DNA of 64,000 nucleotides, taken from IMG/VR virus record IMGVR_UViG_3300032086_001957. One strand, 5' to 3'. Source of the stretch: an uncultured virus (IMG/VR IMGVR_UViG_3300032086_001957) (lineage: Duplodnaviria; Heunggongvirae; Uroviricota; Caudoviricetes). Below are positions 1-64,000 of this stretch, in pieces. Within the stretch, counting starts at the first letter, position 1. The number at the start of each line of letters is the position of its first letter. A program made the translations under genes and the position numbers. The notes under the pieces are model-generated. The model was not told where the DNA came from, made no database searches, and worked only from the letters and a program-made list of their open reading frames with translations.

Positions 1-91
1 TTTCATAATTTCTCCTTCACATTACACATATTATTTAACACGAAAATGTTACAAAAAAATAAAAAGTGATTTTATTGTAATGGGTTTGTAA

Positions 92-937
92 TTATTCGTA
101 AGTAGTGGTTGAAACACCATTGAGTTCTCTGGTAACTTTTACCATTTCACCCTTTTTCTTTTGAGGTAGTTCTTTCTTGATTTGAGCTTGTCGCTTTCTT
201 TTTCTTCGCAACTTCTCTTGTTGAAATGACATATTAGCCGCAATGAGTAGTACAACTGCAAGTGGATCAAATACAAATACTAAAATAATTATGACAACTC
301 TAACTGCATCTTCTAATAGTTCAGAGTTAGAGTTATCATAAATTAGTTCAGAAATATATTTTATCGGGCCGACTTCCGCCTCGAGCTTGACTGCTTCTTT
401 TTTGTAGGGGATGATTTCTTCTTTGTAGTTCGAGATTTTCTGACTGGCTTCTTTGATGGTTTCGTCAATTGCACTTCGTTCTCGTCTTTGAATCCTTCGA
501 GTATAAGCAGCATCTTCTGCTGACAGGTTTTCCACCAACCGTTCAAGGTTGTCAAGATTTTTTTGAGCATTTTCAATTCTCCTATTTTCTATTGTGATTA
601 ATGATTCGATTCTTTCGATTTCAATACTTGATGTATCACTTGTCAATGTTTGGTCTATATGTGCTTTAGATAAAAAACCAAAGATACCCATAGATGTAAT
701 AAACATCAATACTACTACTGCAAATGTTAGATATGTTTTGATAACAAAATTTATTCGTTTCCAATTTTGATATAACCATGATGCAGTAACTAACTTACCT
801 GCTTCTAACACTATGCCCATGATTGCAACTGGTAATACTGCACTTGAAAAAATTGCAACTAAACCTATAATAGAATAGTAAGCCGCAACTGCACTAATAC
901 TAATCGCAATAATTAATGTAATAAACGCAAAAAACAA
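92..937 (-). CDS. Membrane protein with central coiled coil (conserved hypothetical of large phages)
   Basis: Three N-terminal hydrophobic helices, coiled coil, C-terminal TM segment (FVFDPLAVVLLIAAN). Confidence 0.6.
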   Translation of the reverse strand: MFFAFITLIIAISISAVAAYYSIIGLVAIFSSAVLPVAIMGIVLEAGKLVTASWLYQNWKRINFVIKTYLTFAVVVLMFITSMGIFGFLSKAHIDQTLTSDTSSIEIERIESLITIENRRIENAQKNLDNLERLVENLSAEDAAYTRRIQRRERSAIDETIKEASQKISNYKEEIIPYKKEAVKLEAEVGPIKYISELIYDNSNSELLEDAVRVVIIILVFVFDPLAVVLLIAANMSFQQEKLRRKRKRQAQIKKELPQKKKGEMVKVTRELNGVSTTTYE

Positions 938-1297
938 TTATCTTCTCTTTCCTGTTTGTGGGTCTTTTGATTCAAAATCAGTCAAGACTTGAAACCCACC
1001 TTTATTATATGCTTGACCTATTATATATTTACTACTAACTTTGAGTTTTTCAGAATTATCTCTTTTAGAACAATCACCTTTAATAGTCATTGATAAACTA
1101 GGAATATATTCTGTTTCTCTAACATATCTTTTTGTTACTGTAAAAGTATCTAACACTCTAGGTTTGTATTTACCTTTACCGTGTCTTTCATCTATATATT
1201 CTTCTAAAGTAATCTTTGATAAATTTAATCTTTTGAGAAACTTATTATTTTCTCTCCAATCATCAATATAATGTTTTTTATTAATTCGTTTAATCAT
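938..1297 (-). CDS. Hypothetical protein (QAYNKGG motif)
   Basis: 119 aa ORF directly after a TTGACA-17-TAGTAT promoter. Confidence 0.6.
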   Translation of the reverse strand: MIKRINKKHYIDDWRENNKFLKRLNLSKITLEEYIDERHGKGKYKPRVLDTFTVTKRYVRETEYIPSLSMTIKGDCSKRDNSEKLKVSSKYIIGQAYNKGGFQVLTDFESKDPQTGKRR

Positions 1298-1306
1298 AAC
1301 ACAGAA

Positions 1307-1335
1307 ATACTATCATAAAAATTATTGTTTGTCAA
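1307..1335 (-). promoter_or_regulatory. Sigma70-type early promoter, probably giving a leaderless mRNA
   Basis: TTGACA (1335-1330), 17 nt, TAGTAT (1312-1307); ATG at 1297. Confidence 0.6.
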
Positions 1336-1336
1336 G

Positions 1337-1903
1337 TCAATGTTTGTAAAAAGTGTGATTACCAATAGTTCTAGTTTTATACAAATCCCATTTTGGGTTT
1401 ATATAAGTTGCATGATAAAATGTAGAACCATAAGTCAAATCTTCTTTCTTTAATGTTTGATAATTTGTATAGACTTTTACTGCAAGATTTTCTATATCAT
1501 CATAATGTTTTTTAGATTTAACTCTTGCACTTCTATGTAACCAACTTTCTCTCTTTTGACAATACCAAGAAAACTGACATACTTTTTTAGTTCTCTGAAG
1601 AACAACACCACATACTGTATTAGGAAAATCTTTTGATACAACTCTGTTTAAAGTAACCATTGCAACTGCAACTTTACCTTTTGTTGATTCACCACGAGCT
1701 TCAAAATAAATGTTACTTGCAAGACAATCAATATCTTTTTGATGTTCTGCATTTAAATCTTCGTAGTTGATGTTAAGATATTTTGTTTCTAACTTATCAA
1801 CTCTATCTGTTGATGTATGAATTTTTTCTTGTATATTGAAAATAACAAACAAATATAAACCTAACATGAAAACACATAATTTAAATAAAAATTTAGTCAT
1901 CAT
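1337..1903 (-). CDS. SleB/Hydrolase_2-family cell wall hydrolase
   Basis: CLASNIYFEARGE, VTLNRV, FPNTVCGVV, CQFSW, YHATY, IGNHTFY motifs; N-terminal TM anchor. Confidence 0.9.
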   Translation of the reverse strand: MMTKFLFKLCVFMLGLYLFVIFNIQEKIHTSTDRVDKLETKYLNINYEDLNAEHQKDIDCLASNIYFEARGESTKGKVAVAMVTLNRVVSKDFPNTVCGVVLQRTKKVCQFSWYCQKRESWLHRSARVKSKKHYDDIENLAVKVYTNYQTLKKEDLTYGSTFYHATYINPKWDLYKTRTIGNHTFYKH

Positions 1904-2087
1904 TTTTCTCCGTAGTGAAAGGAATTAACATTGATAGAAACAATAATAATAAACCTGATAGACCTTGAATAATTACTATCATGTAATCAGGATTTTCTTC
2001 AACTTCAACAGTTCCAACTGCACCAAAACATAAAAGAACACCAAAGAAGCCGATGATAATTTGAATTGTTGGTAAGTATTTTTTCAT
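1893..2087 (-). CDS. Small two-TM membrane protein
   Basis: 64 aa, two hydrophobic segments, overlaps both neighbours. Confidence 0.6.
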   Translation of the reverse strand: MKKYLPTIQIIIGFFGVLLCFGAVGTVEVEENPDYMIVIIQGLSGLLLLFLSMLIPFTTEKNDD

Positions 2088-2350
2088 TATACTCTTTCCT
2101 CTAAATTTTCAACTTTTGGGAAAAGTCTTTGCATTTCCATTAAAACTCTTTCTCTGTCTAAACTATCACCACCACCCCAAGAGTAATCCTCATTTGTGTT
2201 TTTGAAATAAGTATTAATACCTTTAAGGATTTGACCTTTAGTGTAGTTCAACTCATAAAGACCACCTTTACCGTAGAATGATTTGCAATACTCAAAAAAT
2301 TCTGTTCCTGTCATTTCGTTCATTTTGTTTTCCTTTGTTTTGTTATTCAT
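2087..2350 (-). CDS. Hypothetical protein, paralog of 23719..23946
   Basis: FFEYCKSFYGKGG...GDSLDRERV; alternative SD-led start at 2323. Confidence 0.65.
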   Translation of the reverse strand: MNNKTKENKMNEMTGTEFFEYCKSFYGKGGLYELNYTKGQILKGINTYFKNTNEDYSWGGGDSLDRERVLMEMQRLFPKVENLEERV

Positions 2351-2357
2351 TAAGTAT

Positions 2358-2427
2358 ATGTTATCAAAACAAACGCACTATGTCAACACATATGTCAAAA
2401 AAAGTTTCTTTTAAAATCAATGACTTA
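2358..2427 (-). promoter_or_regulatory. Sigma70 promoter with conserved upstream TAAGTCATTGATTTTAA box
   Basis: Box 2427-2411, T-tract, TTGACA 2386-2381, 17 nt, TAACAT 2363-2358. Confidence 0.7.
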
Positions 2428-2440
2428 CGATATTTAGACG

Positions 2441-2469
2441 AAAAAAAAGCCCTTGTAAATCAAGGGCTT
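2441..2469 (-). terminator. Intrinsic terminator
   Basis: AAGCCCTTG/CAAGGGCTT stem followed by U-run on the minus strand. Confidence 0.75.
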
Positions 2470-2492
2470 ATAATCACTATGTTTACTGAATT

Positions 2493-2642
2493 TTAAACTG
2501 ATTTCTGTATCATCTCCTTAACTTTTTTATTGAAAATAAATTCTGCAACTTTTACATCATCATTTATATCGACCTTATCTCTCCTTACTTTTTGTTTCTG
2601 AAATGTCATTTTTTGTATTCTATTTTTGAGTTTTTGGGTCAT
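2493..2642 (-). CDS. Small basic hypothetical protein (49 aa, not in ORF track)
   Basis: MTQKLKNRIQKMTFQKQKVRR...KSV*, preceded by AAAGGAAA. Confidence 0.5.
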   Translation of the reverse strand: MTQKLKNRIQKMTFQKQKVRRDKVDINDDVKVAEFIFNKKVKEMIQKSV

Positions 2643-2698
2643 TGATTTTCCTTTCGTTTTTAAAGTTTTTAAAGTTCTTATACAGTATCTCCTTTCTA

Positions 2699-4096
2699 TT
2701 ATATTTCTTGATTTATTTGTTTTCCTTGATCTGAATATGCAACACCATTTGATGGTAGCTCAGATGCAAGTGAATCTTTTCTACATTCTATGTATTGAGT
2801 GTATCTATGCACACCATCACCTCTTACAAAATTATGTCTTAATAGTGTTGCAAGATATCTTCCAGTCATATATTGATTAGTATTTGAATGTTTTGCACTT
2901 AATTCTAGATGAATTAAATCTCCTACCTGCGTTGTAGGGTTTCCTGGCACGGTAATTTTTGCACCAAATGATGTTTTGAGAACAGACATTCTAGATTTTC
3001 TTCGTTGCAACCATTGATCTGTACCATTATAATTATATATAAAAGTTCCATCTTCTTCAACATGATTTGCATTAAAAAGACCATCAACAACATTTCTATC
3101 AATAGTCTGCATATGAAATACTGAATCATAATTATCTGAAACTCTTAAACCAGAATCATCTGTTGCTTGTGATAGTGCAGGTTTGTTATCAGAATATTGG
3201 TTTTTTGAATCTGTATGTAAGTTGTTATCAAAATCATCTAGGTAATTATAATCATATGTTTTACTTACTTTGTTATGTAAATCTAATAATAAAAGTTTTG
3301 AAGAATACATACCGTTTCTTGTTGATGTTAATATATCAGGTGCAGAGAAAAATTCGTACGATAATAAGTTAAACATATTTTCTAGTGCATTGTTATGTTT
3401 TAAATTTGGTATCATTTCTGCATAACTCATTATCGGATTATCTTCATTGAACATACTATCTAATGTTCTAAAATGAAAGCCTTTTGTGGTTTCATAAAAT
3501 AAAAATGTTGGTGAGTAATTATACTTTGATGATAAACATCTTTGGGATAATTTATTAATGAAATCAAATGGTCTTTGATTCATTGCAATCATTTTGAAAT
3601 TGTTTGAAGTTTTTTCGTAGTAGAATTCTTTTTTAGAATTTAATTCATTTCGTAATATATTTTGAACCATATCAACTGATGGTTCACCTTCATATTTTTG
3701 ACTTATTCTAACTCTATTGTTGGTTAGTAGTTCTGGTGTAGTAAATGATAATACAACTACTTTTGTATTATCATTGAAATCTGTTACTATATTTACTTTT
3801 GTTATACTTAATGTTGTTTCTGTATAATCAATTGATACATCTCTGTCTTTTGAATTTTGACTTGGAACAGTTAATCTTAAGGCTAATTTTTCTTGACCTA
3901 CGATTGGTAAATTAGCTACTAAATCATTTGTATCAATAAATGATATATCACCAGTAATACTATTATTGAATATACTTTCATAGATATTTACACTCGCAAA
4001 TTGATCTTTTAGACTTATACTTGTTCCTGATAGAGTTAATATTGTGCAAGTTTCTATAATAAACTCACCAGCATAATTTAAACTTTTTTCTGACAT
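2699..4096 (-). CDS. Baseplate hub protein (gp27-like)
   Basis: Size, synteny downstream of gp53/gp48; NIYESIF...G.I...DTND, FYET..GFHF and GRYL...RH features of phage hub proteins. Confidence 0.6.
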   Translation of the reverse strand: MSEKSLNYAGEFIIETCTILTLSGTSISLKDQFASVNIYESIFNNSITGDISFIDTNDLVANLPIVGQEKLALRLTVPSQNSKDRDVSIDYTETTLSITKVNIVTDFNDNTKVVVLSFTTPELLTNNRVRISQKYEGEPSVDMVQNILRNELNSKKEFYYEKTSNNFKMIAMNQRPFDFINKLSQRCLSSKYNYSPTFLFYETTKGFHFRTLDSMFNEDNPIMSYAEMIPNLKHNNALENMFNLLSYEFFSAPDILTSTRNGMYSSKLLLLDLHNKVSKTYDYNYLDDFDNNLHTDSKNQYSDNKPALSQATDDSGLRVSDNYDSVFHMQTIDRNVVDGLFNANHVEEDGTFIYNYNGTDQWLQRRKSRMSVLKTSFGAKITVPGNPTTQVGDLIHLELSAKHSNTNQYMTGRYLATLLRHNFVRGDGVHRYTQYIECRKDSLASELPSNGVAYSDQGKQINQEI

Positions 4097-4620
4097 TATG
4101 TTGTAATTATTCTTTCAAATTCTTGTTCTATTTGTGATATGAATTGAGAACGAATTAATCGTATCTTTCTTTTTATATCTTGTACTGATTCTTCATATTG
4201 ATAATTAGAAACTGCAACTGCATCAACTGGTATTGTTGTTGCACTTTCATTTGGTAATTCAATCTTTACTGTTGTATCACCAGATGTTTGAAATATTTCA
4301 TAATGATGTATTGCGGCTGGATTATCATACTTTTCTTTTACAAAATTTTCAAACTGTTGTACTGACATAGGCCATTGTGTATATACATCTATAATGTTAT
4401 TTGCAACTAGTATAACCCAATGTAAGTTTGGGTCACCATATACCTCATTTGCAATCATCTCTGGTGTTTGACCAGACTTAACATCATAGTAATCAAAACT
4501 GACACTATCTAAAATTTTAGAATTAAAAAATCTAACTCTACGAGTAATGTCTGTCATTGTATAATTGACACCATCACCTTTTACTTCGTAATCTATTTTT
4601 GGAAATTTTTCAAAGTACAT
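4096..4620 (-). CDS. gp53: Baseplate wedge subunit gp53
   Basis: MYFEKFPKIDY, TPEMIA..VYGDP.LHWVIL..N, WP, IHHYE. Confidence 0.9.
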   Translation of the reverse strand: MYFEKFPKIDYEVKGDGVNYTMTDITRRVRFFNSKILDSVSFDYYDVKSGQTPEMIANEVYGDPNLHWVILVANNIIDVYTQWPMSVQQFENFVKEKYDNPAAIHHYEIFQTSGDTTVKIELPNESATTIPVDAVAVSNYQYEESVQDIKRKIRLIRSQFISQIEQEFERIITT

Positions 4621-4622
4621 TT

Positions 4623-5588
4623 TTAAAATCCATCCATAACTTTATCTTTAGTAATAATTTCAAGTTCTTTAAATTGTAAATCTAGTTGTGTTTCTGCTGG
4701 ATAACCATCTTTAAAAAACTGTGGTCTTTCACCACCATATTTTACATTTACTGATTCTAAAACACAAGTTGATATGTGGTGTATTTTATCTCTGACATTA
4801 AGACTATATTGTATATCAAATGTTGATGGTGCGATAAGAGTTCTTCCTGCAAGACCTGTTGGACTGACTTCTGGTAATGACTGCATACGAAAAACATCTA
4901 CAATATTTTTTACTGTTTCTGCTTCTTTACTTGAACGAGGTATCATTCTAAATGAATATGAAAATGATCTTCTATCAATACCTTCAAATTTCATTTCAGT
5001 TCTATTGTTTGTAGTTTCACCTTTTGCAATTGCAAATGCGGCTTTAGCACCAGTTGCACCTGCACCTTCAACTGCATTTACTACAACTTGTTGAACCTCA
5101 CCTTTTCCTTTACCAATAGCATTTGCAGCTCCTTCTGTTATACCTTTCAGAGTAAATGACATATTTGCAAGTCCTTTTTTACCTGCAAGGAAACTTGCAA
5201 CACCTAAACCTATTTCTGCTTCACCATAGTTTGTTTTATGTGCAACATTTACTTGTGCAGGTAAAAATAATGTTATTGAACCAAGAGTTCTTGTAGTGGG
5301 AGCTGTAGGAACAAAAACATTAGTTGGTTCTCTTTCTTTTTTATATGACTTATCTGGAGTCCATCTTATTACTCCATTATCCTGTTGATTAACAAAAAAC
5401 TGAATATAATGTTCAGTTCTTTTCATTGTTGCAACATCTTGTGGATAAACCAATCCAGCCGCAAATGCGTCAGATAAACCTGTGTTTTCTACTTGATTCT
5501 CTGGTTGTGAATTAGAGAGTGTGGAGTTTCCATTATTATTCTCTACTGGAAATGTAGCTCCACCATAGTCTGGCACATATTTTGACAT
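4623..5588 (-). CDS. gp48: Baseplate tail-tube cap gp48
   Basis: FEGIDRRSFSYSFRMIPRS.KEA, CVLESVNV.Y, L.FKELEIITK. Confidence 0.85.
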   Translation of the reverse strand: MSKYVPDYGGATFPVENNNGNSTLSNSQPENQVENTGLSDAFAAGLVYPQDVATMKRTEHYIQFFVNQQDNGVIRWTPDKSYKKEREPTNVFVPTAPTTRTLGSITLFLPAQVNVAHKTNYGEAEIGLGVASFLAGKKGLANMSFTLKGITEGAANAIGKGKGEVQQVVVNAVEGAGATGAKAAFAIAKGETTNNRTEMKFEGIDRRSFSYSFRMIPRSSKEAETVKNIVDVFRMQSLPEVSPTGLAGRTLIAPSTFDIQYSLNVRDKIHHISTCVLESVNVKYGGERPQFFKDGYPAETQLDLQFKELEIITKDKVMDGF

Positions 5589-5626
5589 ATAAATATCCTT
5601 AAATGAAGTGTTTTAAAGTATTTATA
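5588..5626. promoter_or_regulatory. Pair of gp55 late promoters on opposite strands
   Basis: TATAAATA on + at 5588-5595 (towards gp4) and on - at 5626-5619 (towards gp48). Confidence 0.75.
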
Positions 5627-5632
5627 TAGATT

Positions 5633-6067
5633 ATGCCGTATAGTGGAAAATATAGACCAACAAACTCAAAAAAATATCGTGGTAATGTAGACAAAATATA
5701 CTATCGTTCCCTGTGGGAAAGAAAGTTTATGGTCTATTGTGATAGGAATGAGAAAATTATCGAATGGGGTAGTGAGGAAGTAATAATTCCTTATCGTTCT
5801 CCAATTGATGGTAAACTGCACAGATATTTCCCTGATTTCTACATCAAATTCAAACAAAAGAATGGTTCAATTAAAAAGATGATAATTGAAATCAAACCTT
5901 ATATTCAATGTCAACCACCCCAAATCCCAAAGAAAAAAACACCAAAGTTTTTAAATGAGGTGCGAACATGGGGTATCAATAAAGCAAAATGGAAAGCTGC
6001 AAGTGAGTTCTGTTTAGATAGACAAATGGAATTTAAAATCTTAACTGAACATGAATTGGGAGTATAA
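5633..6067 (+). CDS. gp4: Head completion nuclease gp4
   Basis: YSGKY.P.N..KY.G, YRSLWE, WGSEE, YFPDF, IEIKP, N.AKW. Confidence 0.92.
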   Translation: MPYSGKYRPTNSKKYRGNVDKIYYRSLWERKFMVYCDRNEKIIEWGSEEVIIPYRSPIDGKLHRYFPDFYIKFKQKNGSIKKMIIEIKPYIQCQPPQIPKKKTPKFLNEVRTWGINKAKWKAASEFCLDRQMEFKILTEHELGV

Positions 6068-6070
6068 ATA
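6063..6070 (+). promoter_or_regulatory. gp55 late promoter
   Basis: TATAAATA just before the gp2 ATG. Confidence 0.7.
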
Positions 6071-6075
6071 CTTAT

Positions 6076-6645
6076 ATGGCAGAATCAATATTTGACAATA
6101 TATTAAAAAAATCTGGTGGAAAAGAGCGTTCTATTCAATGGTTTAGAAATCAGGTTAAAGAGTTTGGAACACCTACTATTAGAAAATTAGTAAGTGATGG
6201 TAGAGTTCGTGCAAGACCAAACTTTGGACTTATGAATTTCTTTGTGTACAGTCCTAAACATGAGGAAAAATTACCATACTATGACAGATTCCCTTTAGTT
6301 TTACCAATCGAAGCTTACAACAATGGTTTTTTAGGTTTGAATTTTCATTACTTATCAATACCATTGAGAGTTCGATTGTTAAATGTAATTTCTGAATATT
6401 CTAATAATACACTTATGAATGAGGATACTAGAATAAGATTGACATGGAATAGAATTAAGAGAAACCCTTTAGTTCAACCTACTGTAAAAAGATATTTAAT
6501 TGACCATGTTCAAACACCTTTTAGAGTTATTAATGCAGAAGAAATGATGGTTGCAGTTTTATTACCAGTTCAAAGATTTATAAAAGCAACTCCTGAAAAA
6601 GTATATTCAGATTCAAGAAAAAGAATTAATAGAGGATTTTACTAA
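6076..6645 (+). CDS. gp2: DNA end protector gp2
   Basis: LPYYDRFPLV, GFLGLNFHYL, VKRYL..HV. Confidence 0.92.
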   Translation: MAESIFDNILKKSGGKERSIQWFRNQVKEFGTPTIRKLVSDGRVRARPNFGLMNFFVYSPKHEEKLPYYDRFPLVLPIEAYNNGFLGLNFHYLSIPLRVRLLNVISEYSNNTLMNEDTRIRLTWNRIKRNPLVQPTVKRYLIDHVQTPFRVINAEEMMVAVLLPVQRFIKATPEKVYSDSRKRINRGFY

Positions 6646-7616
6646 TGGCGTTAATACCACCAATATCACCTATCAATAAAAAAATAAATGATGTAAAAAA
6701 TAAAGCTAAAAGAGCGATTGAAGATATTGTAGGAAATAGAATACCCAAAGATAAGTTACCACAATTAGAAAATATTATCAAACCTGATAATAGAATACCA
6801 TTAGTTAATGGTCAAGATACTGCAAATAAAAGAGCATCTAATTTTGATTTAAATCAATTTCAAAATAGGTCTAATTCATTTGCAAGACCAAATAGATTTG
6901 AAGCAATTATAATTGCACCTTCAACATTACAAACTGATGCAGTTCAAGCTGAACCTTTAAATCAAATACAAACTCAAAGAGCCGCATCAACTTTAGATGC
7001 ATCTAGATTTGTGTCATTAAGACTTGCACAGGTTCAAATGCCTGGAAGAAATATAAGAACAGTTACCAATGATAATATATACGGCCCAACACATGAGGTT
7101 GCACAGGGTTTAACATTTGCAGAAGAAATTACTTGTGTATTTTATTTAAGTAATGACCATGCAGAAAAACAATTCTTTACTGATTGGCAAGATACAATAG
7201 TAGATCAAAAAACATACAATCTAAATTACTATAATGAATATGTTACAACTATGTTAGTTCATCAGTTAGATAGAAATGATGTAATTACATCAACAATAGA
7301 AATAAGAGATATATTTCCTAAAACAATAAATGTTTTAGACTATGGTCAAGCAACAAACAATGACATATTAAGATTAACAGTAGGTTTTGCATTTAGAGAA
7401 TGGGCACCATACTTAAAAGATGTTGGTAGACCATATGATCAGTATAGAGAAGAAATTACTACTGGGTTTAATCCTGCAATACAAAGAGGTAGAGTTGCAT
7501 TACCAGCTGGAATTGCAAGAGATAGTCAAAGAATTATTTCACTCAAAAAGTTTTTTGGTGGAATACTTAAAAACAAAAAAGTTAGAAACATATTTGGTAA
7601 ATTAGGAAAATTTTAA
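6645..7616 (+). CDS. gp54: Baseplate tail-tube initiator (gp54/gp19 fold)
   Basis: FARPNRF, MPGR, FF.DWQ, YY.EY, FPK, L.V.FAFREW; synteny. Confidence 0.7.
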   Translation: MALIPPISPINKKINDVKNKAKRAIEDIVGNRIPKDKLPQLENIIKPDNRIPLVNGQDTANKRASNFDLNQFQNRSNSFARPNRFEAIIIAPSTLQTDAVQAEPLNQIQTQRAASTLDASRFVSLRLAQVQMPGRNIRTVTNDNIYGPTHEVAQGLTFAEEITCVFYLSNDHAEKQFFTDWQDTIVDQKTYNLNYYNEYVTTMLVHQLDRNDVITSTIEIRDIFPKTINVLDYGQATNNDILRLTVGFAFREWAPYLKDVGRPYDQYREEITTGFNPAIQRGRVALPAGIARDSQRIISLKKFFGGILKNKKVRNIFGKLGKF

Positions 7617-7641
7617 ATTATAATGTAATAGGAGAAATATT

Positions 7642-8340
7642 ATGGCATTACCTTCGTTAACGACATCAAAACATGAATTGATACTTCCTTCAACAGGTGA
7701 AAAAGTTCAGTACAGACCATTTCTAGTGAAAGAAGAAAAAATGTTGTTGATTGCACAAAATTCAGAAAATCAAAGTGAGATTGCACTTGCACTACAAACA
7801 ATTGTAGATGATTGTACATTCAACAAATTAAATGTAAAAGAATTACCAACATTCGATATAGAATATATTTTCTTAAAATTAAGAAGTAAATCAGTTGGTG
7901 CATTGTCTGAAATCCAAGTTACTTGTCCAGATGATAACCAAACAAAAGTTACAGTTGAAATAGATTTAAATAATATTGATTGTGTAACAACAGAAGGTCA
8001 TAATCCTGATATCAAGTTAACTGATGATATTGGTATGATTATGGGTTATCCTAAATTAAACGAAATGTCTAATTTAGATTTAAGCAATCAAGAAGTTGTT
8101 TTTGATTTGATTGCAAGTTGTATAAAACAAATTTATGATAAAGACAATGTTTATGAAAAAACTGATATGAATAAAAAAGAATTAAGTGAATTTATTGATT
8201 CTATGACACATGGTCAATTAGTTGAAGTTCAAAAGTTTTTTGAAACAATGCCTAAAGTTAAACATACTATAAATGTAATGAATCCAAATACAAATGTAGA
8301 AAGTGAAATAGTTATTGAAGGAATGAATAGTTTTTTTTAA
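7642..8340 (+). CDS. gp26: Baseplate hub assembly protein gp26
   Basis: MALP...LPSTG..V.YRPFLVKEEK, FDIEYIFLKLRSKSVG, FFETMPK, ends SFF. Confidence 0.9.
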   Translation: MALPSLTTSKHELILPSTGEKVQYRPFLVKEEKMLLIAQNSENQSEIALALQTIVDDCTFNKLNVKELPTFDIEYIFLKLRSKSVGALSEIQVTCPDDNQTKVTVEIDLNNIDCVTTEGHNPDIKLTDDIGMIMGYPKLNEMSNLDLSNQEVVFDLIASCIKQIYDKDNVYEKTDMNKKELSEFIDSMTHGQLVEVQKFFETMPKVKHTINVMNPNTNVESEIVIEGMNSFF

Positions 8341-8525
8341 TAGCCCTTTCTCATAATAGTTTAGAAAATTATTATAGATTGACATTTGCAATGATGCAAC
8401 ATCACAAATATAGTTTAACTGAAATTGAAAATATGATGCCTTGGGAAAGGGAGATATACACAGGATTATTAGTTCAACATCTTGAAGATGAGGAAATGAA
8501 AAATCGACATAATAACAATAAATAA
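8331..8525 (+). CDS. gp51: gp51-like hub assembly catalyst in the -1 frame, probably reached by frameshift from gp26
   Basis: FFLIALSHNSLENYYRLTFAMMQHHKYSLTEIENMMPWEREIY...K*; frame opens exactly at the T8 run. Confidence 0.75.
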   Translation, partial: FFLIALSHNSLENYYRLTFAMMQHHKYSLTEIENMMPWEREIYTGLLVQHLEDEEMKNRHNNNK

Positions 8526-8539
8526 AAGAGAGTAAAACT

Positions 8540-8860
8540 ATGGCACAAAAGAAATTAGAAAAAGAATCGCATTATGCAAAATATGATTTAGATGGAGATG
8601 GTGTTGTGAGTGATAAAGAATTGGAAATGGATAGAAAATTAGTTGAATTAGATAATGAGGATAAAAGACAAGATTCTCAAAGACAGATGGCATGGTTTGC
8701 CTTATGTGGAATGTTGTTTTATCCTATTGTAACATTAATTGCAGATGCAATTGGACTCAAAGCAGATATACTTGCAAGTATGGCAGACTTATACTTTATT
8801 GCAAGTGCAGGTATTGTTGCAGCTTTCTATGGTAAGGAAGCATATCTTAAAAGGAAATAA
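8540..8860 (+). CDS. EF-hand-like motif, two-TM membrane protein
   Basis: DLDGDGVVSDKE followed by two hydrophobic helices. Confidence 0.6.
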   Translation: MAQKKLEKESHYAKYDLDGDGVVSDKELEMDRKLVELDNEDKRQDSQRQMAWFALCGMLFYPIVTLIADAIGLKADILASMADLYFIASAGIVAAFYGKEAYLKRK

Positions 8861-8863
8861 TAA

Positions 8864-10513
8864 ATGGCAAACGCAACTTTAGATGATGTAATTGCACAGT
8901 TAAAACACAACAATAGAAGTGAAGCTGGTAGAGATGGTTATCATACCAGAATTCTTAAAGCAATCGCAGAAGCAATTGTCTTTATGGGTTTAAATTTAGA
9001 AGATATGAAAAAAACAAAACCAACTAAACCTGACCCTAAACCTAAACCTGATAAAAATCCACTTCTTGACGGTGTTAAAGGTATTGCAAAAGAATTAAAA
9101 CTTACTGATGTTGCAAATAACATTACAAGTCCTATAACTGGTTTTATGAAATCTTTACCTGCATTAATACCAGGCGGTAATTTAGCTATGAGAGCAACAA
9201 AAGCCGCAGGTAAAAAAGTTGCAAGTGCATTTGAGGTTGAGAAAAAAAGAGAAGATGACCTCGCTAAGAAAAAACAATTTTCTATTTTAGAAAAATTATA
9301 CAATGCAACAGTTAAAGGTTTTAGTGGTTTATTAAAAGGTCTTGGTAAAGCAGCTGGTTTAGGTTTAGGTGCTTTACTTGCACCATTGTTTGTTGTTGGT
9401 GGTTTCTTTCAACAAATGATAACTGAATTAGGTTTTATTGCATCAAAGATTTCACAACTTGCAAGATTTATTGGTAGACAAATTCTTAAAATACCAGGCA
9501 TGGATAAAGTTAAAAATCTTGCAACTTCTTTTATAGGTTTTATTACAAACTATTTAAGTAAATTCAAAGGATTCTTTGTAGCCGCACCAGACGCTAAAGA
9601 ACTTACATTTATTCAAAAAAGTGTTCTTCGTATAAAAAATGCAATAACTGGATTTGTTAATATATTTAAATCAGCTGGAAAGTTTTTTAATACCGTATTT
9701 AAACCAATCATTCAAGGTTTTAAATCTGGATTAGGTATCGTTACTAGGTTTGCAGGTGTTTTTGGTAGACTTCTAGGAAGAATATTTCCTTTCTTTGCAA
9801 TCATCATAGGTATTTTTGATTCTATTACTGGTTTCCTTGATGGATTTAAAGAATCAGAAGGTGAATCATTAGTTGCAAGGGTTATAGATGGTATTGGTGG
9901 TGGTATTGGTAAATTGTTTGGTAATCTAGTTGGAATACCTTTAGATTTATTAAAGAATGTTATTGCATGGATTCTAGGAAAAATGGGATTTGAAAATGCA
10001 GCTGAAACTCTTAAAGAGTTTAAGATTGCAGATAAGATTAACGAAATGATTAGAAAATTGTTTGGAATGATTTCTGAAGGAGTCGATTCGGTAATAGACT
10101 TCTTTACAAATAATAAAATAGGAGATAAATTATCAAAAGGATTTAGTGATTCAGTTGATTTTATGTCAGACTTTTTGAAATCAATTCTTCGTGTAATATT
10201 ACCAAAACCTAACCCTGATGGAAATTGGTGGGATGCAGAAAATCTTGTAAGTAAAGCTATACCTGATGCAGTTTATAACTATGCAGGATTAGACCCAAAG
10301 ACTGGTGTAGAATTACCACAACAACCAACAAATACAGATTTAGTTGCCGAAGTAGAAAATAAATCTGGTAGTTCAGAACGACCAACTGGAAATACAACTG
10401 TTATCAATCAGGTTGATAATAGTAATTTCACTAATAATAGTCGATCAATGTTTTCAACTGAACCTATCATTGATAATGATTCTAATGCTATCTATTCAAA
10501 AAATTCAATGTAA
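8864..10513 (+). CDS. Tape-measure-like / gp29-like protein
   Basis: 549 aa, Gly/Ala/Phe-rich amphipathic helices, downstream of gp26/gp51, Asn-rich C-terminus. Confidence 0.65.
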   Translation: MANATLDDVIAQLKHNNRSEAGRDGYHTRILKAIAEAIVFMGLNLEDMKKTKPTKPDPKPKPDKNPLLDGVKGIAKELKLTDVANNITSPITGFMKSLPALIPGGNLAMRATKAAGKKVASAFEVEKKREDDLAKKKQFSILEKLYNATVKGFSGLLKGLGKAAGLGLGALLAPLFVVGGFFQQMITELGFIASKISQLARFIGRQILKIPGMDKVKNLATSFIGFITNYLSKFKGFFVAAPDAKELTFIQKSVLRIKNAITGFVNIFKSAGKFFNTVFKPIIQGFKSGLGIVTRFAGVFGRLLGRIFPFFAIIIGIFDSITGFLDGFKESEGESLVARVIDGIGGGIGKLFGNLVGIPLDLLKNVIAWILGKMGFENAAETLKEFKIADKINEMIRKLFGMISEGVDSVIDFFTNNKIGDKLSKGFSDSVDFMSDFLKSILRVILPKPNPDGNWWDAENLVSKAIPDAVYNYAGLDPKTGVELPQQPTNTDLVAEVENKSGSSERPTGNTTVINQVDNSNFTNNSRSMFSTEPIIDNDSNAIYSKNSM

Positions 10514-10515
10514 AT

Positions 10516-10541
10516 AAAAAAAGACCCTCTTTCGAGGGTCT
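10516..10541 (-). terminator. Intrinsic terminator of gp32
   Basis: AGACCCTC-GAAA-GAGGGTCT plus U-run on the minus strand. Confidence 0.85.
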
Positions 10542-10544
10542 CAT

Positions 10545-10570
10545 AAAACTTCAGTTGGGGTTGAAGTTTT
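10545..10570. terminator. Second hairpin between convergent genes (possible + strand terminator)
   Basis: AAAACTTCA/TGAAGTTTT 9-bp stem; minus-strand loop ACCCCAAC. Confidence 0.5.
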
Positions 10571-11463
10571 TACTCTTTTGCAAGTTGTTCAAAGTAACCT
10601 AAAGTATCATCATCATCTTCACTCGCAATAGATTTCTGTTTAGGTGCAGTTTCTTTCAGAGTTGGAATATCTTCAGAATCTTCTGTAACCATTTGTTCAG
10701 CTCTTTTAGTAACTGTAGTTCCAGACAATACTGCATCTAACCTTTTCTTTAACTCATCATAAGACTTGAAATTACTTGCATCTAAAAAATCTTTTAGTGC
10801 ATATTGATTCTTCCAAATCTTTTCGATTTCGTCATCACTTTCTTTCAGTTTAGTTGGTGCATCAAAACTAGACTTGTCATAGTTCCAATAACCATCTACT
10901 TTACGAATCTTTAATTTAAAGTTCGCACCTTCCCAAAAGTCAAAAGGATTAATTGGTGTTTCATCATCAAATGTCGAATCTGGTTGCATAGCTTCCATAA
11001 GTTTGTCAAATATTTTTTTACCAAACTTGTATAGGAAAACTTTACCTTCAGTTTCAGGATTTGCTTTATCTTCTACAACATAGATATTTGCATAGTATTG
11101 CAATTTTCTTTTTTGTTTTCTTGCAATCTCTTTATCACTTTCAACTCCAGAATTCCAAAGTTGAGTGTTGTATTCAGATACAGGGTCTTTCTGTTTAATA
11201 GTAGTGAGAGAGTTCTCAATGTACCATTGTCCAGTAGGGCCTTGAAATGCATGATTCCAAACTTGAACCCAAGGAACTTCTTCACCTTCAACGGCAGGTA
11301 AAAATCTTATAACTGCATAACCATTACCAGCTTTATCAACTTGTGGTTTCCACAGTCTTTCATCTACATAAGACTTTTTTTCTGTTGTTGGGGTTTCGTC
11401 TTTCTTTACTTGAGCAAGTAATTTGTCTAAAGAATTAGACTTTCGTAATTTATCAAATGACAT
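10570..11463 (-). CDS. gp32: Single-stranded DNA-binding protein gp32
   Basis: DERLWKP..DKAGNGYAVIRFLP, WYIENSLTT, FDFWEGANFKLKIR, acidic C-terminus. Confidence 0.97.
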   Translation of the reverse strand: MSFDKLRKSNSLDKLLAQVKKDETPTTEKKSYVDERLWKPQVDKAGNGYAVIRFLPAVEGEEVPWVQVWNHAFQGPTGQWYIENSLTTIKQKDPVSEYNTQLWNSGVESDKEIARKQKRKLQYYANIYVVEDKANPETEGKVFLYKFGKKIFDKLMEAMQPDSTFDDETPINPFDFWEGANFKLKIRKVDGYWNYDKSSFDAPTKLKESDDEIEKIWKNQYALKDFLDASNFKSYDELKKRLDAVLSGTTVTKRAEQMVTEDSEDIPTLKETAPKQKSIASEDDDDTLGYFEQLAKE

Positions 11464-11527
11464 AATTTTTCTCCGTATGTAATCGTATGTTTATTTTTTT
11501 ATTCACAAAACCATAATATATTAAAAG

Positions 11528-11561
11528 TATTTATAATACTATAAATCTTCAAATTTGTCAA
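11528..11561 (-). promoter_or_regulatory. Composite sigma70/gp55 promoter for gp32
   Basis: TTGACA-17-TATTATAAATA. Confidence 0.7.
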
Positions 11562-11566
11562 GTATA

Positions 11567-11591
11567 CTGACCTTGAATTTCTCAAGGTCAG
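11567..11591. terminator. Hairpin after the 464-aa ORF
   Basis: CTGACCTTGA/TCAAGGTCAG 10-bp stem; weak U-tail. Confidence 0.45.
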
Positions 11592-11610
11592 ATACAGAAC
11601 ATGGATATGA

Positions 11611-13005
11611 TTAACTCCAAGATGTAATTTTAGATGAAACCACATCTTTTAGAAGTCTATCAGTTTGACTTACTAGGTAATCAACTGCTTTTGACTTTGA
11701 TCCAAAACCCCATGCGATTGATTTTTTTAACTTATTTTTATAATATACTTTTAAAGAAATGGACTCGTCAAAATATAAATTACATAGTATGTAAGGTAAA
11801 TCTTTCACTTCACCAGACATTGCAAGTTTTGACAATTTAAAAGCTGACTTATTACCATCACTAAAGTCATCTTTTTCATCTTTATTTTTCTTTTTATAAG
11901 CAGCTATAAACCAGTCTGTTAACTGTTCTGGTGTCATTAATGCTGATACCCCTTCATGTGGTTGTGTCCAAGTTTTATACCACAAAGCGTGACCTCTTAA
12001 TGCTGAGTTTTTGAATGTCTTTTCACCTGTAATCTCTTTTGCTATATGTCTAGTTACTTTTATAGCGTTATTCATACATTCTTCTCCATATTTCTTGAAA
12101 TAATCATTTCCAAGACCATTACAGATACCACTTACACTTTCAATGTTAATCCAATTTTTAGCCATTGGATTAGATTTTGCTAGTATACCATTGTAATCAA
12201 CTTCATGTTTACCTAACCAATCCATCATTGCAACAATGTTTGGGTCTTTAGCAACATATCCACACACCATTTTATTCTTCTCACCCATACCTTTGTTATA
12301 TTGAGCTTCAGAGAAATGTCTATTCGCTTCTTTTGAGATGATTTCTTCTTGGTCATCATCTATAGACCAAAAATCTACTTGGCTAAGAATTCTCAAGTCT
12401 TTCACATCTGGATTTACCATTTTTTTCATAGTGTATCTATGATTACCTTTACTTTTAACAAATGTAATACATAAAACACCATCAGAATCTATATGCAAAT
12501 CTGTATGCACACCATCAGAATCTGTATGCAAACGAGTTGATGTGTAAATAGTTCCAGCATCTGCGCTGACAAAACCTTTAGATTTTCCATTTTCATTTCG
12601 TCTTAACCAAGATTTACACTCGTCATATCCAATTTTTTCAATTCTATCATATCCTTGTTTTTCATCTTTTGATGTTGATGACCAAAGAAATCTATCTGGT
12701 ATTGTACAAGTTACAGACATTCTTTTATTTGGATTTTTTACCCATTCTTCTACAAAAAATTCTACTTGTTGATAGAAACTATAATCAGAATCATCTGGTA
12801 AATCATCTTCGATTTCTATGTTGGATTTTGGTTGAGAGTTAAAGACAGAGAGAGAACTCACCAAGTCTGGAAAATGAGGATGGTATTTTTGTTCTTCACT
12901 ACCATCAGAAGATATTATTTTATATTTTGTGATGCTACCATCACTATGAGTTATAGTATTATATGACATAATGTGCCTTTCTGCCCCAGTTCGGGCCTTT
13001 ATCAA
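11611..13005 (-). CDS. Hypothetical protein, putative divergent ParB/Srx-like domain (start may be 12969)
   Basis: KGNHRY motif followed by EA..F..Q.N.K.M pattern reminiscent of ParB-like families. Confidence 0.45.
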   Translation of the reverse strand: MIKARTGAERHIMSYNTITHSDGSITKYKIISSDGSEEQKYHPHFPDLVSSLSVFNSQPKSNIEIEDDLPDDSDYSFYQQVEFFVEEWVKNPNKRMSVTCTIPDRFLWSSTSKDEKQGYDRIEKIGYDECKSWLRRNENGKSKGFVSADAGTIYTSTRLHTDSDGVHTDLHIDSDGVLCITFVKSKGNHRYTMKKMVNPDVKDLRILSQVDFWSIDDDQEEIISKEANRHFSEAQYNKGMGEKNKMVCGYVAKDPNIVAMMDWLGKHEVDYNGILAKSNPMAKNWINIESVSGICNGLGNDYFKKYGEECMNNAIKVTRHIAKEITGEKTFKNSALRGHALWYKTWTQPHEGVSALMTPEQLTDWFIAAYKKKNKDEKDDFSDGNKSAFKLSKLAMSGEVKDLPYILCNLYFDESISLKVYYKNKLKKSIAWGFGSKSKAVDYLVSQTDRLLKDVVSSKITSWS

Positions 13006-13034
13006 ATCCTACACTTAATTGTGTATGGACAATT

Positions 13035-13853
13035 CTATTTATAATAACAAATTATTTCACTTTTGTCAAGTGTTGCATGACGAATATTTTTAAATTGTTT
13101 CCATTCATCTACTTCACTTGATATTGCATTAGAATTTATTTCATCAGGTACTACTCGAATAAAATTAACATCAGGAAATAATTTAAAATTTACTGAATGT
13201 TGTTTTATCCAATTACCAGAATAAATTTCTTTTGAATCTGATGGATAATAATTATCTGTTCCTTTGTATAGATTGTTTATTTTACCATCATTACTTTTTA
13301 AATCAAAACCTAATAAAAATACATTATCAGGTTTCTCATTTTCTACTGCAATTCTTACTGCGATTGGGCCTGCACTCCAACCTTCATATTCTTTTGGTAC
13401 ATCTTTAACTTTATCTTGTAATTCTAACCATGTTATGAAAGTTTGTTTCTTTCCCATTTTGACTTTGAAATCTTCTTTATCTGATACAAGTTTCAAACCT
13501 TCATCTAATAGTTCATCATACATTTTTGCATCACAACCATGTAATACAAATGATTCTTTATCACCTCTTTCGTTCTCAAAAACTTCTGTGTCTTTAAACA
13601 TATCAGTATGAACAAAACTATTTAATATTTCGGCAGGTAATGGTGACCAATCTTTTAGGTAACAAACATTATCTTTTGCATACCCTGAAGTATAAACTTC
13701 GTGACTGATACCATCATCAATACATACTAAAACATCTACTTTAGTATCTCTATAGATTGCGTTACAGCCATACACTTTACCAAGTGTTCTTAAATGATTT
13801 ACATCAATATTTTTTCTTGATTCACCATTACCTAAAACATAAACATTTTTCAA
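13035..13853 (-). CDS. Rossmann-like protein (MptE/DUF115/glycosyltransferase-like)
   Basis: VLGNGESR, YGCNA.YRD, D.LVC.D, SAGP.A, FLLGFD. Confidence 0.55.
   Translation of the reverse strand: MKNVYVLGNGESRKNIDVNHLRTLGKVYGCNAIYRDTKVDVLVCIDDGISHEVYTSGYAKDNVCYLKDWSPLPAEILNSFVHTDMFKDTEVFENERGDKESFVLHGCDAKMYDELLDEGLKLVSDKEDFKVKMGKKQTFITWLELQDKVKDVPKEYEGWSAGPIAVRIAVENEKPDNVFLLGFDLKSNDGKINNLYKGTDNYYPSDSKEIYSGNWIKQHSVNFKLFPDVNFIRVVPDEINSNAISSEVDEWKQFKNIRHATLDKSEIICYYK
13036..13069 (-). promoter_or_regulatory. Composite sigma70/gp55 promoter
   Basis: TTGACA-17-TATTATAAATA. Confidence 0.65.
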
Positions 13854-14611
13854 TGTGTTTCCTCTAATTCATTTTCTCGTTTTGTTTTGATAACATCACC
13901 TTGAACAAATTCTTCTATCATAGGAAATACTTTTGCAACTTCAATTGCACATTCTCTTGCAATGTCCATGTGTTCTTTTTGAGTTCCATGACCACTTCTT
14001 AATTCAATATAATGTATCCAAGAACGAATAGTTCCATTCATATAGATTCTAGTCTTTGTTAAACCTTCAGGTAAAACAACTCTTGCTTGTTCTTTTGCAA
14101 GACCATTTTCTATAGCCCATCTGTATGTTCTTTCTGATTGAGAAATAACCAGTTGTTGCATTTCTTCCCATTCTCTTACTAACTTCATATTCTTTGCATC
14201 ATTTAAATCTAAATTATAAGAGTTCTGTCTATTCTTTTCGTCTTGCAGTCTTGCTTCTCTAGTTGTGAAACCTAATTCATTAGTTGAATCTGCATATCTT
14301 TGACTAAATTCTTGAAATGTAAAACTTCTATGTCTAACTATTTGATGTGCAATATCTCTTGTGGTTTCTATTTCTAAACATACATTTATCATTTCAAATG
14401 GTGAGAAATGTTTATGTTTAATTAAATATCGAATTAGTTTTTCACTTGTTTCTTTATTATTTTGATTAGATGGATTTGATACCCTTGCACAATAAGCTAT
14501 CAAGTCTGTTGGTGTTTCATCTAAATCAGATATTAGTTTATATACTTCAATATAATTACTATTGCGAAGTGGTAATGGTGATTGTGAATATGATATTAAT
14601 TTTGCAGTCAT
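13850..14611 (-). CDS. thyX: Flavin-dependent thymidylate synthase
   Basis: AYCARVS, H.SPFE, RHRSFTFQEFSQRY, EQAR.VLP, TQKEH. Confidence 0.97.
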   Translation of the reverse strand: MTAKLISYSQSPLPLRNSNYIEVYKLISDLDETPTDLIAYCARVSNPSNQNNKETSEKLIRYLIKHKHFSPFEMINVCLEIETTRDIAHQIVRHRSFTFQEFSQRYADSTNELGFTTREARLQDEKNRQNSYNLDLNDAKNMKLVREWEEMQQLVISQSERTYRWAIENGLAKEQARVVLPEGLTKTRIYMNGTIRSWIHYIELRSGHGTQKEHMDIARECAIEVAKVFPMIEEFVQGDVIKTKRENELEETH

Positions 14612-14626
14612 AATAATCCTTGTTCT

Positions 14627-14655
14627 AAAAACAAGAGAGGGTCAACCTCTCTTGT
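14627..14655 (-). terminator. Intrinsic terminator
   Basis: ACAAGAGAGG/CCTCTCTTGT stem plus U-run on the minus strand. Confidence 0.6.
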
Positions 14656-14827
14656 TCCTGTACTTGAAGAAAGCAGTTTTTGTAAATTCCTGAATCTTCT
14701 TCGTAACTTCTGCATCTCGTTTTTGCAGTTCTGCATTGTCAAATTCTAATGACTTGACACGAGCTTGAAGTTTGTCGATTTGGGAAAGATAAAAACCTGC
14801 TTCTCTTATCGTTTCTTCATTTGACAT
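14642..14827 (-). CDS. Small coiled-coil hypothetical protein
   Basis: 61 aa, translationally coupled to gp59. Confidence 0.6.
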   Translation of the reverse strand: MSNEETIREAGFYLSQIDKLQARVKSLEFDNAELQKRDAEVTKKIQEFTKTAFFKYRNKRG

Positions 14828-15420
14828 TATAAATTTTCCTTTATAATCTTCAAAAGGTTAATCTTACATTTTTGAATATCAATATTCAAAAACACCGAGT
14901 ATTTGACAATCAATCGTCTTATGTCTGGCCATACCAAATCATCAGATAATTTTTTATCAAAATCTTTTATATAGTTTACCAAGTCTTGTAAAATAATTAA
15001 TGTTTCTATACTAACTCGTTTCGCTAAAAATTCTTTTATAATTATTGGGTGTGTATTATTTTCTATTTTAAAAATGTCATCAAAATTATTTTCAAGTTGA
15101 CATAGTGAAGTCATCTCATTGTTGAATGTATATGTTAAAGATTGTTTTCTTTTATTCCATTCAGTATAATTTAAATCATTAAAGTTACCAATCCAACCTT
15201 TTTGATTTACTAAAAAATTTGCAATAAAAAAATCTTTAACAGAATCTTTATACTTTCTTGCAACACGAGCAAAGAAACTTCTGTCTTTTCTATTTAAAAA
15301 TGATTGTTTTGATGCTTTAGATTTACCACCATATCTTTGATAGTCATAGTCTGAATTGAAATGAAGTTTTAATGCTATATAAATCTGATAAGATTCCCAC
15401 GGTGACATAATATTATACAT
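14827..15420 (-). CDS. gp59: Helicase loader gp59
   Basis: Y..Y.ALKLHF...YDY..Y.GK, F..RKD..FF, ISIETL; synteny with gp33 and gp32. Confidence 0.9.
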   Translation of the reverse strand: MYNIMSPWESYQIYIALKLHFNSDYDYQRYGGKSKASKQSFLNRKDRSFFARVARKYKDSVKDFFIANFLVNQKGWIGNFNDLNYTEWNKRKQSLTYTFNNEMTSLCQLENNFDDIFKIENNTHPIIIKEFLAKRVSIETLIILQDLVNYIKDFDKKLSDDLVWPDIRRLIVKYSVFLNIDIQKCKINLLKIIKENL

Positions 15421-15427
15421 AAATTTT

Positions 15428-15661
15428 TTAAATTGGTAGTTGTGATATTTTTGGTAAGTAATTTAATCTTCTTGCGTCTGACTCTAATTTGTCCCTAAGC
15501 GCTTTTGAAACCAACTGCTTGACTGCAGCTGGTTCCATTTTTTTCACTTGACAATAATGAACAATTGCATCTATATAGGATATTTTATCTTTCTTTACCA
15601 ATTCTTCAATTAGTATAGAAAACTTCTTTGGTGTCATAACAGATAATTCTTCAAGTTTCAT
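15428..15661 (-). CDS. gp33: Late transcription coactivator gp33
   Basis: FS..IE, ISYIDAIVHYC, L..DA.RLNYL. Confidence 0.88.
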   Translation of the reverse strand: MKLEELSVMTPKKFSILIEELVKKDKISYIDAIVHYCQVKKMEPAAVKQLVSKALRDKLESDARRLNYLPKISQLPI

Positions 15662-15888
15662 TGTACACCTACCACTCCATGTATGCTTCTAATAATCGAC
15701 TCAATGATATGTTTTGTTTCCATATCATCATGTTCAAGTAATTTGTATTTCTCCACAAATTCTTCTACATCTTTATGGTTGAATTCACCTTTGAAAGAGT
15801 CTACCCATAAGTGTTTCAGGGCTTCGTAAGAATTAATATCTTTTGTTTTTAATTCTTCTAAAGCTTGTTGTGTTCTGGTCATACCCAT
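15658..15888 (-). CDS. Hypothetical protein
   Basis: ORF with TAATG overlap to the exonuclease stop. Confidence 0.55.
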   Translation of the reverse strand: MGMTRTQQALEELKTKDINSYEALKHLWVDSFKGEFNHKDVEEFVEKYKLLEHDDMETKHIIESIIRSIHGVVGVQ

Positions 15889-16559
15889 TATACTTTCTCC
15901 TTTTCCCATTGTACAGTAAAGTCATCAATCGCTTGGAGAAGTTGTGGTATATATTCAGTTTTATCTTTTACAAATTCTTGAACCTCTCCGTTTTCTGTTA
16001 CTACAAGAATCACGATTTGATTGATAGGTTGACCTGTTCTTTCTTCCCACATTTCTGCATATGCAGAAGCTTGTAAATAATAATCTAAATTGTATTCATC
16101 ATTTCTAGAACTTCTAGAAGTTTTAAAGTCAATTATTGATAACTCATTATTATATTCTGCAATACAATCAACTCTACCAGCGACTCTGTACTTGGTAGTA
16201 TATAACGCACATTCCTGTGCGTGTATATTATTTATACGACCAGTAAGCGTTTCTTTTAATTGATTGAATAAACACCATGCAAGAAAGTTCTTTTTATGAT
16301 GTTCAATTGATTTGTTGTTTAGAAAATCTTCACAGATAGAATGGACTTGAGTACCTCTGATTGCGGCTGTTCTTGCAATATAGTTAGCGGTACTTTCACC
16401 TACTCTATTTCTCCACTCCTGTAAACCTTTACTCTTTCTAGGACTTAAAACAGTTGTGATTGATGGATAATACTCATCATCTGGTGTGACATAGAATCTT
16501 TTACCATCTATGTTTTTAGTTTGTAAATCTGCCAACTCAAATCTTTTGTGTGTAAACAT
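15888..16559 (-). CDS. PD-(D/E)XK exonuclease
   Basis: YPSITTVL, RGT.VH, AGRVDCIAE, IIDFKTS, Y.LQ..AYA. Confidence 0.9.
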   Translation of the reverse strand: MFTHKRFELADLQTKNIDGKRFYVTPDDEYYPSITTVLSPRKSKGLQEWRNRVGESTANYIARTAAIRGTQVHSICEDFLNNKSIEHHKKNFLAWCLFNQLKETLTGRINNIHAQECALYTTKYRVAGRVDCIAEYNNELSIIDFKTSRSSRNDEYNLDYYLQASAYAEMWEERTGQPINQIVILVVTENGEVQEFVKDKTEYIPQLLQAIDDFTVQWEKEKV

Positions 16560-16588
16560 AATGTATTCACCTTTATTAAATTATGTAA

Positions 16589-16618
16589 ATTATATCAAAT
16601 GTATTATAGTTTTGTCAA
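16589..16618 (-). promoter_or_regulatory. Sigma70-type promoter
   Basis: TTGACA-18-TATAAT. Confidence 0.6.
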
Positions 16619-16623
16619 GTAAG

Positions 16624-16773
16624 TTATTTACCTTGACCTCTATAAGCTTTAAAACTTCTTCTTTTACTTTTATTCATCATTTGTAGTGATGTTCTTCTAC
16701 TTGAACCTTGTCCTGTTTTCTTAAATTTTGATCTTGTTTCAAAAACAGACTTATCAAATTTTAATCTAGCCAT
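16624..16773 (-). CDS. Small basic protein ending YRGQGK (49 aa, not in ORF track)
   Basis: MARLKFDKSVFETRSKFKKTGQG...KAYRGQGK*. Confidence 0.75.
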   Translation of the reverse strand: MARLKFDKSVFETRSKFKKTGQGSSRRTSLQMMNKSKRRSFKAYRGQGK

Positions 16774-16776
16774 AAT

Positions 16777-17475
16777 TTATTCTATTCCTAATTTTATTTT
16801 GTTAATTAAATAATCTCTTACAAATCCAGAGCGAACAATGTCGCCAACTGAAAATTCAATGTTTTCAAATTGTTCCATTGATTCCAAAATTCGTAAAAAT
16901 CTACTCATGCCATCTCTCTCATTTTGTTTTGTTAAATCACTTTGGAAGAAATCACCACAGAAGATAATCTTTGAGTCCTGTCCTACACGAGTTGTTATCG
17001 AATCAAGTTCGTGGAAATTCAAGTTCTGACATTCATCAACAATAATGATAGCGTTATCTAGTGTGATACCTCTTAAGAATGATGTAGTCAAAAAGTAAAG
17101 ACTTCCTTGATTTTTTAGTCTATCATATAACTGCATAAATGCAATTTCGTTTGGTTGTTCAAACATAAATCGTACCATGTTTTGATATGGTATTTGAAAT
17201 AATGCAGTCTTATCTTCCTCATCTCCAGGCAAGAACCCTATTTCTCGTGTGGGTACAGCCGATCTAACTAGATAAACACATTCGTAATTGTTATTATAAC
17301 TTAATGTATCTTGTAGTGCAAGGTACAATGATACAAATGTTTTACCAGTTCCAGCCGCACCATACAGAAATAAGTTTTTACCTTCTTCGTAAGCATCAAA
17401 TGCTAATTTTTGATTATCAGTTATTGGTGAAATTTTGACCATCTGATCTAGTTTTATATCTTTTGCTTTTGCCAT
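16777..17475 (-). CDS. phoH: PhoH-family ATPase
   Basis: GAAGTGKT, IGFLPG, FLRGITL, VDECQN, GD..QSD, DIVRSG. Confidence 0.96.
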   Translation of the reverse strand: MAKAKDIKLDQMVKISPITDNQKLAFDAYEEGKNLFLYGAAGTGKTFVSLYLALQDTLSYNNNYECVYLVRSAVPTREIGFLPGDEEDKTALFQIPYQNMVRFMFEQPNEIAFMQLYDRLKNQGSLYFLTTSFLRGITLDNAIIIVDECQNLNFHELDSITTRVGQDSKIIFCGDFFQSDLTKQNERDGMSRFLRILESMEQFENIEFSVGDIVRSGFVRDYLINKIKLGIE

Positions 17476-17493
17476 TTATATTATACTTCCTTT

Positions 17494-17580
17494 AAAAAAG
17501 AGAGAGGACATAATCGGAGAGGCTTCACAGCTTACTTTCTCTAGTTGAGGGTGCTGAAGTAAATCTCGATTGTCCTCTCT
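17494..17580 (-). ncRNA. Putative structured RNA or long terminator hairpin upstream of phoH
   Basis: AGAGAGGACA/UGUCCUCUCU base stem, nested AUCG-AGA and CUUCA stems, CCCUCAAC loop, U-run. Confidence 0.5.
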
Positions 17581-17581
17581 G

Positions 17582-17893
17582 TTATTGATTCTTCCATTTT
17601 TTCATATGTTTATCTACAACTGCTTTTGTTTTTAAATCTTTAATACTTCTATTAGTTCCATGTGATTTTGCAAGTGGACTATCAGGATGTGCTTCTGATA
17701 TTTTAGATAAGACTTCTTTAAATCCTTGGGAAGTTTTACCTTGTATTGTACCCACACCTGATACAATACCAAAAGATGTTGGTAATTGTTTTATGTGTGG
17801 ATTCTTTTCTAACAATTCATCTTTAGTAGATATTGATAGAAAATCTTCAAATGTTTCTTTTGTTTCTGAATCATAAAATTTGTAAGTCGGCAT
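17582..17893 (-). CDS. FmdB-like regulatory protein (no Zn-binding cysteines)
   Basis: MPTY.F.D..T.E.F, NPHI, GFKEVLSKI...HP. Confidence 0.65.
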   Translation of the reverse strand: MPTYKFYDSETKETFEDFLSISTKDELLEKNPHIKQLPTSFGIVSGVGTIQGKTSQGFKEVLSKISEAHPDSPLAKSHGTNRSIKDLKTKAVVDKHMKKWKNQ

Positions 17894-18044
17894 TTTTTCC
17901 TTTCTTCCTTGAACGAATTATATTGTGTCTTAAATCATGATTCTCTTTTGTTAACTCTTTAATTCGTTTGAGTGCATCATAATATTGTTTATTTAAACTT
18001 GCAATTTCTTTTCTAAAAATTTCCTCTTGAGTTATTACTTTCAT
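17871..18044 (-). CDS. Small coiled-coil protein (57 aa, not in ORF track)
   Basis: MKVITQEEIFRKEIASLNKQYYDALKRIKEL...; AGGAG SD. Confidence 0.6.
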   Translation of the reverse strand: MKVITQEEIFRKEIASLNKQYYDALKRIKELTKENHDLRHNIIRSRKKGKNADLQIL

Positions 18045-18053
18045 AGTATTCTC

Positions 18054-18614
18054 CTATGTCTGTGGTATAAACCAGTTTGGTATTTGTCTTTTAGTCCACT
18101 TTGCAATATGTTTCTTATATAATATATAGTATTCTCTGTATGCTTTAACAACATTTTTATGTATTGCAAATTTATCTTTGATGTCTTGATGTTCAATTGC
18201 AATCTTAAATGGTGTTAAACCATTTCTTGGTAAATTCTTTGGTGGTTTCTCATACAAGTGAGCTTTCTTTTCAACCATGTGTACTTTACCATAACGATAT
18301 GTATATTCTTTACATAACTCTAACATAAAATTAAATAACCAATCGTAGTTATCTGCTGATTCTCTTAACCATATTGAACAAGGGTGTTTGTGATGACCAT
18401 CTTTGCAAATGATATCTTGTCTACCATCATTAAGATAATACTTTGTCATACGACCACCTCTTTTGTTCCAAGTCGTATAAATGTTACCATCTAACATTCT
18501 ATGATTTGTTCCAAGTAACTGCATTGATTCAGTAGGCATCTTTACAATATGTTTATCTAAATGATACTGTGCGGCTTTTCTAATATCTTCATCTAATATA
18601 AAATAATTCATCAA
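18054..18614 (-). CDS. Pyrimidine-dimer glycosylase / endonuclease V-like protein
   Basis: MN.F.LD...AAQYH.DKH.VKM..E..Q.L, H.KHPC.IW, EYTYRYGK.H, AYR.YY. Confidence 0.75.
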   Translation of the reverse strand: MMNYFILDEDIRKAAQYHLDKHIVKMPTESMQLLGTNHRMLDGNIYTTWNKRGGRMTKYYLNDGRQDIICKDGHHKHPCSIWLRESADNYDWLFNFMLELCKEYTYRYGKVHMVEKKAHLYEKPPKNLPRNGLTPFKIAIEHQDIKDKFAIHKNVVKAYREYYILYKKHIAKWTKRQIPNWFIPQT

Positions 18615-19123
18615 AAGTCCTTTTTAGTATTTTGTTCCCAACGATAAAAAATATGATCTTGTATTTCAATAGTTTTTGTTTTAGTATCTGCCCAAGATGG
18701 GTAAACATAATCTGCATGATAATGTGTTGCACCATCAGTAATATCAGGAACTCTGTATTCACCTTCAATTACTTTTTCTGCAAGTGTGTAAATCTCATGC
18801 CATATTTGTGGATACTTTATACTGTCAGGTAAACCATCACAATACCAACTAAACTGACATCTATTGATAATAGGTTTCAATCTATCTTCTGTTGGGTGTT
18901 TTCTATGTTCACCTTCGTAAACGACATCACAAATTGTATTTGGAAATCTTTCGTCATTTACTCTATTGATTGTTACAGCCATAACTGCAAGTCTACCTGC
19001 CGTTCCTTGATTTCTAGCTTCATGATATACATTATGTGTCATGCAAGATATTTCTTTATGCAAGTCATCAGAATCTACAACAGGCGTATACAACAATGTT
19101 GATAGTATTAATTCTTTTAACAT
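18611..19123 (-). CDS. Second SleB/Hydrolase_2-family hydrolase
   Basis: NVYHEARNQ, NRV....FPNTICDVV, CQFSWYCDG, GATHYHADYV.P.W, HIFY. Confidence 0.92.
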   Translation of the reverse strand: MLKELILSTLLYTPVVDSDDLHKEISCMTHNVYHEARNQGTAGRLAVMAVTINRVNDERFPNTICDVVYEGEHRKHPTEDRLKPIINRCQFSWYCDGLPDSIKYPQIWHEIYTLAEKVIEGEYRVPDITDGATHYHADYVYPSWADTKTKTIEIQDHIFYRWEQNTKKDF

Positions 19124-19344
19124 ATCTTTGAATCCTCTATAACTCCATATCTATTTAGATAGTGTACATCATTTCCATATACTTTGTCAACACTTACAAT
19201 ATTAATTGTAAATCTTTTATCTGAATCAGGATAAAATAATTCTATAATCTTTTCGTTATCTATTTCTCTACTAATAGTAAAAAATTGATTGAAAGTTTTT
19301 TTAGGCTCATCAATTGATGTTAATTGAATTCTTACTAAAAACAT
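19117..19344 (-). CDS. Hypothetical protein
   Basis: 75 aa in a tightly packed operon. Confidence 0.55.
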   Translation of the reverse strand: MFLVRIQLTSIDEPKKTFNQFFTISREIDNEKIIELFYPDSDKRFTINIVSVDKVYGNDVHYLNRYGVIEDSKIC

Positions 19345-19484
19345 TATACATTCTCCTCTATCTCTAAATCTTCTTTTATTTCATTAAAAAGATTATAAAA
19401 CACATTTGCTAAATCACTACCAACAGATGGATAATTTGTTGAGATAGTGATACCAATCAAAATTCCTACAATAAATTTTAACAT
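19344..19484 (-). CDS. Small membrane-anchored protein (46 aa, not in ORF track)
   Basis: MLKFIVGILIGITIS...; AGGAG SD; TAATG overlap. Confidence 0.55.
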   Translation of the reverse strand: MLKFIVGILIGITISTNYPSVGSDLANVFYNLFNEIKEDLEIEENV

Positions 19485-19492
19485 GATAACTC

Positions 19493-19681
19493 CTAGTATG
19501 GAAATTCGTTGTTAAGAAATTTATCTAACTCTGATTGTTGAAAAATATAATTTTTCTTTTTTTCAGGGTCAGATTCTTTTTTAATTTGTTGTTCTAACAA
19601 CTTAATTGCATCTGCAATATATTTGTATGCAACAAAATTTTTATCTATTCCAATAAGTCTTTCAGGTATGATTGGTAACAT
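19493..19681 (-). CDS. Hypothetical protein
   Basis: SD AAGGAG before MLPIIPERL. Confidence 0.55.
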   Translation of the reverse strand: MLPIIPERLIGIDKNFVAYKYIADAIKLLEQQIKKESDPEKKKNYIFQQSELDKFLNNEFPY

Positions 19682-19692
19682 ATCTCTCTCCT

Positions 19693-19956
19693 TTAGTAAA
19701 CGATTAATGATAATAAAATTGTGTTGAAGAAAAATCCAACAGAATTTGATACAATGTATAATGTATCTTTTCTCTGAATAGCTCTTAATAAAAATAAGAA
19801 CAATCCAGACCATATTAACAATACCATGTTGAGTGGTGGTAAGTTAGTTGATTTACCTAATATTACACTAACTGATGTTGGTAATGTTGCACTATGAATC
19901 AATATCATACCTATCCAACCACCTAGTTCACTCATTTTTTTTGTTATTTTTTTCAT
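19693..19956 (-). CDS. Three-TM membrane protein (PQ-loop/SemiSWEET-like)
   Basis: GWIG..L.....LP, three helices, YIVSN..G. Confidence 0.5.
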   Translation of the reverse strand: MKKITKKMSELGGWIGMILIHSATLPTSVSVILGKSTNLPPLNMVLLIWSGLFLFLLRAIQRKDTLYIVSNSVGFFFNTILLSLIVY

Positions 19957-19987
19957 AATATTCTCTCTTTCTTATTAATATATGAAT

Positions 19988-20057
19988 ATTATGACAGAAA
20001 ATTGACTTGTTGTCAATACAAAATGCAAAAAAAGATTCGTTTAAAATCAAGGACTTA
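19988..20057 (-). promoter_or_regulatory. Sigma70 promoter with conserved upstream TAAGTCCTTGATTTTAA box
   Basis: Box 20057-20041, T-tract, TTGACA 20016-20011, 17 nt, CATAAT. Confidence 0.7.
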
Positions 20058-20468
20058 TCAAATAACATAGTTATCCCATACCATTTGTGTGAGTTTTTCT
20101 TCTAAATTATAGGCTTCTTTCTCCCACGGTAGGTCATGATAGTCTATTTCTTCTGAATTTATTTGTTGATTATCCCATTTAGTGCCTGAATCATTTAGTT
20201 TTTTTCTAACATATTGTCGAATGTGAACCATCTCATGACATAATGTTTCAACTAATTCTACAATAGAAACATTTTTATCTAACTCGATTTCAAATTCTCT
20301 ATTGTCTAATTGTGTTGCATAACCATAAGATTCTTTAATTGTTTTGAAAACAACTTCAATATCAATGACTTTTATTTTTGGAAGCAATACATAAATCATA
20401 TAACGAATTACTTTTAGTGCAATATCTCTTTGATATTTTTTACCACCAGTAATGTTAATATAATTCAT
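20058..20468 (-). CDS. HEXXH zinc metallopeptidase-like protein
   Basis: TLCHEMVHIRQY ... Y.DLPWEKEA. Confidence 0.8.
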   Translation of the reverse strand: MNYINITGGKKYQRDIALKVIRYMIYVLLPKIKVIDIEVVFKTIKESYGYATQLDNREFEIELDKNVSIVELVETLCHEMVHIRQYVRKKLNDSGTKWDNQQINSEEIDYHDLPWEKEAYNLEEKLTQMVWDNYVI

Positions 20469-20490
20469 ATTATCACCTAAAGAGTAAAGG

Positions 20491-20543
20491 AAGGGTCAAT
20501 CTCATATAGAGAGAGTTGAGAGAGAAAAGAAAGACTGACCCTT
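20491..20543 (-). ncRNA. Hairpin with large pyrimidine-rich loop (possible small RNA or terminator)
   Basis: AAGGGUCAGUCU/AGAUUGACCCUU stem; loop UUCUUUUCUCUCUCAACUCUCUCUAUAUG. Confidence 0.4.
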
Positions 20544-20549
20544 ATAGTG

Positions 20550-21011
20550 TTATTTGATTAAACCTACCTTGTAAACTGTTCTACCATTTTCACGCATTGC
20601 AGTTAAGATTTGTTTCTTATTGTCATCAGGATTGTATGATACATGAACCCAACCTGAATCTGGTATGCCTGGTGTATAGAACTCTAGGATTACTTGTCTG
20701 AATTCACAGTTGTCAACAATCCATTGAGCTAGATCACCATTTGCAACGCCAGGTACTTCTATATCTGCGGCCATACCTTTGCAATGATCTGATGTCTTTG
20801 AACCACCAACAGCTGAATTTACATCTGGATGTCTAAAACCAGAATTAACTTTTGTAGGGCCAAACTCATCTCTGACTTTTTGTAAAACATTTTCGCATAA
20901 TGCTTTTAAATTATTTTCTTCAGTTTCGCCAGGTGTATTATCAAGTCCTTTTCTTAAAGCTGTTTCTGACTTTGTCATCTCATGTAATGAGAAATTTTTA
21001 CTTAACTTCAT
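20550..21011 (-). CDS. Peptidase M15 endolysin-like protein
   Basis: LSKNFSL.E..KS.TA, SGFR...N.AVGGS.TSDH..G.AAD, WVHVSY. Confidence 0.92.
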   Translation of the reverse strand: MKLSKNFSLHEMTKSETALRKGLDNTPGETEENNLKALCENVLQKVRDEFGPTKVNSGFRHPDVNSAVGGSKTSDHCKGMAADIEVPGVANGDLAQWIVDNCEFRQVILEFYTPGIPDSGWVHVSYNPDDNKKQILTAMRENGRTVYKVGLIK

Positions 21012-21592
21012 GTATACTTTTCTCCTTCTGTTGTGAATTCACTTATGTGAGGATATTCTTTTTCATTTTCTTCCATGATTGATTTTAGAATATGTTCAGG
21101 GTCTGTTTCACCATATGGATCATCTTCTGCAATATCTTTGAAACCAGGCTCTTCAAACCATAATTTTATTTTATTATTGTCAATCAAACACGCATATCTC
21201 CAAGACCTCATACCAAAACCTAGATTATGTTTATCAACTAACATACCCATTAGTCTAGTAAATTGTGCATTACCATCAGGTAATACTTTTACTTTTTCGA
21301 TTCCTTGAGCTTTTGCCCATGCGTTCATAACAAATGCATCATTTACTGACATACAATAAATTTCGTCAATACCTTCTTTCATATAAAAGTCATATAACTT
21401 TTCAAAGTTTGGTAATTGATATGTTGAACAAGTTGGTGTAAATGCACCAGGCAAACTAAACAATACAACTCGTTTATCTTTGAAAATATTGTGAGTAAAT
21501 CTATGTTCCCATTTGTATGGATTATCTCCACCAATAGATTCATCTCTTACTCTCATATACAAAAATACGCCAGGTATAGTTTTTCCTATCAT
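21008..21592 (-). CDS. Peroxiredoxin (Prx5/redoxin type)
   Basis: LPGAFTPTCS, SVNDAFVMNAW, PDGN, RSWRY. Confidence 0.95.
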   Translation of the reverse strand: MIGKTIPGVFLYMRVRDESIGGDNPYKWEHRFTHNIFKDKRVVLFSLPGAFTPTCSTYQLPNFEKLYDFYMKEGIDEIYCMSVNDAFVMNAWAKAQGIEKVKVLPDGNAQFTRLMGMLVDKHNLGFGMRSWRYACLIDNNKIKLWFEEPGFKDIAEDDPYGETDPEHILKSIMEENEKEYPHISEFTTEGEKYT

Positions 21593-22065
21593 TTTTTCAC
21601 CTCTTGCATATAGTTATCGTTCCAACCAAACGCTTCTTTGACTACATTCTCTGATAAACCTTTATAAACTTGATGTAATCTTTTATCTTTTGCATTGATT
21701 ACAACTTGTGCTTCAGAATCATGTAGACCTTCTAACATTTGAATAAACATTTGTTCTCTTTTGAAAACTGGAGTTTTATCGTCACCACCTTTGATGAAAC
21801 GATATAACTTTTTAGCTTCTTTTGATAATAGAGTATGTTCAGTTCCTTCAGGTGCTTCGTTCTTAATGTAAGGAACTTCACCTTTAGGAACTATCCATTC
21901 TATCTTTGGATCGAAAGATGATTTGATAATCATTCTTAACGCTTGTGAATCGTGTTCTTGTAACACTTTAATTTTTTTGTCTTTAACTTTTGCATTATTA
22001 ACTTTCGTTAATACTTCAGAAATTAAAGGTGTGTAGTTTTGTACTGCCATCTTAAAAGTCTCCAA
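21589..22065 (-). CDS. Conserved T4-like hypothetical protein
   Basis: P.G.VPY, L..E..KLYRF.KGG, KRE.MFIQMLEGLH..EA. Confidence 0.7.
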   Translation of the reverse strand: METFKMAVQNYTPLISEVLTKVNNAKVKDKKIKVLQEHDSQALRMIIKSSFDPKIEWIVPKGEVPYIKNEAPEGTEHTLLSKEAKKLYRFIKGGDDKTPVFKREQMFIQMLEGLHDSEAQVVINAKDKRLHQVYKGLSENVVKEAFGWNDNYMQEVKK

Positions 22066-22924
22066 TATCTTGAATTAAATTTTTTAATTTTTTAGATATG
22101 AAATAATTCAATATTTTACTTCTATCACCAACAGGCTTCTTATCAAATTCTTTCATAATCTTTGTTTGTATTTCTTCTGGTATATAGTCAAAATCAATTA
22201 GTGTTCTATTTCTCTGATAGTTTCTTAAAATAGTTTCATTACTACAAAACTCATCTGGTTCTAATTCAACCCAAGTGCTCAGTTTTTTCTTTGTAATAGG
22301 TTTCTGTCTTAAACCATCTACAAAACAATTGTCTGGTGATAAAAAGTTAGGTATACCATCACTTCTATCTCCCTTAATTATATGTTCTTTTATATAAGTT
22401 AAAGGATTCACACCATTAACAAATTTCTTTGCTATTGGACTGTATTGTTTTACAAATGAGTGTTTTTGTAGTTGAATGAAATCTTTGTCACTTGATAATA
22501 TCAAAACTTGTTCCAGACCACCTCTTTTATTGACATCACTAACAACTGTTGCAATGATGTCATCGGCTTCTGCACCTTCGACTTCAATAACTTTGTAAGG
22601 AAATACTTCTTTCAATTCACTACGAATATTCGTAAATGTTTCAAAAATTAAATTCCAATCGTGTTCAGACTTTTCTCTATCTTTCTTACGATTGAATTTA
22701 TAATTAGGAAATACTTCTCTACGCCATACTTTTCTATTATCATAACATAATACAATTTCACCAAATTTTTCATTAAATTTAGAACGATATGTTCTTATAG
22801 AATTAAGTGTCATATGTCGAACTAAATCTTCTTCAATATCATTATTTTTAGATGCACTAATTTGCATCATCAAATTAGATATCATCACTTGGTTTGTATC
22901 AACTAATATCATTTTATATTCCAA
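22052..22924 (-). CDS. rnh: T4-type RNase H (5'-3' exonuclease)
   Basis: ILVD.NQ, WRR..FP.YK..R, EADDIIA, SSDKDF.QL, GDRSDGIPN. Confidence 0.95.
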   Translation of the reverse strand: MEYKMILVDTNQVMISNLMMQISASKNNDIEEDLVRHMTLNSIRTYRSKFNEKFGEIVLCYDNRKVWRREVFPNYKFNRKKDREKSEHDWNLIFETFTNIRSELKEVFPYKVIEVEGAEADDIIATVVSDVNKRGGLEQVLILSSDKDFIQLQKHSFVKQYSPIAKKFVNGVNPLTYIKEHIIKGDRSDGIPNFLSPDNCFVDGLRQKPITKKKLSTWVELEPDEFCSNETILRNYQRNRTLIDFDYIPEEIQTKIMKEFDKKPVGDRSKILNYFISKKLKNLIQDIGDF

Positions 22925-22946
22925 TCACTTCAATTATATATATGCG

Positions 22947-23420
22947 TCAAGAATTATTAGAGTAATAATCGTAATCCATTTCTTTTGTCCATACTGCATC
23001 AATATCTTCATAGTATACATTTACAACTCTTTTTATACTACCATCATCATTGTATGCAGGTGCAATGCACTTCCAGATAACTGTTCTATTTTCTTCAGGG
23101 CCGACATAATTACTTGACCATATACCATCAGATAGATAACTGTTTAACATTCTAATATAACCTTCTATATCAGATATTCTTTGCAAGTTTCTATCTCTCA
23201 TTAAAGAACTCTTTTCTGAACGCAAAGCTTCTTTCTGAACTTTAATATATTCTTTTACATTCTTAAATGAAAATGGGTCATCTTCATCTCTTGCAAGAAC
23301 AGATGGGTGAATAGATTTGTATTCAGGGGGATTCTCTTTTAATCGCTTTTCTCTTGCGATTCTTAATCTCTCAATTGCGGCCTCCCTTTGTTCAGGAGAC
23401 ATTTTTCTTTTACCTACCAT
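22947..23420 (-). CDS. Hypothetical protein
   Basis: 157 aa, MSPEQREAAIERL..ARE. Confidence 0.65.
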   Translation of the reverse strand: MVGKRKMSPEQREAAIERLRIAREKRLKENPPEYKSIHPSVLARDEDDPFSFKNVKEYIKVQKEALRSEKSSLMRDRNLQRISDIEGYIRMLNSYLSDGIWSSNYVGPEENRTVIWKCIAPAYNDDGSIKRVVNVYYEDIDAVWTKEMDYDYYSNNS

Positions 23421-23673
23421 AACCTAAAGACTTTATTTTTTCCATTTTTCTTTGAAATCTTCTAGCACCAGCAGCTTCCATCTTTCTGCGTTTTGTTCCT
23501 TTAGATTCAAAAAAACTTTTATCTCTGATGTCTTGTAAGACACCACCTTTTGCAACTCGTTTCTTTAAAACTCTTAATGCACCAGTTACATCATCACCTT
23601 TAACATCTACACGAATACCTCGTATGATACTTTTAGGTTTAGATGGATTGTGTCTGTATTTGTTTTCTTTCAT
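23410..23673 (-). CDS. rpsU: Ribosomal protein bS21
   Basis: V.V.GDD...ALR.LKK.....G.L.D.R...FFE.....RR....A..RR pattern. Confidence 0.8.
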   Translation of the reverse strand: MKENKYRHNPSKPKSIIRGIRVDVKGDDVTGALRVLKKRVAKGGVLQDIRDKSFFESKGTKRRKMEAAGARRFQRKMEKIKSLGYGR

Positions 23674-23693
23674 ATTCCTCTTTCAAAAATTAA

Positions 23694-23722
23694 AGTATAA
23701 CAAAACATATTAAATATGTCAA
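23694..23722 (-). promoter_or_regulatory. Sigma70-type promoter for the bS21 operon
   Basis: TTGACA-17-TATACT. Confidence 0.65.
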
Positions 23723-23946
23723 GTTTTGATTCTTCTTGATTTACTTATAATATCTCTGACGATAAATCTATCGACTGCATCACCAATGAATGGAACATAT
23801 GTAACATCTTTCATTCGTTGATTTGTTGCATCAAAGATTTCTTCTTTAGTTGCATTAATGTTGAATTTACCCTCTGGGCCTAAAAATCTATAACATTCGT
23901 CAAGAAATTTCTGACCTTCAGGAGTTACCGCTTGTAATGTTGACAT
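23719..23946 (-). CDS. Hypothetical protein, paralog of 2087..2350
   Basis: FLDECYRFLGPEG...TKEEI...GDAVDRFIVRD. Confidence 0.6.
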   Translation of the reverse strand: MSTLQAVTPEGQKFLDECYRFLGPEGKFNINATKEEIFDATNQRMKDVTYVPFIGDAVDRFIVRDIISKSRRIKT

Positions 23947-23974
23947 AGTAAACTCTCTTTACAGTAATGACATC

Positions 23975-24004
23975 ATTATACAACAATGATATATGTTTTG
24001 TCAA
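23975..24004 (-). promoter_or_regulatory. Sigma70-type promoter
   Basis: TTGACA-18-TATAAT. Confidence 0.55.
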
Positions 24005-24029
24005 GTTTGTGCTACATCAACTACTTATA

Positions 24030-24203
24030 TTAAAATAAACTTTTACTTTTAAGATATTTTACTCTACAAGCATAGTCTTTTCTATCTACTGACTTTGCAA
24101 GGTAATCTTCAACATAGTTTTCTGTTGGTGTTCTTGTCCATCTTTTGTACAAGTCATATACGATTGGGTATATACCTTTTGTTGAGATTTTAAAAGGTAT
24201 CAT
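24030..24203 (-). CDS. Small protein (57 aa), DUF3563-like YLAKSVD motif
   Basis: MIPFKIS...EDYLAKSVDRKDYACRVKYL...*; GGGGG SD; ATGA overlap. Confidence 0.5.
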   Translation of the reverse strand: MIPFKISTKGIYPIVYDLYKRWTRTPTENYVEDYLAKSVDRKDYACRVKYLKSKSLF

Positions 24204-24298
24204 ATAATTCTACCCCCATATAGCTTGATTCTTGATTCGATTTGATTTTTTCTACTGATTAGTAGGAACATATAGATTTTTTTGAGTGTTTTTAACAT
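24200..24298 (-). CDS. Micro-ORF (32 aa)
   Basis: MLKTLKKIYMFLLISRKNQIESRIKLYGGRII*; AGGGG SD. Confidence 0.4.
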   Translation of the reverse strand: MLKTLKKIYMFLLISRKNQIESRIKLYGGRII

Positions 24299-24309
24299 TG
24301 ATTGTCCCC

Positions 24310-24384
24310 TTAAAGAATTGTGATTACAAAAATTAGAAATGCGATTGTTAAGGGTGATATTGTGAATTGAATAAATTGTGACAT
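24310..24384 (-). CDS. Hydrophobic micro-peptide (24 aa)
   Basis: MSQFIQFTISPLTIAFLIFVITIL*; AAGGAG SD. Confidence 0.45.
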   Translation of the reverse strand: MSQFIQFTISPLTIAFLIFVITIL

Positions 24385-24458
24385 TGATTCTCCTTTCTGA
24401 ATAAGTTGATTTATACTTATATTTAGAAAAAGAATTTATATGTGAATAATACTAGTAT

Positions 24459-24812
24459 TTATTCTTTATTTGAATAAGTTTCTTTTTGATGTAGTTTTAC
24501 AAAATATTCTGCATCAACTACAATTAATGGTTTCTTTCCATTCTTTTTCATAACAACTATTGGTTCATAATTGTTACTATTGTCTATCGCTTGATTATAT
24601 GCTTCCCATACATTAAGTTTCTCTACATTTTTACATTCGATAGAATATGGAAACTTTTCTCTAGCCGCACGAGCCATAATTAAATCTTCACCAGACGCAC
24701 CCATTGAACGACTTTCTACATCTTCAGGGTGAACACCTAATTGTTCTACAAGTTTATCTCGAATCCATTGTTGTAATCTACGACCTTTTGATTTTGCACT
24801 TTGAGTTTTCAT
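24459..24812 (-). CDS. Holliday-junction-resolvase-like PD-(D/E)XK nuclease
   Basis: SAKSKGR.LQ, MGASGEDL, SIECKN, A..QA. Confidence 0.8.
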   Translation of the reverse strand: MKTQSAKSKGRRLQQWIRDKLVEQLGVHPEDVESRSMGASGEDLIMARAAREKFPYSIECKNVEKLNVWEAYNQAIDNSNNYEPIVVMKKNGKKPLIVVDAEYFVKLHQKETYSNKE

Positions 24813-25426
24813 TTTCTGTTTCTTATTTCTTTGACAGCAGGTAAACCTAATATTTCCCTTTTATCATATTTAAAATCTGCATAAGGCCCATTCTTATCTA
24901 CATAATGTAAAAATACTTGTATTTGTTTTTTACTGATGTTGATATTTCTCCAATGGTCACATTCTGTTCCTTGATACACACACATATCACCAACATTTAA
25001 AGGTAAAGGTTTTTCTTCTCCTTTTAAATCTTCAAACCAAATATCCCAAGGATTTTCTTCAATGTATAATGGAAGTGTTACAGAATATTGACATGAGGGT
25101 CTATCTTTATGTCGTCTTAAAGTGTCTTTGTGTTTATATATTCTTGCATAAGAATAACAAGGATATAATTCTTTTTGAATTATTTCTTCAACTTTAGGTA
25201 GTAATTGTAATAATAATGTTTCTGTGAAAAATGCACTATAACAAGAAAATGTTGATGGTGCTTGACTATCACCAAAATTCCACACACTTATACTATTTTC
25301 ATTAATATTTTCTCTATGTAGTAGTGCTTTAGAATATAATGTAAATTCGTTTGCAATAAATTCACATAAGTTTTTTTCTATTGCATTTTTTTCAATATGA
25401 TAACCATATTCATAAAAACCATTCAA
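24809..25426 (-). CDS. 2OG-Fe(II) oxygenase
   Basis: YSYARIY, HKDRPSC, GD...Y.G....HWR, QVFLHYV. Confidence 0.88.
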   Translation of the reverse strand: MNGFYEYGYHIEKNAIEKNLCEFIANEFTLYSKALLHRENINENSISVWNFGDSQAPSTFSCYSAFFTETLLLQLLPKVEEIIQKELYPCYSYARIYKHKDTLRRHKDRPSCQYSVTLPLYIEENPWDIWFEDLKGEEKPLPLNVGDMCVYQGTECDHWRNINISKKQIQVFLHYVDKNGPYADFKYDKREILGLPAVKEIRNRK

Positions 25427-25427
25427 A

Positions 25428-25577
25428 TCAATCTTCCCAATCTTCTATTGCATTATCATCTTGTAAGTCTATGGGGCTACCACAGAATGTACAATATTTT
25501 ATAATATATAGTGTTTCTTCTAAATCATGTTTTACTTGATATTCAGCAGAACATTCTTCGCATACTACTATTTTCAT
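25428..25577 (-). CDS. Small zinc-ribbon protein (49 aa, not in ORF track)
   Basis: CEEC...YCTFCG, acidic tail; TAATG overlap with nrdB. Confidence 0.7.
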   Translation of the reverse strand: MKIVVCEECSAEYQVKHDLEETLYIIKYCTFCGSPIDLQDDNAIEDWED

Positions 25578-26821
25578 TAAGCTGCCTCATAAGCTTCTTC
25601 CCAATCACCTTTTAGTCCTGCAACTTCATATTCTGTTACACGATTTTCAAAAAAGTTTGTATGGTCTGCACCATTTAAAACCCACTCTAACCACGGTAAT
25701 GGATTCTCTTTGACTTTAAAGTTAGTTTTTAGACCAAGTTGTAATAACCTTCTATCTGTTATATATCTGATATATTTTTTAACATCTGAAGAATTTAAAC
25801 CTTGTATATCTCCTAACTTATACGCTAAGTCAACAAACTTATCTTCTAGTTTTACAGCAACACGAGCCATCTCATAAATTTGTAGTTTCATGTCATCATT
25901 TACAATCTTTGGATGTTCTGCACAATAACTTCTGAACAATTTAGAATTACCTTCAACATGCATTGATTCATCTCTAATTGACCATTCTACAACTTTACCC
26001 ATACCTTTCATCTTACCATGTCTTTGAAAGTTTAGTAACATTACAAATGATGCAAATAAAGCTACACCTTCATTGAATACAGATTTTGCAAGTGATAATG
26101 CAAGACCTTTTACTGAAGATGTATCTGAATCAACCATAAACTCAAGTTTATCAGTCATTTCTTTATATTCTAAAAACGCATGATATTCTTCGTCTGGTAA
26201 TCCAAGTGTTTCGTTAAGTAGTGCATATGCTCTCTGATGAACACCTTCTCTTGATGCAAATGAACCTAACATATTACGAACTTCGTTATTTTTAAATTTA
26301 GGAATGAACTGGTCATAGTAGTTTTGACCAACTGCAACATCTGATTGTGTGAATAGTCTTAATATGTTTGTTACATATTCTTTTTCAACACTATTCATTT
26401 TACCAGATTTCCAATCTGCAACATCTTCACCTAAATCTAATTCATCTTCAATCCAATGTGCTTTTTCATGTCTTGTTGTTAATTCAACAGCCCAAGGATA
26501 ATGAAATGGTTTATATGTTTTACTAAACTTTAATAAACCACCACTTCTTTTCTTTAATAAGTCATCAGAAATTTTCATCAAATCATCATACCCACCAACA
26601 AGATTGTCATCAATAAAGATTTGTGGAACTGAATTAATTCTACGAATTTCTACACTTTCACCTACAGTTTCTTGTATGTTATTCATAGACTGATAAAATG
26701 CAAGTCTTTCATTTTCATTATCCATTAAATCTTCTGTATAGATGAAACCATGTTCATCAAACCATTCTTTAGCCTTTACACAAAATGGGCAACCTGTTTT
26801 TGATACTATTCTTATTTTCAT
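25577..26821 (-). CDS. nrdB: Glutaredoxin-ribonucleotide reductase beta subunit fusion
   Basis: N-terminal CPFC...SVPQIF...GGY; LFTQSD, EGVHQRAY, EGVALFASF, RDESMH, NFFE.RVTEY. Confidence 0.95.
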   Translation of the reverse strand: MKIRIVSKTGCPFCVKAKEWFDEHGFIYTEDLMDNENERLAFYQSMNNIQETVGESVEIRRINSVPQIFIDDNLVGGYDDLMKISDDLLKKRSGGLLKFSKTYKPFHYPWAVELTTRHEKAHWIEDELDLGEDVADWKSGKMNSVEKEYVTNILRLFTQSDVAVGQNYYDQFIPKFKNNEVRNMLGSFASREGVHQRAYALLNETLGLPDEEYHAFLEYKEMTDKLEFMVDSDTSSVKGLALSLAKSVFNEGVALFASFVMLLNFQRHGKMKGMGKVVEWSIRDESMHVEGNSKLFRSYCAEHPKIVNDDMKLQIYEMARVAVKLEDKFVDLAYKLGDIQGLNSSDVKKYIRYITDRRLLQLGLKTNFKVKENPLPWLEWVLNGADHTNFFENRVTEYEVAGLKGDWEEAYEAA

Positions 26822-26831
26822 ATTTTATCCT

Positions 26832-28643
26832 TTATCCTTCACAAGCTCTACAACCGTCATCTTCTTCCATTGCTTGTGATTCGTAATCTTTTAGTGCATC
26901 TCTTACAACTTTCTGCGAAACATTTTCTGCACGGTTTGATGTTTCTGTTCTTAAATAATATAAACCTTTACAACCTTCTTTCCACGCATTAAAGTGTGCT
27001 TTATGTAAATCTTTTTTATCTGCATTTGCAGGAAAGAATAAATTTAGTGATTGTCCTTGACATAAAAACTTTTGTCTATCTGCACCTTGTTTTACAATTT
27101 CTAATTGATCTAACTCAATCGCTGTTTTGAAAACATCTTTAACTTCATCAGATAGAAAATCTAAATGTTGAACTGAACCACCATTTGTAATAATACTACT
27201 CCATACTTCAGAATTGTTCTTATTTACTTTTTCTAATTCTTCTTCTAGATATCTGTTCTTTACTAAATGTGAACCAGCTCTTGTTCTGTGTGTATATGCG
27301 TTTGCTTTATTAGGTTCAATTGATGGTGATGTTGCAACAATAATTGAACTGTTTGCATTAGGAGCTATTGCAAGTAAGTGTGCATTTCTTCTACCAGTAC
27401 CATCCATGTCTGGTGCTTCACCTCTTTCATAACCCATAATATTACTTTCTTTTACTGCTTCGTCTTTAATGTATGCAAATACTTCATTGTTTAAATCTCT
27501 TGCTTCTTGAGATTCAAATGGTATTCTCTTTTGTTGTAGTAGTGCATGATAACCCATTGCACCAAGACCTAAACTTCTTTCTTGTTTTGCAGAATATCTT
27601 GCACGACTAATTTCATCACCTGCATTATCAATAAAGAATTGTAATACATTATCTAAAAATCTAATTAAATCTCTTACAAGTGTTGTATTCTTCCACTCAT
27701 CAAACTTTTCTAAATTAAGTGATGATAAACAACAAACTGCTGTTCTATCACTTGATGTTGGTAAATGTATTTCGTTACATAAGTTTGAACCATGAATTTT
27801 TAAACCTTTATCTTTCATACTTTGTGGCATTGCACGATTAGCTGTATCAATAAAGTTTAAGTATGGTTCACCTGTTCTATATCTTGTTTCTAATATTTGT
27901 TGCCATAGTTTTCTTGCAGGCATACTATCTCTAACAGTATTATCATTTGGGTCTTTTAAATCCCAAGTTTCATTTCTTTCAACTGCTAACATGAAATCAT
28001 CTGTAATATTAATTGCATGATGTAAATTTAAATTCTTTCTATTAACATCACCAGTAGGTATTCTCATATTTAAGAATTCAATAATGTCAGGGTGTGATAC
28101 ATTCATATAAGATGCATATGAACCTTTACGAGTTTTACCTTGACGATATGCAGTCATATCTGCATCTACTGTATGTAGAAAAGGCATAGGGCCTGGTGCT
28201 TTGTCAGATATTGCACGGACATCAGACCAATGACCACCAACACCACCACCTTTTACTGATAACCATCTTAACTCTGCACTATGGTCAATCAAACCTTCTA
28301 ATGAATCTGGAACATAAGTTAGAAAACAAGAAATAGGTAATGATTTTGCTTTATGGTTTGGTAATGGTGCATTTGATAAAACTGGTGATGCAAACATAAA
28401 CCAACCATTTGCGGCCGCATCATAAATTCTTTGTGCAAGACCCATATCTTTATATGAATATGCAACAGCAGCTCTTGCAAATGATTCTTGTGGAGATGTT
28501 TCACCGTCAATACAATAATAATCTTTTAATAATTTAAATGCTTGTTCTGATAACATACTATCTTTACTTTTATCTATTGTTATACCAAGATAGTTATTTT
28601 TATCTTCAGTTGGTAATTTAATTACAGGTGCCAAACCACTCAT
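26832..28643 (-). CDS. nrdA: Class Ia ribonucleotide reductase alpha subunit (no ATP cone)
   Basis: ISCF, GSNLCNEI, VCCLSS, AIAPNA, LYYLR, C-terminal CRACEG. Confidence 0.96.
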   Translation of the reverse strand: MSGLAPVIKLPTEDKNNYLGITIDKSKDSMLSEQAFKLLKDYYCIDGETSPQESFARAAVAYSYKDMGLAQRIYDAAANGWFMFASPVLSNAPLPNHKAKSLPISCFLTYVPDSLEGLIDHSAELRWLSVKGGGVGGHWSDVRAISDKAPGPMPFLHTVDADMTAYRQGKTRKGSYASYMNVSHPDIIEFLNMRIPTGDVNRKNLNLHHAINITDDFMLAVERNETWDLKDPNDNTVRDSMPARKLWQQILETRYRTGEPYLNFIDTANRAMPQSMKDKGLKIHGSNLCNEIHLPTSSDRTAVCCLSSLNLEKFDEWKNTTLVRDLIRFLDNVLQFFIDNAGDEISRARYSAKQERSLGLGAMGYHALLQQKRIPFESQEARDLNNEVFAYIKDEAVKESNIMGYERGEAPDMDGTGRRNAHLLAIAPNANSSIIVATSPSIEPNKANAYTHRTRAGSHLVKNRYLEEELEKVNKNNSEVWSSIITNGGSVQHLDFLSDEVKDVFKTAIELDQLEIVKQGADRQKFLCQGQSLNLFFPANADKKDLHKAHFNAWKEGCKGLYYLRTETSNRAENVSQKVVRDALKDYESQAMEEDDGCRACEG

Positions 28644-28652
28644 TCTTCTCTC

Positions 28653-29678
28653 CTAAACTTTTTTCCACTTATTAAATTCTGTAAGTGCAGTTAAACCAGA
28701 ATATGTATTTTGTTGTATTATAAGTTGTAATTCTTCTTTTGTCATACCTGAAAGAATCATATCATTTATATCTTTTTCTTTTACATCTCTAGGCCATATA
28801 ACGACACTATACTTATTAGAAATATACTTTTCAATCTGTTTACAGATTTCTCTATTTCTAGGTTCATTGTCTGGAATTAACACAGACTTGTTTTTGTATT
28901 TAGTAACTTGTAAATCGCTTTGTGCAACTGCGATACAGTTATCTATGAATAGACTGTCAAAGGGGCCTTCTACTATGTAAATTGTTTTACTAGTATTTAA
29001 TCTATCGACACCAAACAGTTTTTGATACGAATTATTGAAAATAATCGTAATATATTTTTGAGTTTCTTTCCCAAAACACCTACCTTGATAACCAAATATC
29101 TGACCATTCTTATTTCTAAATGGTATCAGTATTCTTGGGTGGTCACCCTTTAAAGTAGGAAATTTGTTCTCAACTATTGTGTTGGAAAACTCAAAAAATT
29201 TAGAACAGTAATATATATCATTCCAAGAATCTCTAGGAAGTTTTCTCTTAAACAAATATTGAACAGCTGGGTGTTTCTTGTCTAATTCTGCAAATGTTTT
29301 TAGATTACCTAGTCTTGTTTTGAAAACAGGTGGTTTGAAATCAAATTTAGGATTAGGTACTGTAACATTACTCTTACTACCTCTACCTTTTGATGTCTGA
29401 CCCTCTTTATATTTCTCTAATATATACTCTTTATGTAAATTTGTATCTACATACTTTAATAGATTAGAAAATGATGCACCTACGGAACAGTTATGACATT
29501 TATAGAATAAATCTACTTTTGTTCTATAAACAAAACCTCGAGCTTTATTTCTATTTTTCTTTGAATCACCACAATACGGACATCTAAAGTTCCAGAGAAA
29601 GTTATCTTTCTTCTGAAATTTTTCTAGTCTAGGGGAAAGTAAAGAAATGTATTTTATGTCTACAAAATTCATAAACAC
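28653..29678 (-). CDS. gp61: DNA primase gp61 (likely start 29672)
   Basis: NFRCPYCGDS, YKCHNC, GYQGR, VEGPFDSLF, DNEPRN, KDINDM. Confidence 0.95.
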   Translation of the reverse strand: MFMNFVDIKYISLLSPRLEKFQKKDNFLWNFRCPYCGDSKKNRNKARGFVYRTKVDLFYKCHNCSVGASFSNLLKYVDTNLHKEYILEKYKEGQTSKGRGSKSNVTVPNPKFDFKPPVFKTRLGNLKTFAELDKKHPAVQYLFKRKLPRDSWNDIYYCSKFFEFSNTIVENKFPTLKGDHPRILIPFRNKNGQIFGYQGRCFGKETQKYITIIFNNSYQKLFGVDRLNTSKTIYIVEGPFDSLFIDNCIAVAQSDLQVTKYKNKSVLIPDNEPRNREICKQIEKYISNKYSVVIWPRDVKEKDINDMILSGMTKEELQLIIQQNTYSGLTALTEFNKWKKV

Positions 29679-29679
29679 A

Positions 29680-29708
29680 ATTATACATTAAATGTGTATC
29701 TTTGTCAA
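29680..29708 (-). promoter_or_regulatory. Sigma70 promoter, probably leaderless primase mRNA
   Basis: TTGACA-17-TATAAT; ATG at 29672. Confidence 0.7.
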
Positions 29709-29711
29709 ACT

Positions 29712-30179
29712 TTATAAGAATTTCTGTAATAGAAAACCTATTACAATCGCACCACCAATAATTAGATGACGCCACTTTTCTAATATTCCTACTCTGTTCT
29801 GCAATTCTTCTCTTAACTTTACAAACTGTTCAGATTCTCTAGTATTATGTTCATGCAACATATCTAATATTCTTCTTTCCATAGAACTCATTTTATCAGA
29901 TGTTTCTTTTGCATTACTTGTAATTCTAGTGTGTAACTCTTGAACTGTTGTTTTAAATTCTTTTTCTTGCTCTTCCAATGCTTCTTCCTGTTTTACTAGT
30001 TTTTCTTCATGGACAGCCATGATAGTGTGTAACTGACTAGAAACATCTGCAATTTTTTCAATAGCATTATCTAAACGAACATGAATTGATTTCAAATCAT
30101 GTATGTCTTTTTTTATTAACGCTACTTGTGTTTCTATACTTTTTTCTACCATAGTATTACCATTGATTGAAAGATGCAA
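29712..30179 (-). CDS. Coiled-coil protein with C-terminal TM anchor
   Basis: RLD.AIEKI, LEKWR..I.GGAIVIGF. Confidence 0.65.
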   Translation of the reverse strand: MHLSINGNTMVEKSIETQVALIKKDIHDLKSIHVRLDNAIEKIADVSSQLHTIMAVHEEKLVKQEEALEEQEKEFKTTVQELHTRITSNAKETSDKMSSMERRILDMLHEHNTRESEQFVKLREELQNRVGILEKWRHLIIGGAIVIGFLLQKFL

Positions 30180-30196
30180 GAATCATGCACAGTTTG

Positions 30197-30664
30197 TTAT
30201 TTTCTATAATTTGATCTTGCTTTTTCTACAGCTCGAGATCCAAACCAAAATGATATAATAGCTGCAAATATCGCTTTTGTGTCCTCATCCCATAATAATT
30301 GAATCGCTTCTCTGAAATCTGTTCCATTTTCTAATGCACTCATTAATAGAGTTACTTCAATTACAGAGAACAAACCAAAAAAGGCATATGTGATAATTGG
30401 TCTTACAGACTTTTGAAGTGCTGAAGTCCAACCTGTTGATTGCATGATTGCAGTATCATGAGCAATTAATCTCTCATGTTCTTTATCTGCACCCATGACT
30501 TCGTACTGTTTCATGTCAACATCCATACCTTGTGCTTTTAATTCAGCAGCAAGTTTCATTTTCTCAAGTTCATGTTTCCTGTCACCTTTCTTTGCGAACA
30601 AATCTGTGACAGCTGGAACACTCGAACTTGCGAAACCTAATAATGAACCTAATATTGATAACAT
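30197..30664 (-). CDS. Holin-like membrane protein (3TM GTA-holin-like)
   Basis: DRKHEL, SVRP.ITY, AIISFWFGSR. Confidence 0.65.
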   Translation of the reverse strand: MLSILGSLLGFASSSVPAVTDLFAKKGDRKHELEKMKLAAELKAQGMDVDMKQYEVMGADKEHERLIAHDTAIMQSTGWTSALQKSVRPIITYAFFGLFSVIEVTLLMSALENGTDFREAIQLLWDEDTKAIFAAIISFWFGSRAVEKARSNYRK

Positions 30665-30666
30665 AA

Positions 30667-30819
30667 TTATTTTGCCTTTCGTTTCGTCTTTTTGACACTA
30701 GATTTTATCTCATCTCTATCTCTATCGACAATATCTCCGATAGGTTTAGAGGTATCTAGTGCATAACTATAAGATTGTTGTTTTAATATTTCTTTTTTTA
30801 ATTCTTTAAATGTTTTCAT
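30667..30819 (-). CDS. Small basic protein with capsid-targeting-like N-terminus (50 aa, not in ORF track)
   Basis: MKTFKELKKE...KKTKRKAK*. Confidence 0.55.
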   Translation of the reverse strand: MKTFKELKKEILKQQSYSYALDTSKPIGDIVDRDRDEIKSSVKKTKRKAK

Positions 30820-31542
30820 TTATGCAGCCTTTGTTGTTCTAGGAGTATCTAACACAATCATTTCAAATCCTGAACTTATAGCAGCAGTTGCACTTGATTT
30901 AGCTCTTACTTCTATATCAGTCTTTTCATTTACTTCTAGAGGTAATACAAAATTCTTTTCATTAAAACCACCTCTAATGGTTAAAAATTCTTTTGTTGCC
31001 CATACATTACTAGCACCATTTCTCGTAAGTAAGGTCACATCAATTTCACCACTTGCACTACTAGCTACATCTAATTGTACAATGTAACCTTTTTTACCAG
31101 CAGGAATTGTATATAATGCCATTAATGTTTGGCCTCTTTCAGGACTCACAATAGCAGCCGTTGTACTATCAACAGTAACATTAAGTGTACCAACATTTGT
31201 ATCAGTCGTAGTAGATGTTAACAGTTCTACTCTGAAAACTCTATAAAAATTAATTGCTCCAGCAGCACCACCAATAGTTAATACTTCATCTGCTAAATTA
31301 TAGTCAGCATCTAAACCAGAAACTTTAACTGTACCACCATTATCGGCAACTGTATCATCTGATGTAACTGTTGCTGTACTAGCTGTTGAAATGTAAGTGT
31401 ATAAATTTGATCCATCCCAAACTGTTTCAAATGCATTAGATGGAATTGCAGGATTATAACCAAACTTATTTACAGAATAAGCACCACGAATTAATCCTCT
31501 TGCAATCCGTAAATTTTCGTCATTTATATATCCTACAGCCAT
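30820..31542 (-). CDS. Putative virion structural beta-rich protein
   Basis: IARG, NKFGYNP, ETVW, GQT.MALYT.PAG, EKTDIEVRA. Confidence 0.55.
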   Translation of the reverse strand: MAVGYINDENLRIARGLIRGAYSVNKFGYNPAIPSNAFETVWDGSNLYTYISTASTATVTSDDTVADNGGTVKVSGLDADYNLADEVLTIGGAAGAINFYRVFRVELLTSTTTDTNVGTLNVTVDSTTAAIVSPERGQTLMALYTIPAGKKGYIVQLDVASSASGEIDVTLLTRNGASNVWATKEFLTIRGGFNEKNFVLPLEVNEKTDIEVRAKSSATAAISSGFEMIVLDTPRTTKAA

Positions 31543-31561
31543 CTAATTTCTCTTTTCTTTA

Positions 31562-31783
31562 TTATTGATTATCGTAATAATCTTTGTTTAATTCACCACG
31601 AACAATAGTTTCACCTACTTTTCTACATTTTATATAAGTTTTTGTAACATTCCCATTAGGATGAGTAAATGTTCTTATTCCACCAGTAATAGTGCCTGGT
31701 GAATCTGGATATGTATCTGCTCTAACAGCCGCATTATCATATTCCCATATATCGTTTGTGCCTGGTACTAAAACATATGCCAT
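31562..31783 (-). CDS. Hypothetical (probably virion) protein
   Basis: 73 aa in late cluster. Confidence 0.55.
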   Translation of the reverse strand: MAYVLVPGTNDIWEYDNAAVRADTYPDSPGTITGGIRTFTHPNGNVTKTYIKCRKVGETIVRGELNKDYYDNQ

Positions 31784-31787
31784 AACT

Positions 31788-32087
31788 TTACTCCGTATAT
31801 CCTTTTGGATAATTATCTTTTATCGCCTTTAAAGTTGTATAAAAATCACAAGTTTTATCCAATGTACCAGAATCAATAGCGTGCCATAACATATCTAGTT
31901 GTTCTTCTAGTTGAGGATATCTACCTTGTCTATGAATCCTATATTCTTCAGCAACTAATTCTGCATCTGTGGGTTGTGTTTCACTCTGACCTTCTTTCCA
32001 CACAAAACCTGTATCTGGACTGTAAGACCATTCTGCATTTGGTCTTAAAGAGGACATAGCCTTTAGTTTTTTTTCTTCATCTGTCAT
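31788..32087 (-). CDS. XkdW/tail-fibre-assembly-like protein
   Basis: LRPNAEW, R...YP..EEQLDMLWH, IK..YPK. Confidence 0.6.
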   Translation of the reverse strand: MTDEEKKLKAMSSLRPNAEWSYSPDTGFVWKEGQSETQPTDAELVAEEYRIHRQGRYPQLEEQLDMLWHAIDSGTLDKTCDFYTTLKAIKDNYPKGYTE

Positions 32088-32097
32088 AATCTATTCC

Positions 32098-33912
32098 TTA
32101 TCCTACTTTAGACAATGCGAATTTAGCAAGTTTCATGAATTGGTCTTTTGTACCATTCATCATCTTTTCCATTTTCTTTTTATTGTCTGTATTTACTTTA
32201 TCATAAATTTGTGAAAGTGCAGATGCAGTAAACATATCAACTTTTAAAGAACCATCTTTAAACTTAATATTCTTTGCACTTTTTCTTTTAACAATATCTT
32301 GAACAATCTTCAAGTTACTTTCATTTAACATTAAGTCACTTGAGTATGTTAACATTTTTTCTTTGATATCGTCAATGAAACTTGTTTTTACTTCTTCGAT
32401 AACGACTGCAAATTTACCTTTAGATTTGTTGACACCTTTAACAAGTTTACCACCAGACTTCTTTGCAAAAGCTTGTGCTTCTTTTTCGTTATCAAATAAA
32501 TGAAACTCTTTCTTTGCTTCTTTGAAATATTCTACACTTTCAGAATACTCATTCTTTGGAATCCAATTATCACCAGTTGGATCGTATGCATTATACTGAC
32601 AAGAACTTTCAGCAGTTGGTTTACCAAACATATCACCACAATTATTACAACACATATTACTCATGTCTTGTTCATTTTTTAAGAAACTACTATCATTACC
32701 TAATTTGGTTATCATTCTATCGTACCCACTTGGATTGCGTTTCTGCATACCTTGTTGAACTTTAATACCTGACATTCCAACCATCTTAATAACAGCTTTG
32801 ATTTGGTTTTTATCTTTGTATCCAAACATTTTTGTAACTTGATCTGGAGTTATTTTTTCTATATAACCCTTTGATAAATGTATTTTTTGATTTTCTGGGA
32901 TTGTTTTTCTTTTAGGCCCTTTTGGATCATCAAACATATTCGCATTTTTAACAGTAGTTGGAGTAATCTTTACTGGTAACTCACCCAACTTTTTTCTTCT
33001 ATCTGCAAATGCTTCTGCATCTTTTTTATCTTTGTAAATTGCATGACCTTTTTTCATACCTTTACCAAAATCAACTTTGAAACCTTTTAATTCTTCATCA
33101 AGTTCAGTTTCTTCTTTGAGAGGATATCCAATCATTTGTTTTTTGCGAGTTTTAACAATTTTTAAAGTTTTCTTATCTTTAACATTCAATGGTGGAAGTT
33201 CTGCACTTGCAACAGCACTCTTTGCACCCATTTCATCAGATGATGTACTTATAACTTGATTATTTCTAGCAGTATCAATAACTACGAATGGTTGTCTTAA
33301 TTCATCTAATTGTTCTTCTTTCAGTCCACGCTTTTTCATTTCTTTACCAATTCTTTTAATCATAAACTGTGTAGAAGGCATCTTTGGGTCTTTCTTTTCC
33401 ATGTCACGAAACTTTTTCATTAGTGACTTTAGATTATCATCAGATTGTTTACCCATCTTTGCATCTTCTTCTATTTCTTCTGCTCTGATTTCTGCATCAT
33501 AAAAATTCATTATGTCTTTTGCAAAAAGATTTAGTGCCTTACCTTTACCATCTACTTTGATAGTCTTACCAGGCCCCATAGAAACATCTAATCTTTTCTG
33601 TTTCTTTAAGTCATCAAATACTTTTTTTCTTTGTTTAGGGTCATTTACAGTAACAGTCATTTTATTAAACTCATCTAACTCAACTGCTTCTTTAAGTTTT
33701 GACTGTCTTTCTATCATTCTTTTTAAGAACGCTTTTGCTTCTCTTGTTCTACCATCATATGGTTTTTTCTTTTTCTTTACAACGACTGTTGAACTATCAT
33801 CACCTGTTCCTGCAACTGCAACTCCTGTTGCATTTACTGGTGCATCTTCTTTTTTGATTCCTAGTTTTTCATCATCATAATATCTTTGCATGATGTCTTT
33901 GAATGTTCTCAT
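32098..33912 (-). CDS. Probable head-internal polyprotein (Lys/Glu-rich, protease-processed)
   Basis: MRTFKDIM start, EDAP.N.TG..VAG, repeated (E/Q)LDE junctions, C-terminal VDMFTASA module. Confidence 0.6.
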   Translation of the reverse strand: MRTFKDIMQRYYDDEKLGIKKEDAPVNATGVAVAGTGDDSSTVVVKKKKKPYDGRTREAKAFLKRMIERQSKLKEAVELDEFNKMTVTVNDPKQRKKVFDDLKKQKRLDVSMGPGKTIKVDGKGKALNLFAKDIMNFYDAEIRAEEIEEDAKMGKQSDDNLKSLMKKFRDMEKKDPKMPSTQFMIKRIGKEMKKRGLKEEQLDELRQPFVVIDTARNNQVISTSSDEMGAKSAVASAELPPLNVKDKKTLKIVKTRKKQMIGYPLKEETELDEELKGFKVDFGKGMKKGHAIYKDKKDAEAFADRRKKLGELPVKITPTTVKNANMFDDPKGPKRKTIPENQKIHLSKGYIEKITPDQVTKMFGYKDKNQIKAVIKMVGMSGIKVQQGMQKRNPSGYDRMITKLGNDSSFLKNEQDMSNMCCNNCGDMFGKPTAESSCQYNAYDPTGDNWIPKNEYSESVEYFKEAKKEFHLFDNEKEAQAFAKKSGGKLVKGVNKSKGKFAVVIEEVKTSFIDDIKEKMLTYSSDLMLNESNLKIVQDIVKRKSAKNIKFKDGSLKVDMFTASALSQIYDKVNTDNKKKMEKMMNGTKDQFMKLAKFALSKVG

Positions 33913-34523
33913 TTTATATCCCCTATTTCTAATTCTTCTAAATCTTCTGAACTGACATATATTTTTTGTCTAGTGTTACTGTGTATAACTGGAAATACAT
34001 CTATTCCCATAATTGTATCAGATGATGCAGTATCTTCGTAAGCTTCTACTTCATCACCAATTAATGCACTAATCTCGTTATCATCTTCACTTGTTATTAC
34101 AACATCATTAACAAGTCTATATAAACCTTTTGGTAATTTACCATTGTCTAGAGTAACTTCTTCTACAATAGAATTATCTAATTCTATATTTTTTTCTTTT
34201 AAGTATTTTAAAAATTCTTTTTCAAATACTCTTGGGTCATCCATGTGTTCTTTGAAAGTATCTTTCAATAAAAACAACGCAGCCGCATATGTTCCTACTT
34301 TTGTTCTCAAGCCTGGAACTTTTGCAAATATTCTTTTTATGTTAAATACAAGTTTATGTAGAACAGTATAAGCATCTTGTTCTACTTGTTTATAAAGTTT
34401 CTTATCTGTTCTGTAACCTTCTTTATCAATGATACCCATCTTATATGCAGGTGTCTTTTCAAAAGGTGTAACTAACAACTTTATAAACCTGTAAGTTACA
34501 AATAAGTCTATCGCTCTTCCCAT
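33909..34523 (-). CDS. Conserved T4-like hypothetical protein
   Basis: YRFIKLLVTPF....AYK.GIID..G, LVFNIKR, YAAALFLLK. Confidence 0.75.
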   Translation of the reverse strand: MGRAIDLFVTYRFIKLLVTPFEKTPAYKMGIIDKEGYRTDKKLYKQVEQDAYTVLHKLVFNIKRIFAKVPGLRTKVGTYAAALFLLKDTFKEHMDDPRVFEKEFLKYLKEKNIELDNSIVEEVTLDNGKLPKGLYRLVNDVVITSEDDNEISALIGDEVEAYEDTASSDTIMGIDVFPVIHSNTRQKIYVSSEDLEELEIGDIK

Positions 34524-34885
34524 TATAGTTTCTCTAATACCTCTGTTATTTTTTTATCTTCTTCAACATCATCTAATTCATGTTTCTGTAACATATTTAG
34601 AAATACCATAAATGACTTTAAAATATGCCAGTATTGTTTTTCTACTTTAAACAGTAACAATGTACTTGAAGCTTCTATACCAAACAAATTATTAATGACA
34701 ATCATGTGATTTAAAATCAATCTTTCTTTCAACTCACCAGTTTCATGATATTTACGAATAAGTCTTTTAATGTACTTAAATCGTTTCATGTCATCATGAA
34801 ACTCTATTTCACCCTCACATTGTGGATTATCATAATTTTTTATTGCATAAAGAATGACATTATCATTCGTTATTTTTTCAAACAT
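34523..34885 (-). CDS. Conserved T4-like hypothetical protein
   Basis: YAIK.YDNP.C...EF.DD.KRFKYIKRL, LKERLILNH. Confidence 0.8.
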   Translation of the reverse strand: MFEKITNDNVILYAIKNYDNPQCEGEIEFHDDMKRFKYIKRLIRKYHETGELKERLILNHMIVINNLFGIEASSTLLLFKVEKQYWHILKSFMVFLNMLQKHELDDVEEDKKITEVLEKL

Positions 34886-34901
34886 AATATAAAAAAACTA
34901 A

Positions 34902-35309
34902 TTAAACTATTTGTGCCATTAAGAAATGTGTGTTTCCTGATGTTACTTCATGTTTAAGTTGTAATTTTAAACCACCTTCTACTTTGTGTGAAATACCGTC
35001 ATCATTGATATCACCGTTTTCGTCTTTTCCAAAACGACCACCAAACTGTGTTAAAGGTAAATCATAACTATCACTCTTACCAGTTAACTCAACATCTTCA
35101 AAAGAAATACTTAATCTACCAAGTTTATCTTTTAATTTGTTAAGTGCATTTTCTGGAACTAAATGTTCCATTTTACCTAACTGTGCAAGATAAGAATTAA
35201 TCTTTACAATTGTATCTGGATTACTTAAATCATTATTGAAACTAGCATCATCAACTGCGTTTTGAGTATCTAATGATTTTTCAGTAATATAGTCTTTAAA
35301 CTTTTTCAT
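34902..35309 (-). CDS. Hypothetical protein with capsid-targeting-like N-terminus
   Basis: MKKFKDYITE; QFGGRFGK. Confidence 0.65.
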   Translation of the reverse strand: MKKFKDYITEKSLDTQNAVDDASFNNDLSNPDTIVKINSYLAQLGKMEHLVPENALNKLKDKLGRLSISFEDVELTGKSDSYDLPLTQFGGRFGKDENGDINDDGISHKVEGGLKLQLKHEVTSGNTHFLMAQIV

Positions 35310-35448
35310 TTTTATTATCCTGTTTTTCTTGTTGAAGTTTTGACCTTTTCATACTTTCTGTTGTAGGAAAAGGCCATGCTTCAATATTTTTTTCATCATC
35401 TTCAGATGATTTTTCTACTGGTCTTTCGTCTATCAATTCAGGCCACAT
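35296..35448 (-). CDS. Small protein (50 aa, WPFP motif; not in ORF track)
   Basis: TAATG-coupled ORF filling the gap. Confidence 0.4.
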   Translation of the reverse strand: MWPELIDERPVEKSSEDDEKNIEAWPFPTTESMKRSKLQQEKQDNKNEKV

Positions 35449-35894
35449 TATGCGACTGTAGCTCCATTGTTAGAAAGAACAACCCAATTAGAATTAGTAA
35501 ATAGTAATGTAACGGTATCATTTACATCTTCAAAAGTAATTGTAGAACCATTTGCAAGATTAGTTGGTGTAATTACTGAATCACCACCATCTGTAATCAT
35601 AGTGATAATTTTAATTTGACCATTATTTCCATCTGGTAAACCACCTGCATGAGCACCACTAGTTGTGTCAATATGTGTAATTGATGTTGTTACATTTACA
35701 TCACCAGTTGTTGCTGTGATTGATTGTGGTGTACCATCTAAACCAATCCATGTAGGTATGTTATGAAATACATCATTAACACTAATTTTTTTGTTTACAG
35801 GATTACCTGAAGGATCATCAATAACATGAAGTAAATCTTCACCTGCTAATCCTGTTCCTAAATCTGATAGTGCAGTTATTTTTTTATCTGCCAT
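35448..35894 (-). CDS. Putative virion structural protein
   Basis: MADKKITAL, DL..V.D, NKKI; Thr/Gly-rich beta C-terminus. Confidence 0.6.
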   Translation of the reverse strand: MADKKITALSDLGTGLAGEDLLHVIDDPSGNPVNKKISVNDVFHNIPTWIGLDGTPQSITATTGDVNVTTSITHIDTTSGAHAGGLPDGNNGQIKIITMITDGGDSVITPTNLANGSTITFEDVNDTVTLLFTNSNWVVLSNNGATVA

Positions 35895-35921
35895 TTTTTC
35901 TTCTCCTTATAATGTTAACCT

Positions 35922-36182
35922 TCAACTCAATGCTTCAGTTACAGCATTATTGTCTTGCGAAGGAATGCTACTAGCGGGATTCGCCTCACCTAATTGTTGC
36001 AAAAACAAATCACATTGTTGTATTGCACCGTTAAGTGCAACAATTTGTGATTGTAATTGAACTTTCGCTTTATCTATGTTCTGTAACTGACCTTGAACTT
36101 TATCAAGGTCAGATTTCAGAGTTTCTTTTTGTTTATTAATATCATCAACTTTCAAACTTTTTGAATTATTTGGCATAATCAT
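35922..36182 (-). CDS. Coiled-coil hypothetical protein
   Basis: LNGAIQQCD.FL heptads. Confidence 0.6.
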   Translation of the reverse strand: MIMPNNSKSLKVDDINKQKETLKSDLDKVQGQLQNIDKAKVQLQSQIVALNGAIQQCDLFLQQLGEANPASSIPSQDNNAVTEALS

Positions 36183-36195
36183 TTTCCTTTATATA

Positions 36196-36465
36196 TTATG
36201 AATCAGCTCCAATTGTTGTGTCATCAGTATCATCATCACCAGTAATAGATGACATTGCAACCAAAACTTCAGTTTTGTTACGAGTTTGTCCAGCACTATC
36301 TGTGTATGTTCTAGTTTGAACCCACCCAGCGTGTGCAACACCCTTTGCTTTGTTAGCTGCTACTCCAACCTCTGTTGTATCTATACCAGCAGTTGCAGTT
36401 TTTTCTGCTGCTGTTAAATACAAAGGTTTATCAGCAGTCTGGTCTGTTGTTCCCCATAAAGCCAT
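36196..36465 (-). CDS. Small virion protein (MALWG family)
   Basis: MALWG..D, HAGWV, R.K.EVLVAM. Confidence 0.65.
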   Translation of the reverse strand: MALWGTTDQTADKPLYLTAAEKTATAGIDTTEVGVAANKAKGVAHAGWVQTRTYTDSAGQTRNKTEVLVAMSSITGDDDTDDTTIGADS

Positions 36466-36489
36466 AGTATTTCTCCTTGTTGTTATACT

Positions 36490-37428
36490 TTATTTATGTT
36501 TACTTTCATCTTTAGGATTAACTTCAATGTTAGACATTGGTTTTCCTGTCATAGTTTTTCCTTTTAACAGTTTTCCTTTTTTTTCATTTTCATCTTCTTC
36601 ATCATCATTTTCTTCTTTTTTTGCAGCTTCTATCCACATATTACGAATTGTATCTTTTAGTGATACACTTTCTTGTGCGATTGCTTTAGATACTGTTTTT
36701 CTTCTTTTGTGTAGATATTCATCAGAATCATCAACATCTCCATCATTGTCAATGTCTTTGTCTTTTCTATCTTTAAATTTTTTCTTTAATGCTTTAGGTT
36801 GTACTTTATCTAAACCATCACCATCATCAGAAACATCATTAGTGTTATCTTCTGCAACTTCATAACCTTTTTTCTTGTAAGAAGCTAAATCTTTTTTGTC
36901 AATTACAATTACATTATTGTTCTTAACAACCATAACTTCTTTTTTAGGGTCTTTCAATTGTCTTGGTTGTTCATCAATCTGTTCTACCATCTTGTAATAT
37001 TTTTTAGCAATTGCATCTCTTTCTTTTTGATCTTTAGGATCAATAGAACCTGCTTTGTCATGTCTTTTGTTGATGTCTTGAATTTTCTTCACTTCTTTTG
37101 GAGTTCCAAAAGACTTTGCAAGTTTTAATGCAAGTTCACCATGTTGGTTGTTTTTCTCTAAATCAGCAACTTCTTTTTTAGAAATCTTTGCTTCTGTTAT
37201 GTGATAACCCTTATTATCACAATGGTCACAACCTTTACCTTCACATTCTGGACACTCTACTTTACCTTCTAAAAATTCTTCGACATCATATTCTTTGTCA
37301 CCAATTTTAAAAGTTTTTTCACCATTTTTCTTTGCCATTTTAGCAGCATAGATAAAGTTGTTTTCTTTTGTAACAGCCTTAACAATAGCTTCTTCAAGAC
37401 TGCCTTTTTTAGTATTAAGATATTTCAT
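36490..37428 (-). CDS. Probable head-internal modular protein
   Basis: CPECEGKGCDHC finger, DIDNDGDVDDSD motif, ITE/IDE junctions. Confidence 0.6.
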   Translation of the reverse strand: MKYLNTKKGSLEEAIVKAVTKENNFIYAAKMAKKNGEKTFKIGDKEYDVEEFLEGKVECPECEGKGCDHCDNKGYHITEAKISKKEVADLEKNNQHGELALKLAKSFGTPKEVKKIQDINKRHDKAGSIDPKDQKERDAIAKKYYKMVEQIDEQPRQLKDPKKEVMVVKNNNVIVIDKKDLASYKKKGYEVAEDNTNDVSDDGDGLDKVQPKALKKKFKDRKDKDIDNDGDVDDSDEYLHKRRKTVSKAIAQESVSLKDTIRNMWIEAAKKEENDDEEDENEKKGKLLKGKTMTGKPMSNIEVNPKDESKHK

Positions 37429-37437
37429 CTTGTTCTC

Positions 37438-37845
37438 CTAGTCTAATTTTCCGCCAGCCGAAACATAAGCAGCTATTGCCATTTTCTTTTTTTCTTCTGG
37501 TGTTTTGTTATCGAATTGTGGTGCATCAGATTTTTGAAAGTCAGATATCCATGCACCAAGTCCATCTGATACTTTTAATTTCTCTTGCACATCACCTTTA
37601 CCATAAGCATAAAGTGTTTTTAAGTAATCATGTGCTTTTGTTAGTTTGTTTTGAAACCATTCTTCCATATCACCAGTTTCTTTAACTCTGGATTCTATAC
37701 CTTGTAAAAAATGTTGCATTGCACTAACTTGTCTTACTGCCATGGAAACTTCTTCTTCTCCACCAGTATCTGTTGCATCAATAGCTTCTTGTTTTTTCTT
37801 TACTTCTAGTAAAGTTTCTGCCATTGTTTTTGTGTATCTAGTCAT
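37438..37845 (-). CDS. Probable head-internal protein
   Basis: MEEWFQNKL.KA.DY; WISDFQKSDAPQF..K....K.MAIAAY. Confidence 0.6.
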   Translation of the reverse strand: MTRYTKTMAETLLEVKKKQEAIDATDTGGEEEVSMAVRQVSAMQHFLQGIESRVKETGDMEEWFQNKLTKAHDYLKTLYAYGKGDVQEKLKVSDGLGAWISDFQKSDAPQFDNKTPEEKKKMAIAAYVSAGGKLD

Positions 37846-38119
37846 TTTCTTTTTCCCAAATTTTAAGTTTTAAATCAGTAGTTCCTTTTAACAATCTATG
37901 AAACTGATATGCTTTGACTTGATATAAATTTTCTTTAACGAGCTCGATAGGGTCTTGATCTTCTTTTTGCAGACTCCAACCTTCTCCTTCAAGAACAATA
38001 ATATCTCTGTCTTTTTTATCTCTATGCCAGACAAGATCATATTCACTACAAGTTTGTTTAAATGTTCTAATGAAATAATCGTTCTCTGGTTTTTTATCAT
38101 CTTTGTATATCTCTACCAA
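37838..38119 (-). CDS. Cupin-like hypothetical protein
   Basis: LVWHRD..DR, GW..Q, FHRL.KG. Confidence 0.6.
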   Translation of the reverse strand: MVEIYKDDKKPENDYFIRTFKQTCSEYDLVWHRDKKDRDIIVLEGEGWSLQKEDQDPIELVKENLYQVKAYQFHRLLKGTTDLKLKIWEKEND

Positions 38120-40506
38120 AAAAAGTTTCCTCCTCCAGATAAACCTAATTGTTTTGCATATCTTGGTAATCTACACGCCCAATATGATGCAGAAGTTTTG
38201 TCTGTTCTAGTATCACACTTATGTCTAGCTGCAAAACTCTTTCTTGCTTCAGGGTCGTTTAATTTAACTTTAAGTCCTGTTGTATCACCCCAAGTAACTT
38301 TTTTAACATTACCTGTTGATGGGTCTTTCACATAAACATAATATTTTTTAGGGCCACCCCTTTTAGGTTTATTTAATTCAACATCATCTTCTTCAAACAT
38401 TGGTGTATCTAATGCAACATTTTTACCTTCATATTCTGCATATTCACCAATATCACCCTCTAATAGTTCAATGTCAAATTTGTTATCTACTTTTAATTTA
38501 TTTTCTTTGTATAGTTTTTTCTTTTCTAAAAAGTATTCAAAATACTTTTGAGAACCAACTCTGTAAATATTTGATTCAATTAAATCAGATTCTTGTTCGC
38601 AATCTTCACAACATGATGAACGAAACTCTGTAAATGATTTTACTGATTGACCAGGCGTATCTTTTTTATATTTGTTTGCAAGTTTAGTAGTTCCAAAATC
38701 ACCTGCACCACCTTCTTCATATTTGTCTGATTTCTTTTTTGTCCCATCACTTCTTTTAATTAAACCTTTTGCTTTTAAATGTGCAATGTCAGTAAATCCT
38801 GCTTTACCAGACTTATATCTTTTCATTGCATCAGCAGTATTTGGTGGTGATTCATTTACTTGTTCACTCTTACCTTTATGTTGTTTCCATAAATCTGCAT
38901 CACCAGTTGTACGAGTTTTACCACCAGTTATAAAAGAATTAACTCTTGCATGACCCCATTGTTGTGGAGTAGTGCCTGGTCTGTGACCTGTTCTCCAAGC
39001 CGCAACACCACGATTGTAAACTTTCTTTAATATTGAGAAAGATATTCCAGATTTTTCTGCTTTCTTCTTTAATGAGGAATCAGCAGATTCTTTATACAAA
39101 TCAGGAAACTTCTTTTTCATCGCTTGTGTATATTTTGATGGTTTAGTTTTTGCACCCTTATCACCTGGCGCTGGTTTATATGCACTTGGGTCATCATCAG
39201 ACTTTTCTGCACCTTTTTTGAAATGTGCATCTCTTTTGTCTTTTGTAGACTTTGACATCTCATCACCATCAGCATCTTTTGCATAATACTTTGCAGGTTG
39301 TGTTCCATCTTTATCTTTTATATCTTTATCTTGTTTTACATTCTTTTCACCTACTGGAACACAATTAGGAACTTTCTTTCCATTCTTATCTTTCATTCCA
39401 ACTTGTTTGTAACCAGGCCAACAATCTTCTTTTAGTTGTATTTCAAATAACCATTTCTTATGTGTTGTTCCATCTTCTTCTGCAAATACAAGATAGTTTG
39501 TTCCTCTACGAATTATCTCACCACAAACTCCAGTATAAACATCTTCAACTATATCACCAATGTTAAAGATTTTATTTTCTAAATACATATCTCTTATAAC
39601 ATCTTCTTCAGTTAGTGTAGGTGAAATCTTATTAAATGATTCTATGACTTTCATATACTTACGAATGTCTTTAAACATTTTTTGTGCATGACCAAATGTT
39701 TTTGGTAATCCAGATTTAAATGTTTCAAAATCATTTGATAAAGCTGCACCTCTCATTTTAGATGCAGACATACCTTTTACACCATCTGCATCAGGGTCTC
39801 TATCACCAGCAGAAGTTATAGTAATAGTTTTGAAATGATAAAATCCATGTCTACCTTGTACATCATTATACTTGGTTAATATTTTATGAAACTCTCTAAT
39901 TCTATCTGAACCTACAACCATTTCTATGTCAGTAAATCCTTTATTGTATAAAGATACTGCAATGTCAAATACATTCTTTTCTGTTCCTGCAATAATTTTC
40001 TTTGCGTGTTTTGGAAACATACTTCTCATATATGCAATCTTTAAAGATTGTGGTAATGGGTCTTTCTTTGTATTCTGTGAATGAGATGGATAAATGAAAT
40101 AAGAATTACTACCTGCAACTTTAGAAACTTTATCAATAAGTTTTTCATGACCTATTGTTGGTGGATTAAATCTACCAAAAGTAAACACAGCAGTTTTCTT
40201 TTTTTCTTCTCTTAAATCTTTAAATGTTTTTAGAACAACTTCTTCTTTATATTCTAAACCTTCATTTTTCATTTTTTGTAAATGTTTTTCGTAGTTTTTA
40301 ACCAATTCTCTTTCTATATCACGAACTTCGTTATCAATGTATTTTGCTTGATTTTTCTTATTTGGAATCTTCATTGCAAAATCAACCATCTTCTGTAACT
40401 TTTTTTGTAATGATGCACCTTGAGTTTTTACAAACGCATCATAGTCTTTTGTTTTAGGATGATTTTGTTGAAATCTTTGTATGGCTCGGTCTTTTGTTAC
40501 CTTCAT
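38113..40506 (-). CDS. HIGH-family nucleotidyltransferase (cytidylyltransferase-like) fused to multiple small modules
   Basis: TFGRFNPPTIGHEKL, VVGSDR, SAG.RDPD, MSASKMR; C-terminal CWPGY, GVAAWRTGHRPG and ARKSFAARHKC modules. Confidence 0.85.
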   Translation of the reverse strand: MKVTKDRAIQRFQQNHPKTKDYDAFVKTQGASLQKKLQKMVDFAMKIPNKKNQAKYIDNEVRDIERELVKNYEKHLQKMKNEGLEYKEEVVLKTFKDLREEKKKTAVFTFGRFNPPTIGHEKLIDKVSKVAGSNSYFIYPSHSQNTKKDPLPQSLKIAYMRSMFPKHAKKIIAGTEKNVFDIAVSLYNKGFTDIEMVVGSDRIREFHKILTKYNDVQGRHGFYHFKTITITSAGDRDPDADGVKGMSASKMRGAALSNDFETFKSGLPKTFGHAQKMFKDIRKYMKVIESFNKISPTLTEEDVIRDMYLENKIFNIGDIVEDVYTGVCGEIIRRGTNYLVFAEEDGTTHKKWLFEIQLKEDCWPGYKQVGMKDKNGKKVPNCVPVGEKNVKQDKDIKDKDGTQPAKYYAKDADGDEMSKSTKDKRDAHFKKGAEKSDDDPSAYKPAPGDKGAKTKPSKYTQAMKKKFPDLYKESADSSLKKKAEKSGISFSILKKVYNRGVAAWRTGHRPGTTPQQWGHARVNSFITGGKTRTTGDADLWKQHKGKSEQVNESPPNTADAMKRYKSGKAGFTDIAHLKAKGLIKRSDGTKKKSDKYEEGGAGDFGTTKLANKYKKDTPGQSVKSFTEFRSSCCEDCEQESDLIESNIYRVGSQKYFEYFLEKKKLYKENKLKVDNKFDIELLEGDIGEYAEYEGKNVALDTPMFEEDDVELNKPKRGGPKKYYVYVKDPSTGNVKKVTWGDTTGLKVKLNDPEARKSFAARHKCDTRTDKTSASYWACRLPRYAKQLGLSGGGNFFW

Positions 40507-40901
40507 TTTTTATCACTCAAATTTTGTTTGTAAGTTTTTAATCTTTGTATTTCTTTTTGTCTTACTACTCTTAATAACTTCTTTGCAACTTTTTGTATAA
40601 ATGCACCTTTAGTTGCAAGAATTCTGTTATCAAATGTAACTCTTTTTGATGCAGGCATTTGTGCATAATTCTTTGCAGACACACCACCAAACTTTTTGAT
40701 CGCTAACATTTTTGCTTGTTTTCTTGCTCTTCTCATTAACTTTTCAGGTGTTGCCATCTTACTACGAAGTCTTTTTAGTTTAGCTTGAAATGCAGATGAT
40801 CTTGCCATTCTTCCCATACGAATACCTACTTTTCGTCTTTGTGCAAAACTCATTGCTTTCTTTTCTGGTAGTGATTGCATCAATTCTTTAAAAGTTTTCA
40901 T
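40503..40901 (-). CDS. Highly basic protein with capsid-targeting-like N-terminus
   Basis: MKTFKELM; QRRK...M.R, L.RRARK.A. Confidence 0.65.
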   Translation of the reverse strand: MKTFKELMQSLPEKKAMSFAQRRKVGIRMGRMARSSAFQAKLKRLRSKMATPEKLMRRARKQAKMLAIKKFGGVSAKNYAQMPASKRVTFDNRILATKGAFIQKVAKKLLRVVRQKEIQRLKTYKQNLSDKK

Positions 40902-42149
40902 TTACTTATCCCAATTTTTTATTGCTGTAAAGTTATTAAAACTAAATTCCATTCTGTCAACAAGTTTAACTGCATTTCCTTTTACTCTATCAATTGCAAC
41001 ATAACCTTCTGGATTTGTTACTTTGTATCCATTTGCAGTTTTGATAAATGTATCTGTTAACTGTCTAACATTATTTAGTTTCTTCACTACAGCCATTTTT
41101 GCATTGACAATGTGATTCTGAAAATCTACAATGTTTGATAAATTAACTGTATGTTTTTTTAATTCTCTTAATACTTCTGTCTTTTTAACTTTTACTTTTT
41201 CTTTACTTTTATCTGTCTTTAATTTATTCATCTGTTTATCAAATGCATTTTCAACCCACTTTAAATAACCTTGTGCGTGTTTCTTTGCATCTGATACTGG
41301 TTTACCTTCTCTTACTTTTGAATTGTTATATGTTTTTAAACCTGCACTTGCATACACACCAGTAAATGTATTTTGTAAATTTAAAAAACTCTTTAACAAT
41401 GACGAATTAATTTTTCTAAAAGTTTTACCTGCATTTGATAAATGTTTTGTTACAATTGCAGTTTCTTTTTCAGTCATTGTTGCTTTACCTGAAACATCTT
41501 TATAAGTTGCATCATCAGTCCATACTGAAGATACTTTATTTAAATTAGATACATCTGCACCAAATGAAGCTTTCATATCTTGTAGTGCATCACCTGTGTA
41601 AGTTGTATGCCATACAACACCAACTTTTGCATTTTTAATTTGTTTGCCTAAATCAGAATCTACTGGAACTGCATAAACAATTGTATTAGGTTGAAATGTA
41701 TAATAATTTGTTCCATCTATATTTTCTGTATTAATATCATCTGATGTAAACATTAAGTCACCTTGCAAAACACCTTTAATATTAAGTTTAGAAAATTCTG
41801 CAAGTGCAACTTTAAATTTGTCATTAAGTTGTCCAGATAAATCTGCATCAATCTCTGCAACTGATTTATAAAGTTTAGGATTAATATTAAATACAGATTT
41901 CTTTGCAACAAAAAATTTATTATCTTCAGGATCAATACCAGCAAATATTGCTGGAGCACCATCCCATTTTACAGTCATGTTAATTGATGAACGACTAGAA
42001 CCTGCTAACATATCTCTTAATGATTGAACAAAATTAATTGCAGCTCTACCACCATCAACACCATAGTTTAGAATCTCATCTTCGATATGTTCGAGATGTA
42101 AATTCTTACCACCTTTATCTTCTTTTAAAAATGTACTAAACCTTATCAT
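40902..42149 (-). CDS. DUF6267-like protein, ATP-dependent ligase/nucleotidyltransferase fold
   Basis: NLHLEHIED, TVKWDGAPA (KxDG), QGDLMF, FQPNTI.Y, PEGYV, KLVDR.EFS. Confidence 0.7.
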   Translation of the reverse strand: MIRFSTFLKEDKGGKNLHLEHIEDEILNYGVDGGRAAINFVQSLRDMLAGSSRSSINMTVKWDGAPAIFAGIDPEDNKFFVAKKSVFNINPKLYKSVAEIDADLSGQLNDKFKVALAEFSKLNIKGVLQGDLMFTSDDINTENIDGTNYYTFQPNTIVYAVPVDSDLGKQIKNAKVGVVWHTTYTGDALQDMKASFGADVSNLNKVSSVWTDDATYKDVSGKATMTEKETAIVTKHLSNAGKTFRKINSSLLKSFLNLQNTFTGVYASAGLKTYNNSKVREGKPVSDAKKHAQGYLKWVENAFDKQMNKLKTDKSKEKVKVKKTEVLRELKKHTVNLSNIVDFQNHIVNAKMAVVKKLNNVRQLTDTFIKTANGYKVTNPEGYVAIDRVKGNAVKLVDRMEFSFNNFTAIKNWDK

Positions 42150-43453
42150 TTCTTTTTCAATCCATTATACTTTACTGCTAAACTAAATTGACCTAATTTT
42201 TTAACACCTGCATGACCAGGCTTGTTTGTTCTGATAGACATTTTCATAGTCATAACATCTTCACCAGATTTTAATTCAATAAACCATTCTTGTTTTGAAG
42301 ATTTTGAAGTATACGCTTTTACAAATTTAACTTGTGGTAAAAACACACCTAACGCATCTTTATCTTTTACTTCTTCATAGTTTAATCCTACTGCTTTAAT
42401 AACAAGTGTAGGAACATCAGGTGCATCACGAAGCACTTCTGATTTAATGTAATTTAAAGAACTGGTTCTATCTTTATTAAATAAATTAATAATACCTTTT
42501 CTCATAATTTCTAGATATTCATTATAAAGAGTTTCATATTGTCTATTATTCTTTTTATCTAAATCTCTTAAAACTTGTTGAGTTGTTTTAACATCTTTTT
42601 TTCTGAAATCGTTAAATGATGGAATACCTTTTATTTTTGAATAAACTTTTGTGTATGCAGTTTTGAAAAGTTTTTCTAATACATTTTGTGAATTGAATTT
42701 TTCAAATACTTTTGATGTATATGTGTTAAGTTGTGGTTCTGAAGTTTTCTTACCACCAGCTTTTAAACTTACACCTAACATTAATTTATCTTTAAATTCA
42801 ATAAAAATATCGCCTGGGTGATTTGATGGAACGCCTGGTGGTTTAACTCTATAACCCCAATAAACATTTTTTATTGGTTTATCTTTATTTGTATCTTTTA
42901 GGTATTGGTGTATTGCGATTGCGTTTTCCATCTTCTCTTTATACTTTGAAGATGAATCTGCTTTGTTGATAGTGTCTTGTGCGGCTGATACATCTTTTGC
43001 ACCAACACACTTTAATTTTGTAATGTCAACATCATGGAGGTATTCCATGAAACTGTCTACATCTTTAGGATTGTATTTCTTTTCAAAGGCTATTGCAGGA
43101 AATAATTCTGTGATTGAAGCATTGAGTGTGGTTTCATTCATTCCACCAGATGGTGGTTTAACTGATATTGTAAATTTTCTACCATCATGTGTACCAACTA
43201 TTGGGTCTACACTTGAATTACTAGAAACTCTCTTTGCATCATCAACATTAGATTGTTTAACTCGTCTTAATATTTCTTCTGCATCATTTTCTCTATCACC
43301 AGATTTTACAATATAAACATCTCTTTGTGTATTACTTAATTTTTCTGATTTTGAAAACTCGAAACCTGAAAGAACATCATCAGGGAAGTTTTCTTCTTTT
43401 TCTTCTGATATTTGTGATAGGCCGTTCCTAATGAACTGCAAGAAAGTTTTCAT
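42146..43453 (-). CDS. Putative PD-(D/E)XK nuclease with capsid-targeting-like N-terminus
   Basis: MKTFLQFI; TE.FP; PGDIFIEF....GVSLKAG. Confidence 0.55.
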   Translation of the reverse strand: MKTFLQFIRNGLSQISEEKEENFPDDVLSGFEFSKSEKLSNTQRDVYIVKSGDRENDAEEILRRVKQSNVDDAKRVSSNSSVDPIVGTHDGRKFTISVKPPSGGMNETTLNASITELFPAIAFEKKYNPKDVDSFMEYLHDVDITKLKCVGAKDVSAAQDTINKADSSSKYKEKMENAIAIHQYLKDTNKDKPIKNVYWGYRVKPPGVPSNHPGDIFIEFKDKLMLGVSLKAGGKKTSEPQLNTYTSKVFEKFNSQNVLEKLFKTAYTKVYSKIKGIPSFNDFRKKDVKTTQQVLRDLDKKNNRQYETLYNEYLEIMRKGIINLFNKDRTSSLNYIKSEVLRDAPDVPTLVIKAVGLNYEEVKDKDALGVFLPQVKFVKAYTSKSSKQEWFIELKSGEDVMTMKMSIRTNKPGHAGVKKLGQFSLAVKYNGLKKK

Positions 43454-43491
43454 TTTTTACACCTTTTCCATTTATACAAATTATTATAAAC

Positions 43492-43525
43492 TATTTATAA
43501 TAACAGTATCTTTGAAAGATGTCAA
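43492..43525 (-). promoter_or_regulatory. Composite sigma70/gp55 promoter heading the head-protein cluster
   Basis: TTGACA-17-TATTATAAATA. Confidence 0.7.
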
Positions 43526-44907
43526 ACTTTAATATCAGAGAATTTTTCGTAACTTCTAGACTTGTCAAATAGAGGTTTATCGTCATCTTGACCGTTATCT
43601 ATGATATCTTCTTGTGCTTCTTGTTCACAGTCATAGAGTTTCATTTTACCTCTATCAACACCAATAACGAATCTTTTGTTCATATTAGGGTCATTATAAC
43701 GATTCTTTAACTGTTTTACCATTATTTGATTAAGTTTTTCGAGCTCTTCAGTAGAAATAAGTGCAAACATGAAATCAGCCGTAGCAGGTAGAGCAAAAGA
43801 TTCTGATGTATCTTCCATTCCAATGTCGCTGTTTGAATACCCCCCTCTAGTTGTTTGTGTCGCAGAAACAATCGGTAGATTATTCTCAACTGCCAACCCT
43901 CGAAGTTCCTCTGCAATCGCTTTAATATAAAAGTAACTACCCACATTTGCATTTCCTTTAAATCTTGATGATGCACAGATATTTAAATAATCAACAAATA
44001 TAATATCTGGTTTGAATGATCTTTTTAGTGCAAGTTCTTTAATCAATGCACGAAAATGACCAGCATGAGCAGATGCAGTTGGATATTCTTTAATGATTAA
44101 TTTACCATTTGTTTTAGATTGTATCTTTGTCAATCTATCTTCAAACATCTTTTTAGGTAACTGTCGTAACTCATCCATAGTTACATTCATTAAGTTTGCA
44201 TCAATCCTTTCTGCAATCTTTTCTTCAGCCATCTCTAATGTTATATATAAAACATTTTTACCTTGCATTAATAATGTAGATGCAAAATGACACATGAATA
44301 ATGATTTACCAACACCTGTACCTGCAAGTGCAACATTTAATGTTTTTTGTGGTAAACCACCTTTAGTTATTTTGTTGAAATAATCTAAATCAAATTCTAT
44401 CTTTTCTTCTTTCTTATGATAGAACTCATATCTATCTTCACCATCATCAACATAATCATGACCAATATGTTGGTCAAATGCAACTGCAAGTGCATCAGAT
44501 AAAACATCTGGTATTGCATCTATCTTTTTTTGTTTATCTTTACCATCAATAATTTTGATAGATTCTAAAACTGCATTGTAAACAGCTTTCTCTTTACAAA
44601 ACTTTTCTGTTGTTTCAACTAACCAATTTAAATCAACTTCTGCATCAGATAATGTTTCAACAACTTCTAAAACTTTTTTAAACTCATCATCATTTAAATC
44701 TTTTCTTTTATCAAGTTCAATTGATAATGCTTGTTTAGTTGGTCTGTTGTTAAACTTTTCTACAAACTTTGAAATTTCTTCAAAGACAATTCTCTCTTGT
44801 CTATCAGAAAAATATTCTGATTTTAAAAATGGTAAAACTTTTCTTGTGTAGTTTTCATTATAAACTAAATTACTTAATGTCGTTCTCTCTATTGTCGGTG
44901 TTGACAT
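43522..44907 (-). CDS. gp41: Replicative helicase gp41
   Basis: AGTGVGKS, YITLEMAEE.IAERIDAN, VDYLNIC, SATQT.R, QLKNRY. Confidence 0.97.
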   Translation of the reverse strand: MSTPTIERTTLSNLVYNENYTRKVLPFLKSEYFSDRQERIVFEEISKFVEKFNNRPTKQALSIELDKRKDLNDDEFKKVLEVVETLSDAEVDLNWLVETTEKFCKEKAVYNAVLESIKIIDGKDKQKKIDAIPDVLSDALAVAFDQHIGHDYVDDGEDRYEFYHKKEEKIEFDLDYFNKITKGGLPQKTLNVALAGTGVGKSLFMCHFASTLLMQGKNVLYITLEMAEEKIAERIDANLMNVTMDELRQLPKKMFEDRLTKIQSKTNGKLIIKEYPTASAHAGHFRALIKELALKRSFKPDIIFVDYLNICASSRFKGNANVGSYFYIKAIAEELRGLAVENNLPIVSATQTTRGGYSNSDIGMEDTSESFALPATADFMFALISTEELEKLNQIMVKQLKNRYNDPNMNKRFVIGVDRGKMKLYDCEQEAQEDIIDNGQDDDKPLFDKSRSYEKFSDIKV

Positions 44908-45196
44908 ATTCCATACTTCCTTCTTCAATTTGTTTGTCCATGATATCAACTAGGATATCCCCTATTAAATTAAAAAAATCTTCTTGCATATCTTCTTTTG
45001 ATAAACCATTTGAATCTAATATATCCCATTCAAACTTTAACGGCATATTACCATTTTCATCTTCATCTGCAAATGATACTTTTCCATAACGATAAACAAC
45101 ACCTTGGTATTTACCTGCATCTTTTGTCAAGCCTATTCCTGTCCAAGTTTGTTTTTCATTTACAACATATGTGTACTTACTACTAATATCAGACAT
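44870..45196 (-). CDS. Conserved protein at the gp40 position
   Basis: G.Y.GVVY.YGKV, L.FE..I, IGDILV; between uvsX and gp41. Confidence 0.6.
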   Translation of the reverse strand: MSDISSKYTYVVNEKQTWTGIGLTKDAGKYQGVVYRYGKVSFADEDENGNMPLKFEWDILDSNGLSKEDMQEDFFNLIGDILVDIMDKQIEEGSMEYVNTDNRENDIK

Positions 45197-45749
45197 AATG
45201 TAAATAACTTCCTATAATATATTTTGGTTCTTTGACTGGTTTGATTCCTGTATGAACATGAGTCCATAATGGTGGAAACATTAATAGTTTTCCAGTTACA
45301 GGTTGAACAGACATTCTATAATTTGGAAAATATGTATGTCCATGTTCATTGTCAGATAGATAAACAAAGAAAACTAAAAATCTTCTTGCACTTTCATAAT
45401 CACCTACATCAACATGATAATCAAACATATCTTTATTGTTAGGTAAATATCTTTTCATACGAAACATTTCAAATGCAAACTTTTCTGGAAATACTTTGTA
45501 TGAAAGCAAATCACAATCTTTTGAATATGTTTCTATATATGAAAAAAATACTTTCTGAAGCTTCTCACAATACTTTTTCCAATTTTCATGATGTTGTAAT
45601 GTGATTTGTTTAAATGACATTTGATCTTCAAAAACAACATTTTCTTGTTGTGTTGGATTGTTTTCAAAATGTTCAATTAACTCTTTACATAAAGATGTTT
45701 CGATAACATTATCATAAACTCTTATATATGAATCACTCAACTTCTGCAA
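45189..45749 (-). CDS. Prolyl-4-hydroxylase-like 2OG-Fe(II) oxygenase
   Basis: FDYHVD, RFL.FF.YL, FPP.WTH.H.G, KYI..SY. Confidence 0.9.
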
Positions 45750-46773
45750 CCTCTACTTGATTACCATACTTGAATTCTTTTTTACAAGCATCTTCTAATT
45801 GATTCATAATATCTTCTGTAAAATACTTTTCAGGTTCTTTGTTGATTTGTTTACCAAATGCTTTAGTACCATCAGGTAATTCATATCTTGTTGATACTTT
45901 CTTTATTATACCATACTTTTCTGCTAAGTCAAGTAAACCATAATATCTATCTAAACCTTTATCATATGACAATCTAACATCTACCATTTTGTTTTCTATT
46001 GTCAATCTAGATTTATGATTCTTACAATGAATAATGTTACCTACAACTTCTGTACCATCTTTCTCTTTTCTTTTTGAAAGATAAACAATAGATGAAGCTG
46101 CATACTTTAATCCAGAGCCTCCACCCATTTCCTTGCTAGCGTACATACTTCCAATAACATCATATGTGTGATTTGTAATTACCATTGGTAATTTTGCACG
46201 ACCTAATTTTAAAGTGATAACTCTAAATGTTGCTTTTAACACCTGAGCTCTCGTCATATCCTTTGTAGCTGATCCAGCTGAAGAATCTTCTAGCTCTTTA
46301 GAGGTGCTTAACATCCCTAATGAATCAAGACATAACATCATTTTCTTTCTATCTGATTCAGGTGTTTCAAGATACTTATTTAAAACTCGAAGCACTTCTG
46401 TTCTAAATTCTTGAACAGTTGTTACAGGAAGAATAATCATTCTCTTTGGATCAATACCTCTATCAATAACCATTTGTTTTGTTATTGCACTTTCTGATTC
46501 AAAATATAAAACTCCTGCATCTGGATTTTCATCAAGGAACGACTTAACCATGCCCATCAAGAAAAAGGTTTTGCCTGTCGCAGATTCGCCGGCAAGTGCC
46601 GTGATTTTATTTGAAGGTAATCCACCATGAATACTTCCAGACAATAAACCATTTAATACATAAGAACCTGTATCAATAAAACTATCTACATCACCTGCTT
46701 CTACTCCATCTTCTACAATTGAAGCATATTCATTACCTGAAGCCTTCAACATATCTTTTAAAAAATTACTCAT
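45733..46773 (-). CDS. uvsX: RecA-like recombinase UvsX
   Basis: [36 protein letters not shown]. Confidence 0.96.
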
Positions 46774-47177
46774 AAATCACCTTCTTTTCTGTTATTAGAA
46801 TTAAACTCACTAAAACCGCCTGGGTATCTATCTTCTAATTTGTTAATATTCATTTCTATTACTTCTTCTAAATCTGTATCAAGTGCAATACAAGCTTGAC
46901 AAACATACCAAAGTATATCACCTAATTCTCTTTTCAAATGAAACTTGGTTTCTTCTTCAATAGGTTTTCCTTGGAATACTATCTTCTTAATAATTTCTGC
47001 GAACTCACCAGATTCTGATGACAAACCCATTGCGGCTGTAATAATTCTTTCTGGTGGTAATCTATGTTCTCTAATTAAGTCAATTGTATCTTTAAAATAT
47101 CTTGTGTCTTTTGATTGTTGACTAGTTGTAAAATCTACAAAATCTTGATACTTTTTTAAATAACCATTTTTAATCAT
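46770..47177 (-). CDS. MazG-like NTP pyrophosphohydrolase
   Basis: [23 protein letters not shown]. Confidence 0.9.
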
Positions 47178-47197
47178 TATATATTCTCCTTAATCTC

Positions 47198-48037
47198 TTA
47201 TCTTATATAATTACTATTCCCTATGCACCAAAAACAAGACTTCTCATTTTTATCTACAATTTGTTCCATCATTTCAAAAGATTTAGATTCATAAATCATA
47301 TCCAATTCAAATCCAACATTCTTTTGTAATAATTTATTATAAGGATATTTACCAGTATGATATTCATACTCATATTCCCAAACTGCACCTTCCAAGTTTT
47401 TATGTATATCTTTTCGTCTATCAAATCCAAAAGGTTGTAATGCAACTACCTTAAATTGTTTTTGAAACAAACGAACACCTTCAATAACACCAGTAAATGT
47501 CATACCACTTCCAAGTGGAACATACAAGGTATCACAATCTACATTTTTTACTTGTTCTGCAATTCTACCTACAATAGATGAACGATATCTTTGAGCCGCA
47601 TAACCAAATAAAACTTTAAACATTGGTCTTTCTTCTGCGAGTTTATTTAAGTTTGCATATAAAACATTATTGAAACCTTGCGATTCACTTAACACGACCA
47701 TTTCAGAACCCAAGTCTGCACATAGTTTCATCGCTTTATTCTTAAGTGCTTTTTCTACAGTTGTATTACCAAATCCAATAATTGATTTCAAACCAAATTC
47801 TTCTGCAACTTTTGATACGATAACTGCTTGTGGTGAGTGAATAGAACTTGCAGTAGAAATAGTACCACCACATTCTTCTTTGATATATTCAAGATTTGTT
47901 TTTATCAAATCTCTACATTGTCTAATTTTACCACCAGTTACAAAATTTTCACCATATGGTGCATATAAATCATCTCTTTTAAAAAATATACCATTGTGTT
48001 CTTCAACTGGTGTCAAACCCTCATCATAATTTATCAT
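47198..48037 (-). CDS. Fold-type II PLP enzyme (ACC deaminase/D-cysteine desulfhydrase-like)
   Basis: LTPVE....FKRDD, GGKIRQ, SPQ, GSGMT, LD.IYESK. Confidence 0.8.
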   Translation of the reverse strand: MINYDEGLTPVEEHNGIFFKRDDLYAPYGENFVTGGKIRQCRDLIKTNLEYIKEECGGTISTASSIHSPQAVIVSKVAEEFGLKSIIGFGNTTVEKALKNKAMKLCADLGSEMVVLSESQGFNNVLYANLNKLAEERPMFKVLFGYAAQRYRSSIVGRIAEQVKNVDCDTLYVPLGSGMTFTGVIEGVRLFQKQFKVVALQPFGFDRRKDIHKNLEGAVWEYEYEYHTGKYPYNKLLQKNVGFELDMIYESKSFEMMEQIVDKNEKSCFWCIGNSNYIR

Positions 48038-49293
48038 ACAAAAAAGTTCTCCAAAGTATTTCTTTTAATATCTTTAAACAAATCTATTTCTTTGTCTTTA
48101 CTGAAACACCATACATTTTCAATATATGTTTTATTCATATATTCTGTCATTGCAGTCTTATCAAAGTTACCATCTTTATCAGAAAAAACAGCTTTACCTT
48201 GTGGTCGAGCCATTATCCTCATACCAATTTGACCCATAAAATATGGAAGTAACATATCTACAAGTTCATCACCAGAACGATACCTTTTTCCTTTTACTTT
48301 TGGATCGAGAATATTCACCATCATTACACCATTATCTGATAACGAATCAAAAGTATTTTGTGATACTGGTAAATAAAAATTATCTCTCCAAGATTCATAT
48401 TCATTAAACTTGAACCATGATTGTAATTCTTGTTTTTCACCACCCTCATTGTATCTTTCAGTAGAAAAATATGGTGGTGAAGTAAATGCACAATCAACAT
48501 TGTTAATTTCATTCCAAGGTAAATCTTCTGCACCACAATTATACATCTTTACAGTTTTCTTATTACCAGTAAGTTTATTCCAAAAATCAATCATCTTCTG
48601 GTATCTTTTAAATGTATTAGGATTTGGATCACAACCAATGTAATGAGTTGCGTTAGAAGCATAAAAGCCTGTAAGTCTATCACCCCAACCCATAGAAGTA
48701 TCTAACACAGTTTTTGCATTGGTCATATTATAAATTGTTTTCGCAACAATAGGTTTGAACTGTGTTGCAATATAAGTACCCAATCTAAATGACATTGTGT
48801 ATGTATCTGGTTGTAATTCTTGTTTGTCATTTACACCTCTCCATATAGGCCCAAACGCACCCCAGATGTTATCACCCTCATTCCATCTTTTTACTGGAGA
48901 ACTGAATCCATATGAACCACACGACATTCTTAAATCATTCATAAATGAATCTGCACAATAATTAAATACAGATGGACAATCAATTACACCTAATCCATAT
49001 TTGTCATATGAATATTTGTAATCGTCATATTTTTCCATTACATTATCAGGTTGACTTAAGTAAGTTGTATAATCTGCTTTTTGTAATTTACGAAAATTAT
49101 CAATTACTTTTTCTGTACTGAATTCTTTGAGAGGATATGGTGGTTTTTCTTTCGTAATAAACTCTGCAAGGGTTTTACGAAAAACTTCTTTACCATATTT
49201 TTCTGTGGTATTAAGAAACATGGACTTCTGCATTACAGGAAGTCCATTGTTGTTCACGCATTTTTTCAATAAATCATATAATTCTTCATTCAT
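48034..49293 (-). CDS. SAM-dependent amino-DNA-methyltransferase-fold protein
   Basis: QFKP..AK.IY, VLDTSMGWGDRL (motif I), YIGCDPN, FTSPPYF..E.Y (motif IV). Confidence 0.8.
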   Translation of the reverse strand: MNEELYDLLKKCVNNNGLPVMQKSMFLNTTEKYGKEVFRKTLAEFITKEKPPYPLKEFSTEKVIDNFRKLQKADYTTYLSQPDNVMEKYDDYKYSYDKYGLGVIDCPSVFNYCADSFMNDLRMSCGSYGFSSPVKRWNEGDNIWGAFGPIWRGVNDKQELQPDTYTMSFRLGTYIATQFKPIVAKTIYNMTNAKTVLDTSMGWGDRLTGFYASNATHYIGCDPNPNTFKRYQKMIDFWNKLTGNKKTVKMYNCGAEDLPWNEINNVDCAFTSPPYFSTERYNEGGEKQELQSWFKFNEYESWRDNFYLPVSQNTFDSLSDNGVMMVNILDPKVKGKRYRSGDELVDMLLPYFMGQIGMRIMARPQGKAVFSDKDGNFDKTAMTEYMNKTYIENVWCFSKDKEIDLFKDIKRNTLENFFV

Positions 49294-49300
49294 AATATAG

Positions 49301-49329
49301 AGTATACACTAAAAAATTGTTGTTGTCAA
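49301..49329 (-). promoter_or_regulatory. Sigma70 promoter, probably leaderless MTase mRNA
   Basis: TTGACA-17-TATACT; ATG at 49293. Confidence 0.7.
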
Positions 49330-49330
49330 A

Positions 49331-49576
49331 CTAACCAAAAAGAGTTTCTTGATTCTTTTCAGGGTCATCTTCTCCGTGAGCTTCATAAGGATAATGCTTG
49401 ATAAGTGTATTTAATTTATCTTCTGCATCAGTTAGTTTTTTCAATTCACAATCTACTGCACTTACTAAATCAGGATGTTCTCCTACACCAACTGGATTAT
49501 TCCTGTACACCTCAATGTTTGCCTTTGCAGATGCAATTTCATATTGATATTTTGCTCGTAAAGCTTTTATAATCAT
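49331..49576 (-). CDS. Conserved small hypothetical protein
   Basis: A.ANI.VY..NPVG.GEH.D. Confidence 0.75.
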   Translation of the reverse strand: MIIKALRAKYQYEIASAKANIEVYRNNPVGVGEHPDLVSAVDCELKKLTDAEDKLNTLIKHYPYEAHGEDDPEKNQETLFG

Positions 49577-49980
49577 TCTTCTGTCCTTTTATTTCCAATA
49601 TTATATTTTGTTTCTAAAATCCATTCTCCCTTTTCTTTAAATGAAATTACTTTGATTTGAGAGAGTGGTGCTTTGTTATCTATGTTACCAACTACTTCGA
49701 CTAAACCCCAATCTTTTAATAGTTGAGCTATAGAATTTCTTCTTGCAATGTCATTACCTGATATGTTAGTTTGTTTGCCGTCTAGAGCAAACAACTCTTT
49801 GAAATGTACTAGGTAATAACTTCCTTGCTTGTGTAGGATGTGACAACTTTGATATAACTTTTTTTCTTTTCGAGATGCAACACCTATTCTTGAAAGTGTT
49901 TCTCTAACTTTTAAAAAGTCATCTGGTTCTTTTAGTTTGATTTCGAGCATCTGCTCTGGATTCCATATTACATCATTCAT
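49573..49980 (-). CDS. regA: Translational repressor RegA
   Basis: PDDFLKVRETLSRIG.AS, LYQSCHILHKQG.Y..VHFKELF.LDG. Confidence 0.97.
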   Translation of the reverse strand: MNDVIWNPEQMLEIKLKEPDDFLKVRETLSRIGVASRKEKKLYQSCHILHKQGSYYLVHFKELFALDGKQTNISGNDIARRNSIAQLLKDWGLVEVVGNIDNKAPLSQIKVISFKEKGEWILETKYNIGNKRTEE

Positions 49981-50363
49981 TTTCTTCCACCTTTGTTTAG
50001 TTTTTTTCTTATAGTGGTTATTTGTTCTTTAGTTAGTATCTTCAGAGCCGTTTTAGCCTTTTCATTACTATAACCATAATACTCTTTTACATACTCTATG
50101 TCTTTAATTTTACCACTTCTGACATAAGGTTCAAATCGCTTTCGCTTTCTAATACTATTTAGTAAAAAGTCAAATTGTAACTTTTTGTCTAAATGATGCC
50201 TCATGTTAATCTCATTGACTAACATAATTGTGTCATTGTGTGGTGCTAGACATTTATTAACAATGTAAGGTGGATATTTCTTCTTCCAAGTTTCATCATC
50301 ACTATCTAGTAACTTTTCTTTTGTGTAATTAATTGCGTTTAGATAATCTTTTAATTCGTACAT
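49977..50363 (-). CDS. gp62: Clamp loader small subunit gp62
   Basis: YPPYIVN, NE.N, QFDFL.NS.RKRKRF, YYGYS..KA. Confidence 0.93.
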   Translation of the reverse strand: MYELKDYLNAINYTKEKLLDSDDETWKKKYPPYIVNKCLAPHNDTIMLVNEINMRHHLDKKLQFDFLLNSIRKRKRFEPYVRSGKIKDIEYVKEYYGYSNEKAKTALKILTKEQITTIRKKLNKGGRK

Positions 50364-51301
50364 TACTTAAACTTCACTTGTGACATGGTTTCTAACATAA
50401 ATGCTAACATATTAATTTCTTGATCGGCTACAAATGCAGACTTGTATTGATAATCTGCAACTAACAAAACTAAATGTGGTACAGTTGATGGTTCAATCTT
50501 ATCATACAATGTATCATATATCTTTTTAAATATAGACGCATCATTATCAAGATTGTTTACAACCCATTTACGAATAGATTTAAAATCTTTTTCTTTTAAG
50601 AATGTTACTAAATCTTTCATATTAGTTTCTGAAATACTAACTAATATACCTGAATCAATTTTACCTGATGCAGAATATCTTTGTAACTCATTCAATATTC
50701 TTCTCCAATCAGGGAAATGTTTTTGAATCAATTCAACAACTGGTCTTGGTTCAAAATCAATTTCTTCTTCAGTTAAAATAGTTTCTATTCTTTTGAAAAA
50801 AGTTTGTGCAAGTTTTGGTTTCTCAGCTGTGGGTATTACAAAATCAACACCAGAACATCTTGATTGTAAAGGTTCTAGAATTTTGTTTTTGTAATTACAA
50901 GTAAATATGAAACCACAATTCTTATGAAATTCTTCAATAAAACTTCTTAATGCAGGTTGAACAGATTCAGGATTGAGATAGTCTGCTTCGTCAAGAATAA
51001 CATACTTTCTTTCACCACCAATAGACATTGTAGAAGCAAAGTTTTTTATCTTTGTTCTTAAAACATCTATCTGTCTACCTTCATCAGAACCATTGATTAG
51101 AATATAAGTACAACCTAATTCTTCTAATACTGCCTTTGCAACAGTAGTCTTTCCTACACCAGGCTTACCTGATAATAGTAAATTAGGTATGTGTTTATTA
51201 TCTACAAATTTTTGAAATGTATTTTTTATTTCTTTTGGTAAAATACAATCACCAATCTTGTTGGGTCGATACTTCTCGACCCAAAGCATCACATCATTCA
51301 T
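50363..51301 (-). CDS. gp44: Clamp loader ATPase gp44
   Basis: LWVEKYRP, GVGKTT, DEAD, SRC, FPDWRR..NELQ. Confidence 0.96.
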   Translation of the reverse strand: MNDVMLWVEKYRPNKIGDCILPKEIKNTFQKFVDNKHIPNLLLSGKPGVGKTTVAKAVLEELGCTYILINGSDEGRQIDVLRTKIKNFASTMSIGGERKYVILDEADYLNPESVQPALRSFIEEFHKNCGFIFTCNYKNKILEPLQSRCSGVDFVIPTAEKPKLAQTFFKRIETILTEEEIDFEPRPVVELIQKHFPDWRRILNELQRYSASGKIDSGILVSISETNMKDLVTFLKEKDFKSIRKWVVNNLDNDASIFKKIYDTLYDKIEPSTVPHLVLLVADYQYKSAFVADQEINMLAFMLETMSQVKFK

Positions 51302-51322
51302 TATATAAACTCCTAACGATTA

Positions 51323-51982
51323 TTAGTTAGATTCTAGTGCAATAAAATACTCTATATCTTTTTTCTTATGTTTAAAATTAGAGATACCTTTATCACTAAC
51401 TTTAACATCATAATCGCCAGACAATAATTTTAAGTTTTCCACTTTAAAATTGTATGAAAAATCTGATTCTGCATTTTCACCAACTTTAATTGAAAAATCA
51501 TTTGATGATTTATTTTTTCTATCTGTTATTAACAAATTGATATCAGAACCTTGAGTTCCCTGTAAAACTAAATCAGGAACATTCAATACTGCGGCTGCTT
51601 TTTGTATCTGTGCAAATATACTTTCTGTCAGAACAAATTCAACTGCAACATCAGGCATTGTTATTTCTGTTTTTGGTGCAGTAACAATTGTAGGGTCTGA
51701 AAAATAATAGTTTAAAGAACTGTTACCACTTTGTTCTTTAAGTTTTACACTATCACTAGAAAAAGATAAATCAGGTTCTTTAAATAATGATAATGCAGAT
51801 AAAAATTCATTCAAGTCATATATTGCAAACTCTTGTGAAAAATTATCTGATACATTAGATAATGCAACAATGTTTTTCATTGCAGACATTGTAGCAATTT
51901 TACTACCACCTTTAACTAAAAGATTGGGATTGATTTGAGAAAAGTTTTTTAGAACTTCTCTTGTATCTTCACTTAATTTCAT
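51323..51982 (-). CDS. gp45: Sliding clamp gp45
   Basis: MKLS..T..VLKNFS.IN, FAIYDLNEFL, FKVENLK...GDY, YFIALE. Confidence 0.95.
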   Translation of the reverse strand: MKLSEDTREVLKNFSQINPNLLVKGGSKIATMSAMKNIVALSNVSDNFSQEFAIYDLNEFLSALSLFKEPDLSFSSDSVKLKEQSGNSSLNYYFSDPTIVTAPKTEITMPDVAVEFVLTESIFAQIQKAAAVLNVPDLVLQGTQGSDINLLITDRKNKSSNDFSIKVGENAESDFSYNFKVENLKLLSGDYDVKVSDKGISNFKHKKKDIEYFIALESN

Positions 51983-52142
51983 TACGATTTTCCTCATTTA
52001 ATTGTTTAGTGACTTCTTCAACTCTACTGTATAAAACATCAACTGTTGTGTGTAAATGTCCTGTATCTGTAGGTTGAATTCTTTCTTTCAAGATTCTTAT
52101 TTCATCCATCAAGAAAACTAGTCTATCAACATTGCTTATCAT
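51969..52142 (-). CDS. Small hypothetical protein (57 aa, not in ORF track)
   Basis: MISNVDRLVFL.DEI..L..R..P.DTGH.HT. Confidence 0.6.
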   Translation of the reverse strand: MISNVDRLVFLMDEIRILKERIQPTDTGHLHTTVDVLYSRVEEVTKQLNEENRNEIK

Positions 52143-52423
52143 TTTTTACCTTTCAGTATTTCATCATGATTATAAATTGCCATGATTGTGTAATGTATTA
52201 TCTTCATCAAATCATTACGATTGTATCCACTTTTCTTTCCATATCTTTGTGCATACTTCATAATGTTACCAATACAAAAACCTTCACCATGACCATTGTC
52301 CATTATAAATTCAGTTGCTTGAAATTTATTTCTGGAGTAATGTTCAGAGTATGTCTTTGCAACATACTCTGAAACATCTTTAAGGATTTTGTCCTCATTA
52401 TACTTACAGTTTTTAATAGGCAT
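52139..52423 (-). CDS. DUF3310-like protein
   Basis: Y..HY, GFC.GN.MKY..RYGKK, DL.K..HY. Confidence 0.8.
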   Translation of the reverse strand: MPIKNCKYNEDKILKDVSEYVAKTYSEHYSRNKFQATEFIMDNGHGEGFCIGNIMKYAQRYGKKSGYNRNDLMKIIHYTIMAIYNHDEILKGKK

Positions 52424-52667
52424 ACTGTGTATCGAGAACCTTTTCGATTCCTGCGGCTATGATAGCTTTAGAAGGTGTTCCAAGTCTATAATTGACTTCA
52501 CCATCTACTTTATTTTCATAAATGCAGAAACCTCTTTTGCGAAGTGTATGAATTAACTTCGTAGGTGAGGTTAAGTCAAATCTGCTTCTTAAAGTTTTCC
52601 AAGAAACATTTTTGCCCTTCATAAGTAGATTTACTACTTTTTGAGTTTTACTTAACTTTTTATACAT
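52413..52667 (-). CDS. Winged-HTH-like protein
   Basis: SKTQKV..LL, RF.L.SP...I..LR..G..IY.N, YRLG.PSK. Confidence 0.6.
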   Translation of the reverse strand: MYKKLSKTQKVVNLLMKGKNVSWKTLRSRFDLTSPTKLIHTLRKRGFCIYENKVDGEVNYRLGTPSKAIIAAGIEKVLDTQYAY

Positions 52668-52696
52668 AATATATCTCCATAACGATTTAATAACAA

Positions 52697-52726
52697 ATTA
52701 TAACACAAAATAAACTTATTTGTCAA
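52697..52726 (-). promoter_or_regulatory. Sigma70-type promoter
   Basis: TTGACA-18-TATAAT. Confidence 0.6.
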
Positions 52727-52729
52727 GTA

Positions 52730-53152
52730 TTACTTTATGTCTATCAAACGAGGCTTCTTTTCCTCTGGAATGATTCTTTCAAGGTCAATAACCAAAAGTC
52801 CATGTTCTAATGATGCACCATTTACAACAACATCTTCAGCAAGGTTAAACTTTCTTTCAAAATGTCTTTTTGAAATACCTCTGTGTAGATATTCTTGATC
52901 GTCATCTTTAGAAACATCTTTTGTTCTTATAACAAGAACATTTTCTTTGGTTTCAATTTCGATATCATCTTTTTGAAAACCAGCAAGTGCAATTTCAATT
53001 TTGTACTTGTCGTCTTTCTCATGAATGATATTGTATGGTGGGTAGCTTTGATTAGAATATACATCATCTAATAATCTATCGAACATTCTATCAAAACCAA
53101 TTGAGTATGTTTTGACCCTAGCAGGGTCGAGGTGTGCTAATGAATTTACCAT
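52730..53152 (-). CDS. Small heat-shock protein Hsp20 (IbpA-like)
   Basis: IGFDR.F, YPPYNI, EIALAGF, YLHRGIS.R.F, GLL.I.L...IPE..KPR.I.I. Confidence 0.96.
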   Translation of the reverse strand: MVNSLAHLDPARVKTYSIGFDRMFDRLLDDVYSNQSYPPYNIIHEKDDKYKIEIALAGFQKDDIEIETKENVLVIRTKDVSKDDDQEYLHRGISKRHFERKFNLAEDVVVNGASLEHGLLVIDLERIIPEEKKPRLIDIK

Positions 53153-53158
53153 TGTATT

Positions 53159-53220
53159 ATCTCCTATTTAGCAAGATTAAAATGTAATACCCATAAGGCA
53201 TATTACGATAACTATTTATA
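53159..53220 (-). promoter_or_regulatory. Late promoter plus ROSE-like RNA thermometer of hsp20
   Basis: TATAAATA 53220-53213; leader hairpin; AUCUUGCU-AAAU-AGGAGAU pairs the SD with a bulged G. Confidence 0.7.
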
Positions 53221-53231
53221 CAAAAAGTATA

Positions 53232-53437
53232 AAAGAAATGATAATTTTTTTCTTTTTGGTGAGTGTAAAAAATTATCAAAAAACATTAACTCGGCAATTT
53301 AAGTTTCGTTTTTAGGAAAAATAAACTTAGCGCAGATGCTGAAACAAAACCGTAAAAGTTTTTTTTGGTTACGGATTAAAAACTTTCTGAAAACATATCC
53401 GTTCATATGAGGCTACCTAATAGGACTACCTCTGAAC
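53232..53437 (-). ncRNA. Putative structured ncRNA: hairpin plus tandem H-type pseudoknot modules
   Basis: Two clear P1/P2 crossing stem sets with shared AUGUUUU and ACCAAAAA linkers, one degenerate copy between them. Confidence 0.55.
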
Positions 53438-53438
53438 C

Positions 53439-54344
53439 TTAAGCAACTTCAGCATACTCAAGTGCTTTATCCAAAGCGTTGAGTTTAACTTTACGATTTC
53501 TACCGTACCATGCAGATACAAGTCTTGAATCGTTTTCTCTACCTTGCAAATGGTCAGTCATGTAAGTAACAGCATTAAATGCTTGCCACCATGAACCCTC
53601 ACCATATTTTGCACCAGGCTGAGTTTGTAAGTTATCATGTGCAAGTGAAGCGTTTCTAGAATTTTCACCAAAAACATCATTGAAGTATGCAGTAACATTT
53701 TCAGCAGTATATCTTTTTTTACCAAGAAATTGTGCCATTGATTTGTACTGTTCCATCTTCTCTCTTGCAATACCCATTTGTTGTTTAACTTCTTCTGCAT
53801 CAAATGGTTTTCTATGATTTACTGTTAACATTTTATCTGTACTTTGATTTAAAGACAATGTTAAAGTATTATTACATACAACTCGAACAGGTGTCATTCT
53901 GATATCAATACATTTACCAAACTTGTGTGGGTTTGTAAATAAGAAATAATTATCAGTAATATCACCATTGAATAATTCAAATGAATCTTTTGTTTTAGCA
54001 AGAGCCCAAACAATTTCACCATTTTTCAACGAACCTGCTGTGTGCATTTCCATATCACCTGCATTTACATATTCAGTAAAAAAATCAAATGCTTCTGAAT
54101 TTTGAACTGGATTCCAATTAGAACCAACAATATCTAAAACAGTATTATCTGATTGTCTTACAAGTGCTCTTTTACCATGCACTTCTGCACCAGATGATGT
54201 TGTAATAGTTTCTTTCTCAACTTTCCAATCAAGACCTGCTTTTCTCATAAATTGTTCAGTTGTCAAGTCAGCAGGAACTTTCTCTCCAAGACCGTGCCAT
54301 GGAACTTCACCTGCATAAGCCATTGTTTCTACATTGTGTGACAT
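53439..54344 (-). CDS. DUF932 / TIGR03299-family protein
   Basis: MSHNVETMAY....PWHGLG, AGLDW.V, PVQN.EAF, TAGSL..G, RVVCNNTL, W.AFNAVT. Confidence 0.92.
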   Translation of the reverse strand: MSHNVETMAYAGEVPWHGLGEKVPADLTTEQFMRKAGLDWKVEKETITTSSGAEVHGKRALVRQSDNTVLDIVGSNWNPVQNSEAFDFFTEYVNAGDMEMHTAGSLKNGEIVWALAKTKDSFELFNGDITDNYFLFTNPHKFGKCIDIRMTPVRVVCNNTLTLSLNQSTDKMLTVNHRKPFDAEEVKQQMGIAREKMEQYKSMAQFLGKKRYTAENVTAYFNDVFGENSRNASLAHDNLQTQPGAKYGEGSWWQAFNAVTYMTDHLQGRENDSRLVSAWYGRNRKVKLNALDKALEYAEVA

Positions 54345-54379
54345 TTTCTCTCCTTTTAGTTAATTAAGTTTATGAGTAC

Positions 54380-54449
54380 ATTATACTTGTTTTGATAACA
54401 TTTGTCAATACTTATAACGAAAAAAGAATTGTTTAAAATCAAGGACTTA
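54380..54449 (-). promoter_or_regulatory. Sigma70 promoter with conserved upstream TAAGTCCTTGATTTTAA box
   Basis: Box 54449-54433, T-tract, TTGACA 54408-54403, 17 nt, TATAAT. Confidence 0.75.
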
Positions 54450-55049
54450 CTGAACCAGTTCTGTGAAATGTTTCCAATCTTTAACAAAATGTATATCTTT
54501 TCGATATTTGCCTTCATCTTTGTATTTTAAGTTGTAATCATGTTCCATGATAACAGATTTCAGTCCATGTGTCAAACCTGATTCTGCGTGTCTAGGTTTA
54601 TCATCTAACCAGTAATAATTTGTTCCTTTGTATTCTGATAGAGCTTTAAGTTTACTTCCTCTAAATGGTGTCCATACTACTTTTGTGATTGCTTCACCAA
54701 AATACTTTTTAAGATTATGTACTCGTAATGCTTTAGAATAATAGTCACCACCAAATGCAGTTATCACATGAAACTCATAACCATATTCTTCATGTAATCT
54801 TTTTATACCTGCAACTGCATCTCTAATTGATGGAACAAATCTTACCCATGCAGAATGATTAAATTCTTGACATAACGCATCATGTTCATCTAAAGTTAAA
54901 TCATATCGTTTTAATAACACTTGACCATAAACTTCATAAGATTCTATTGGTCTACTTTTGTAACCTCTTTTGTCCATCCATTTAGAAAAATGATTATACC
55001 AATCTAAAAGAACACCATCACAATCAGTTAGTATTACTTTCTTACTCAT
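54447..55049 (-). CDS. HAD-family 5'(3')-nucleotidase-like protein
   Basis: ILTDCDGVLLDW, VITA, WLDDKP. Confidence 0.85.
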   Translation of the reverse strand: MSKKVILTDCDGVLLDWYNHFSKWMDKRGYKSRPIESYEVYGQVLLKRYDLTLDEHDALCQEFNHSAWVRFVPSIRDAVAGIKRLHEEYGYEFHVITAFGGDYYSKALRVHNLKKYFGEAITKVVWTPFRGSKLKALSEYKGTNYYWLDDKPRHAESGLTHGLKSVIMEHDYNLKYKDEGKYRKDIHFVKDWKHFTELVQ

Positions 55050-55588
55050 GACATTTCTTCTTTTCTTTTTAATGCCTGTTTTAGTTTTTTGTTTGCTTTT
55101 CTTTGTGCAAGTTCTAACTTTAATTTAGAAGCTAACATTGTAAAGTTTTTACCTTGCATATGATCGTACTCATGTTGAAATACTCTTGATGTTAGTCCTG
55201 TAAATTTACCAGTTTGTTCTTTACCTTCCATATCAAGATATGTAAACTCTATAAACTTTGGTCTTTTCAATGCTAAAAACAAAAATGGATATGTTAAACA
55301 ACCCTCTGTAAACATTTCTGTTTCTTCTGATTCAAATGTAATTTTAGGATTAATATACAATTCAAATTCATCAGTTCGTAAATTTGTATACATAACAAAT
55401 GCACGAATAGGTAAACCACATTGATTCGCACTCAAACCTATACCACGATAATTCTGCATAGTCTTTACTAAATTATCTTTTAACTCTTGTGGTGTTAGAT
55501 TATGTTTTTCTTTTAATTCTTCAATAGTAATCTCTGGTAGTTTAACACTCAAAGATGGACTTGAAGAATCTAACAACTTATATACCAT
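55046..55588 (-). CDS. def: Peptide deformylase
   Basis: GIGLSANQCG, EGCLT, FQHEYDH. Confidence 0.96.
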   Translation of the reverse strand: MVYKLLDSSSPSLSVKLPEITIEELKEKHNLTPQELKDNLVKTMQNYRGIGLSANQCGLPIRAFVMYTNLRTDEFELYINPKITFESEETEMFTEGCLTYPFLFLALKRPKFIEFTYLDMEGKEQTGKFTGLTSRVFQHEYDHMQGKNFTMLASKLKLELAQRKANKKLKQALKRKEEMS

Positions 55589-55601
55589 TATAACTCCTTC
55601 C

Positions 55602-56924
55602 TTATTTCATAAATTCTGCTAGTGGTGATATTACTTTTATTCTTGAATTTGCAATATCGTAATATTCCTTTTCTTTTTCAATTCCTATAAAATCAAAACT
55701 TTCATCTTTTGCGGCCATACCAGTTGAACCACTTCCCATGAATGGGTCTAATACTGTACCACCTTTTGGTGTTACCAGTCTGCAAAGATATTTCATTAAC
55801 TTTAATGGTTTCACAGTTGGGTGTGTGTTCTTTCTTTCGACAACTCTGTTTAGACCAATACCTTGTCCTTTATCATATCCATCACCTTTACTCTGGGCTC
55901 CATTACTCATACCCACCTTTTTAGTATCAAAGTTATCTAATCCTTGATTTCTTTCAGACTTTGATGCTTTTGCACAATAGAAATATCTTGATGCAGAACC
56001 CTCATCTCCATATGATGTTGCGTTTCCTCTTTTCAATGGTGGTATCACACCTTTACTTGACTCACCTACTTTTGCATTACCATTAGATACAAAACCTTTT
56101 GAGTTTGGAAATATATCTTGTACGACATCACTACCATCATGTATAACATTTGCAGGGAATCTACCTCTTGGGTCTGCATCTGCAAAATGATTATCTTCTT
56201 GTTTCATTCCAGAGTTTTTATTTGTCCAGACTCCATCTTCACTTCTTGATTTACGAACTACCTTTTTTCTTTTTACATTCTGTGTCTGACCAAAACTTAA
56301 TTTGTCAATTCCTGTATTTTCTTTTGATTGTTTTCCTTGGTCACGAAAATCTGGATTAGTATCTGGATATTTTGCATCACTATTTTCTGTTCTACAATCA
56401 TCAATATTAATACCACCAGTTCCATGTTTTAATACATTATTTACAACAGACTTTTCTGATATTGGTTTTCTTGCCATTACGATTGGTTCATGTGCAGGCT
56501 TGAGTGAAGTTCCCCAACCCTTTCCAATATTCATACTCTTTGGAAATCCACTTCCATACAACCACATAATCTGATCTCTGATTTCAAATCCAGCATCTTC
56601 TACTGCAACTGCCATTCTATGATAAGTTCTACTTCCAGAAAATGCAAGTAAATGACCACCAGGCTTCAATAGTTTAAAACAAAGTTCCCAAGTTTCTTTA
56701 CGAAATGCAATATCACCACCATCCCATTCTTTACCCATAAAACCAGTATTAACTCTAGTATAAAGTCCGTCTTTATCTGTACAAGGTGCAGAACCTTCTT
56801 TACCATATCTTTTTGTGATAGATGTTAAATGATATGGTGGGTCTGTTACAACTGAATCTACCTGAACACCATCATCAATAAGTTTTTCCATTTCTTTAAT
56901 GCAATCACCATTAAGTAACAACAT
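55602..56924 (-). CDS. N4/N6 DNA methyltransferase (beta class)
   Basis: GDC, VTDPPY, LKPGG, W.YGSGFPK, HPTVKP..LM, DPFMGSGST. Confidence 0.93.
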   Translation of the reverse strand: MLLLNGDCIKEMEKLIDDGVQVDSVVTDPPYHLTSITKRYGKEGSAPCTDKDGLYTRVNTGFMGKEWDGGDIAFRKETWELCFKLLKPGGHLLAFSGSRTYHRMAVAVEDAGFEIRDQIMWLYGSGFPKSMNIGKGWGTSLKPAHEPIVMARKPISEKSVVNNVLKHGTGGINIDDCRTENSDAKYPDTNPDFRDQGKQSKENTGIDKLSFGQTQNVKRKKVVRKSRSEDGVWTNKNSGMKQEDNHFADADPRGRFPANVIHDGSDVVQDIFPNSKGFVSNGNAKVGESSKGVIPPLKRGNATSYGDEGSASRYFYCAKASKSERNQGLDNFDTKKVGMSNGAQSKGDGYDKGQGIGLNRVVERKNTHPTVKPLKLMKYLCRLVTPKGGTVLDPFMGSGSTGMAAKDESFDFIGIEKEKEYYDIANSRIKVISPLAEFMK

Positions 56925-58626
56925 GACTAAAATTCCTTTCTTTCTTAAAATGAACAACACTTCTAAACTTATCATACAAAATATCTTGTTTGTGTGATAT
57001 AACAAATATATTTTCGTCTTGAAAAGTATTCAATATTTTTAAAAACTCATCTGTACCATTTGCATCTAATGAGCTATCAAATATCTCATCAAGTATTAAT
57101 AGATTTGTACTTACACTATTTTTCATCTTTGCAACAGCTCTCCAAGTGAATAATAATGCTAAATCTATTCTCATCTTTTCACCCTCTGAAAAGTTTGCAT
57201 ATGAAAATACATCTCTAAATCTTGACTTAATTGTTTCATTAAAATTTTCGTCAATGTTAAAGTTAACAAAAAAATCCATACTTGTCAAGTAAGTGTTTAT
57301 TAACTTATTCATAATAGGTAAATATTGTTTTACAATTTTTGTTTTAATACCAGAATCTTGTAATAAATTCTTTGCAACATCAATATAAAATTTATCTACA
57401 TTATATTTTTGTTTTAATTCTTCTAGTGTTTTTAATTCACCTTCAAGTGAACCTAACTTCTTTACATCTTCATCAGATATATCTTTATTACTATATTTTG
57501 TATTGTCTGATTCTAATTTACTATTAAACTTTTTCAATTCATTTAATGATGTTGTAAGTTTTGCAGTTTCTACTTTGATACCATCTAACTTTGTTTTACA
57601 TTTATTCCATGCAGATAGTTTACCTTTTTCAGTTTTTTCCATATCTGAAAGTTCTTCTAAAGCTTTATCTAATTCTTTTATCTTTGTATTGAAATCATTT
57701 ATCTTTTTCTGTTTAAATTCATCAGTAATGACTTGTTCACAGGTTGGACAATCATCATGATCTTTCCACCAATCAATCTGATTATCAAAATGTGATTTCT
57801 TGTTTTCTAATTTACCACTTGTTGAATTTATCTTTGTAACTTTCTTTGTACTTTCTTCATATGCAACAGAATCAATATTTTTATTTTCTTTATCATATTC
57901 TTCTTTGAAAGTATTTAATTCTTTTGTTTTACTATCAATAGTTTTATTGTTTTCTGATATCTGGTCATTGTTACTCTTAATAATTGATTCTTTGTTTTCA
58001 CTTAAATCTTTTATATACTTCTTATGTAAGTCTATTTCTTTTTGAGTGATAACCATTTTATTTTCTAATGCAGTTGTATTCTCTAGTAGTTCTTTTGCTT
58101 TTGTTTTGAGAATAACATTCATTAAAGAAAATATTTTTATATCTAAAATATCTTCAACAACTTCTCGTCTTACTTTTGATGACAATTGCATAAAAGGAAC
58201 AAATGTTGATGTTCCTAAAATAACAACTTGAGTAAATGAACGATAGTTTAATTTTAGAATATGTTGTTCTAATTGTTCTTGATAATCTTTTGCGGCCGCA
58301 TCTTGATTCATTAATGTGTCATCAACATAAACTTCAAACTTGTTTGGTTTTATACCACGAACAATTTTTACATACTTACCATTTGTTTCAAGTTCTATTT
58401 CAACTACAGTTCCTGATTCGTTTATTGAATTTACTAATTGTGATTTTGTGATTGTTCGATATGGTCTACCAAATAAACCAAAACATAGTGCATCAAGAAT
58501 GGTAGATTTACCTGCACCATTTTCACCTACAAATAATGTTGTAGGATTTCTATCAATCTGAATTTCTGTAAAGTTATTACCTGTACTTAACAGATTCTTA
58601 TATCTCACATATTTAAACTTTAACAT
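56911..58626 (-). CDS. gp46: Recombination nuclease ATPase gp46 (Rad50/SbcC-like)
   Basis: GENGAGKST, CPTC zinc hook, FSEGEKMRID, LDEIFDSSLD, VISH. Confidence 0.97.
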   Translation of the reverse strand: MLKFKYVRYKNLLSTGNNFTEIQIDRNPTTLFVGENGAGKSTILDALCFGLFGRPYRTITKSQLVNSINESGTVVEIELETNGKYVKIVRGIKPNKFEVYVDDTLMNQDAAAKDYQEQLEQHILKLNYRSFTQVVILGTSTFVPFMQLSSKVRREVVEDILDIKIFSLMNVILKTKAKELLENTTALENKMVITQKEIDLHKKYIKDLSENKESIIKSNNDQISENNKTIDSKTKELNTFKEEYDKENKNIDSVAYEESTKKVTKINSTSGKLENKKSHFDNQIDWWKDHDDCPTCEQVITDEFKQKKINDFNTKIKELDKALEELSDMEKTEKGKLSAWNKCKTKLDGIKVETAKLTTSLNELKKFNSKLESDNTKYSNKDISDEDVKKLGSLEGELKTLEELKQKYNVDKFYIDVAKNLLQDSGIKTKIVKQYLPIMNKLINTYLTSMDFFVNFNIDENFNETIKSRFRDVFSYANFSEGEKMRIDLALLFTWRAVAKMKNSVSTNLLILDEIFDSSLDANGTDEFLKILNTFQDENIFVISHKQDILYDKFRSVVHFKKERNFSHVVT

Positions 58627-59242
58627 TAGGCATTTCCCAACCATAATAAAGTACATTAAATGATATTGATACTCTTTCTAAATCGTCTTTATTTTTTTCT
58701 ACTGAATGAGGTATATATGAGGGAAATAATAATATTCTTCCTTCTACTGGTGAATAGTATACTCCATCTGCGTTTAATTCAGAACGATCATTTATTTTTC
58801 CATAAGAATTAATAAGAAAACTTTCATAAAAATTTCTTTCAAAACGAATTAAACCTGATTGTTCACTAGACTTCACATAATATACTCCTGAAAATGTTGT
58901 GCCAGGATGAATATGAGTTGAATTATAACAATCTTTATTATTAATATTAATCCAAGAATTTCCAATTTTTATATTTTTATGTTTTTCTTTATAGTTACAA
59001 TCAATTATAGCCTGATTAGCCATGTTCATTATAGCAAAAAATAAATCTTTTATTGGTTTTACACTTAAATATTTTTCTAAATCTATGTCACTAGATTGCC
59101 AACCACCATGGTTAGATTTATTTGCACCTTTAGGATCATTTTTTTGAATCTCTTTACACCAATCGTAAATTTCTTTATTGTTAATATCAAAGTCTGCACT
59201 CCATATTGGTGTAGGAAATATTCTATCTAAATGTACATTCAT
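58613..59242 (-). CDS. TIGR02466-like 2OG-Fe(II) oxygenase
   Basis: FPTPIW, SN.GGWQS, W.NIN, HIHP...SGVYY, FPSY..H.V, R.SISFN. Confidence 0.9.
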   Translation of the reverse strand: MNVHLDRIFPTPIWSADFDINNKEIYDWCKEIQKNDPKGANKSNHGGWQSSDIDLEKYLSVKPIKDLFFAIMNMANQAIIDCNYKEKHKNIKIGNSWININNKDCYNSTHIHPGTTFSGVYYVKSSEQSGLIRFERNFYESFLINSYGKINDRSELNADGVYYSPVEGRILLFPSYIPHSVEKNKDDLERVSISFNVLYYGWEMPNVKV

Positions 59243-60303
59243 AATTCTAAATCACTAGCTTCAACATATAAAGATTTCATCATACTTGTTAATCTTTTCT
59301 TATCAATATCAACATCAAGTTCTTCAATATACTTTTCTAATAAAGTTGTGGTATCTTCTGCATTTTCTACAATTTCATCAGATACATTTTCTGCACTTAA
59401 ATCAGAAAAATCTTCTACAATCTTTACTTCGTATGTTCCTGCTTTTGTTAAACAAGTGTCAATAAATCTATCAAACTTATACAAGTCTTTTTTATTTACA
59501 ACAATTACTTTTACATATTTTTCATTTAATTGTGTAAAATCAAATTTATCATAATCATTAGTTGTATCATCATAATAAACTTTATGGTATATTGTATATG
59601 GATTTTCTATTCTTGTCAAGTTTCTTGTTTCTGTATCGAAAACATGAAAACCTTTTGGGTCTTGATAATCAGCCCAAGTGATTTGATATGTTGTTCCAAG
59701 ATAAAAAATATGACCATCATCAGACTTCTTGTGAAAGTGACCAGAAAATACTGTATCAAACATTTGAAACATATCTCTAGGATAACCATTTTCAGAAAAT
59801 TGTCCTTTGTGCATTTCAAAACCATTTATTTCTAAATGACCAAAACAAACTTGTGCATTTGTTTCTTTCATTTGTTTAACAGTATTATTATAATTTTCTA
59901 CATTAATCCAAGGAATAAAAAATAAAGGCAAACCATCAAATTCAACAGTTTGACATTCTGAATATATTTTTATTTTATCTGATTTACCATTTACTAATTC
60001 ATCTAAAGAATTTACATCATTTGTATTTTTATAGAATGTATCATGATTACCAACTAACATATGTAAGTTGATATTTAAATCTATAAATCTTTGAATAAAC
60101 TTTTCTCTAAAGTCTTTTGCAATCTTATATGATACAAATTTTCTTCTATCCATAACATCACCAAGATGTATAACTGTATCAATGTTATTTTCTTGTATGT
60201 AAGGAAAAAATGTATTATCCCAAAACTTATAGAAATAAGAATTGAAATTATCATTATCATTTCTTGCACCGAAATGAGTGTCAGTAATTAAAGCTATCTT
60301 CAT
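59239..60303 (-). CDS. gp47: Recombination nuclease gp47 (Mre11/SbcD-like)
   Basis: TDTHFG, HLGD..D, GNHD, GHLE, SGHFH. Confidence 0.97.
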   Translation of the reverse strand: MKIALITDTHFGARNDNDNFNSYFYKFWDNTFFPYIQENNIDTVIHLGDVMDRRKFVSYKIAKDFREKFIQRFIDLNINLHMLVGNHDTFYKNTNDVNSLDELVNGKSDKIKIYSECQTVEFDGLPLFFIPWINVENYNNTVKQMKETNAQVCFGHLEINGFEMHKGQFSENGYPRDMFQMFDTVFSGHFHKKSDDGHIFYLGTTYQITWADYQDPKGFHVFDTETRNLTRIENPYTIYHKVYYDDTTNDYDKFDFTQLNEKYVKVIVVNKKDLYKFDRFIDTCLTKAGTYEVKIVEDFSDLSAENVSDEIVENAEDTTTLLEKYIEELDVDIDKKRLTSMMKSLYVEASDLEL

Positions 60304-61874
60304 ATTTTATCAACTAAACCTGAATGTGTAGGAAATGATATTTGTTGTATTTCATTATTATCAAGTTTTCTTAAAAAATTAAGATGTGATTCACTTTGCG
60401 TTTCGACTACTGATTTAAATAAATTTATTGTATCATCTATCGTGGGTGATAGATTTTCTGTACCTCTCATTATCATTTTATCAGTTTCTATCATACCCAA
60501 ACCATATGCAACTGATAACCAACCATGATTATTAAAATTTACACCCCAAACATTTTTATCAACCATAAAGTGTTGATAATCACCATACTTAATTGTGTCT
60601 ACCATATAGTTTACAAAATCACTAGATTTATAAGTTTCTCTAAATGATTTCCAAAATACACTATCTTTTCTTTTTCCTAGGTAATGAAAGTGAATAAAAT
60701 CTTTTACATGATCTGATGAATTAGACATTATCCTACTATACATTTCTCTAATGTAATTTACATTATCTTTCTCATACAATGCGTGTTTTAAATTATTCAA
60801 CTGCGATACTTGAGTTATAGTAAACATAATTGAAGTAGCCTCTAATGGTTCAACAAAACTAGAAGATAATCCTACTGCAATACAATTTTTATGCCAGAAC
60901 TTTTCTAGTCTACCACCAGTAAATTTTATATTCTTTTTAACTTCTACTTCACCATATCTTTCTTCAATTTCTTTTATTGCATCATCAGTTGTTGTAAAGT
61001 TATTATCAAAAATATATCCTCTACCAATTCTATGTCTTAAAGGTATTTCAAATACCCAACCATTTTTCATTGCAACTGAATTTGTATATGACATTATTTC
61101 GTCATCAGGATTTGTATCTTTAGGAAATATAATTGCTTCATTTACAGCTAAATCTTTATATACTTTCCAATTGATATTATATTTTTTGTTCATAATTAAT
61201 CTTGCAAAACCTGAACAGTCAAAAACAAAATCACATTCAATATCACCAAGTTCTTTAAGTTTCAAAGATTCAATATATCCATCTTCGTCTAAATTTGCAT
61301 CTAGGTACTCATCATCAATAATTTCTATATTTCTTTCAATACATAAGTTTTTAAAATATTCTGTTACTAAAAAATTATCAAAATGTAAAGCATAACTTAA
61401 ATTATTTAAACTAACTTTATTTTGTTCTGATAACATTGCACCTAAATGAGATTCATGAAAATTATAGTTTTTATGTATTCCATGTCTTACATAATCTGCA
61501 TAACAACTAGTAGGCATTACGCCTGGTATGTGAAACATTTCTACATATTCTTTTGATGGTGTAAATGGATGATAGTAATAAGTATTATCACCATTCCAGT
61601 TTTCAAACTTTATACCATTCTTTATAGTTGATTTTGTTTTAGAAATAAAATCTTTTAAATTTATTCCTAAAAAATATTGCATGAAATGAACAACTGGTGG
61701 AACAACAGCTTCACCTACACCTATAGTTCCTTTTTCTTCACTCTGAACCACTACAACATCAGTTCTTATATTAGTTGTCATTCTTTGTAAAAACAATGCA
61801 GTCATATATCCTGCATTACCACCACCTAAAACTACTATTTTTTTATTTTTCATTTTTCTTTTTTTCCTCATCAT
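60300..61874 (-). CDS. Tryptophan-halogenase-like flavoprotein (start may be 61853)
   Basis: GGGNAG, IGVGEA, K.GI.FENW, DCSGF, GWVFEIP, FVEPLEATSI. Confidence 0.9.
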   Translation of the reverse strand: MMRKKRKMKNKKIVVLGGGNAGYMTALFLQRMTTNIRTDVVVVQSEEKGTIGVGEAVVPPVVHFMQYFLGINLKDFISKTKSTIKNGIKFENWNGDNTYYYHPFTPSKEYVEMFHIPGVMPTSCYADYVRHGIHKNYNFHESHLGAMLSEQNKVSLNNLSYALHFDNFLVTEYFKNLCIERNIEIIDDEYLDANLDEDGYIESLKLKELGDIECDFVFDCSGFARLIMNKKYNINWKVYKDLAVNEAIIFPKDTNPDDEIMSYTNSVAMKNGWVFEIPLRHRIGRGYIFDNNFTTTDDAIKEIEERYGEVEVKKNIKFTGGRLEKFWHKNCIAVGLSSSFVEPLEATSIMFTITQVSQLNNLKHALYEKDNVNYIREMYSRIMSNSSDHVKDFIHFHYLGKRKDSVFWKSFRETYKSSDFVNYMVDTIKYGDYQHFMVDKNVWGVNFNNHGWLSVAYGLGMIETDKMIMRGTENLSPTIDDTINLFKSVVETQSESHLNFLRKLDNNEIQQISFPTHSGLVDKI

Positions 61875-62388
61875 AAAATTTTTCTAAACCTTTTGGTTCT
61901 ATCTTTTTCTTTTTAGGTTTATAGACATCTTCATCAGGTAGATAATTTTGTTGTAAGTATTCTATGAATTGAGTGTGAGCTCCAACATCATCTTCTTCAG
62001 TTAAAATATCTACATTGAGATTCTGAATCATTTTATGTTTGATGTGTTGTTGTTTTTTCTCTTTCTGTATTCTACGAACAAATGCATAATATATGATTTG
62101 TGTAAAATAAGCAAAAGGATTCTTTGATTTTTCAGGATTGAAATTACTTGCATATTGTAGACAATTTTCTATACCATCAGAAATCATCTCATCACGATAT
62201 GTGTAATTTATAAAGTTTGGTTTGTAAGATAAATGATTTGCAATTTTAAGAAAACATTCACCAATATAATTTGTTACTGGTGGTAAACCTTCATCTTCTT
62301 TTGCATTATTACACTTCTCTTTCCACTCTATCATAGCTTGTAGAAATTCTTTATTATCTACATAATGTTTTGTATCTTTAGTTGTCAT
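61843..62388 (-). CDS. gp55: Late sigma factor gp55
   Basis: HYVDNKEF, YIGECFLKIA, NF..YTYR.EMISDGIENC, NPFAYFTQI..YAF.RRIQKEKKQ. Confidence 0.97.
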   Translation of the reverse strand: MTTKDTKHYVDNKEFLQAMIEWKEKCNNAKEDEGLPPVTNYIGECFLKIANHLSYKPNFINYTYRDEMISDGIENCLQYASNFNPEKSKNPFAYFTQIIYYAFVRRIQKEKKQQHIKHKMIQNLNVDILTEEDDVGAHTQFIEYLQQNYLPDEDVYKPKKKKIEPKGLEKFYDEEKKKNEK

Positions 62389-62413
62389 TGTTCTTCCTCA
62401 CTTGCATTGTCAT

Positions 62414-62442
62414 ATTATATACTTTTATAATAAAAGTGTCAA
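62414..62442 (-). promoter_or_regulatory. Sigma70 promoter for the gp55 operon
   Basis: TTGACA-17-TATAAT. Confidence 0.75.
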
Positions 62443-62468
62443 GTAACTAAAAAAATATTTAAATTTAC

Positions 62469-62497
62469 TTGACACGACTTGACATTTATGATACTAT
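62469..62497 (+). promoter_or_regulatory. Divergent sigma70-like promoter facing antisense into upstream genes
   Basis: TTGACA-17-TACTAT with TG extension. Confidence 0.45.
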
Positions 62498-62520
62498 TCT
62501 GTGTCGGTTTTGATAAAGTA

Positions 62521-62949
62521 TTAGTGTAATAATTTACTTGGTGATAATAACGATCTAAACTTTTCTACGAGTTCATCTTCTATTTCATCAAGTTCTTTGT
62601 CAGTAGGTTCTTCAACATCTTCTAGGAAATCTTCATCTCTGTTTTTAAATTCAGTATTATATTTATTTAATTTATTTAAACAATATTCATAAAATTGAGA
62701 TAAACCCTTTTCAGGTTTTGTAATTACTAATATTTTACTAACATCTATTTTGAAAGATTCATCTTCACAGAAATGAATCCATTTAGAAAAAGAAATTCTT
62801 TCTTCAAGAATACCTCTTTTATCACTTGGAATACTAACTAATTTTAAAGGATTAATAATTTTTATATAATTTTTTTCTTCATTAGTTGTAATATCACAAA
62901 CGATTTCTTCACCACTTGTAAGTTTGAGTAGTCTATGTTTATCTATCAT
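62521..62949 (-). CDS. Conserved T4-like protein upstream of gp55 (Sm-like fold)
   Basis: LKLTSGEEIV, NPL, W..F, acidic tail ending LH. Confidence 0.65.
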   Translation of the reverse strand: MIDKHRLLKLTSGEEIVCDITTNEEKNYIKIINPLKLVSIPSDKRGILEERISFSKWIHFCEDESFKIDVSKILVITKPEKGLSQFYEYCLNKLNKYNTEFKNRDEDFLEDVEEPTDKELDEIEDELVEKFRSLLSPSKLLH

Positions 62950-63125
62950 TCATCAGCCTCTGCTATTGTTAATTCACCTGCTTCTACTTGACGCATGATT
63001 TCTCTATAAATCCAATTGTCATCTGATATTGAAACAAAAGTAGTTACACCATCTATATCTACTATTACTTTGTCATTTTCTCCTGTAACTTGATGAGCTT
63101 CATATCTTGCATTAGTAAAAATCAT
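62946..63125 (-). CDS. Small tail-fibre-associated protein (59 aa, not in ORF track)
   Basis: IDG...FV....DN..Y.EI..QVEAGELTIAEAD; AGGAG SD. Confidence 0.65.
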   Translation of the reverse strand: MIFTNARYEAHQVTGENDKVIVDIDGVTTFVSISDDNWIYREIMRQVEAGELTIAEADE

Positions 63126-63136
63126 TTTTAATTCTC

Positions 63137-64000
63137 CTATAATTCACAATCAACTGCATAATGAATAGCACCATAAGCACGATTATTTAGATTAAAACCA
63201 TTGTTCTGACCTTCTGTAGAAACACTAGTAAAAGTATATCTTGTATTACCAATATTGTAATTCCTGTTTGCCCCATTGTCATATACATACATTTGTCCTG
63301 ATGTGCCAGTATTTGGATTGTAAATTACAATAGAGGTTGGCGATCTTGTTCTTTTACGAACACCATAATGTGCTTGAATACGAGGATAATTTGTTCCACC
63401 TACTTCATCATAGTAAGCACCATTAAATGTGACTGTGCCAGGTGCTGTGTCATATTCATAACTCTTTTCATAATACCTTTGACACTTTCTTAATGTAGTT
63501 TCAAATGGTTCAAACTCGAATCCTGTTGCAACATCTCCTATTTCTAATTGACAACCTGTGAAACTAATATTTCCTTCGACACCTTGAAAAAAATTCGAGT
63601 CAGCAAGAGGTACATCAGTTGAAGTCGCATGATACATGACAGGAGAGATCACTATTGGAGAATAATCATACCAAGTATTTAACTGATAATGTGTAACTGA
63701 TGTGCCTGTTATTATTGAGAAGTATACACCTATACCTTGTCCGTTATCATTGTTAATAGTTTTATCTGTTTGGCCAGGAATAGTAATTATTTTTTTCTCC
63801 CATGTATCAGTTGCATTAATTTCCACAGTTGTAGCATAAAGGTATTGAGCATCAAAAAGTTGAAACCCAACAACTAATTTTTTAGCTTGTGACGATTTAA
63901 CCCAAAATGAAAATGTGAAAGGCTTAGCATCACTTGTTCCCCACATTAAGTGACAACAATTTTGTGCTTCTATTATGTGACGCATAACAAATTGTGTTAC
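63137..64000 (-). CDS. Tail-fibre-like protein, C-terminal part (runs off window)
   Basis: T.SFWVKS, TWEKK..TI.G, TG.QLE.G.VAT.FE, L..CQRYYEKSY. Confidence 0.75.
   Translation of the reverse strand, partial: VTQFVMRHIIEAQNCCHLMWGTSDAKPFTFSFWVKSSQAKKLVVGFQLFDAQYLYATTVEINATDTWEKKIITIPGQTDKTINNDNGQGIGVYFSIITGTSVTHYQLNTWYDYSPIVISPVMYHATSTDVPLADSNFFQGVEGNISFTGCQLEIGDVATGFEFEPFETTLRKCQRYYEKSYEYDTAPGTVTFNGAYYDEVGGTNYPRIQAHYGVRKRTRSPTSIVIYNPNTGTSGQMYVYDNGANRNYNIGNTRYTFTSVSTEGQNNGFNLNNRAYGAIHYAVDCEL

Follow-up and report, generated by a model that had tools for sequence, protein, structure and literature searches.

Comparison across phage genomes strongly supports the view that a methyltransferase-fold (MT-fold) gene and a gene for a fold-type II PLP enzyme, adjacent in a 64,000-nucleotide stretch of viral DNA (the window), form a functional pair among DNA-modification genes. 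We propose, at slightly less than an even chance, that together they make up a two-step module for the post-replicative hypermodification of DNA bases, present as an exchangeable cassette, in which transfer of the 3-amino-3-carboxypropyl (acp) group of SAM would be followed by decarboxylation.

Results

The MT-fold, PLP and MazG genes that a sequence-only reading had described were all present (Table 1), and the stop codon of the MT-fold gene indeed overlaps the start codon of the PLP gene in ATGA. A gap of 20 nt separates the PLP gene from the MazG gene, and there is an AAGGAG ribosome-binding site. The phage of the window is marine and T4-like, and the pair lies within its replication-gene cluster. 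No close DNA relatives were returned when the region was compared by megablast with the phage collection.

Table 1. Positions of the features discussed, numbered from the first nucleotide of the window
Feature	Position	Strand	Description
MT-fold gene	48034..49293	-	419 aa; class I SAM fold with SPPY
PLP gene	47198..48037	-	279 aa; fold-type II PLP enzyme
MazG pyrophosphohydrolase gene	46770..47177	-	135 aa; Pfam MazG
UvsX gene	45733..46773	-	After MazG
Sigma-70-like promoter TTGACA-N17-TATACT	49301..49329	-	11/12 match; within the 37-nt spacer that precedes the MT ATG
SAM-binding motif I variant	48673..48708	-	VLDTSMGWGDRL; MT residues 196-207
Motif IV SPPY	48469..48480	-	MT residues 272-275; within the invariant SPPYFxxExY signature
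K37 codon, GGKIRQ	47927..47929	-	Predicted Schiff-base lysine; invariant in 24 aligned family members
Exchangeable MT-PLP cassette	47191..49328	.	Flanks match the nearest record, G001, at 93% and 97% identity
DPPY methyltransferase	55602-57005		VVTDPPYH and C-terminal VLDPFMGSGSTG; Pfam N6_N4_Mtase 123.9 bits

MazG was identified by Pfam (45.7 bits, cutoff 22) and by phrog_229 (1e-51). It had been counted as a member of the pathway. We instead regard it as an independent neighbour of the pair on the same strand, since in relatives MazG is found upstream of UvsX both with and without the PLP gene. The separate, conventional DPPY methyltransferase that had been pointed out further along the window is real. 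PHROG and Pfam scans of window ORFs of at least 90 aa detected neither an hmU kinase nor an aGPT-Pplase, in agreement with the earlier statement that no hmU kinase was recognised. With the same two resources, no company of 5-hmdU kinase, aGPT-Pplase/radical-SAM isomerase and dUMP hydroxymethylase was found in the 64-kb window, and its thymidylate synthase is ThyX.

The pair had also been credited with a dedicated early promoter. Sites of this type number 20 region-wide, against 20.2 (sd 3.9) in shuffles, and thus the sequence match alone is not significant. In most of the nine relatives compared, a TTGAC...TATAAC/TATAAT pair was observed at the same position upstream of gp43. The site is therefore the conserved gp43 promoter and not one dedicated to the pair; it now precedes the MT-fold gene because gp43 was lost from that site in the window phage.

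Our analysis shows the PLP family to be a DNA-hypermodification family. The window protein matched Pfam PALP (40 bits, cutoff 35) and fell into phrog_3650 (E 1.2e-26), the family of ViI gp226 and M6 gp52. The same profile scored a ViI-like protein (6e-242) and the PLP protein of phage Montesquieu (7e-46), whose gene adjoins an aGPT-Pplase2 gene. Amino acids carried on DNA bases are decarboxylated by ViI gp226 and M6 gp52 (PMC8989533), the only family members known to do this. The AF2 model of the window protein (pLDDT 93.9) had as its top structural match 1j0a, an ACC-deaminase homologue (TM 0.74), with D-cysteine desulfhydrase also among the best. The fold-type II scaffold, the Schiff-base lysine and the glycine loop were all found, and G176 of the phosphate-binding GSG loop was invariant in aligned family members. 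The likeness to ACC deaminases and D-cysteine desulfhydrases is in fold only. Significant sequence similarity to characterised members was not found: when PDB sequences were searched with phmmer, the sole match was a cysteine synthase at E 0.54.

Besides the common phrog_3650, the window PLP protein resembles gp226 and gp52 in an aligned lysine within a G-x-K-x-R-Q motif and in approximately 24% identity over 96% of its length; it also has the fold-type II scaffold of gp226, with 1j0a as best template for both (for gp226, as given in PMC8989533). It differs in length (279 aa versus 397) and in belonging to a separate, well supported clade: in the PLP tree, the MT-associated PLP proteins form one 37-row clade (support 99/96) that includes the window protein. 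Its partner is likewise different, namely, an MT-fold enzyme and not a 5-hmdU kinase with aGPT-Pplase or radical-SAM isomerase. Because the window has no 5-hmdU pathway, the known substrate of the family is absent from it, and with an MT-fold partner the substrate of the window enzyme must be a different DNA adduct.

The MT-fold protein was assigned to phrog_12517, and its family comprises 4169 cluster representatives at E<=1e-3. It shares with the amino-methyltransferases (PF01555; gamma-class (N/D/S)PPY) the class I fold, the motif I glycine loop and the amine-binding SPPY. S272-P273-P274-Y275, a sequence of the (D/N/S)PP(Y/F) type, showed no variation among 16 close members or among 43 diverse ones. 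Several differences were observed. The Pfam N6_N4_Mtase (PF01555) score, 26.5 bits, is borderline and under the gathering cutoff of 26.7, and the match spans only positions 1-110 of the 221 in the profile, the motif IV half. Motif I (196-207) precedes motif IV (272-275), whereas PF01555 has the beta-class order (IV before I). Motif I itself is an unusual SxGWGDR with an invariant Asp-Arg; in the family, D198, G202, W203, G204, D205 and R206 are invariant. There is also a conserved N-terminal domain of about 170 residues (approximately residues 1-170) without match to a known domain. Finally, the protein is paired with a PLP enzyme, and methylation provides that enzyme with no substrate.

Structural comparison placed the MT-fold model (AF2, pLDDT 83.8) broadly among class I methyltransferases. 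Foldseek against the PDB returned generic members of this class only (TM 0.26-0.33), and VIA-align wide returned many types of them at Z 11-14 (up to 14.3), the closest including TrmN, Trm11, Trm14, METTL5, RsmC and HemK2. The acp transferase TYW2 (3a27) scored Z 11.5, among many methyltransferases at 11-14, and the aminopropyltransferase BpsA scored Z 11.4. With methyltransferases at up to Z 14.3 and TYW2 at 11.5, the fold gives TYW2 no preference and is compatible with methyl and with acp transfer. Sequence searches against solved structures, with the single protein and with a profile, gave no match. Family members occur as fusions with ParB_N, with full N6_N4 DNA methylases, with HTH domains and with a DNA polymerase A domain, and Dam methyltransferases are fused to or adjoin some MT-PLP family members. 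Among uncultured marine T4-like phages, a large group has the MT-fold family positioned after the DNA polymerase gene. Genes at the equivalent position in Melnitz and HTVC008M were considered as MT homologues and rejected (blastp E > 0.3).

The proposal of a pair had been made to depend on co-occurrence in other genomes, and the two genes do co-occur. An MT gene adjoins the PLP gene in 46 of 72 non-redundant PLP loci, in both orders (MT then PLP in 38, PLP then MT in 8) and usually with an overlap of a few bases. The remaining loci have a radical-SAM gene adjacent instead (7), are evaluable with neither gene (8) or were not evaluable (11). The genes remained adjacent where MT identity was 30-55%, and across five or more gene contexts, and all five long PLP contigs without an adjacent MT gene had an MT-family match elsewhere on the contig. 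Moreover, three MT-PLP fusion proteins (P0264, P0324 and L194) were obtained from a profile-free representative search and from the loci; the PLP-family HMM scored P0264 at 9e-54 and P0324 at 2e-15. A word-based search for longer MT homologues found only three, none with a PLP domain, and no relative of the P0264 fusion was found in the genome collection.

The dependence between the two genes is not symmetric: PLP genes lie mostly beside an MT gene, whereas MT genes often occur without an adjacent PLP gene. In 43 of 80 MT loci, the MT gene reaches UvsX without any PLP gene, and 70 of 78 diverse MT loci from genome bins have none within approximately 4 kb on each side. Cultured Bacteroides and Staphylococcus phages encode distant MT homologues and had no PLP match. 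No alignment column separated MT proteins with an adjacent PLP gene (16) from those without one (11). The MT product must thus be useful alone, and the simplest explanation of this would be plain methylation. The MT-PLP module was also found, as a gp1-gp2 pair, in the cultured mycobacteriophages AlanGrant and Vincenzo, and the prediction is therefore open to direct test.

In place of the pair, record G001 carries 4.4 kb encoding HNH, Asn-synthase-like and CmoA-like proteins together with an SPPC-containing C5 methyltransferase, a cassette resembling CmoA/CmoX/CmoY cytosine hypermodification. Genes recurring beside the pair in other genomes are Asp/Arg-hydroxylase-like (one fused in P0364), LPG_synthase_C-like (fused in P0324; neighbours in L246, L248, L090 and L130) and spermidine-synthase-like (after the pair in L090 and L130, after the MT gene in L053). 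Such neighbours would fit an amino-acid or amine adduct. The idea that the variable slot after the MT gene is purely a tailoring toolkit was rejected, as SbmA/BacA and HNH genes are found there too.

Discussion

In the mechanism that we propose, the MT-fold enzyme would bind SAM, and its SPPY pocket would take an exocyclic amine, N6 of A or N4 of C. The acp group, not the methyl group, would then be transferred, presumably with release of methylthioadenosine. Acp is chosen because it alone, among the groups that SAM can donate, has the alpha-amino acid required by a PLP decarboxylase. By analogy with its characterised homologues, the PLP enzyme would join the free alpha-amine of DNA-bound acp in a Schiff base and decarboxylate the acp, the end product being a cationic N-(3-aminopropyl) base. 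Where a phage has only the MT gene, modification would end at the first product, other phages would add further tailoring genes, and the pair would be transcribed from the conserved gp43 promoter. Counting against this reading, ordinary amino-methyltransferases have the same SPPY and fold, and the window lacks the 5-hmdU pathway and with it the substrate known for the PLP family. Searches of the open-access literature returned no description of a DNA module combining a methyltransferase fold with PLP.

A precedent for the first step is TYW2 of wybutosine synthesis, a methyltransferase-fold enzyme that moves the acp of SAM onto a base; the side chain is tailored afterwards by a 2OG oxygenase and methyltransferases. 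The likeness lies in the mode of transfer proposed here and in the fold match reported above. TYW2 has no specific sequence relationship with the window protein, however, and its target is a carbon of a tricyclic base in tRNA. We know of no PLP step in that pathway. The CmoA/CmoX/CmoY 5-carboxymethylcytosine system of Synechococcus phage S-B43 (PMC12783734) similarly repurposes a phage SAM-fold enzyme for non-methyl transfer and tailors the product, and its look-alike fills the slot in G001. It differs in using a C5 methyltransferase with SPPC, a Cx-SAM synthase and an amide ligase on C5 of cytosine, with no PLP enzyme. Mom of phage Mu carries out tRNA-dependent adenine N6 hypermodification, likewise a post-replicative modification of an exocyclic base amine in double-stranded DNA, and is described as a single GNAT enzyme without need for SAM or PLP (PMC13219725). 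Some loci with the MT-PLP pair also contain aminoacyl-tRNA-transferase-like (LPG_synthase_C-like) genes; a Mom homologue was not found in the window.

Other explanations were weighed against these data. The MT-fold protein could be an ordinary DNA N6-adenine/N4-cytosine methyltransferase with a novel target-recognition domain, sharing a variable slot with an unrelated PLP gene that encodes an auxiliary metabolic enzyme similar to ACC deaminase or D-cysteine desulfhydrase, or a scavenger of SAM by-products. This would fit the SPPY and motif I, canonical for amino-methyltransferases, the far wider distribution of the MT gene than of the PLP gene, the hypervariability of the slot after it, with its unrelated SbmA and HNH genes, and the solved structures closest to the PLP model (1j0a and D-cysteine desulfhydrase). 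We nevertheless consider it unlikely in view of three independent fusions, adjacency in both gene orders and several genomic contexts, and the MT-family matches on five of five long PLP contigs lacking an adjacent MT gene; moreover, the PLP sequence matches phage hypermodification enzymes (1e-26) and no solved cellular enzyme (best E 0.54).

Two further readings appear less probable. The same end product would arise in the reversed order, if the PLP enzyme made decarboxy-SAM from free SAM and the MT-fold protein were an aminopropyltransferase acting on the DNA base, with decarboxy-SAM supplied by host or phage SpeD where the PLP gene is missing. MT genes without an adjacent PLP gene and MT sequences indifferent to its presence would then be accounted for; genes resembling spermidine synthase, a user of decarboxy-SAM, recur after the pair (L090, L130) or the MT gene (L053), and aminopropyltransferases such as BpsA (Z 11.4) share the class I fold. 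However, the SAM decarboxylases known to us are pyruvoyl enzymes, and a diffusible cofactor would make fusion less needed, although the cofactor-making CmoA and CmoX adjoin their transferase. The characterised PLP relatives, moreover, use DNA-bound amino acids and not free SAM (PMC8989533), and we judge the reversed order very unlikely. That the target is tRNA or rRNA (as for Trm11, TrmN, RsmC and TYW2), a protein or a small molecule is highly improbable in our estimate. The nearest structures do include tRNA/rRNA amino-methyltransferases and the protein methyltransferase HemK2, and the N-terminal domain has no assigned DNA-binding fold. To our knowledge, acp chemistry occurs only on RNA, which also counts in favour of such a target. 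Against it stand the substrates known for the PLP family, which are on DNA (PMC8989533), and the family fusions to ParB_N, N6_N4 DNA methylases, HTH and DNA polymerase A domains. The pair also sits among replication and DNA-modification genes, and G001 has a DNA cytosine hypermodification cassette in the equivalent slot.

By hypermodifying their DNA, phages overcome restriction and CRISPR defences, and these modifications are a source of new DNA-labelling enzymes. The PLP-dependent steps known to us so far all act on thymidine adducts built from 5-hmdU. If the two-step module is real, the gp226-type decarboxylase family would have been drawn into a second entry route that begins with a SAM-binding methyltransferase fold, and the DNA of the window phage would contain N-(3-aminopropyl) bases. 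It is a doubtful but possible extension that the MT-fold family represents the first DNA acp transferase, with optional partners building combinatorial amine adducts on A or C. Polyamine-like or amino-acid-like adducts drawn from SAM would then be placed on the exocyclic amines of these bases, in parallel to the thymidine hypermodifications on another base, and the optional partners would include the PLP decarboxylase and Asp/Arg-hydroxylase-like oxygenase, aminoacyl-tRNA-transferase-like and spermidine-synthase-like enzymes. The pair, if it acts as proposed, would also imply an undescribed base in phages that are abundant in the ocean and have relatives among those of SAR11 and OM43, with effects on the sequencing, cloning and restriction of their DNA.

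The MT-PLP gene pair lies in the replication cluster of a marine T4-like myovirus

The window derives from a T4-like myovirus of marine origin. Its G+C content is ~30%, and its UvsX shares 79% identity with the Methylophilales phage Melnitz protein and 71% with the Pelagibacter phage HTVC008M protein; a search of deposited phages retrieved no close DNA match to the region. The sequence-only reading had described a gene for an amino-methyltransferase-fold protein with an SPPY motif (MT), a gene for a fold-type II PLP enzyme and MazG in succession, and this layout was found to be correct. The MT stop overlaps the PLP start (ATGA), and 20 nt separate the PLP stop from the MazG start. The separate DPPY methyltransferase was likewise present, as a regular beta-class enzyme, and PHROG and Pfam scans of window ORFs of at least 90 aa found neither an hmU kinase nor an aGPT-Pplase, in agreement with that reading. 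The thymidylate synthase of the window is ThyX.

Two other elements of the initial proposal were not retained. MazG had been taken as a pathway member; it precedes UvsX in relatives with or without the PLP gene and was thus excluded from the module. A dedicated early promoter had been assigned to the pair, but the TTGACA-17-TATACT site that fills the 37-nt spacer 5' of the MT gene corresponds, in position and sequence, to a promoter-like site upstream of gp43 (the DNA polymerase gene) in relatives. Most relatives have gp43 between p81 and MT, and it lies directly 5' of MT in 45 of 73 related IMG/VR loci having upstream sequence. The window and a 100%-identical contig (L003) lack gp43 there, so that the MT gene stands directly behind the promoter-like site; tblastn did not find gp43 anywhere in the 64-kb window. 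In G001, the nearest record, gp43 was observed in an unrelated context without similarity to the window.

The DPPY methyltransferase gene abuts gp46 and gp47. Its product has an insertion of ~300 residues that separates motif IV from motif I, and the Pfam match, to a profile of 221 positions, extends over residues 49-453; the TTG start listed for it is probably too far upstream. A tryptophan-halogenase-family gene between gp55 and gp47 (Pfam, 1e-100) and a second gene, whose PHROG match carries a ferrochelatase annotation, are auxiliary genes. DUF6267 occurs alone in the window and is joined to an ADP-ribosyltransferase exoenzyme domain in a 726-aa ORF of a metagenomic T4-like contig.

Coordinates of the MT-PLP region and of related features (L numbers, retrieved loci of relatives or homologues)
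Feature	Location	Strand	Remarks
gp45, gp44, gp62, RegA, p81 (81-aa ORF), MT, PLP, MazG, UvsX, 2OG oxygenase, gp41	window, around the pair	all minus	
Spacer without gp43	window 49294-49330		
MT-fold ORF, 419 aa	window 49293-48034	minus	borderline N6_N4_Mtase match
PLP ORF, 279 aa	window 48037-47198	minus	PALP domain
DPPY methyltransferase	window 55602-57005		
Tryptophan-halogenase-family gene	window 60300-61874		
Ferrochelatase-PHROG gene	window 24809-25426		
DUF6267 alone	window 40902-42149		
DUF6267 with exoenzyme domain	L136:6602-8782		
G001 replacement cassette	L177 = G001:C1:7700-12700		ORFs 429-2027, 2024-2848, 2890-4038, 3989-4726
Radical-SAM/PLP overlap	L139, L141 (3985-5846), L142, L143, L147, L152, L154, L158		beside terminase
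Asp/Arg beta-hydroxylase-like (cupin) genes after MT	L007:4919-5497, L026:7253-8242, L044:7263-8387, L250:525-1700		
X350 + spermidine-synthase-like pair	L090:1961-3714, L130:4219-5937, L053:2445-4116		
X350 homologue only	L137:5859-6836		

The PLP enzyme is assigned to a family of DNA-adduct decarboxylases

The best family of the window PLP protein was phrog_3650 (1.2e-26). ViI gp226 and M6 gp52 of this family are shown in PMC8989533 to depend on PLP and to decarboxylate O-serinyl- and C-alpha-glycinyl-thymidine in DNA, and 1j0a is named there as the best template for gp226. For the model of the window protein (pLDDT 93.9), 1j0a likewise ranked first (TM 0.74). A tblastn search with the window protein found 275 phage records, the majority of them ViI-like Ackermannviridae, and the alignments covered 96% of the protein at ~24% identity. 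The same PHROG was matched by the ViI-like protein (6e-242), by mycobacteriophage AlanGrant gp2 (3e-106), by radical-SAM-adjacent PLP genes (8e-47) and by the PLP gene of Glutamicibacter phage Montesquieu (7e-46), which adjoins an aGPT-Pplase clade 2 gene. K37 of GGKIRQ and the GSG loop were invariant in the family alignment, and K37 aligned with a lysine of the ViI-like protein. A sequence search of solved cellular enzymes gave no match (best E 0.54). Judged by sequence, the window PLP enzyme belongs to a family of DNA-adduct decarboxylases.

The MT and PLP genes are coupled

Linkage was assessed in 72 non-redundant PLP loci taken from contigs of viruses, a sample biased towards relatives of the window. 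MT adjoined PLP in 46 of them (MT upstream in 38, PLP upstream in 8), mostly with an overlap of 1-10 bases; a radical-SAM gene adjoined instead in 7, neither was present in 8 evaluable loci, and 11 were too short. Adjacency was kept where MT identity was 30-55%, and in contexts including gp43-MT-PLP-MazG, gp44-MT-PLP-gp62, gp46-x-PLP-MT-N6_N4 methyltransferase and MT-PLP-X350-SpeE-like-gp62. Moreover, three fused MT-PLP proteins were found (P0264, P0324 and L194). The first two, of 743 and 1385 aa, were the only matches to the PLP-family HMM among 150 representatives scanned (9e-54 and 2e-15), and P0324 also has an LPG_synthase_C domain. Five of five long PLP contigs without an adjacent MT carried an MT-family match elsewhere (E 7e-43 to 1.5e-9). 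In a second set, which included two tiny fragments, one of five did, and two complete genomes of the radical-SAM type had no MT-family match.

A maximum-likelihood tree built from 49 PLP sequences placed the PLPs that are linked to, fused with or distal to an MT in a single 37-row clade (support 99/96), which also takes in 6 rows without established MT status. Its sister was a clade of ViI-like, Montesquieu and AlanGrant proteins, with radical-SAM-linked PLPs outside; the root is a midpoint root only, and four rows have long branches. AlanGrant gp1, which overlaps gp2 (the PLP gene), combines a ParB domain with phrog_12517, the best-matching PHROG of the window MT. The genomes in which a radical-SAM gene overlaps a phrog_3650 PLP gene are small phage genomes without an MT-family gene, two of them 95-100% complete; a ParB_N gene lies beside the pair in at least L143. 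These genomes may carry M6-like 5-NedU pathways.

From the MT side, the link to PLP is optional. Among 80 loci found with MT, PLP lay downstream in 16, UvsX was reached without PLP in 43, and 21 ended too early; in genome bins, 8 of 78 diverse MT loci had a PLP gene within 1.3 kb. One of five MT contigs without an adjacent PLP carried one 50 kb away, all five being fragments (18-45% complete). No alignment column separated MTs with and without an adjacent PLP (16 versus 11, at 72-86% identity to the window MT). Distant MT homologues occur in cultured Bacteroides and Staphylococcus phages, and these phages were absent from the PLP tblastn matches.

The pair lies in a DNA-modification neighbourhood

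Several observations point to DNA as the target. Compared with the window, G001 shows 93% identity over 45000-47190 and 97% over 49329-51000, and exactly the MT-PLP segment is replaced by 4.4 kb. This cassette encodes an HNH protein, an asparagine-synthase-like protein, a C5 DNA methylase with SPPC and a CmoA-like methyltransferase-fold protein. It resembles the CmoA/CmoX/CmoY genes of Synechococcus phage S-B43, which PMC12783734 links to 5-carboxymethylcytosine and to the glycine amide of this base. Since G001 has a CmoA-type cassette in the place of MT-PLP, this slot is an exchange hot spot for DNA-modification cassettes. MT-family proteins are fused to ParB_N, complete N6_N4 methylases, HTH domains, LAGLIDADG endonucleases and a DNA polymerase A domain, and their neighbours include Dam-type and N6_N4 methylases. 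Another locus (L052) carries a CmoA-like gene in the slot, 59% identical to that of G001.

The MT family itself is very large and unnamed. Of 3439 candidates in one search, 2127 proteins reached E<=1e-3; among representatives of clusters at 50% identity, 4169 reached E<=1e-3 and 1861 reached E<=1e-10. The window MT scored 26.5 bits against Pfam N6_N4_Mtase (cutoff 26.7), over the motif IV half of the profile only. Motif I precedes motif IV, and D198, G202-W203-G204-D205-R206 (motif I), D222-P223, E256, S272-P273-P274-Y275-F276, E279 and Y281 were among the residues invariant in 43 members (identity down to 26%). The N-terminal ~170 residues form a conserved domain without a family match. Sequence searches of solved structures with the MT gave no match. 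The AF2 model (pLDDT 83.8) resembles class I methyltransferases generally, including the amino-methyltransferases TrmN, Trm11, Trm14, METTL5, HemK2 and RsmC (Foldseek TM 0.26-0.33); the acp (3-amino-3-carboxypropyl) transferase TYW2 and an aminopropyltransferase matched it no better and no worse.

Several genes recur beside the pair. In several loci MT is followed by an Asp/Arg-hydroxylase-like gene, and P0364 is a fusion of such a domain with an MT homologue; this type of protein might act as a second tailoring enzyme. One of these genes has a weak GNAT-domain match. X350, a 350-371-aa protein, is encoded 3' of MT-PLP in L090 and L130 and 3' of MT in L053, each time followed by a spermidine-synthase-like gene (211-216 aa); in L137, a distant 325-aa homologue lies 3' of the PLP gene without that partner. 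Atlas look-alikes of X350 include LPG_synthase_C and FemAB-like clusters, and L246 and L248 have weak LPG_synthase_C matches, below the Pfam cutoff, between the MT and PLP genes. Partners of these kinds would fit an adduct that carries an amine or an amino acid.

A two-step hypermodification is the most likely role

We consider a two-step DNA base hypermodification, by MT and then PLP, most likely. The substrate of a PLP decarboxylase must carry a free alpha-amino acid. As the acp group of SAM is the only such group that a SAM-binding MT fold can donate, we infer that MT would transfer acp to a DNA base. SPPY is commonest in N4-cytosine enzymes, and the SPPY pocket suggests that the acceptor is an exocyclic amine. 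The predicted first product is an acp-base, from which the PLP enzyme would remove the carboxyl group to leave an aminopropyl-base. The main alternative is a decarboxy-SAM route, which would give the same aminopropyl end product. More soberly, MT may be a plain methyltransferase beside an unrelated PLP gene, which accounts best for the many MT-only genomes but does not account for the fused MT-PLP proteins or for adjacency being conserved whichever gene comes first.

PLP tailoring is already known from phage DNA hypermodification; no description of its pairing with an MT-fold protein was found in the open-access papers and preprints searched. Under the two-step acp pathway, phages with MT alone would keep the acp-base.

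Follow-up and report, generated by a model that had tools for sequence, protein, structure and literature searches.

We identified a tandem array of three RNA modules (A, B and C) between a DUF932 gene and an hsp20 gene of a T4-like, Melnitz-like marine myophage, and comparison with related phages gives fairly good support to the view that the three are A/U-rich, tandemly multiplied derivatives of a conserved H-type pseudoknot. In the relatives this family knot is real and, judging from the base changes in its stems, under clear selection. Neither the knot nor the RNA of about 100 nt that carries it (the slot RNA) is catalogued as a free element.

Organization of the DUF932-hsp20 gap

The window, by which we mean the whole stretch of DNA analysed, is 64,000 nucleotides long. 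The closest named relatives of the phage are Methylophilales (OM43) phages (Melnitz; about 70% nucleotide identity across 79% of a 1.7-kb query), and Melnitz is assigned to the Kyanoviridae. The array is on the minus strand (53402-53239), inside a gap of 286 nt. The upstream neighbour (53439..54344, minus strand, stop codon 53441-53439), taken from the list of open reading frames, encodes a DUF932 protein (Pfam PF06067, E 1.1e-37), and the downstream neighbour (52730..53152, minus strand) encodes Hsp20 (Pfam PF00011, E 5.3e-19). Past hsp20 the order is HTH protein, DUF3310, gp45 sliding clamp and gp44 clamp loader. The array lies before the hsp20 late promoter, as originally predicted: the box TATAAATA (53213..53220, minus strand), which is of the T4 late promoter type, is found in relatives with identical sequence at the identical place. 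The 5' leader of hsp20 (53153..53206, minus strand) starts with a hairpin (53206-53184), followed by UCUUGCU (53176-53170) facing the Shine-Dalgarno sequence AGGAG (53165-53161). These leader elements are kept in relatives, and the ROSE model of Rfam matches the hsp20 leader of one relative (L059) weakly.

A box-class early promoter had been proposed upstream of the array; a consensus scan of the gene strand called no sigma-70-like promoter there. A standard terminator scan made no call of an intrinsic terminator on the gene strand between 52600 and 53700, Rfam at gathering score gave no match in the whole window, and ARAGORN found no tRNA or tmRNA gene and no tag peptide in it. The top Rfam match on 53100-53500 at E up to 10 was CopA, with 25.2 bits against a gathering score of 60, and was taken as chance. 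MFE folding of the whole gap was unremarkable (z = -1.07 and -1.58 for the two strands).

Directly after the DUF932 stop codon, a 5' hairpin (GUUCA..GAGG..CCUC..UGAAC; 53401..53437, minus strand) is present in both the MFE and the centroid fold. Module A (53354..53402, minus strand) can be drawn as an H-type pseudoknot in which P1, L1, P2, L2 and L3 are all located. Its P1 has 6 bp (ACGGAU 53402-53397 with AUCCGU 53376-53371) and its P2 has 9 bp, or 10 counting a G.U pair (AAAGUUUUU 53386-53378 with AAAAACUUU 53363-53355); L1 is 10 nt long, L2 1 nt and L3 7 nt (AACCAAA). Module C (53239..53292, minus strand) has the same topology, with a P1 of 4 bp (GAGU 53292-53289 with ACUC 53264-53261), a perfect P2 of 12 bp (UGAUAAUUUUUU 53278-53267 with AAAAAAUUAUCA 53250-53239), an L1 of 10 nt, an L2 of 2 nt (AC) and an L3 of 10 nt (ACCAAAAAGA), and is followed by a U-rich tail UUUCUUUUAUACUUUUUG (53221..53238, minus strand). 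The degenerate middle copy that had been predicted is present as module B (53300..53353, minus strand), a looser unit between A and C. Its first letters, ACGGUUUUG, are the same as in P1-5' and L1 of those relatives that form the CGG clade, and this 9-mer occurs once in 64 kb where 0.30 occurrences are expected. After this start come an insert and a plain 13-bp hairpin that contains two mismatches (53329-53300), and the P1-3' arm of the module has decayed to CCU. All strings quoted in the original prediction were located on the minus strand where it had placed them, and the H-type topology, with P1 crossing P2, is in the sequence as it had described.

The P2 stems of A and C were recovered as perfect inverted repeats in a repeat search. 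Stem energies at 37 C are -4.9 (P1) and -4.4 kcal/mol (P2) for module A, and -1.1 (P1) and -6.6 kcal/mol (P2) for module C. Competing pairings are available: CCGU of A with ACGG of B, the loop of C with CUUUUUG in the U-rich tail (53227-53221), and the 5' hairpin, whose final two bases overlap P1 of A by 2 nt. The modules are unequal in length (49, 54 and 54 nt). TRF reported no tandem repeat in the array (0 arrays at a minimum score of 30), because the copies are too diverged for a sequence repeat, and the repeat search found a single direct repeat of 11 nt. A U.A-U triple helix is a plausible geometry, given that L1 is U-rich and that P2 has U-A pairs at its junction end.

Several chance tests were made in the window. 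The pattern ATGTTTT-N12-40-ACCAAAA has two occurrences in the 64 kb (0.24 expected), and both are in this gap; 5 of 100 shuffles give at least two. In the window, 21 perfect hairpins have a stem of 9 bp or more and a loop of 6-22 nt, and two of these are in the 286-nt gap. When the loops of the other 19 were paired with the 30 nt upstream, the best pairings were 2-6 nt long; the 4 bp of module C were equalled or beaten in 12 of these 19 and the 6 bp of module A in one, so that P1 of C alone is within chance and P1 of A marginal. A purpose-written knot scorer, with 300 dinucleotide shuffles of the region as control, gave module A as originally drawn a score of 31.3, while the best knot of a shuffle averaged 23.6 (sd 2.9, maximum 32.1). 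A second knot reaching 31.3 was found in none of the 300 shuffles, and the interleaved pairing in the region exceeds that of every one of them. The top knot of the gap (37.6) is not module C as it had been drawn, and consists of the 12-bp hairpin of C with its loop CAAAAAG paired to the downstream CUUUUUG.

The family knot in related phages and in tmRNA

The slot between the two genes was read in some 240 loci, recruited with DUF932 and Hsp20 queries. Its contents differ and can be a plain G+C-rich hairpin, a tRNA, a permuted tmRNA or the RNA-like unit of about 100 nt, which is the commonest content among Hsp20-linked loci. The parts of this slot RNA are, in order, promoter-like boxes (TTGAC-N17-TATAAT, replaced by TATAAATA in the L057 clade), a hairpin 1 with loop GUUCGUAAG (invariant loop GUUCRUAAG), a hairpin 2 with a loop ending in CCUACUCU, and a 3' element. 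It is followed by TATAAATA (in most loci), a hairpin and the conserved UCUUGCU..AGGAG leader of hsp20. There is no TATAAATA between the 3' element and hsp20 in L169-L174 and the L057 clade, and another promoter and another gene come after the slot RNA in L021 and L026. The loci L008-L017 have a plain G+C-rich hairpin, immediately followed by TATAAATA, and are without the RNA. In Melnitz the slot RNA is annotated as a hypothetical protein of 34 aa. Rfam searches of the loci of 12 relatives, of L059 and L021 and of the Melnitz slot RNA gave no family for it. The available text of PMC9004378 places a tmRNA and a glutamine riboswitch of Melnitz elsewhere in the genome and does not mention this slot. 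Our literature search found no paper on pseudoknots in pelagiphages and nothing relevant on phage hsp20 RNA thermometers or, among the top 10 results, on pelagimyophages and small RNA. As far as these searches show, the slot RNA of Melnitz-like phages is undescribed.

The 3' element of the slot RNA is an H-type pseudoknot, present once per slot, with the layout [xGRG or CGG]-UUU(U)-[GGnnGUU(U)]-[CYC or CCG]-(C/U)-rich then A-rich loop-[AACnnCC(A)]-CUUU or UUAU; its L1 is 2-6 nt long and its L2 is 0. A covariance model of the P2 hairpin (R1), made from 25 sequences, gave exactly one match, at 34-61 bits, in 63 of 63 loci that had been picked beforehand as showing the slot RNA, and one match in the complete Melnitz genome. 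P1 was read with a hand-made register rule that is blind to the 5' arm, the 3' arm beginning at the first C after P2-5', and some 48 distinct sequences were used. With this rule, 144 of 144 cells of the P1 core are paired in the 48 distinct sequences, a value reached by 0 of 5000 permutations. The arms are of the types GAG/CUC (28), GGG/CCC (11), GGG/CCU (1) and CGG/CCG (8), and a fourth pair extends them to GGAG/CUCC in 17 sequences and to AGAG/CUCU in 8. On fixed columns, where about one third of the rows are out of register, 92.8% of the P1 cells are paired, compared to 82.4% after shuffling and 37-65% after sliding, with 68 double-change cells versus 22; the fixed-column pair 7-22 is A-U in 21 rows and G-C in 20. 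Hairpin 1 and P2 were supported by RNAalifold, 11 of their 13 pairs showing compensatory changes, and the G.U pairs of the knot exist on the gene strand only. One and the same P2 is found with several P1 types (GGUAGUU with GGG, GAG and CGG; GGCAGUU with GGG and GGAG), which argues for more than one event. A second model with P1 as structure (R2) left the alignment columns unchanged, and a MAFFT alignment was left out as it was out of register. Covarying homologues had been named as the check on the predicted fold, and compensatory changes in P1 were thus found in the knots of the relatives.

In relatives with a permuted tmRNA in the slot, R1 also matched inside the tmRNA genes called by ARAGORN, at 26-29 bits (E value near 1e-3 for 76 kb) and 5-6 nt after the tag stop (L069, L070, L071, L079, L154 and L155). 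For L076 and its duplicates the R1 match is at the 3' end of an Rfam beta_tmRNA match, where the Rfam consensus has GGG, a 6-bp hairpin with a loop opening with CCU and an A-rich loop. The knot of permuted (two-piece) tmRNA (RF01850) resembles the family knot, with the layout (U)AGGG - UUU(C) - GGUnGGUU(U) - CCU.. - A-rich loop - AACCnACC - CUUU. By its layout and part of its sequence, the family knot is a variant of this known tmRNA pseudoknot. The available text of PMC11915505 states that tmRNAs typically have four pseudoknots. When the 3' parts of the tmRNAs were compared with the slot RNA, only the knot aligned, and a likeness between hairpin 1 and the tag region was unsupported. The knot of bacterial beta tmRNA has a G+C-rich hairpin after it, to which the phage copy is a poor match. 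L072, L151 and L064 have a stand-alone knot that comes after a small ORF, some 210 nt past the tmRNA, and the L072 knot has no U tract after it. Its occurrence in slot RNA, in tmRNA and in stand-alone copies makes the knot a modular element of at least three settings. The novelty claimed in the original prediction stands for the lack of a matching Rfam family but not for the architecture and part of the sequence, which have a precedent in the knot after the tag frame of permuted tmRNA. That the knot began in a phage two-piece tmRNA and was freed in T4-like marine phages as a portable module of variable copy number, occurring singly, in tandem, behind ORFs or as the 3' domain of the slot RNA, with a tmRNA-related activity (e.g., titrating SmpB or another host ribosome-rescue factor) or as a heat-labile gate before hsp20, is a scenario to which we assign a low probability.

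Copy number and descent of the modules in the window

An identical DUF932 protein is encoded in eight contigs. Among the close relatives, L006 is window-like, L007 combines B and C with a variant of module A, and L002-L005 and L085 have module A only, with a gap of 169-170 nt versus 283-286 nt when all modules are present. The stretch of 114 nt that comprises B and C (53239..53352, minus strand) is missing from the nearest relatives (the gap measures 283 nt in L007 and 169 nt in L002) and is flanked in L007 by direct repeats TTTTGTTT. The nearest record (G001) is a short variant without a match to the linker pattern. A metagenome search for DUF932 gave one new close haplotype (L085), and an exact 20-mer of module B was found in IMG/VR in two known contigs only. 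The one-module form and the deletion joint are also present in contigs from three RNA-library runs of three studies, which is evidence of presence only; these contigs include both the AUCCGU and the AUUCGU allele of P1. One RNA-library contig of 2776 nt reaches from DUF932 to hsp20, indicating presence and not transcript ends. For the three-module form, four RNA-library runs contained no contig over 53274-53355, contigs again being evidence of presence only. Since B and C are absent in the nearest relatives they are dispensable, and the tandem array is a lineage-specific, dispensable multiplication.

Module A is present in all 8 close relatives seen, and the sole difference in its P1 changes a G-C pair to G.U (AUCCGU versus AUUCGU), a pair that is possible on the gene strand only. 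The linkers of module A vary in the nearest relatives (AUGUUUUCAG to AUGUUUUA, AACCAAA to GAACAAA). The linker pattern ATGTTTT..TTTTT..ACCAAAAA was tried as a family signature and rejected, as the best knot among 118 loci from 21 of 64 parts of IMG/VR scored 24.5, compared to 30-31 for the modules. The AUGUUUU and ACCAAAAA linkers are local and not a family signature, and the idea of conserved loops shared between the modules as a signature had to be abandoned.

The variants also bear on whether the region encodes a small protein, with incidental pairings. Two ORFs exist, of 35 aa (53299-53406) and 40 aa (53157-53279), and the slot RNA of Melnitz is itself annotated as a protein. Against this, a 2-nt difference, read by eye, cuts the 35-aa frame to 11 codons in L002-L005, L007 and L085, so the ORF over module A is not a gene; moreover, the region is deleted in close relatives, and the changes in relatives are of the compensatory RNA type. 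We regard a protein product as hardly credible.

The relation of the modules to the family knot was examined with R1. Its best match in the whole window (128 kb of searched strand) is module C, with 11.7 bits and an E value of 2.9, and with filters off module B scored 7.2 bits and module A 1.2 bits. These scores are not significant, and homology rests on synteny and short shared motifs. P2 of module C (UGAUAAUUU...) matches UGAUAGUUU of L176, with one compensated change from G-C to A-U and a longer U/A run. The P1 of C is of the GAG/CUC type, and that of A contains CGG/CCG, extended to ACGGAU/AUCCGU. In both modules a P1 arm of a family type comes directly after P2-5' and L3 is A-rich, as in the 3' knot of the family, while the loops are longer than in the relatives (L1 of 10 nt and L2 of 1-2 nt, versus 2-6 nt and 0). 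The window shares with the loci that carry the slot RNA the slot, the strand and the architecture of the 3' knot beside the hsp20 late promoter. The slot RNA differs in having its own boxes, hairpins 1 and 2 and one knot, where the window has three knots; the window has none of this upstream domain, a motif search having given 10 matches at no more than 2 mismatches where 7.1 are expected, with no match in the gap. No copy of hairpin 1 was convincing, and candidates at 6227/5875 were dismissed on inspection. Descent from the family knot is opposed by the low R1 scores, the longer loops, the A/U-only P2 of low stability, the competing pairings, and the missing upstream domain and promoter call. 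Taken together, we consider it probable from the sequence comparison that A and C descend from the family knot, and are less confident that both still fold as knots in vivo.

The main null explanation is that the array is a decaying remnant, in which only the A/U-rich P2 hairpins are real and the crossing P1 and the linkers are leftovers or chance in a slippage-prone A/T-rich spacer, with no function here. The P1 of C, which is matched by most of the control hairpins, the visible degeneration of module B, the loss of B and C from L002-L005, L085 and the contigs of the three RNA-library runs, the short direct repeats around the 114-nt indel, the R1 scores and the z of only -1.07 for the whole gap are all in line with decay. 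On the other hand, module A is kept in all 8 close relatives with a P1 change that preserves pairing as G.U, no shuffle contained two knots as good, and the family knot is clearly selected in relatives. A remnant is unlikely in our judgement. If the modules are remnants, the local finding is minor and the family in the relatives stands.

Possible roles and relation to known systems

The reading that we tentatively favour, although we give it slightly less than an even chance, is that the modules are multiplied derivatives of the family knot and serve, just upstream of the hsp20 late promoter, as a 3'-end or insulator structure. A single knot is carried by Melnitz-like and pelagimyophage-like phages between DUF932 and the late promoter. 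The lineage of the window would have lost the body of the slot RNA (the boxes and the two conserved hairpins) and kept the knot alone, in one copy in most close relatives and in three copies here, of which B has decayed. The RNA would be of gene-strand sense, forming the tail of the DUF932 transcript, and each module would fold through P1, with the U-rich L1 along the U-A end of P2 and the A-rich L3 along P1. Together with the U-rich stretch after P2, the knot would form a compact 3'-end structure that stops or slows RNA polymerase and blocks 3'-to-5' exonucleases, thereby closing the upstream transcription unit just before the hsp20 promoter, and additional copies would be both redundant and dispensable. 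This reading is suggested by the constant position of the knot beside TATAAATA, by the U-rich tails after P2 in the window and the CUUU or UUAU tails in the relatives, by the plain hairpin that stands in for the knot in L008-L017, and by the persistence of the knot in the window lineage after the rest of the RNA was lost. The negative terminator scan counts against it. In addition, the separate G+C-rich hairpin of bacterial beta tmRNA and the lack of a U tract in L072 indicate that the knot is not itself a proven terminator, and where no late promoter comes after the knot (L169-L174 and the L057 clade) transcripts must read through it.

These last loci form the basis of the main functional rival, regulated read-through, in which the knot would sense temperature, a ligand or a protein and gate transcripts into hsp20 with its ROSE-like Shine-Dalgarno hairpin, tandem copies sharpening the response. 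In L169-L174 and the L057 clade the knot-bearing RNA is the sole promoter-proximal unit before hsp20, and in the L057 clade TATAAATA precedes this RNA. The short P1 has only marginal stability and is hence heat-labile, and hsp20 is a heat-shock gene, with a UUGCU/AGGAG hairpin in its leader. In many relatives the loop ACUCU of hairpin 2 is able to pair with AGRGU in the 5' arm of P1, a possible alternative state. That pairing is without covariation, however, being broken in the L057 and L056 clades, and in the window the late promoter stands between the modules and hsp20. The different promoter and gene after the RNA in L021 and L026, and the position of the L072 knot after an unrelated ORF, also argue against a gate dedicated to hsp20. 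An L2 of 0 in the relatives leaves no obvious ligand pocket, and Rfam searches of the window region and of the loci of the relatives reported no riboswitch family. We consider regulated read-through rather unlikely, and the tandem ligand sensor of the original prediction was not borne out by any riboswitch family at E up to 10.

If the reading holds, abundant marine phages with hosts of the SAR11 and OM43 types have an RNA family that is supported by covariation and not yet catalogued, and that at least one reference genome annotates as protein. The family would also place a tmRNA substructure outside tmRNA, with a copy number that differs between phages with an identical DUF932 protein, and the knot and the ROSE-like hsp20 leader would point to RNA-level control around a phage heat-shock gene.

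Triple-helix H-type pseudoknots are known from telomerase RNA and from the SAM-II/SAM-V and preQ1-II riboswitches. The modules resemble them in a U-rich L1 placed over the U-A pairs where P2 meets the junction, and in an A-rich L3 along P1. They differ in having no Rfam match and in a P2-3' without a Shine-Dalgarno sequence, and with an L2 of 0 the relatives have no nucleotides between the helices for a ligand pocket; the SAM-II, SAM-V and preQ1-I/II covariance models gave nothing at E up to 10 on 53100-53500 and nothing at gathering score in the window.

ToxI-like antitoxin RNAs are uniform tandem direct repeats of about 34-36 nt, and phage-borne ToxI mimics are known. The original prediction had offered a decoy of a type III toxin-antitoxin antitoxin, or a dedicated nuclease-blocking array, as a counter-defence. 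The likeness lies in tandem units in a phage that can each form a pseudoknot, with a copy number that varies between near-identical phages. However, the units are non-uniform and not a repeat to TRF, relatives mostly have a single copy within a longer RNA or tmRNA, Rfam reported no antitoxin RNA family at E up to 10 on 53100-53500, and there is no endoribonuclease toxin gene nearby (the neighbours being DUF932, Hsp20, HTH protein, DUF3310 and sliding clamp). The decoy found no support in these results and is very improbable.

Unlike permuted tmRNA (RF01850, RF04321), the window has no tRNA-like domain, tag frame or tmRNA call, and upstream of module A are the DUF932 stop codon and a hairpin. 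Compared to the tmRNA knot, the window knots are A/U-rich, have longer L1 and L2, are free of a tmRNA body and stand in tandem. Intrinsic terminators, finally, have a G+C-rich stem, a loop of 3-8 nt and then a U tract. They differ from the modules in that the window stems are almost pure A-U, the loops of 14-16 nt are engaged in a second helix and the scan made no call; what they share is the hairpin with its U-rich run and the location, where one transcription unit ends, between the upstream gene and the next promoter.

RNA genes between DUF932 and hsp20

The slot after DUF932 (the intergenic gap between this gene and hsp20) is a hot spot of RNA-gene turnover. Depending on the relative, it contains a tRNA, a two-piece tmRNA, the RNA of about 100 nt that ends in an H-type pseudoknot (the slot RNA), or a hairpin alone. 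The tRNA is found 3' of DUF932 in the related-phage loci L054, L055, L125 and L135, and the permuted tmRNA in L069, L070, L076, L079, L147, L152 and others. In Melnitz, a 34-aa 'hypothetical protein' (Melnitz1EXVC043M_221) is annotated on top of the slot RNA (L001 1967-2071). The stems of the RNA underneath this annotation covary, and Melnitz1EXVC043M_221 is probably an RNA gene mislabelled as CDS.

The pseudoknot also occurs as a free-standing element, in L072 (2099-2136; AAGAG-UU-GGUGGUU-CUCUU-UAAA-ACCACC), with further copies in L151 (2272-2309) and L064 (3817-3854). The free-standing copy lies about 210 nt beyond the tmRNA and begins a few bases past the stop codon of a small Lys-/Ala-rich ORF; no U tract was found 3' of this knot, and the next gene starts approximately 20 nt past it.

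Alternative pairings of the pseudoknot arms

In many relatives (e.g., L018, L033, and L169), hairpin 2 of the slot RNA carries on the 3' side of its loop the motif ACUCU, which is complementary to the 5' arm of pseudoknot stem P1 (AGRGU). Judged by this complementarity, which is absent from the L056 and L057 clades, the two segments could form an alternative pairing. A competing pairing of another kind is seen in the window, where the pseudoknot is probably represented by three A/U-rich copies (modules A, B, and C): the 3' arm of P1 in module A with its flank, AAUCCGUAA, can be matched with the start of module B, UUACGGUUU (53347-53377, minus strand). This pairing is followed by UUGUUUC. The terminator-like alternative is possible solely in the three-module form.

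Elsewhere in the window, hairpins at 11567-11591 and 36087-36112 have a common stem, CTGACCTTG(A)/(T)CAAGGTCAG, and different loops, and may represent a repeated regulatory or terminator hairpin.

Signals around hsp20

Immediately past the hsp20 stop and upstream of an HTH gene (52413-52667) lies a perfect sigma-70 consensus (TTGACA, 18 nt, TG-TATAAT; 12/12; 52697-52726, minus strand). The hsp20 leader itself (53153-53206, minus strand) is conserved across relatives and consists of a hairpin followed by (A)UCUUGCU(U)AA..AGGAGA and the start codon; the same layout was found at L059 3600-3688 and in most of the relatives' loci read. ROSE was absent from the Rfam matches reported on the window with E values of 10 or below, and the L059 leader scored 26.7 bits against Rfam ROSE, below the gathering score of 45. 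The hallmark of ROSE thermometers is UUGCU opposite AGGAG with a G.G mismatch, and the hsp20 leader, which precedes a heat-shock gene of the phage, is a possible phage-encoded RNA thermometer.
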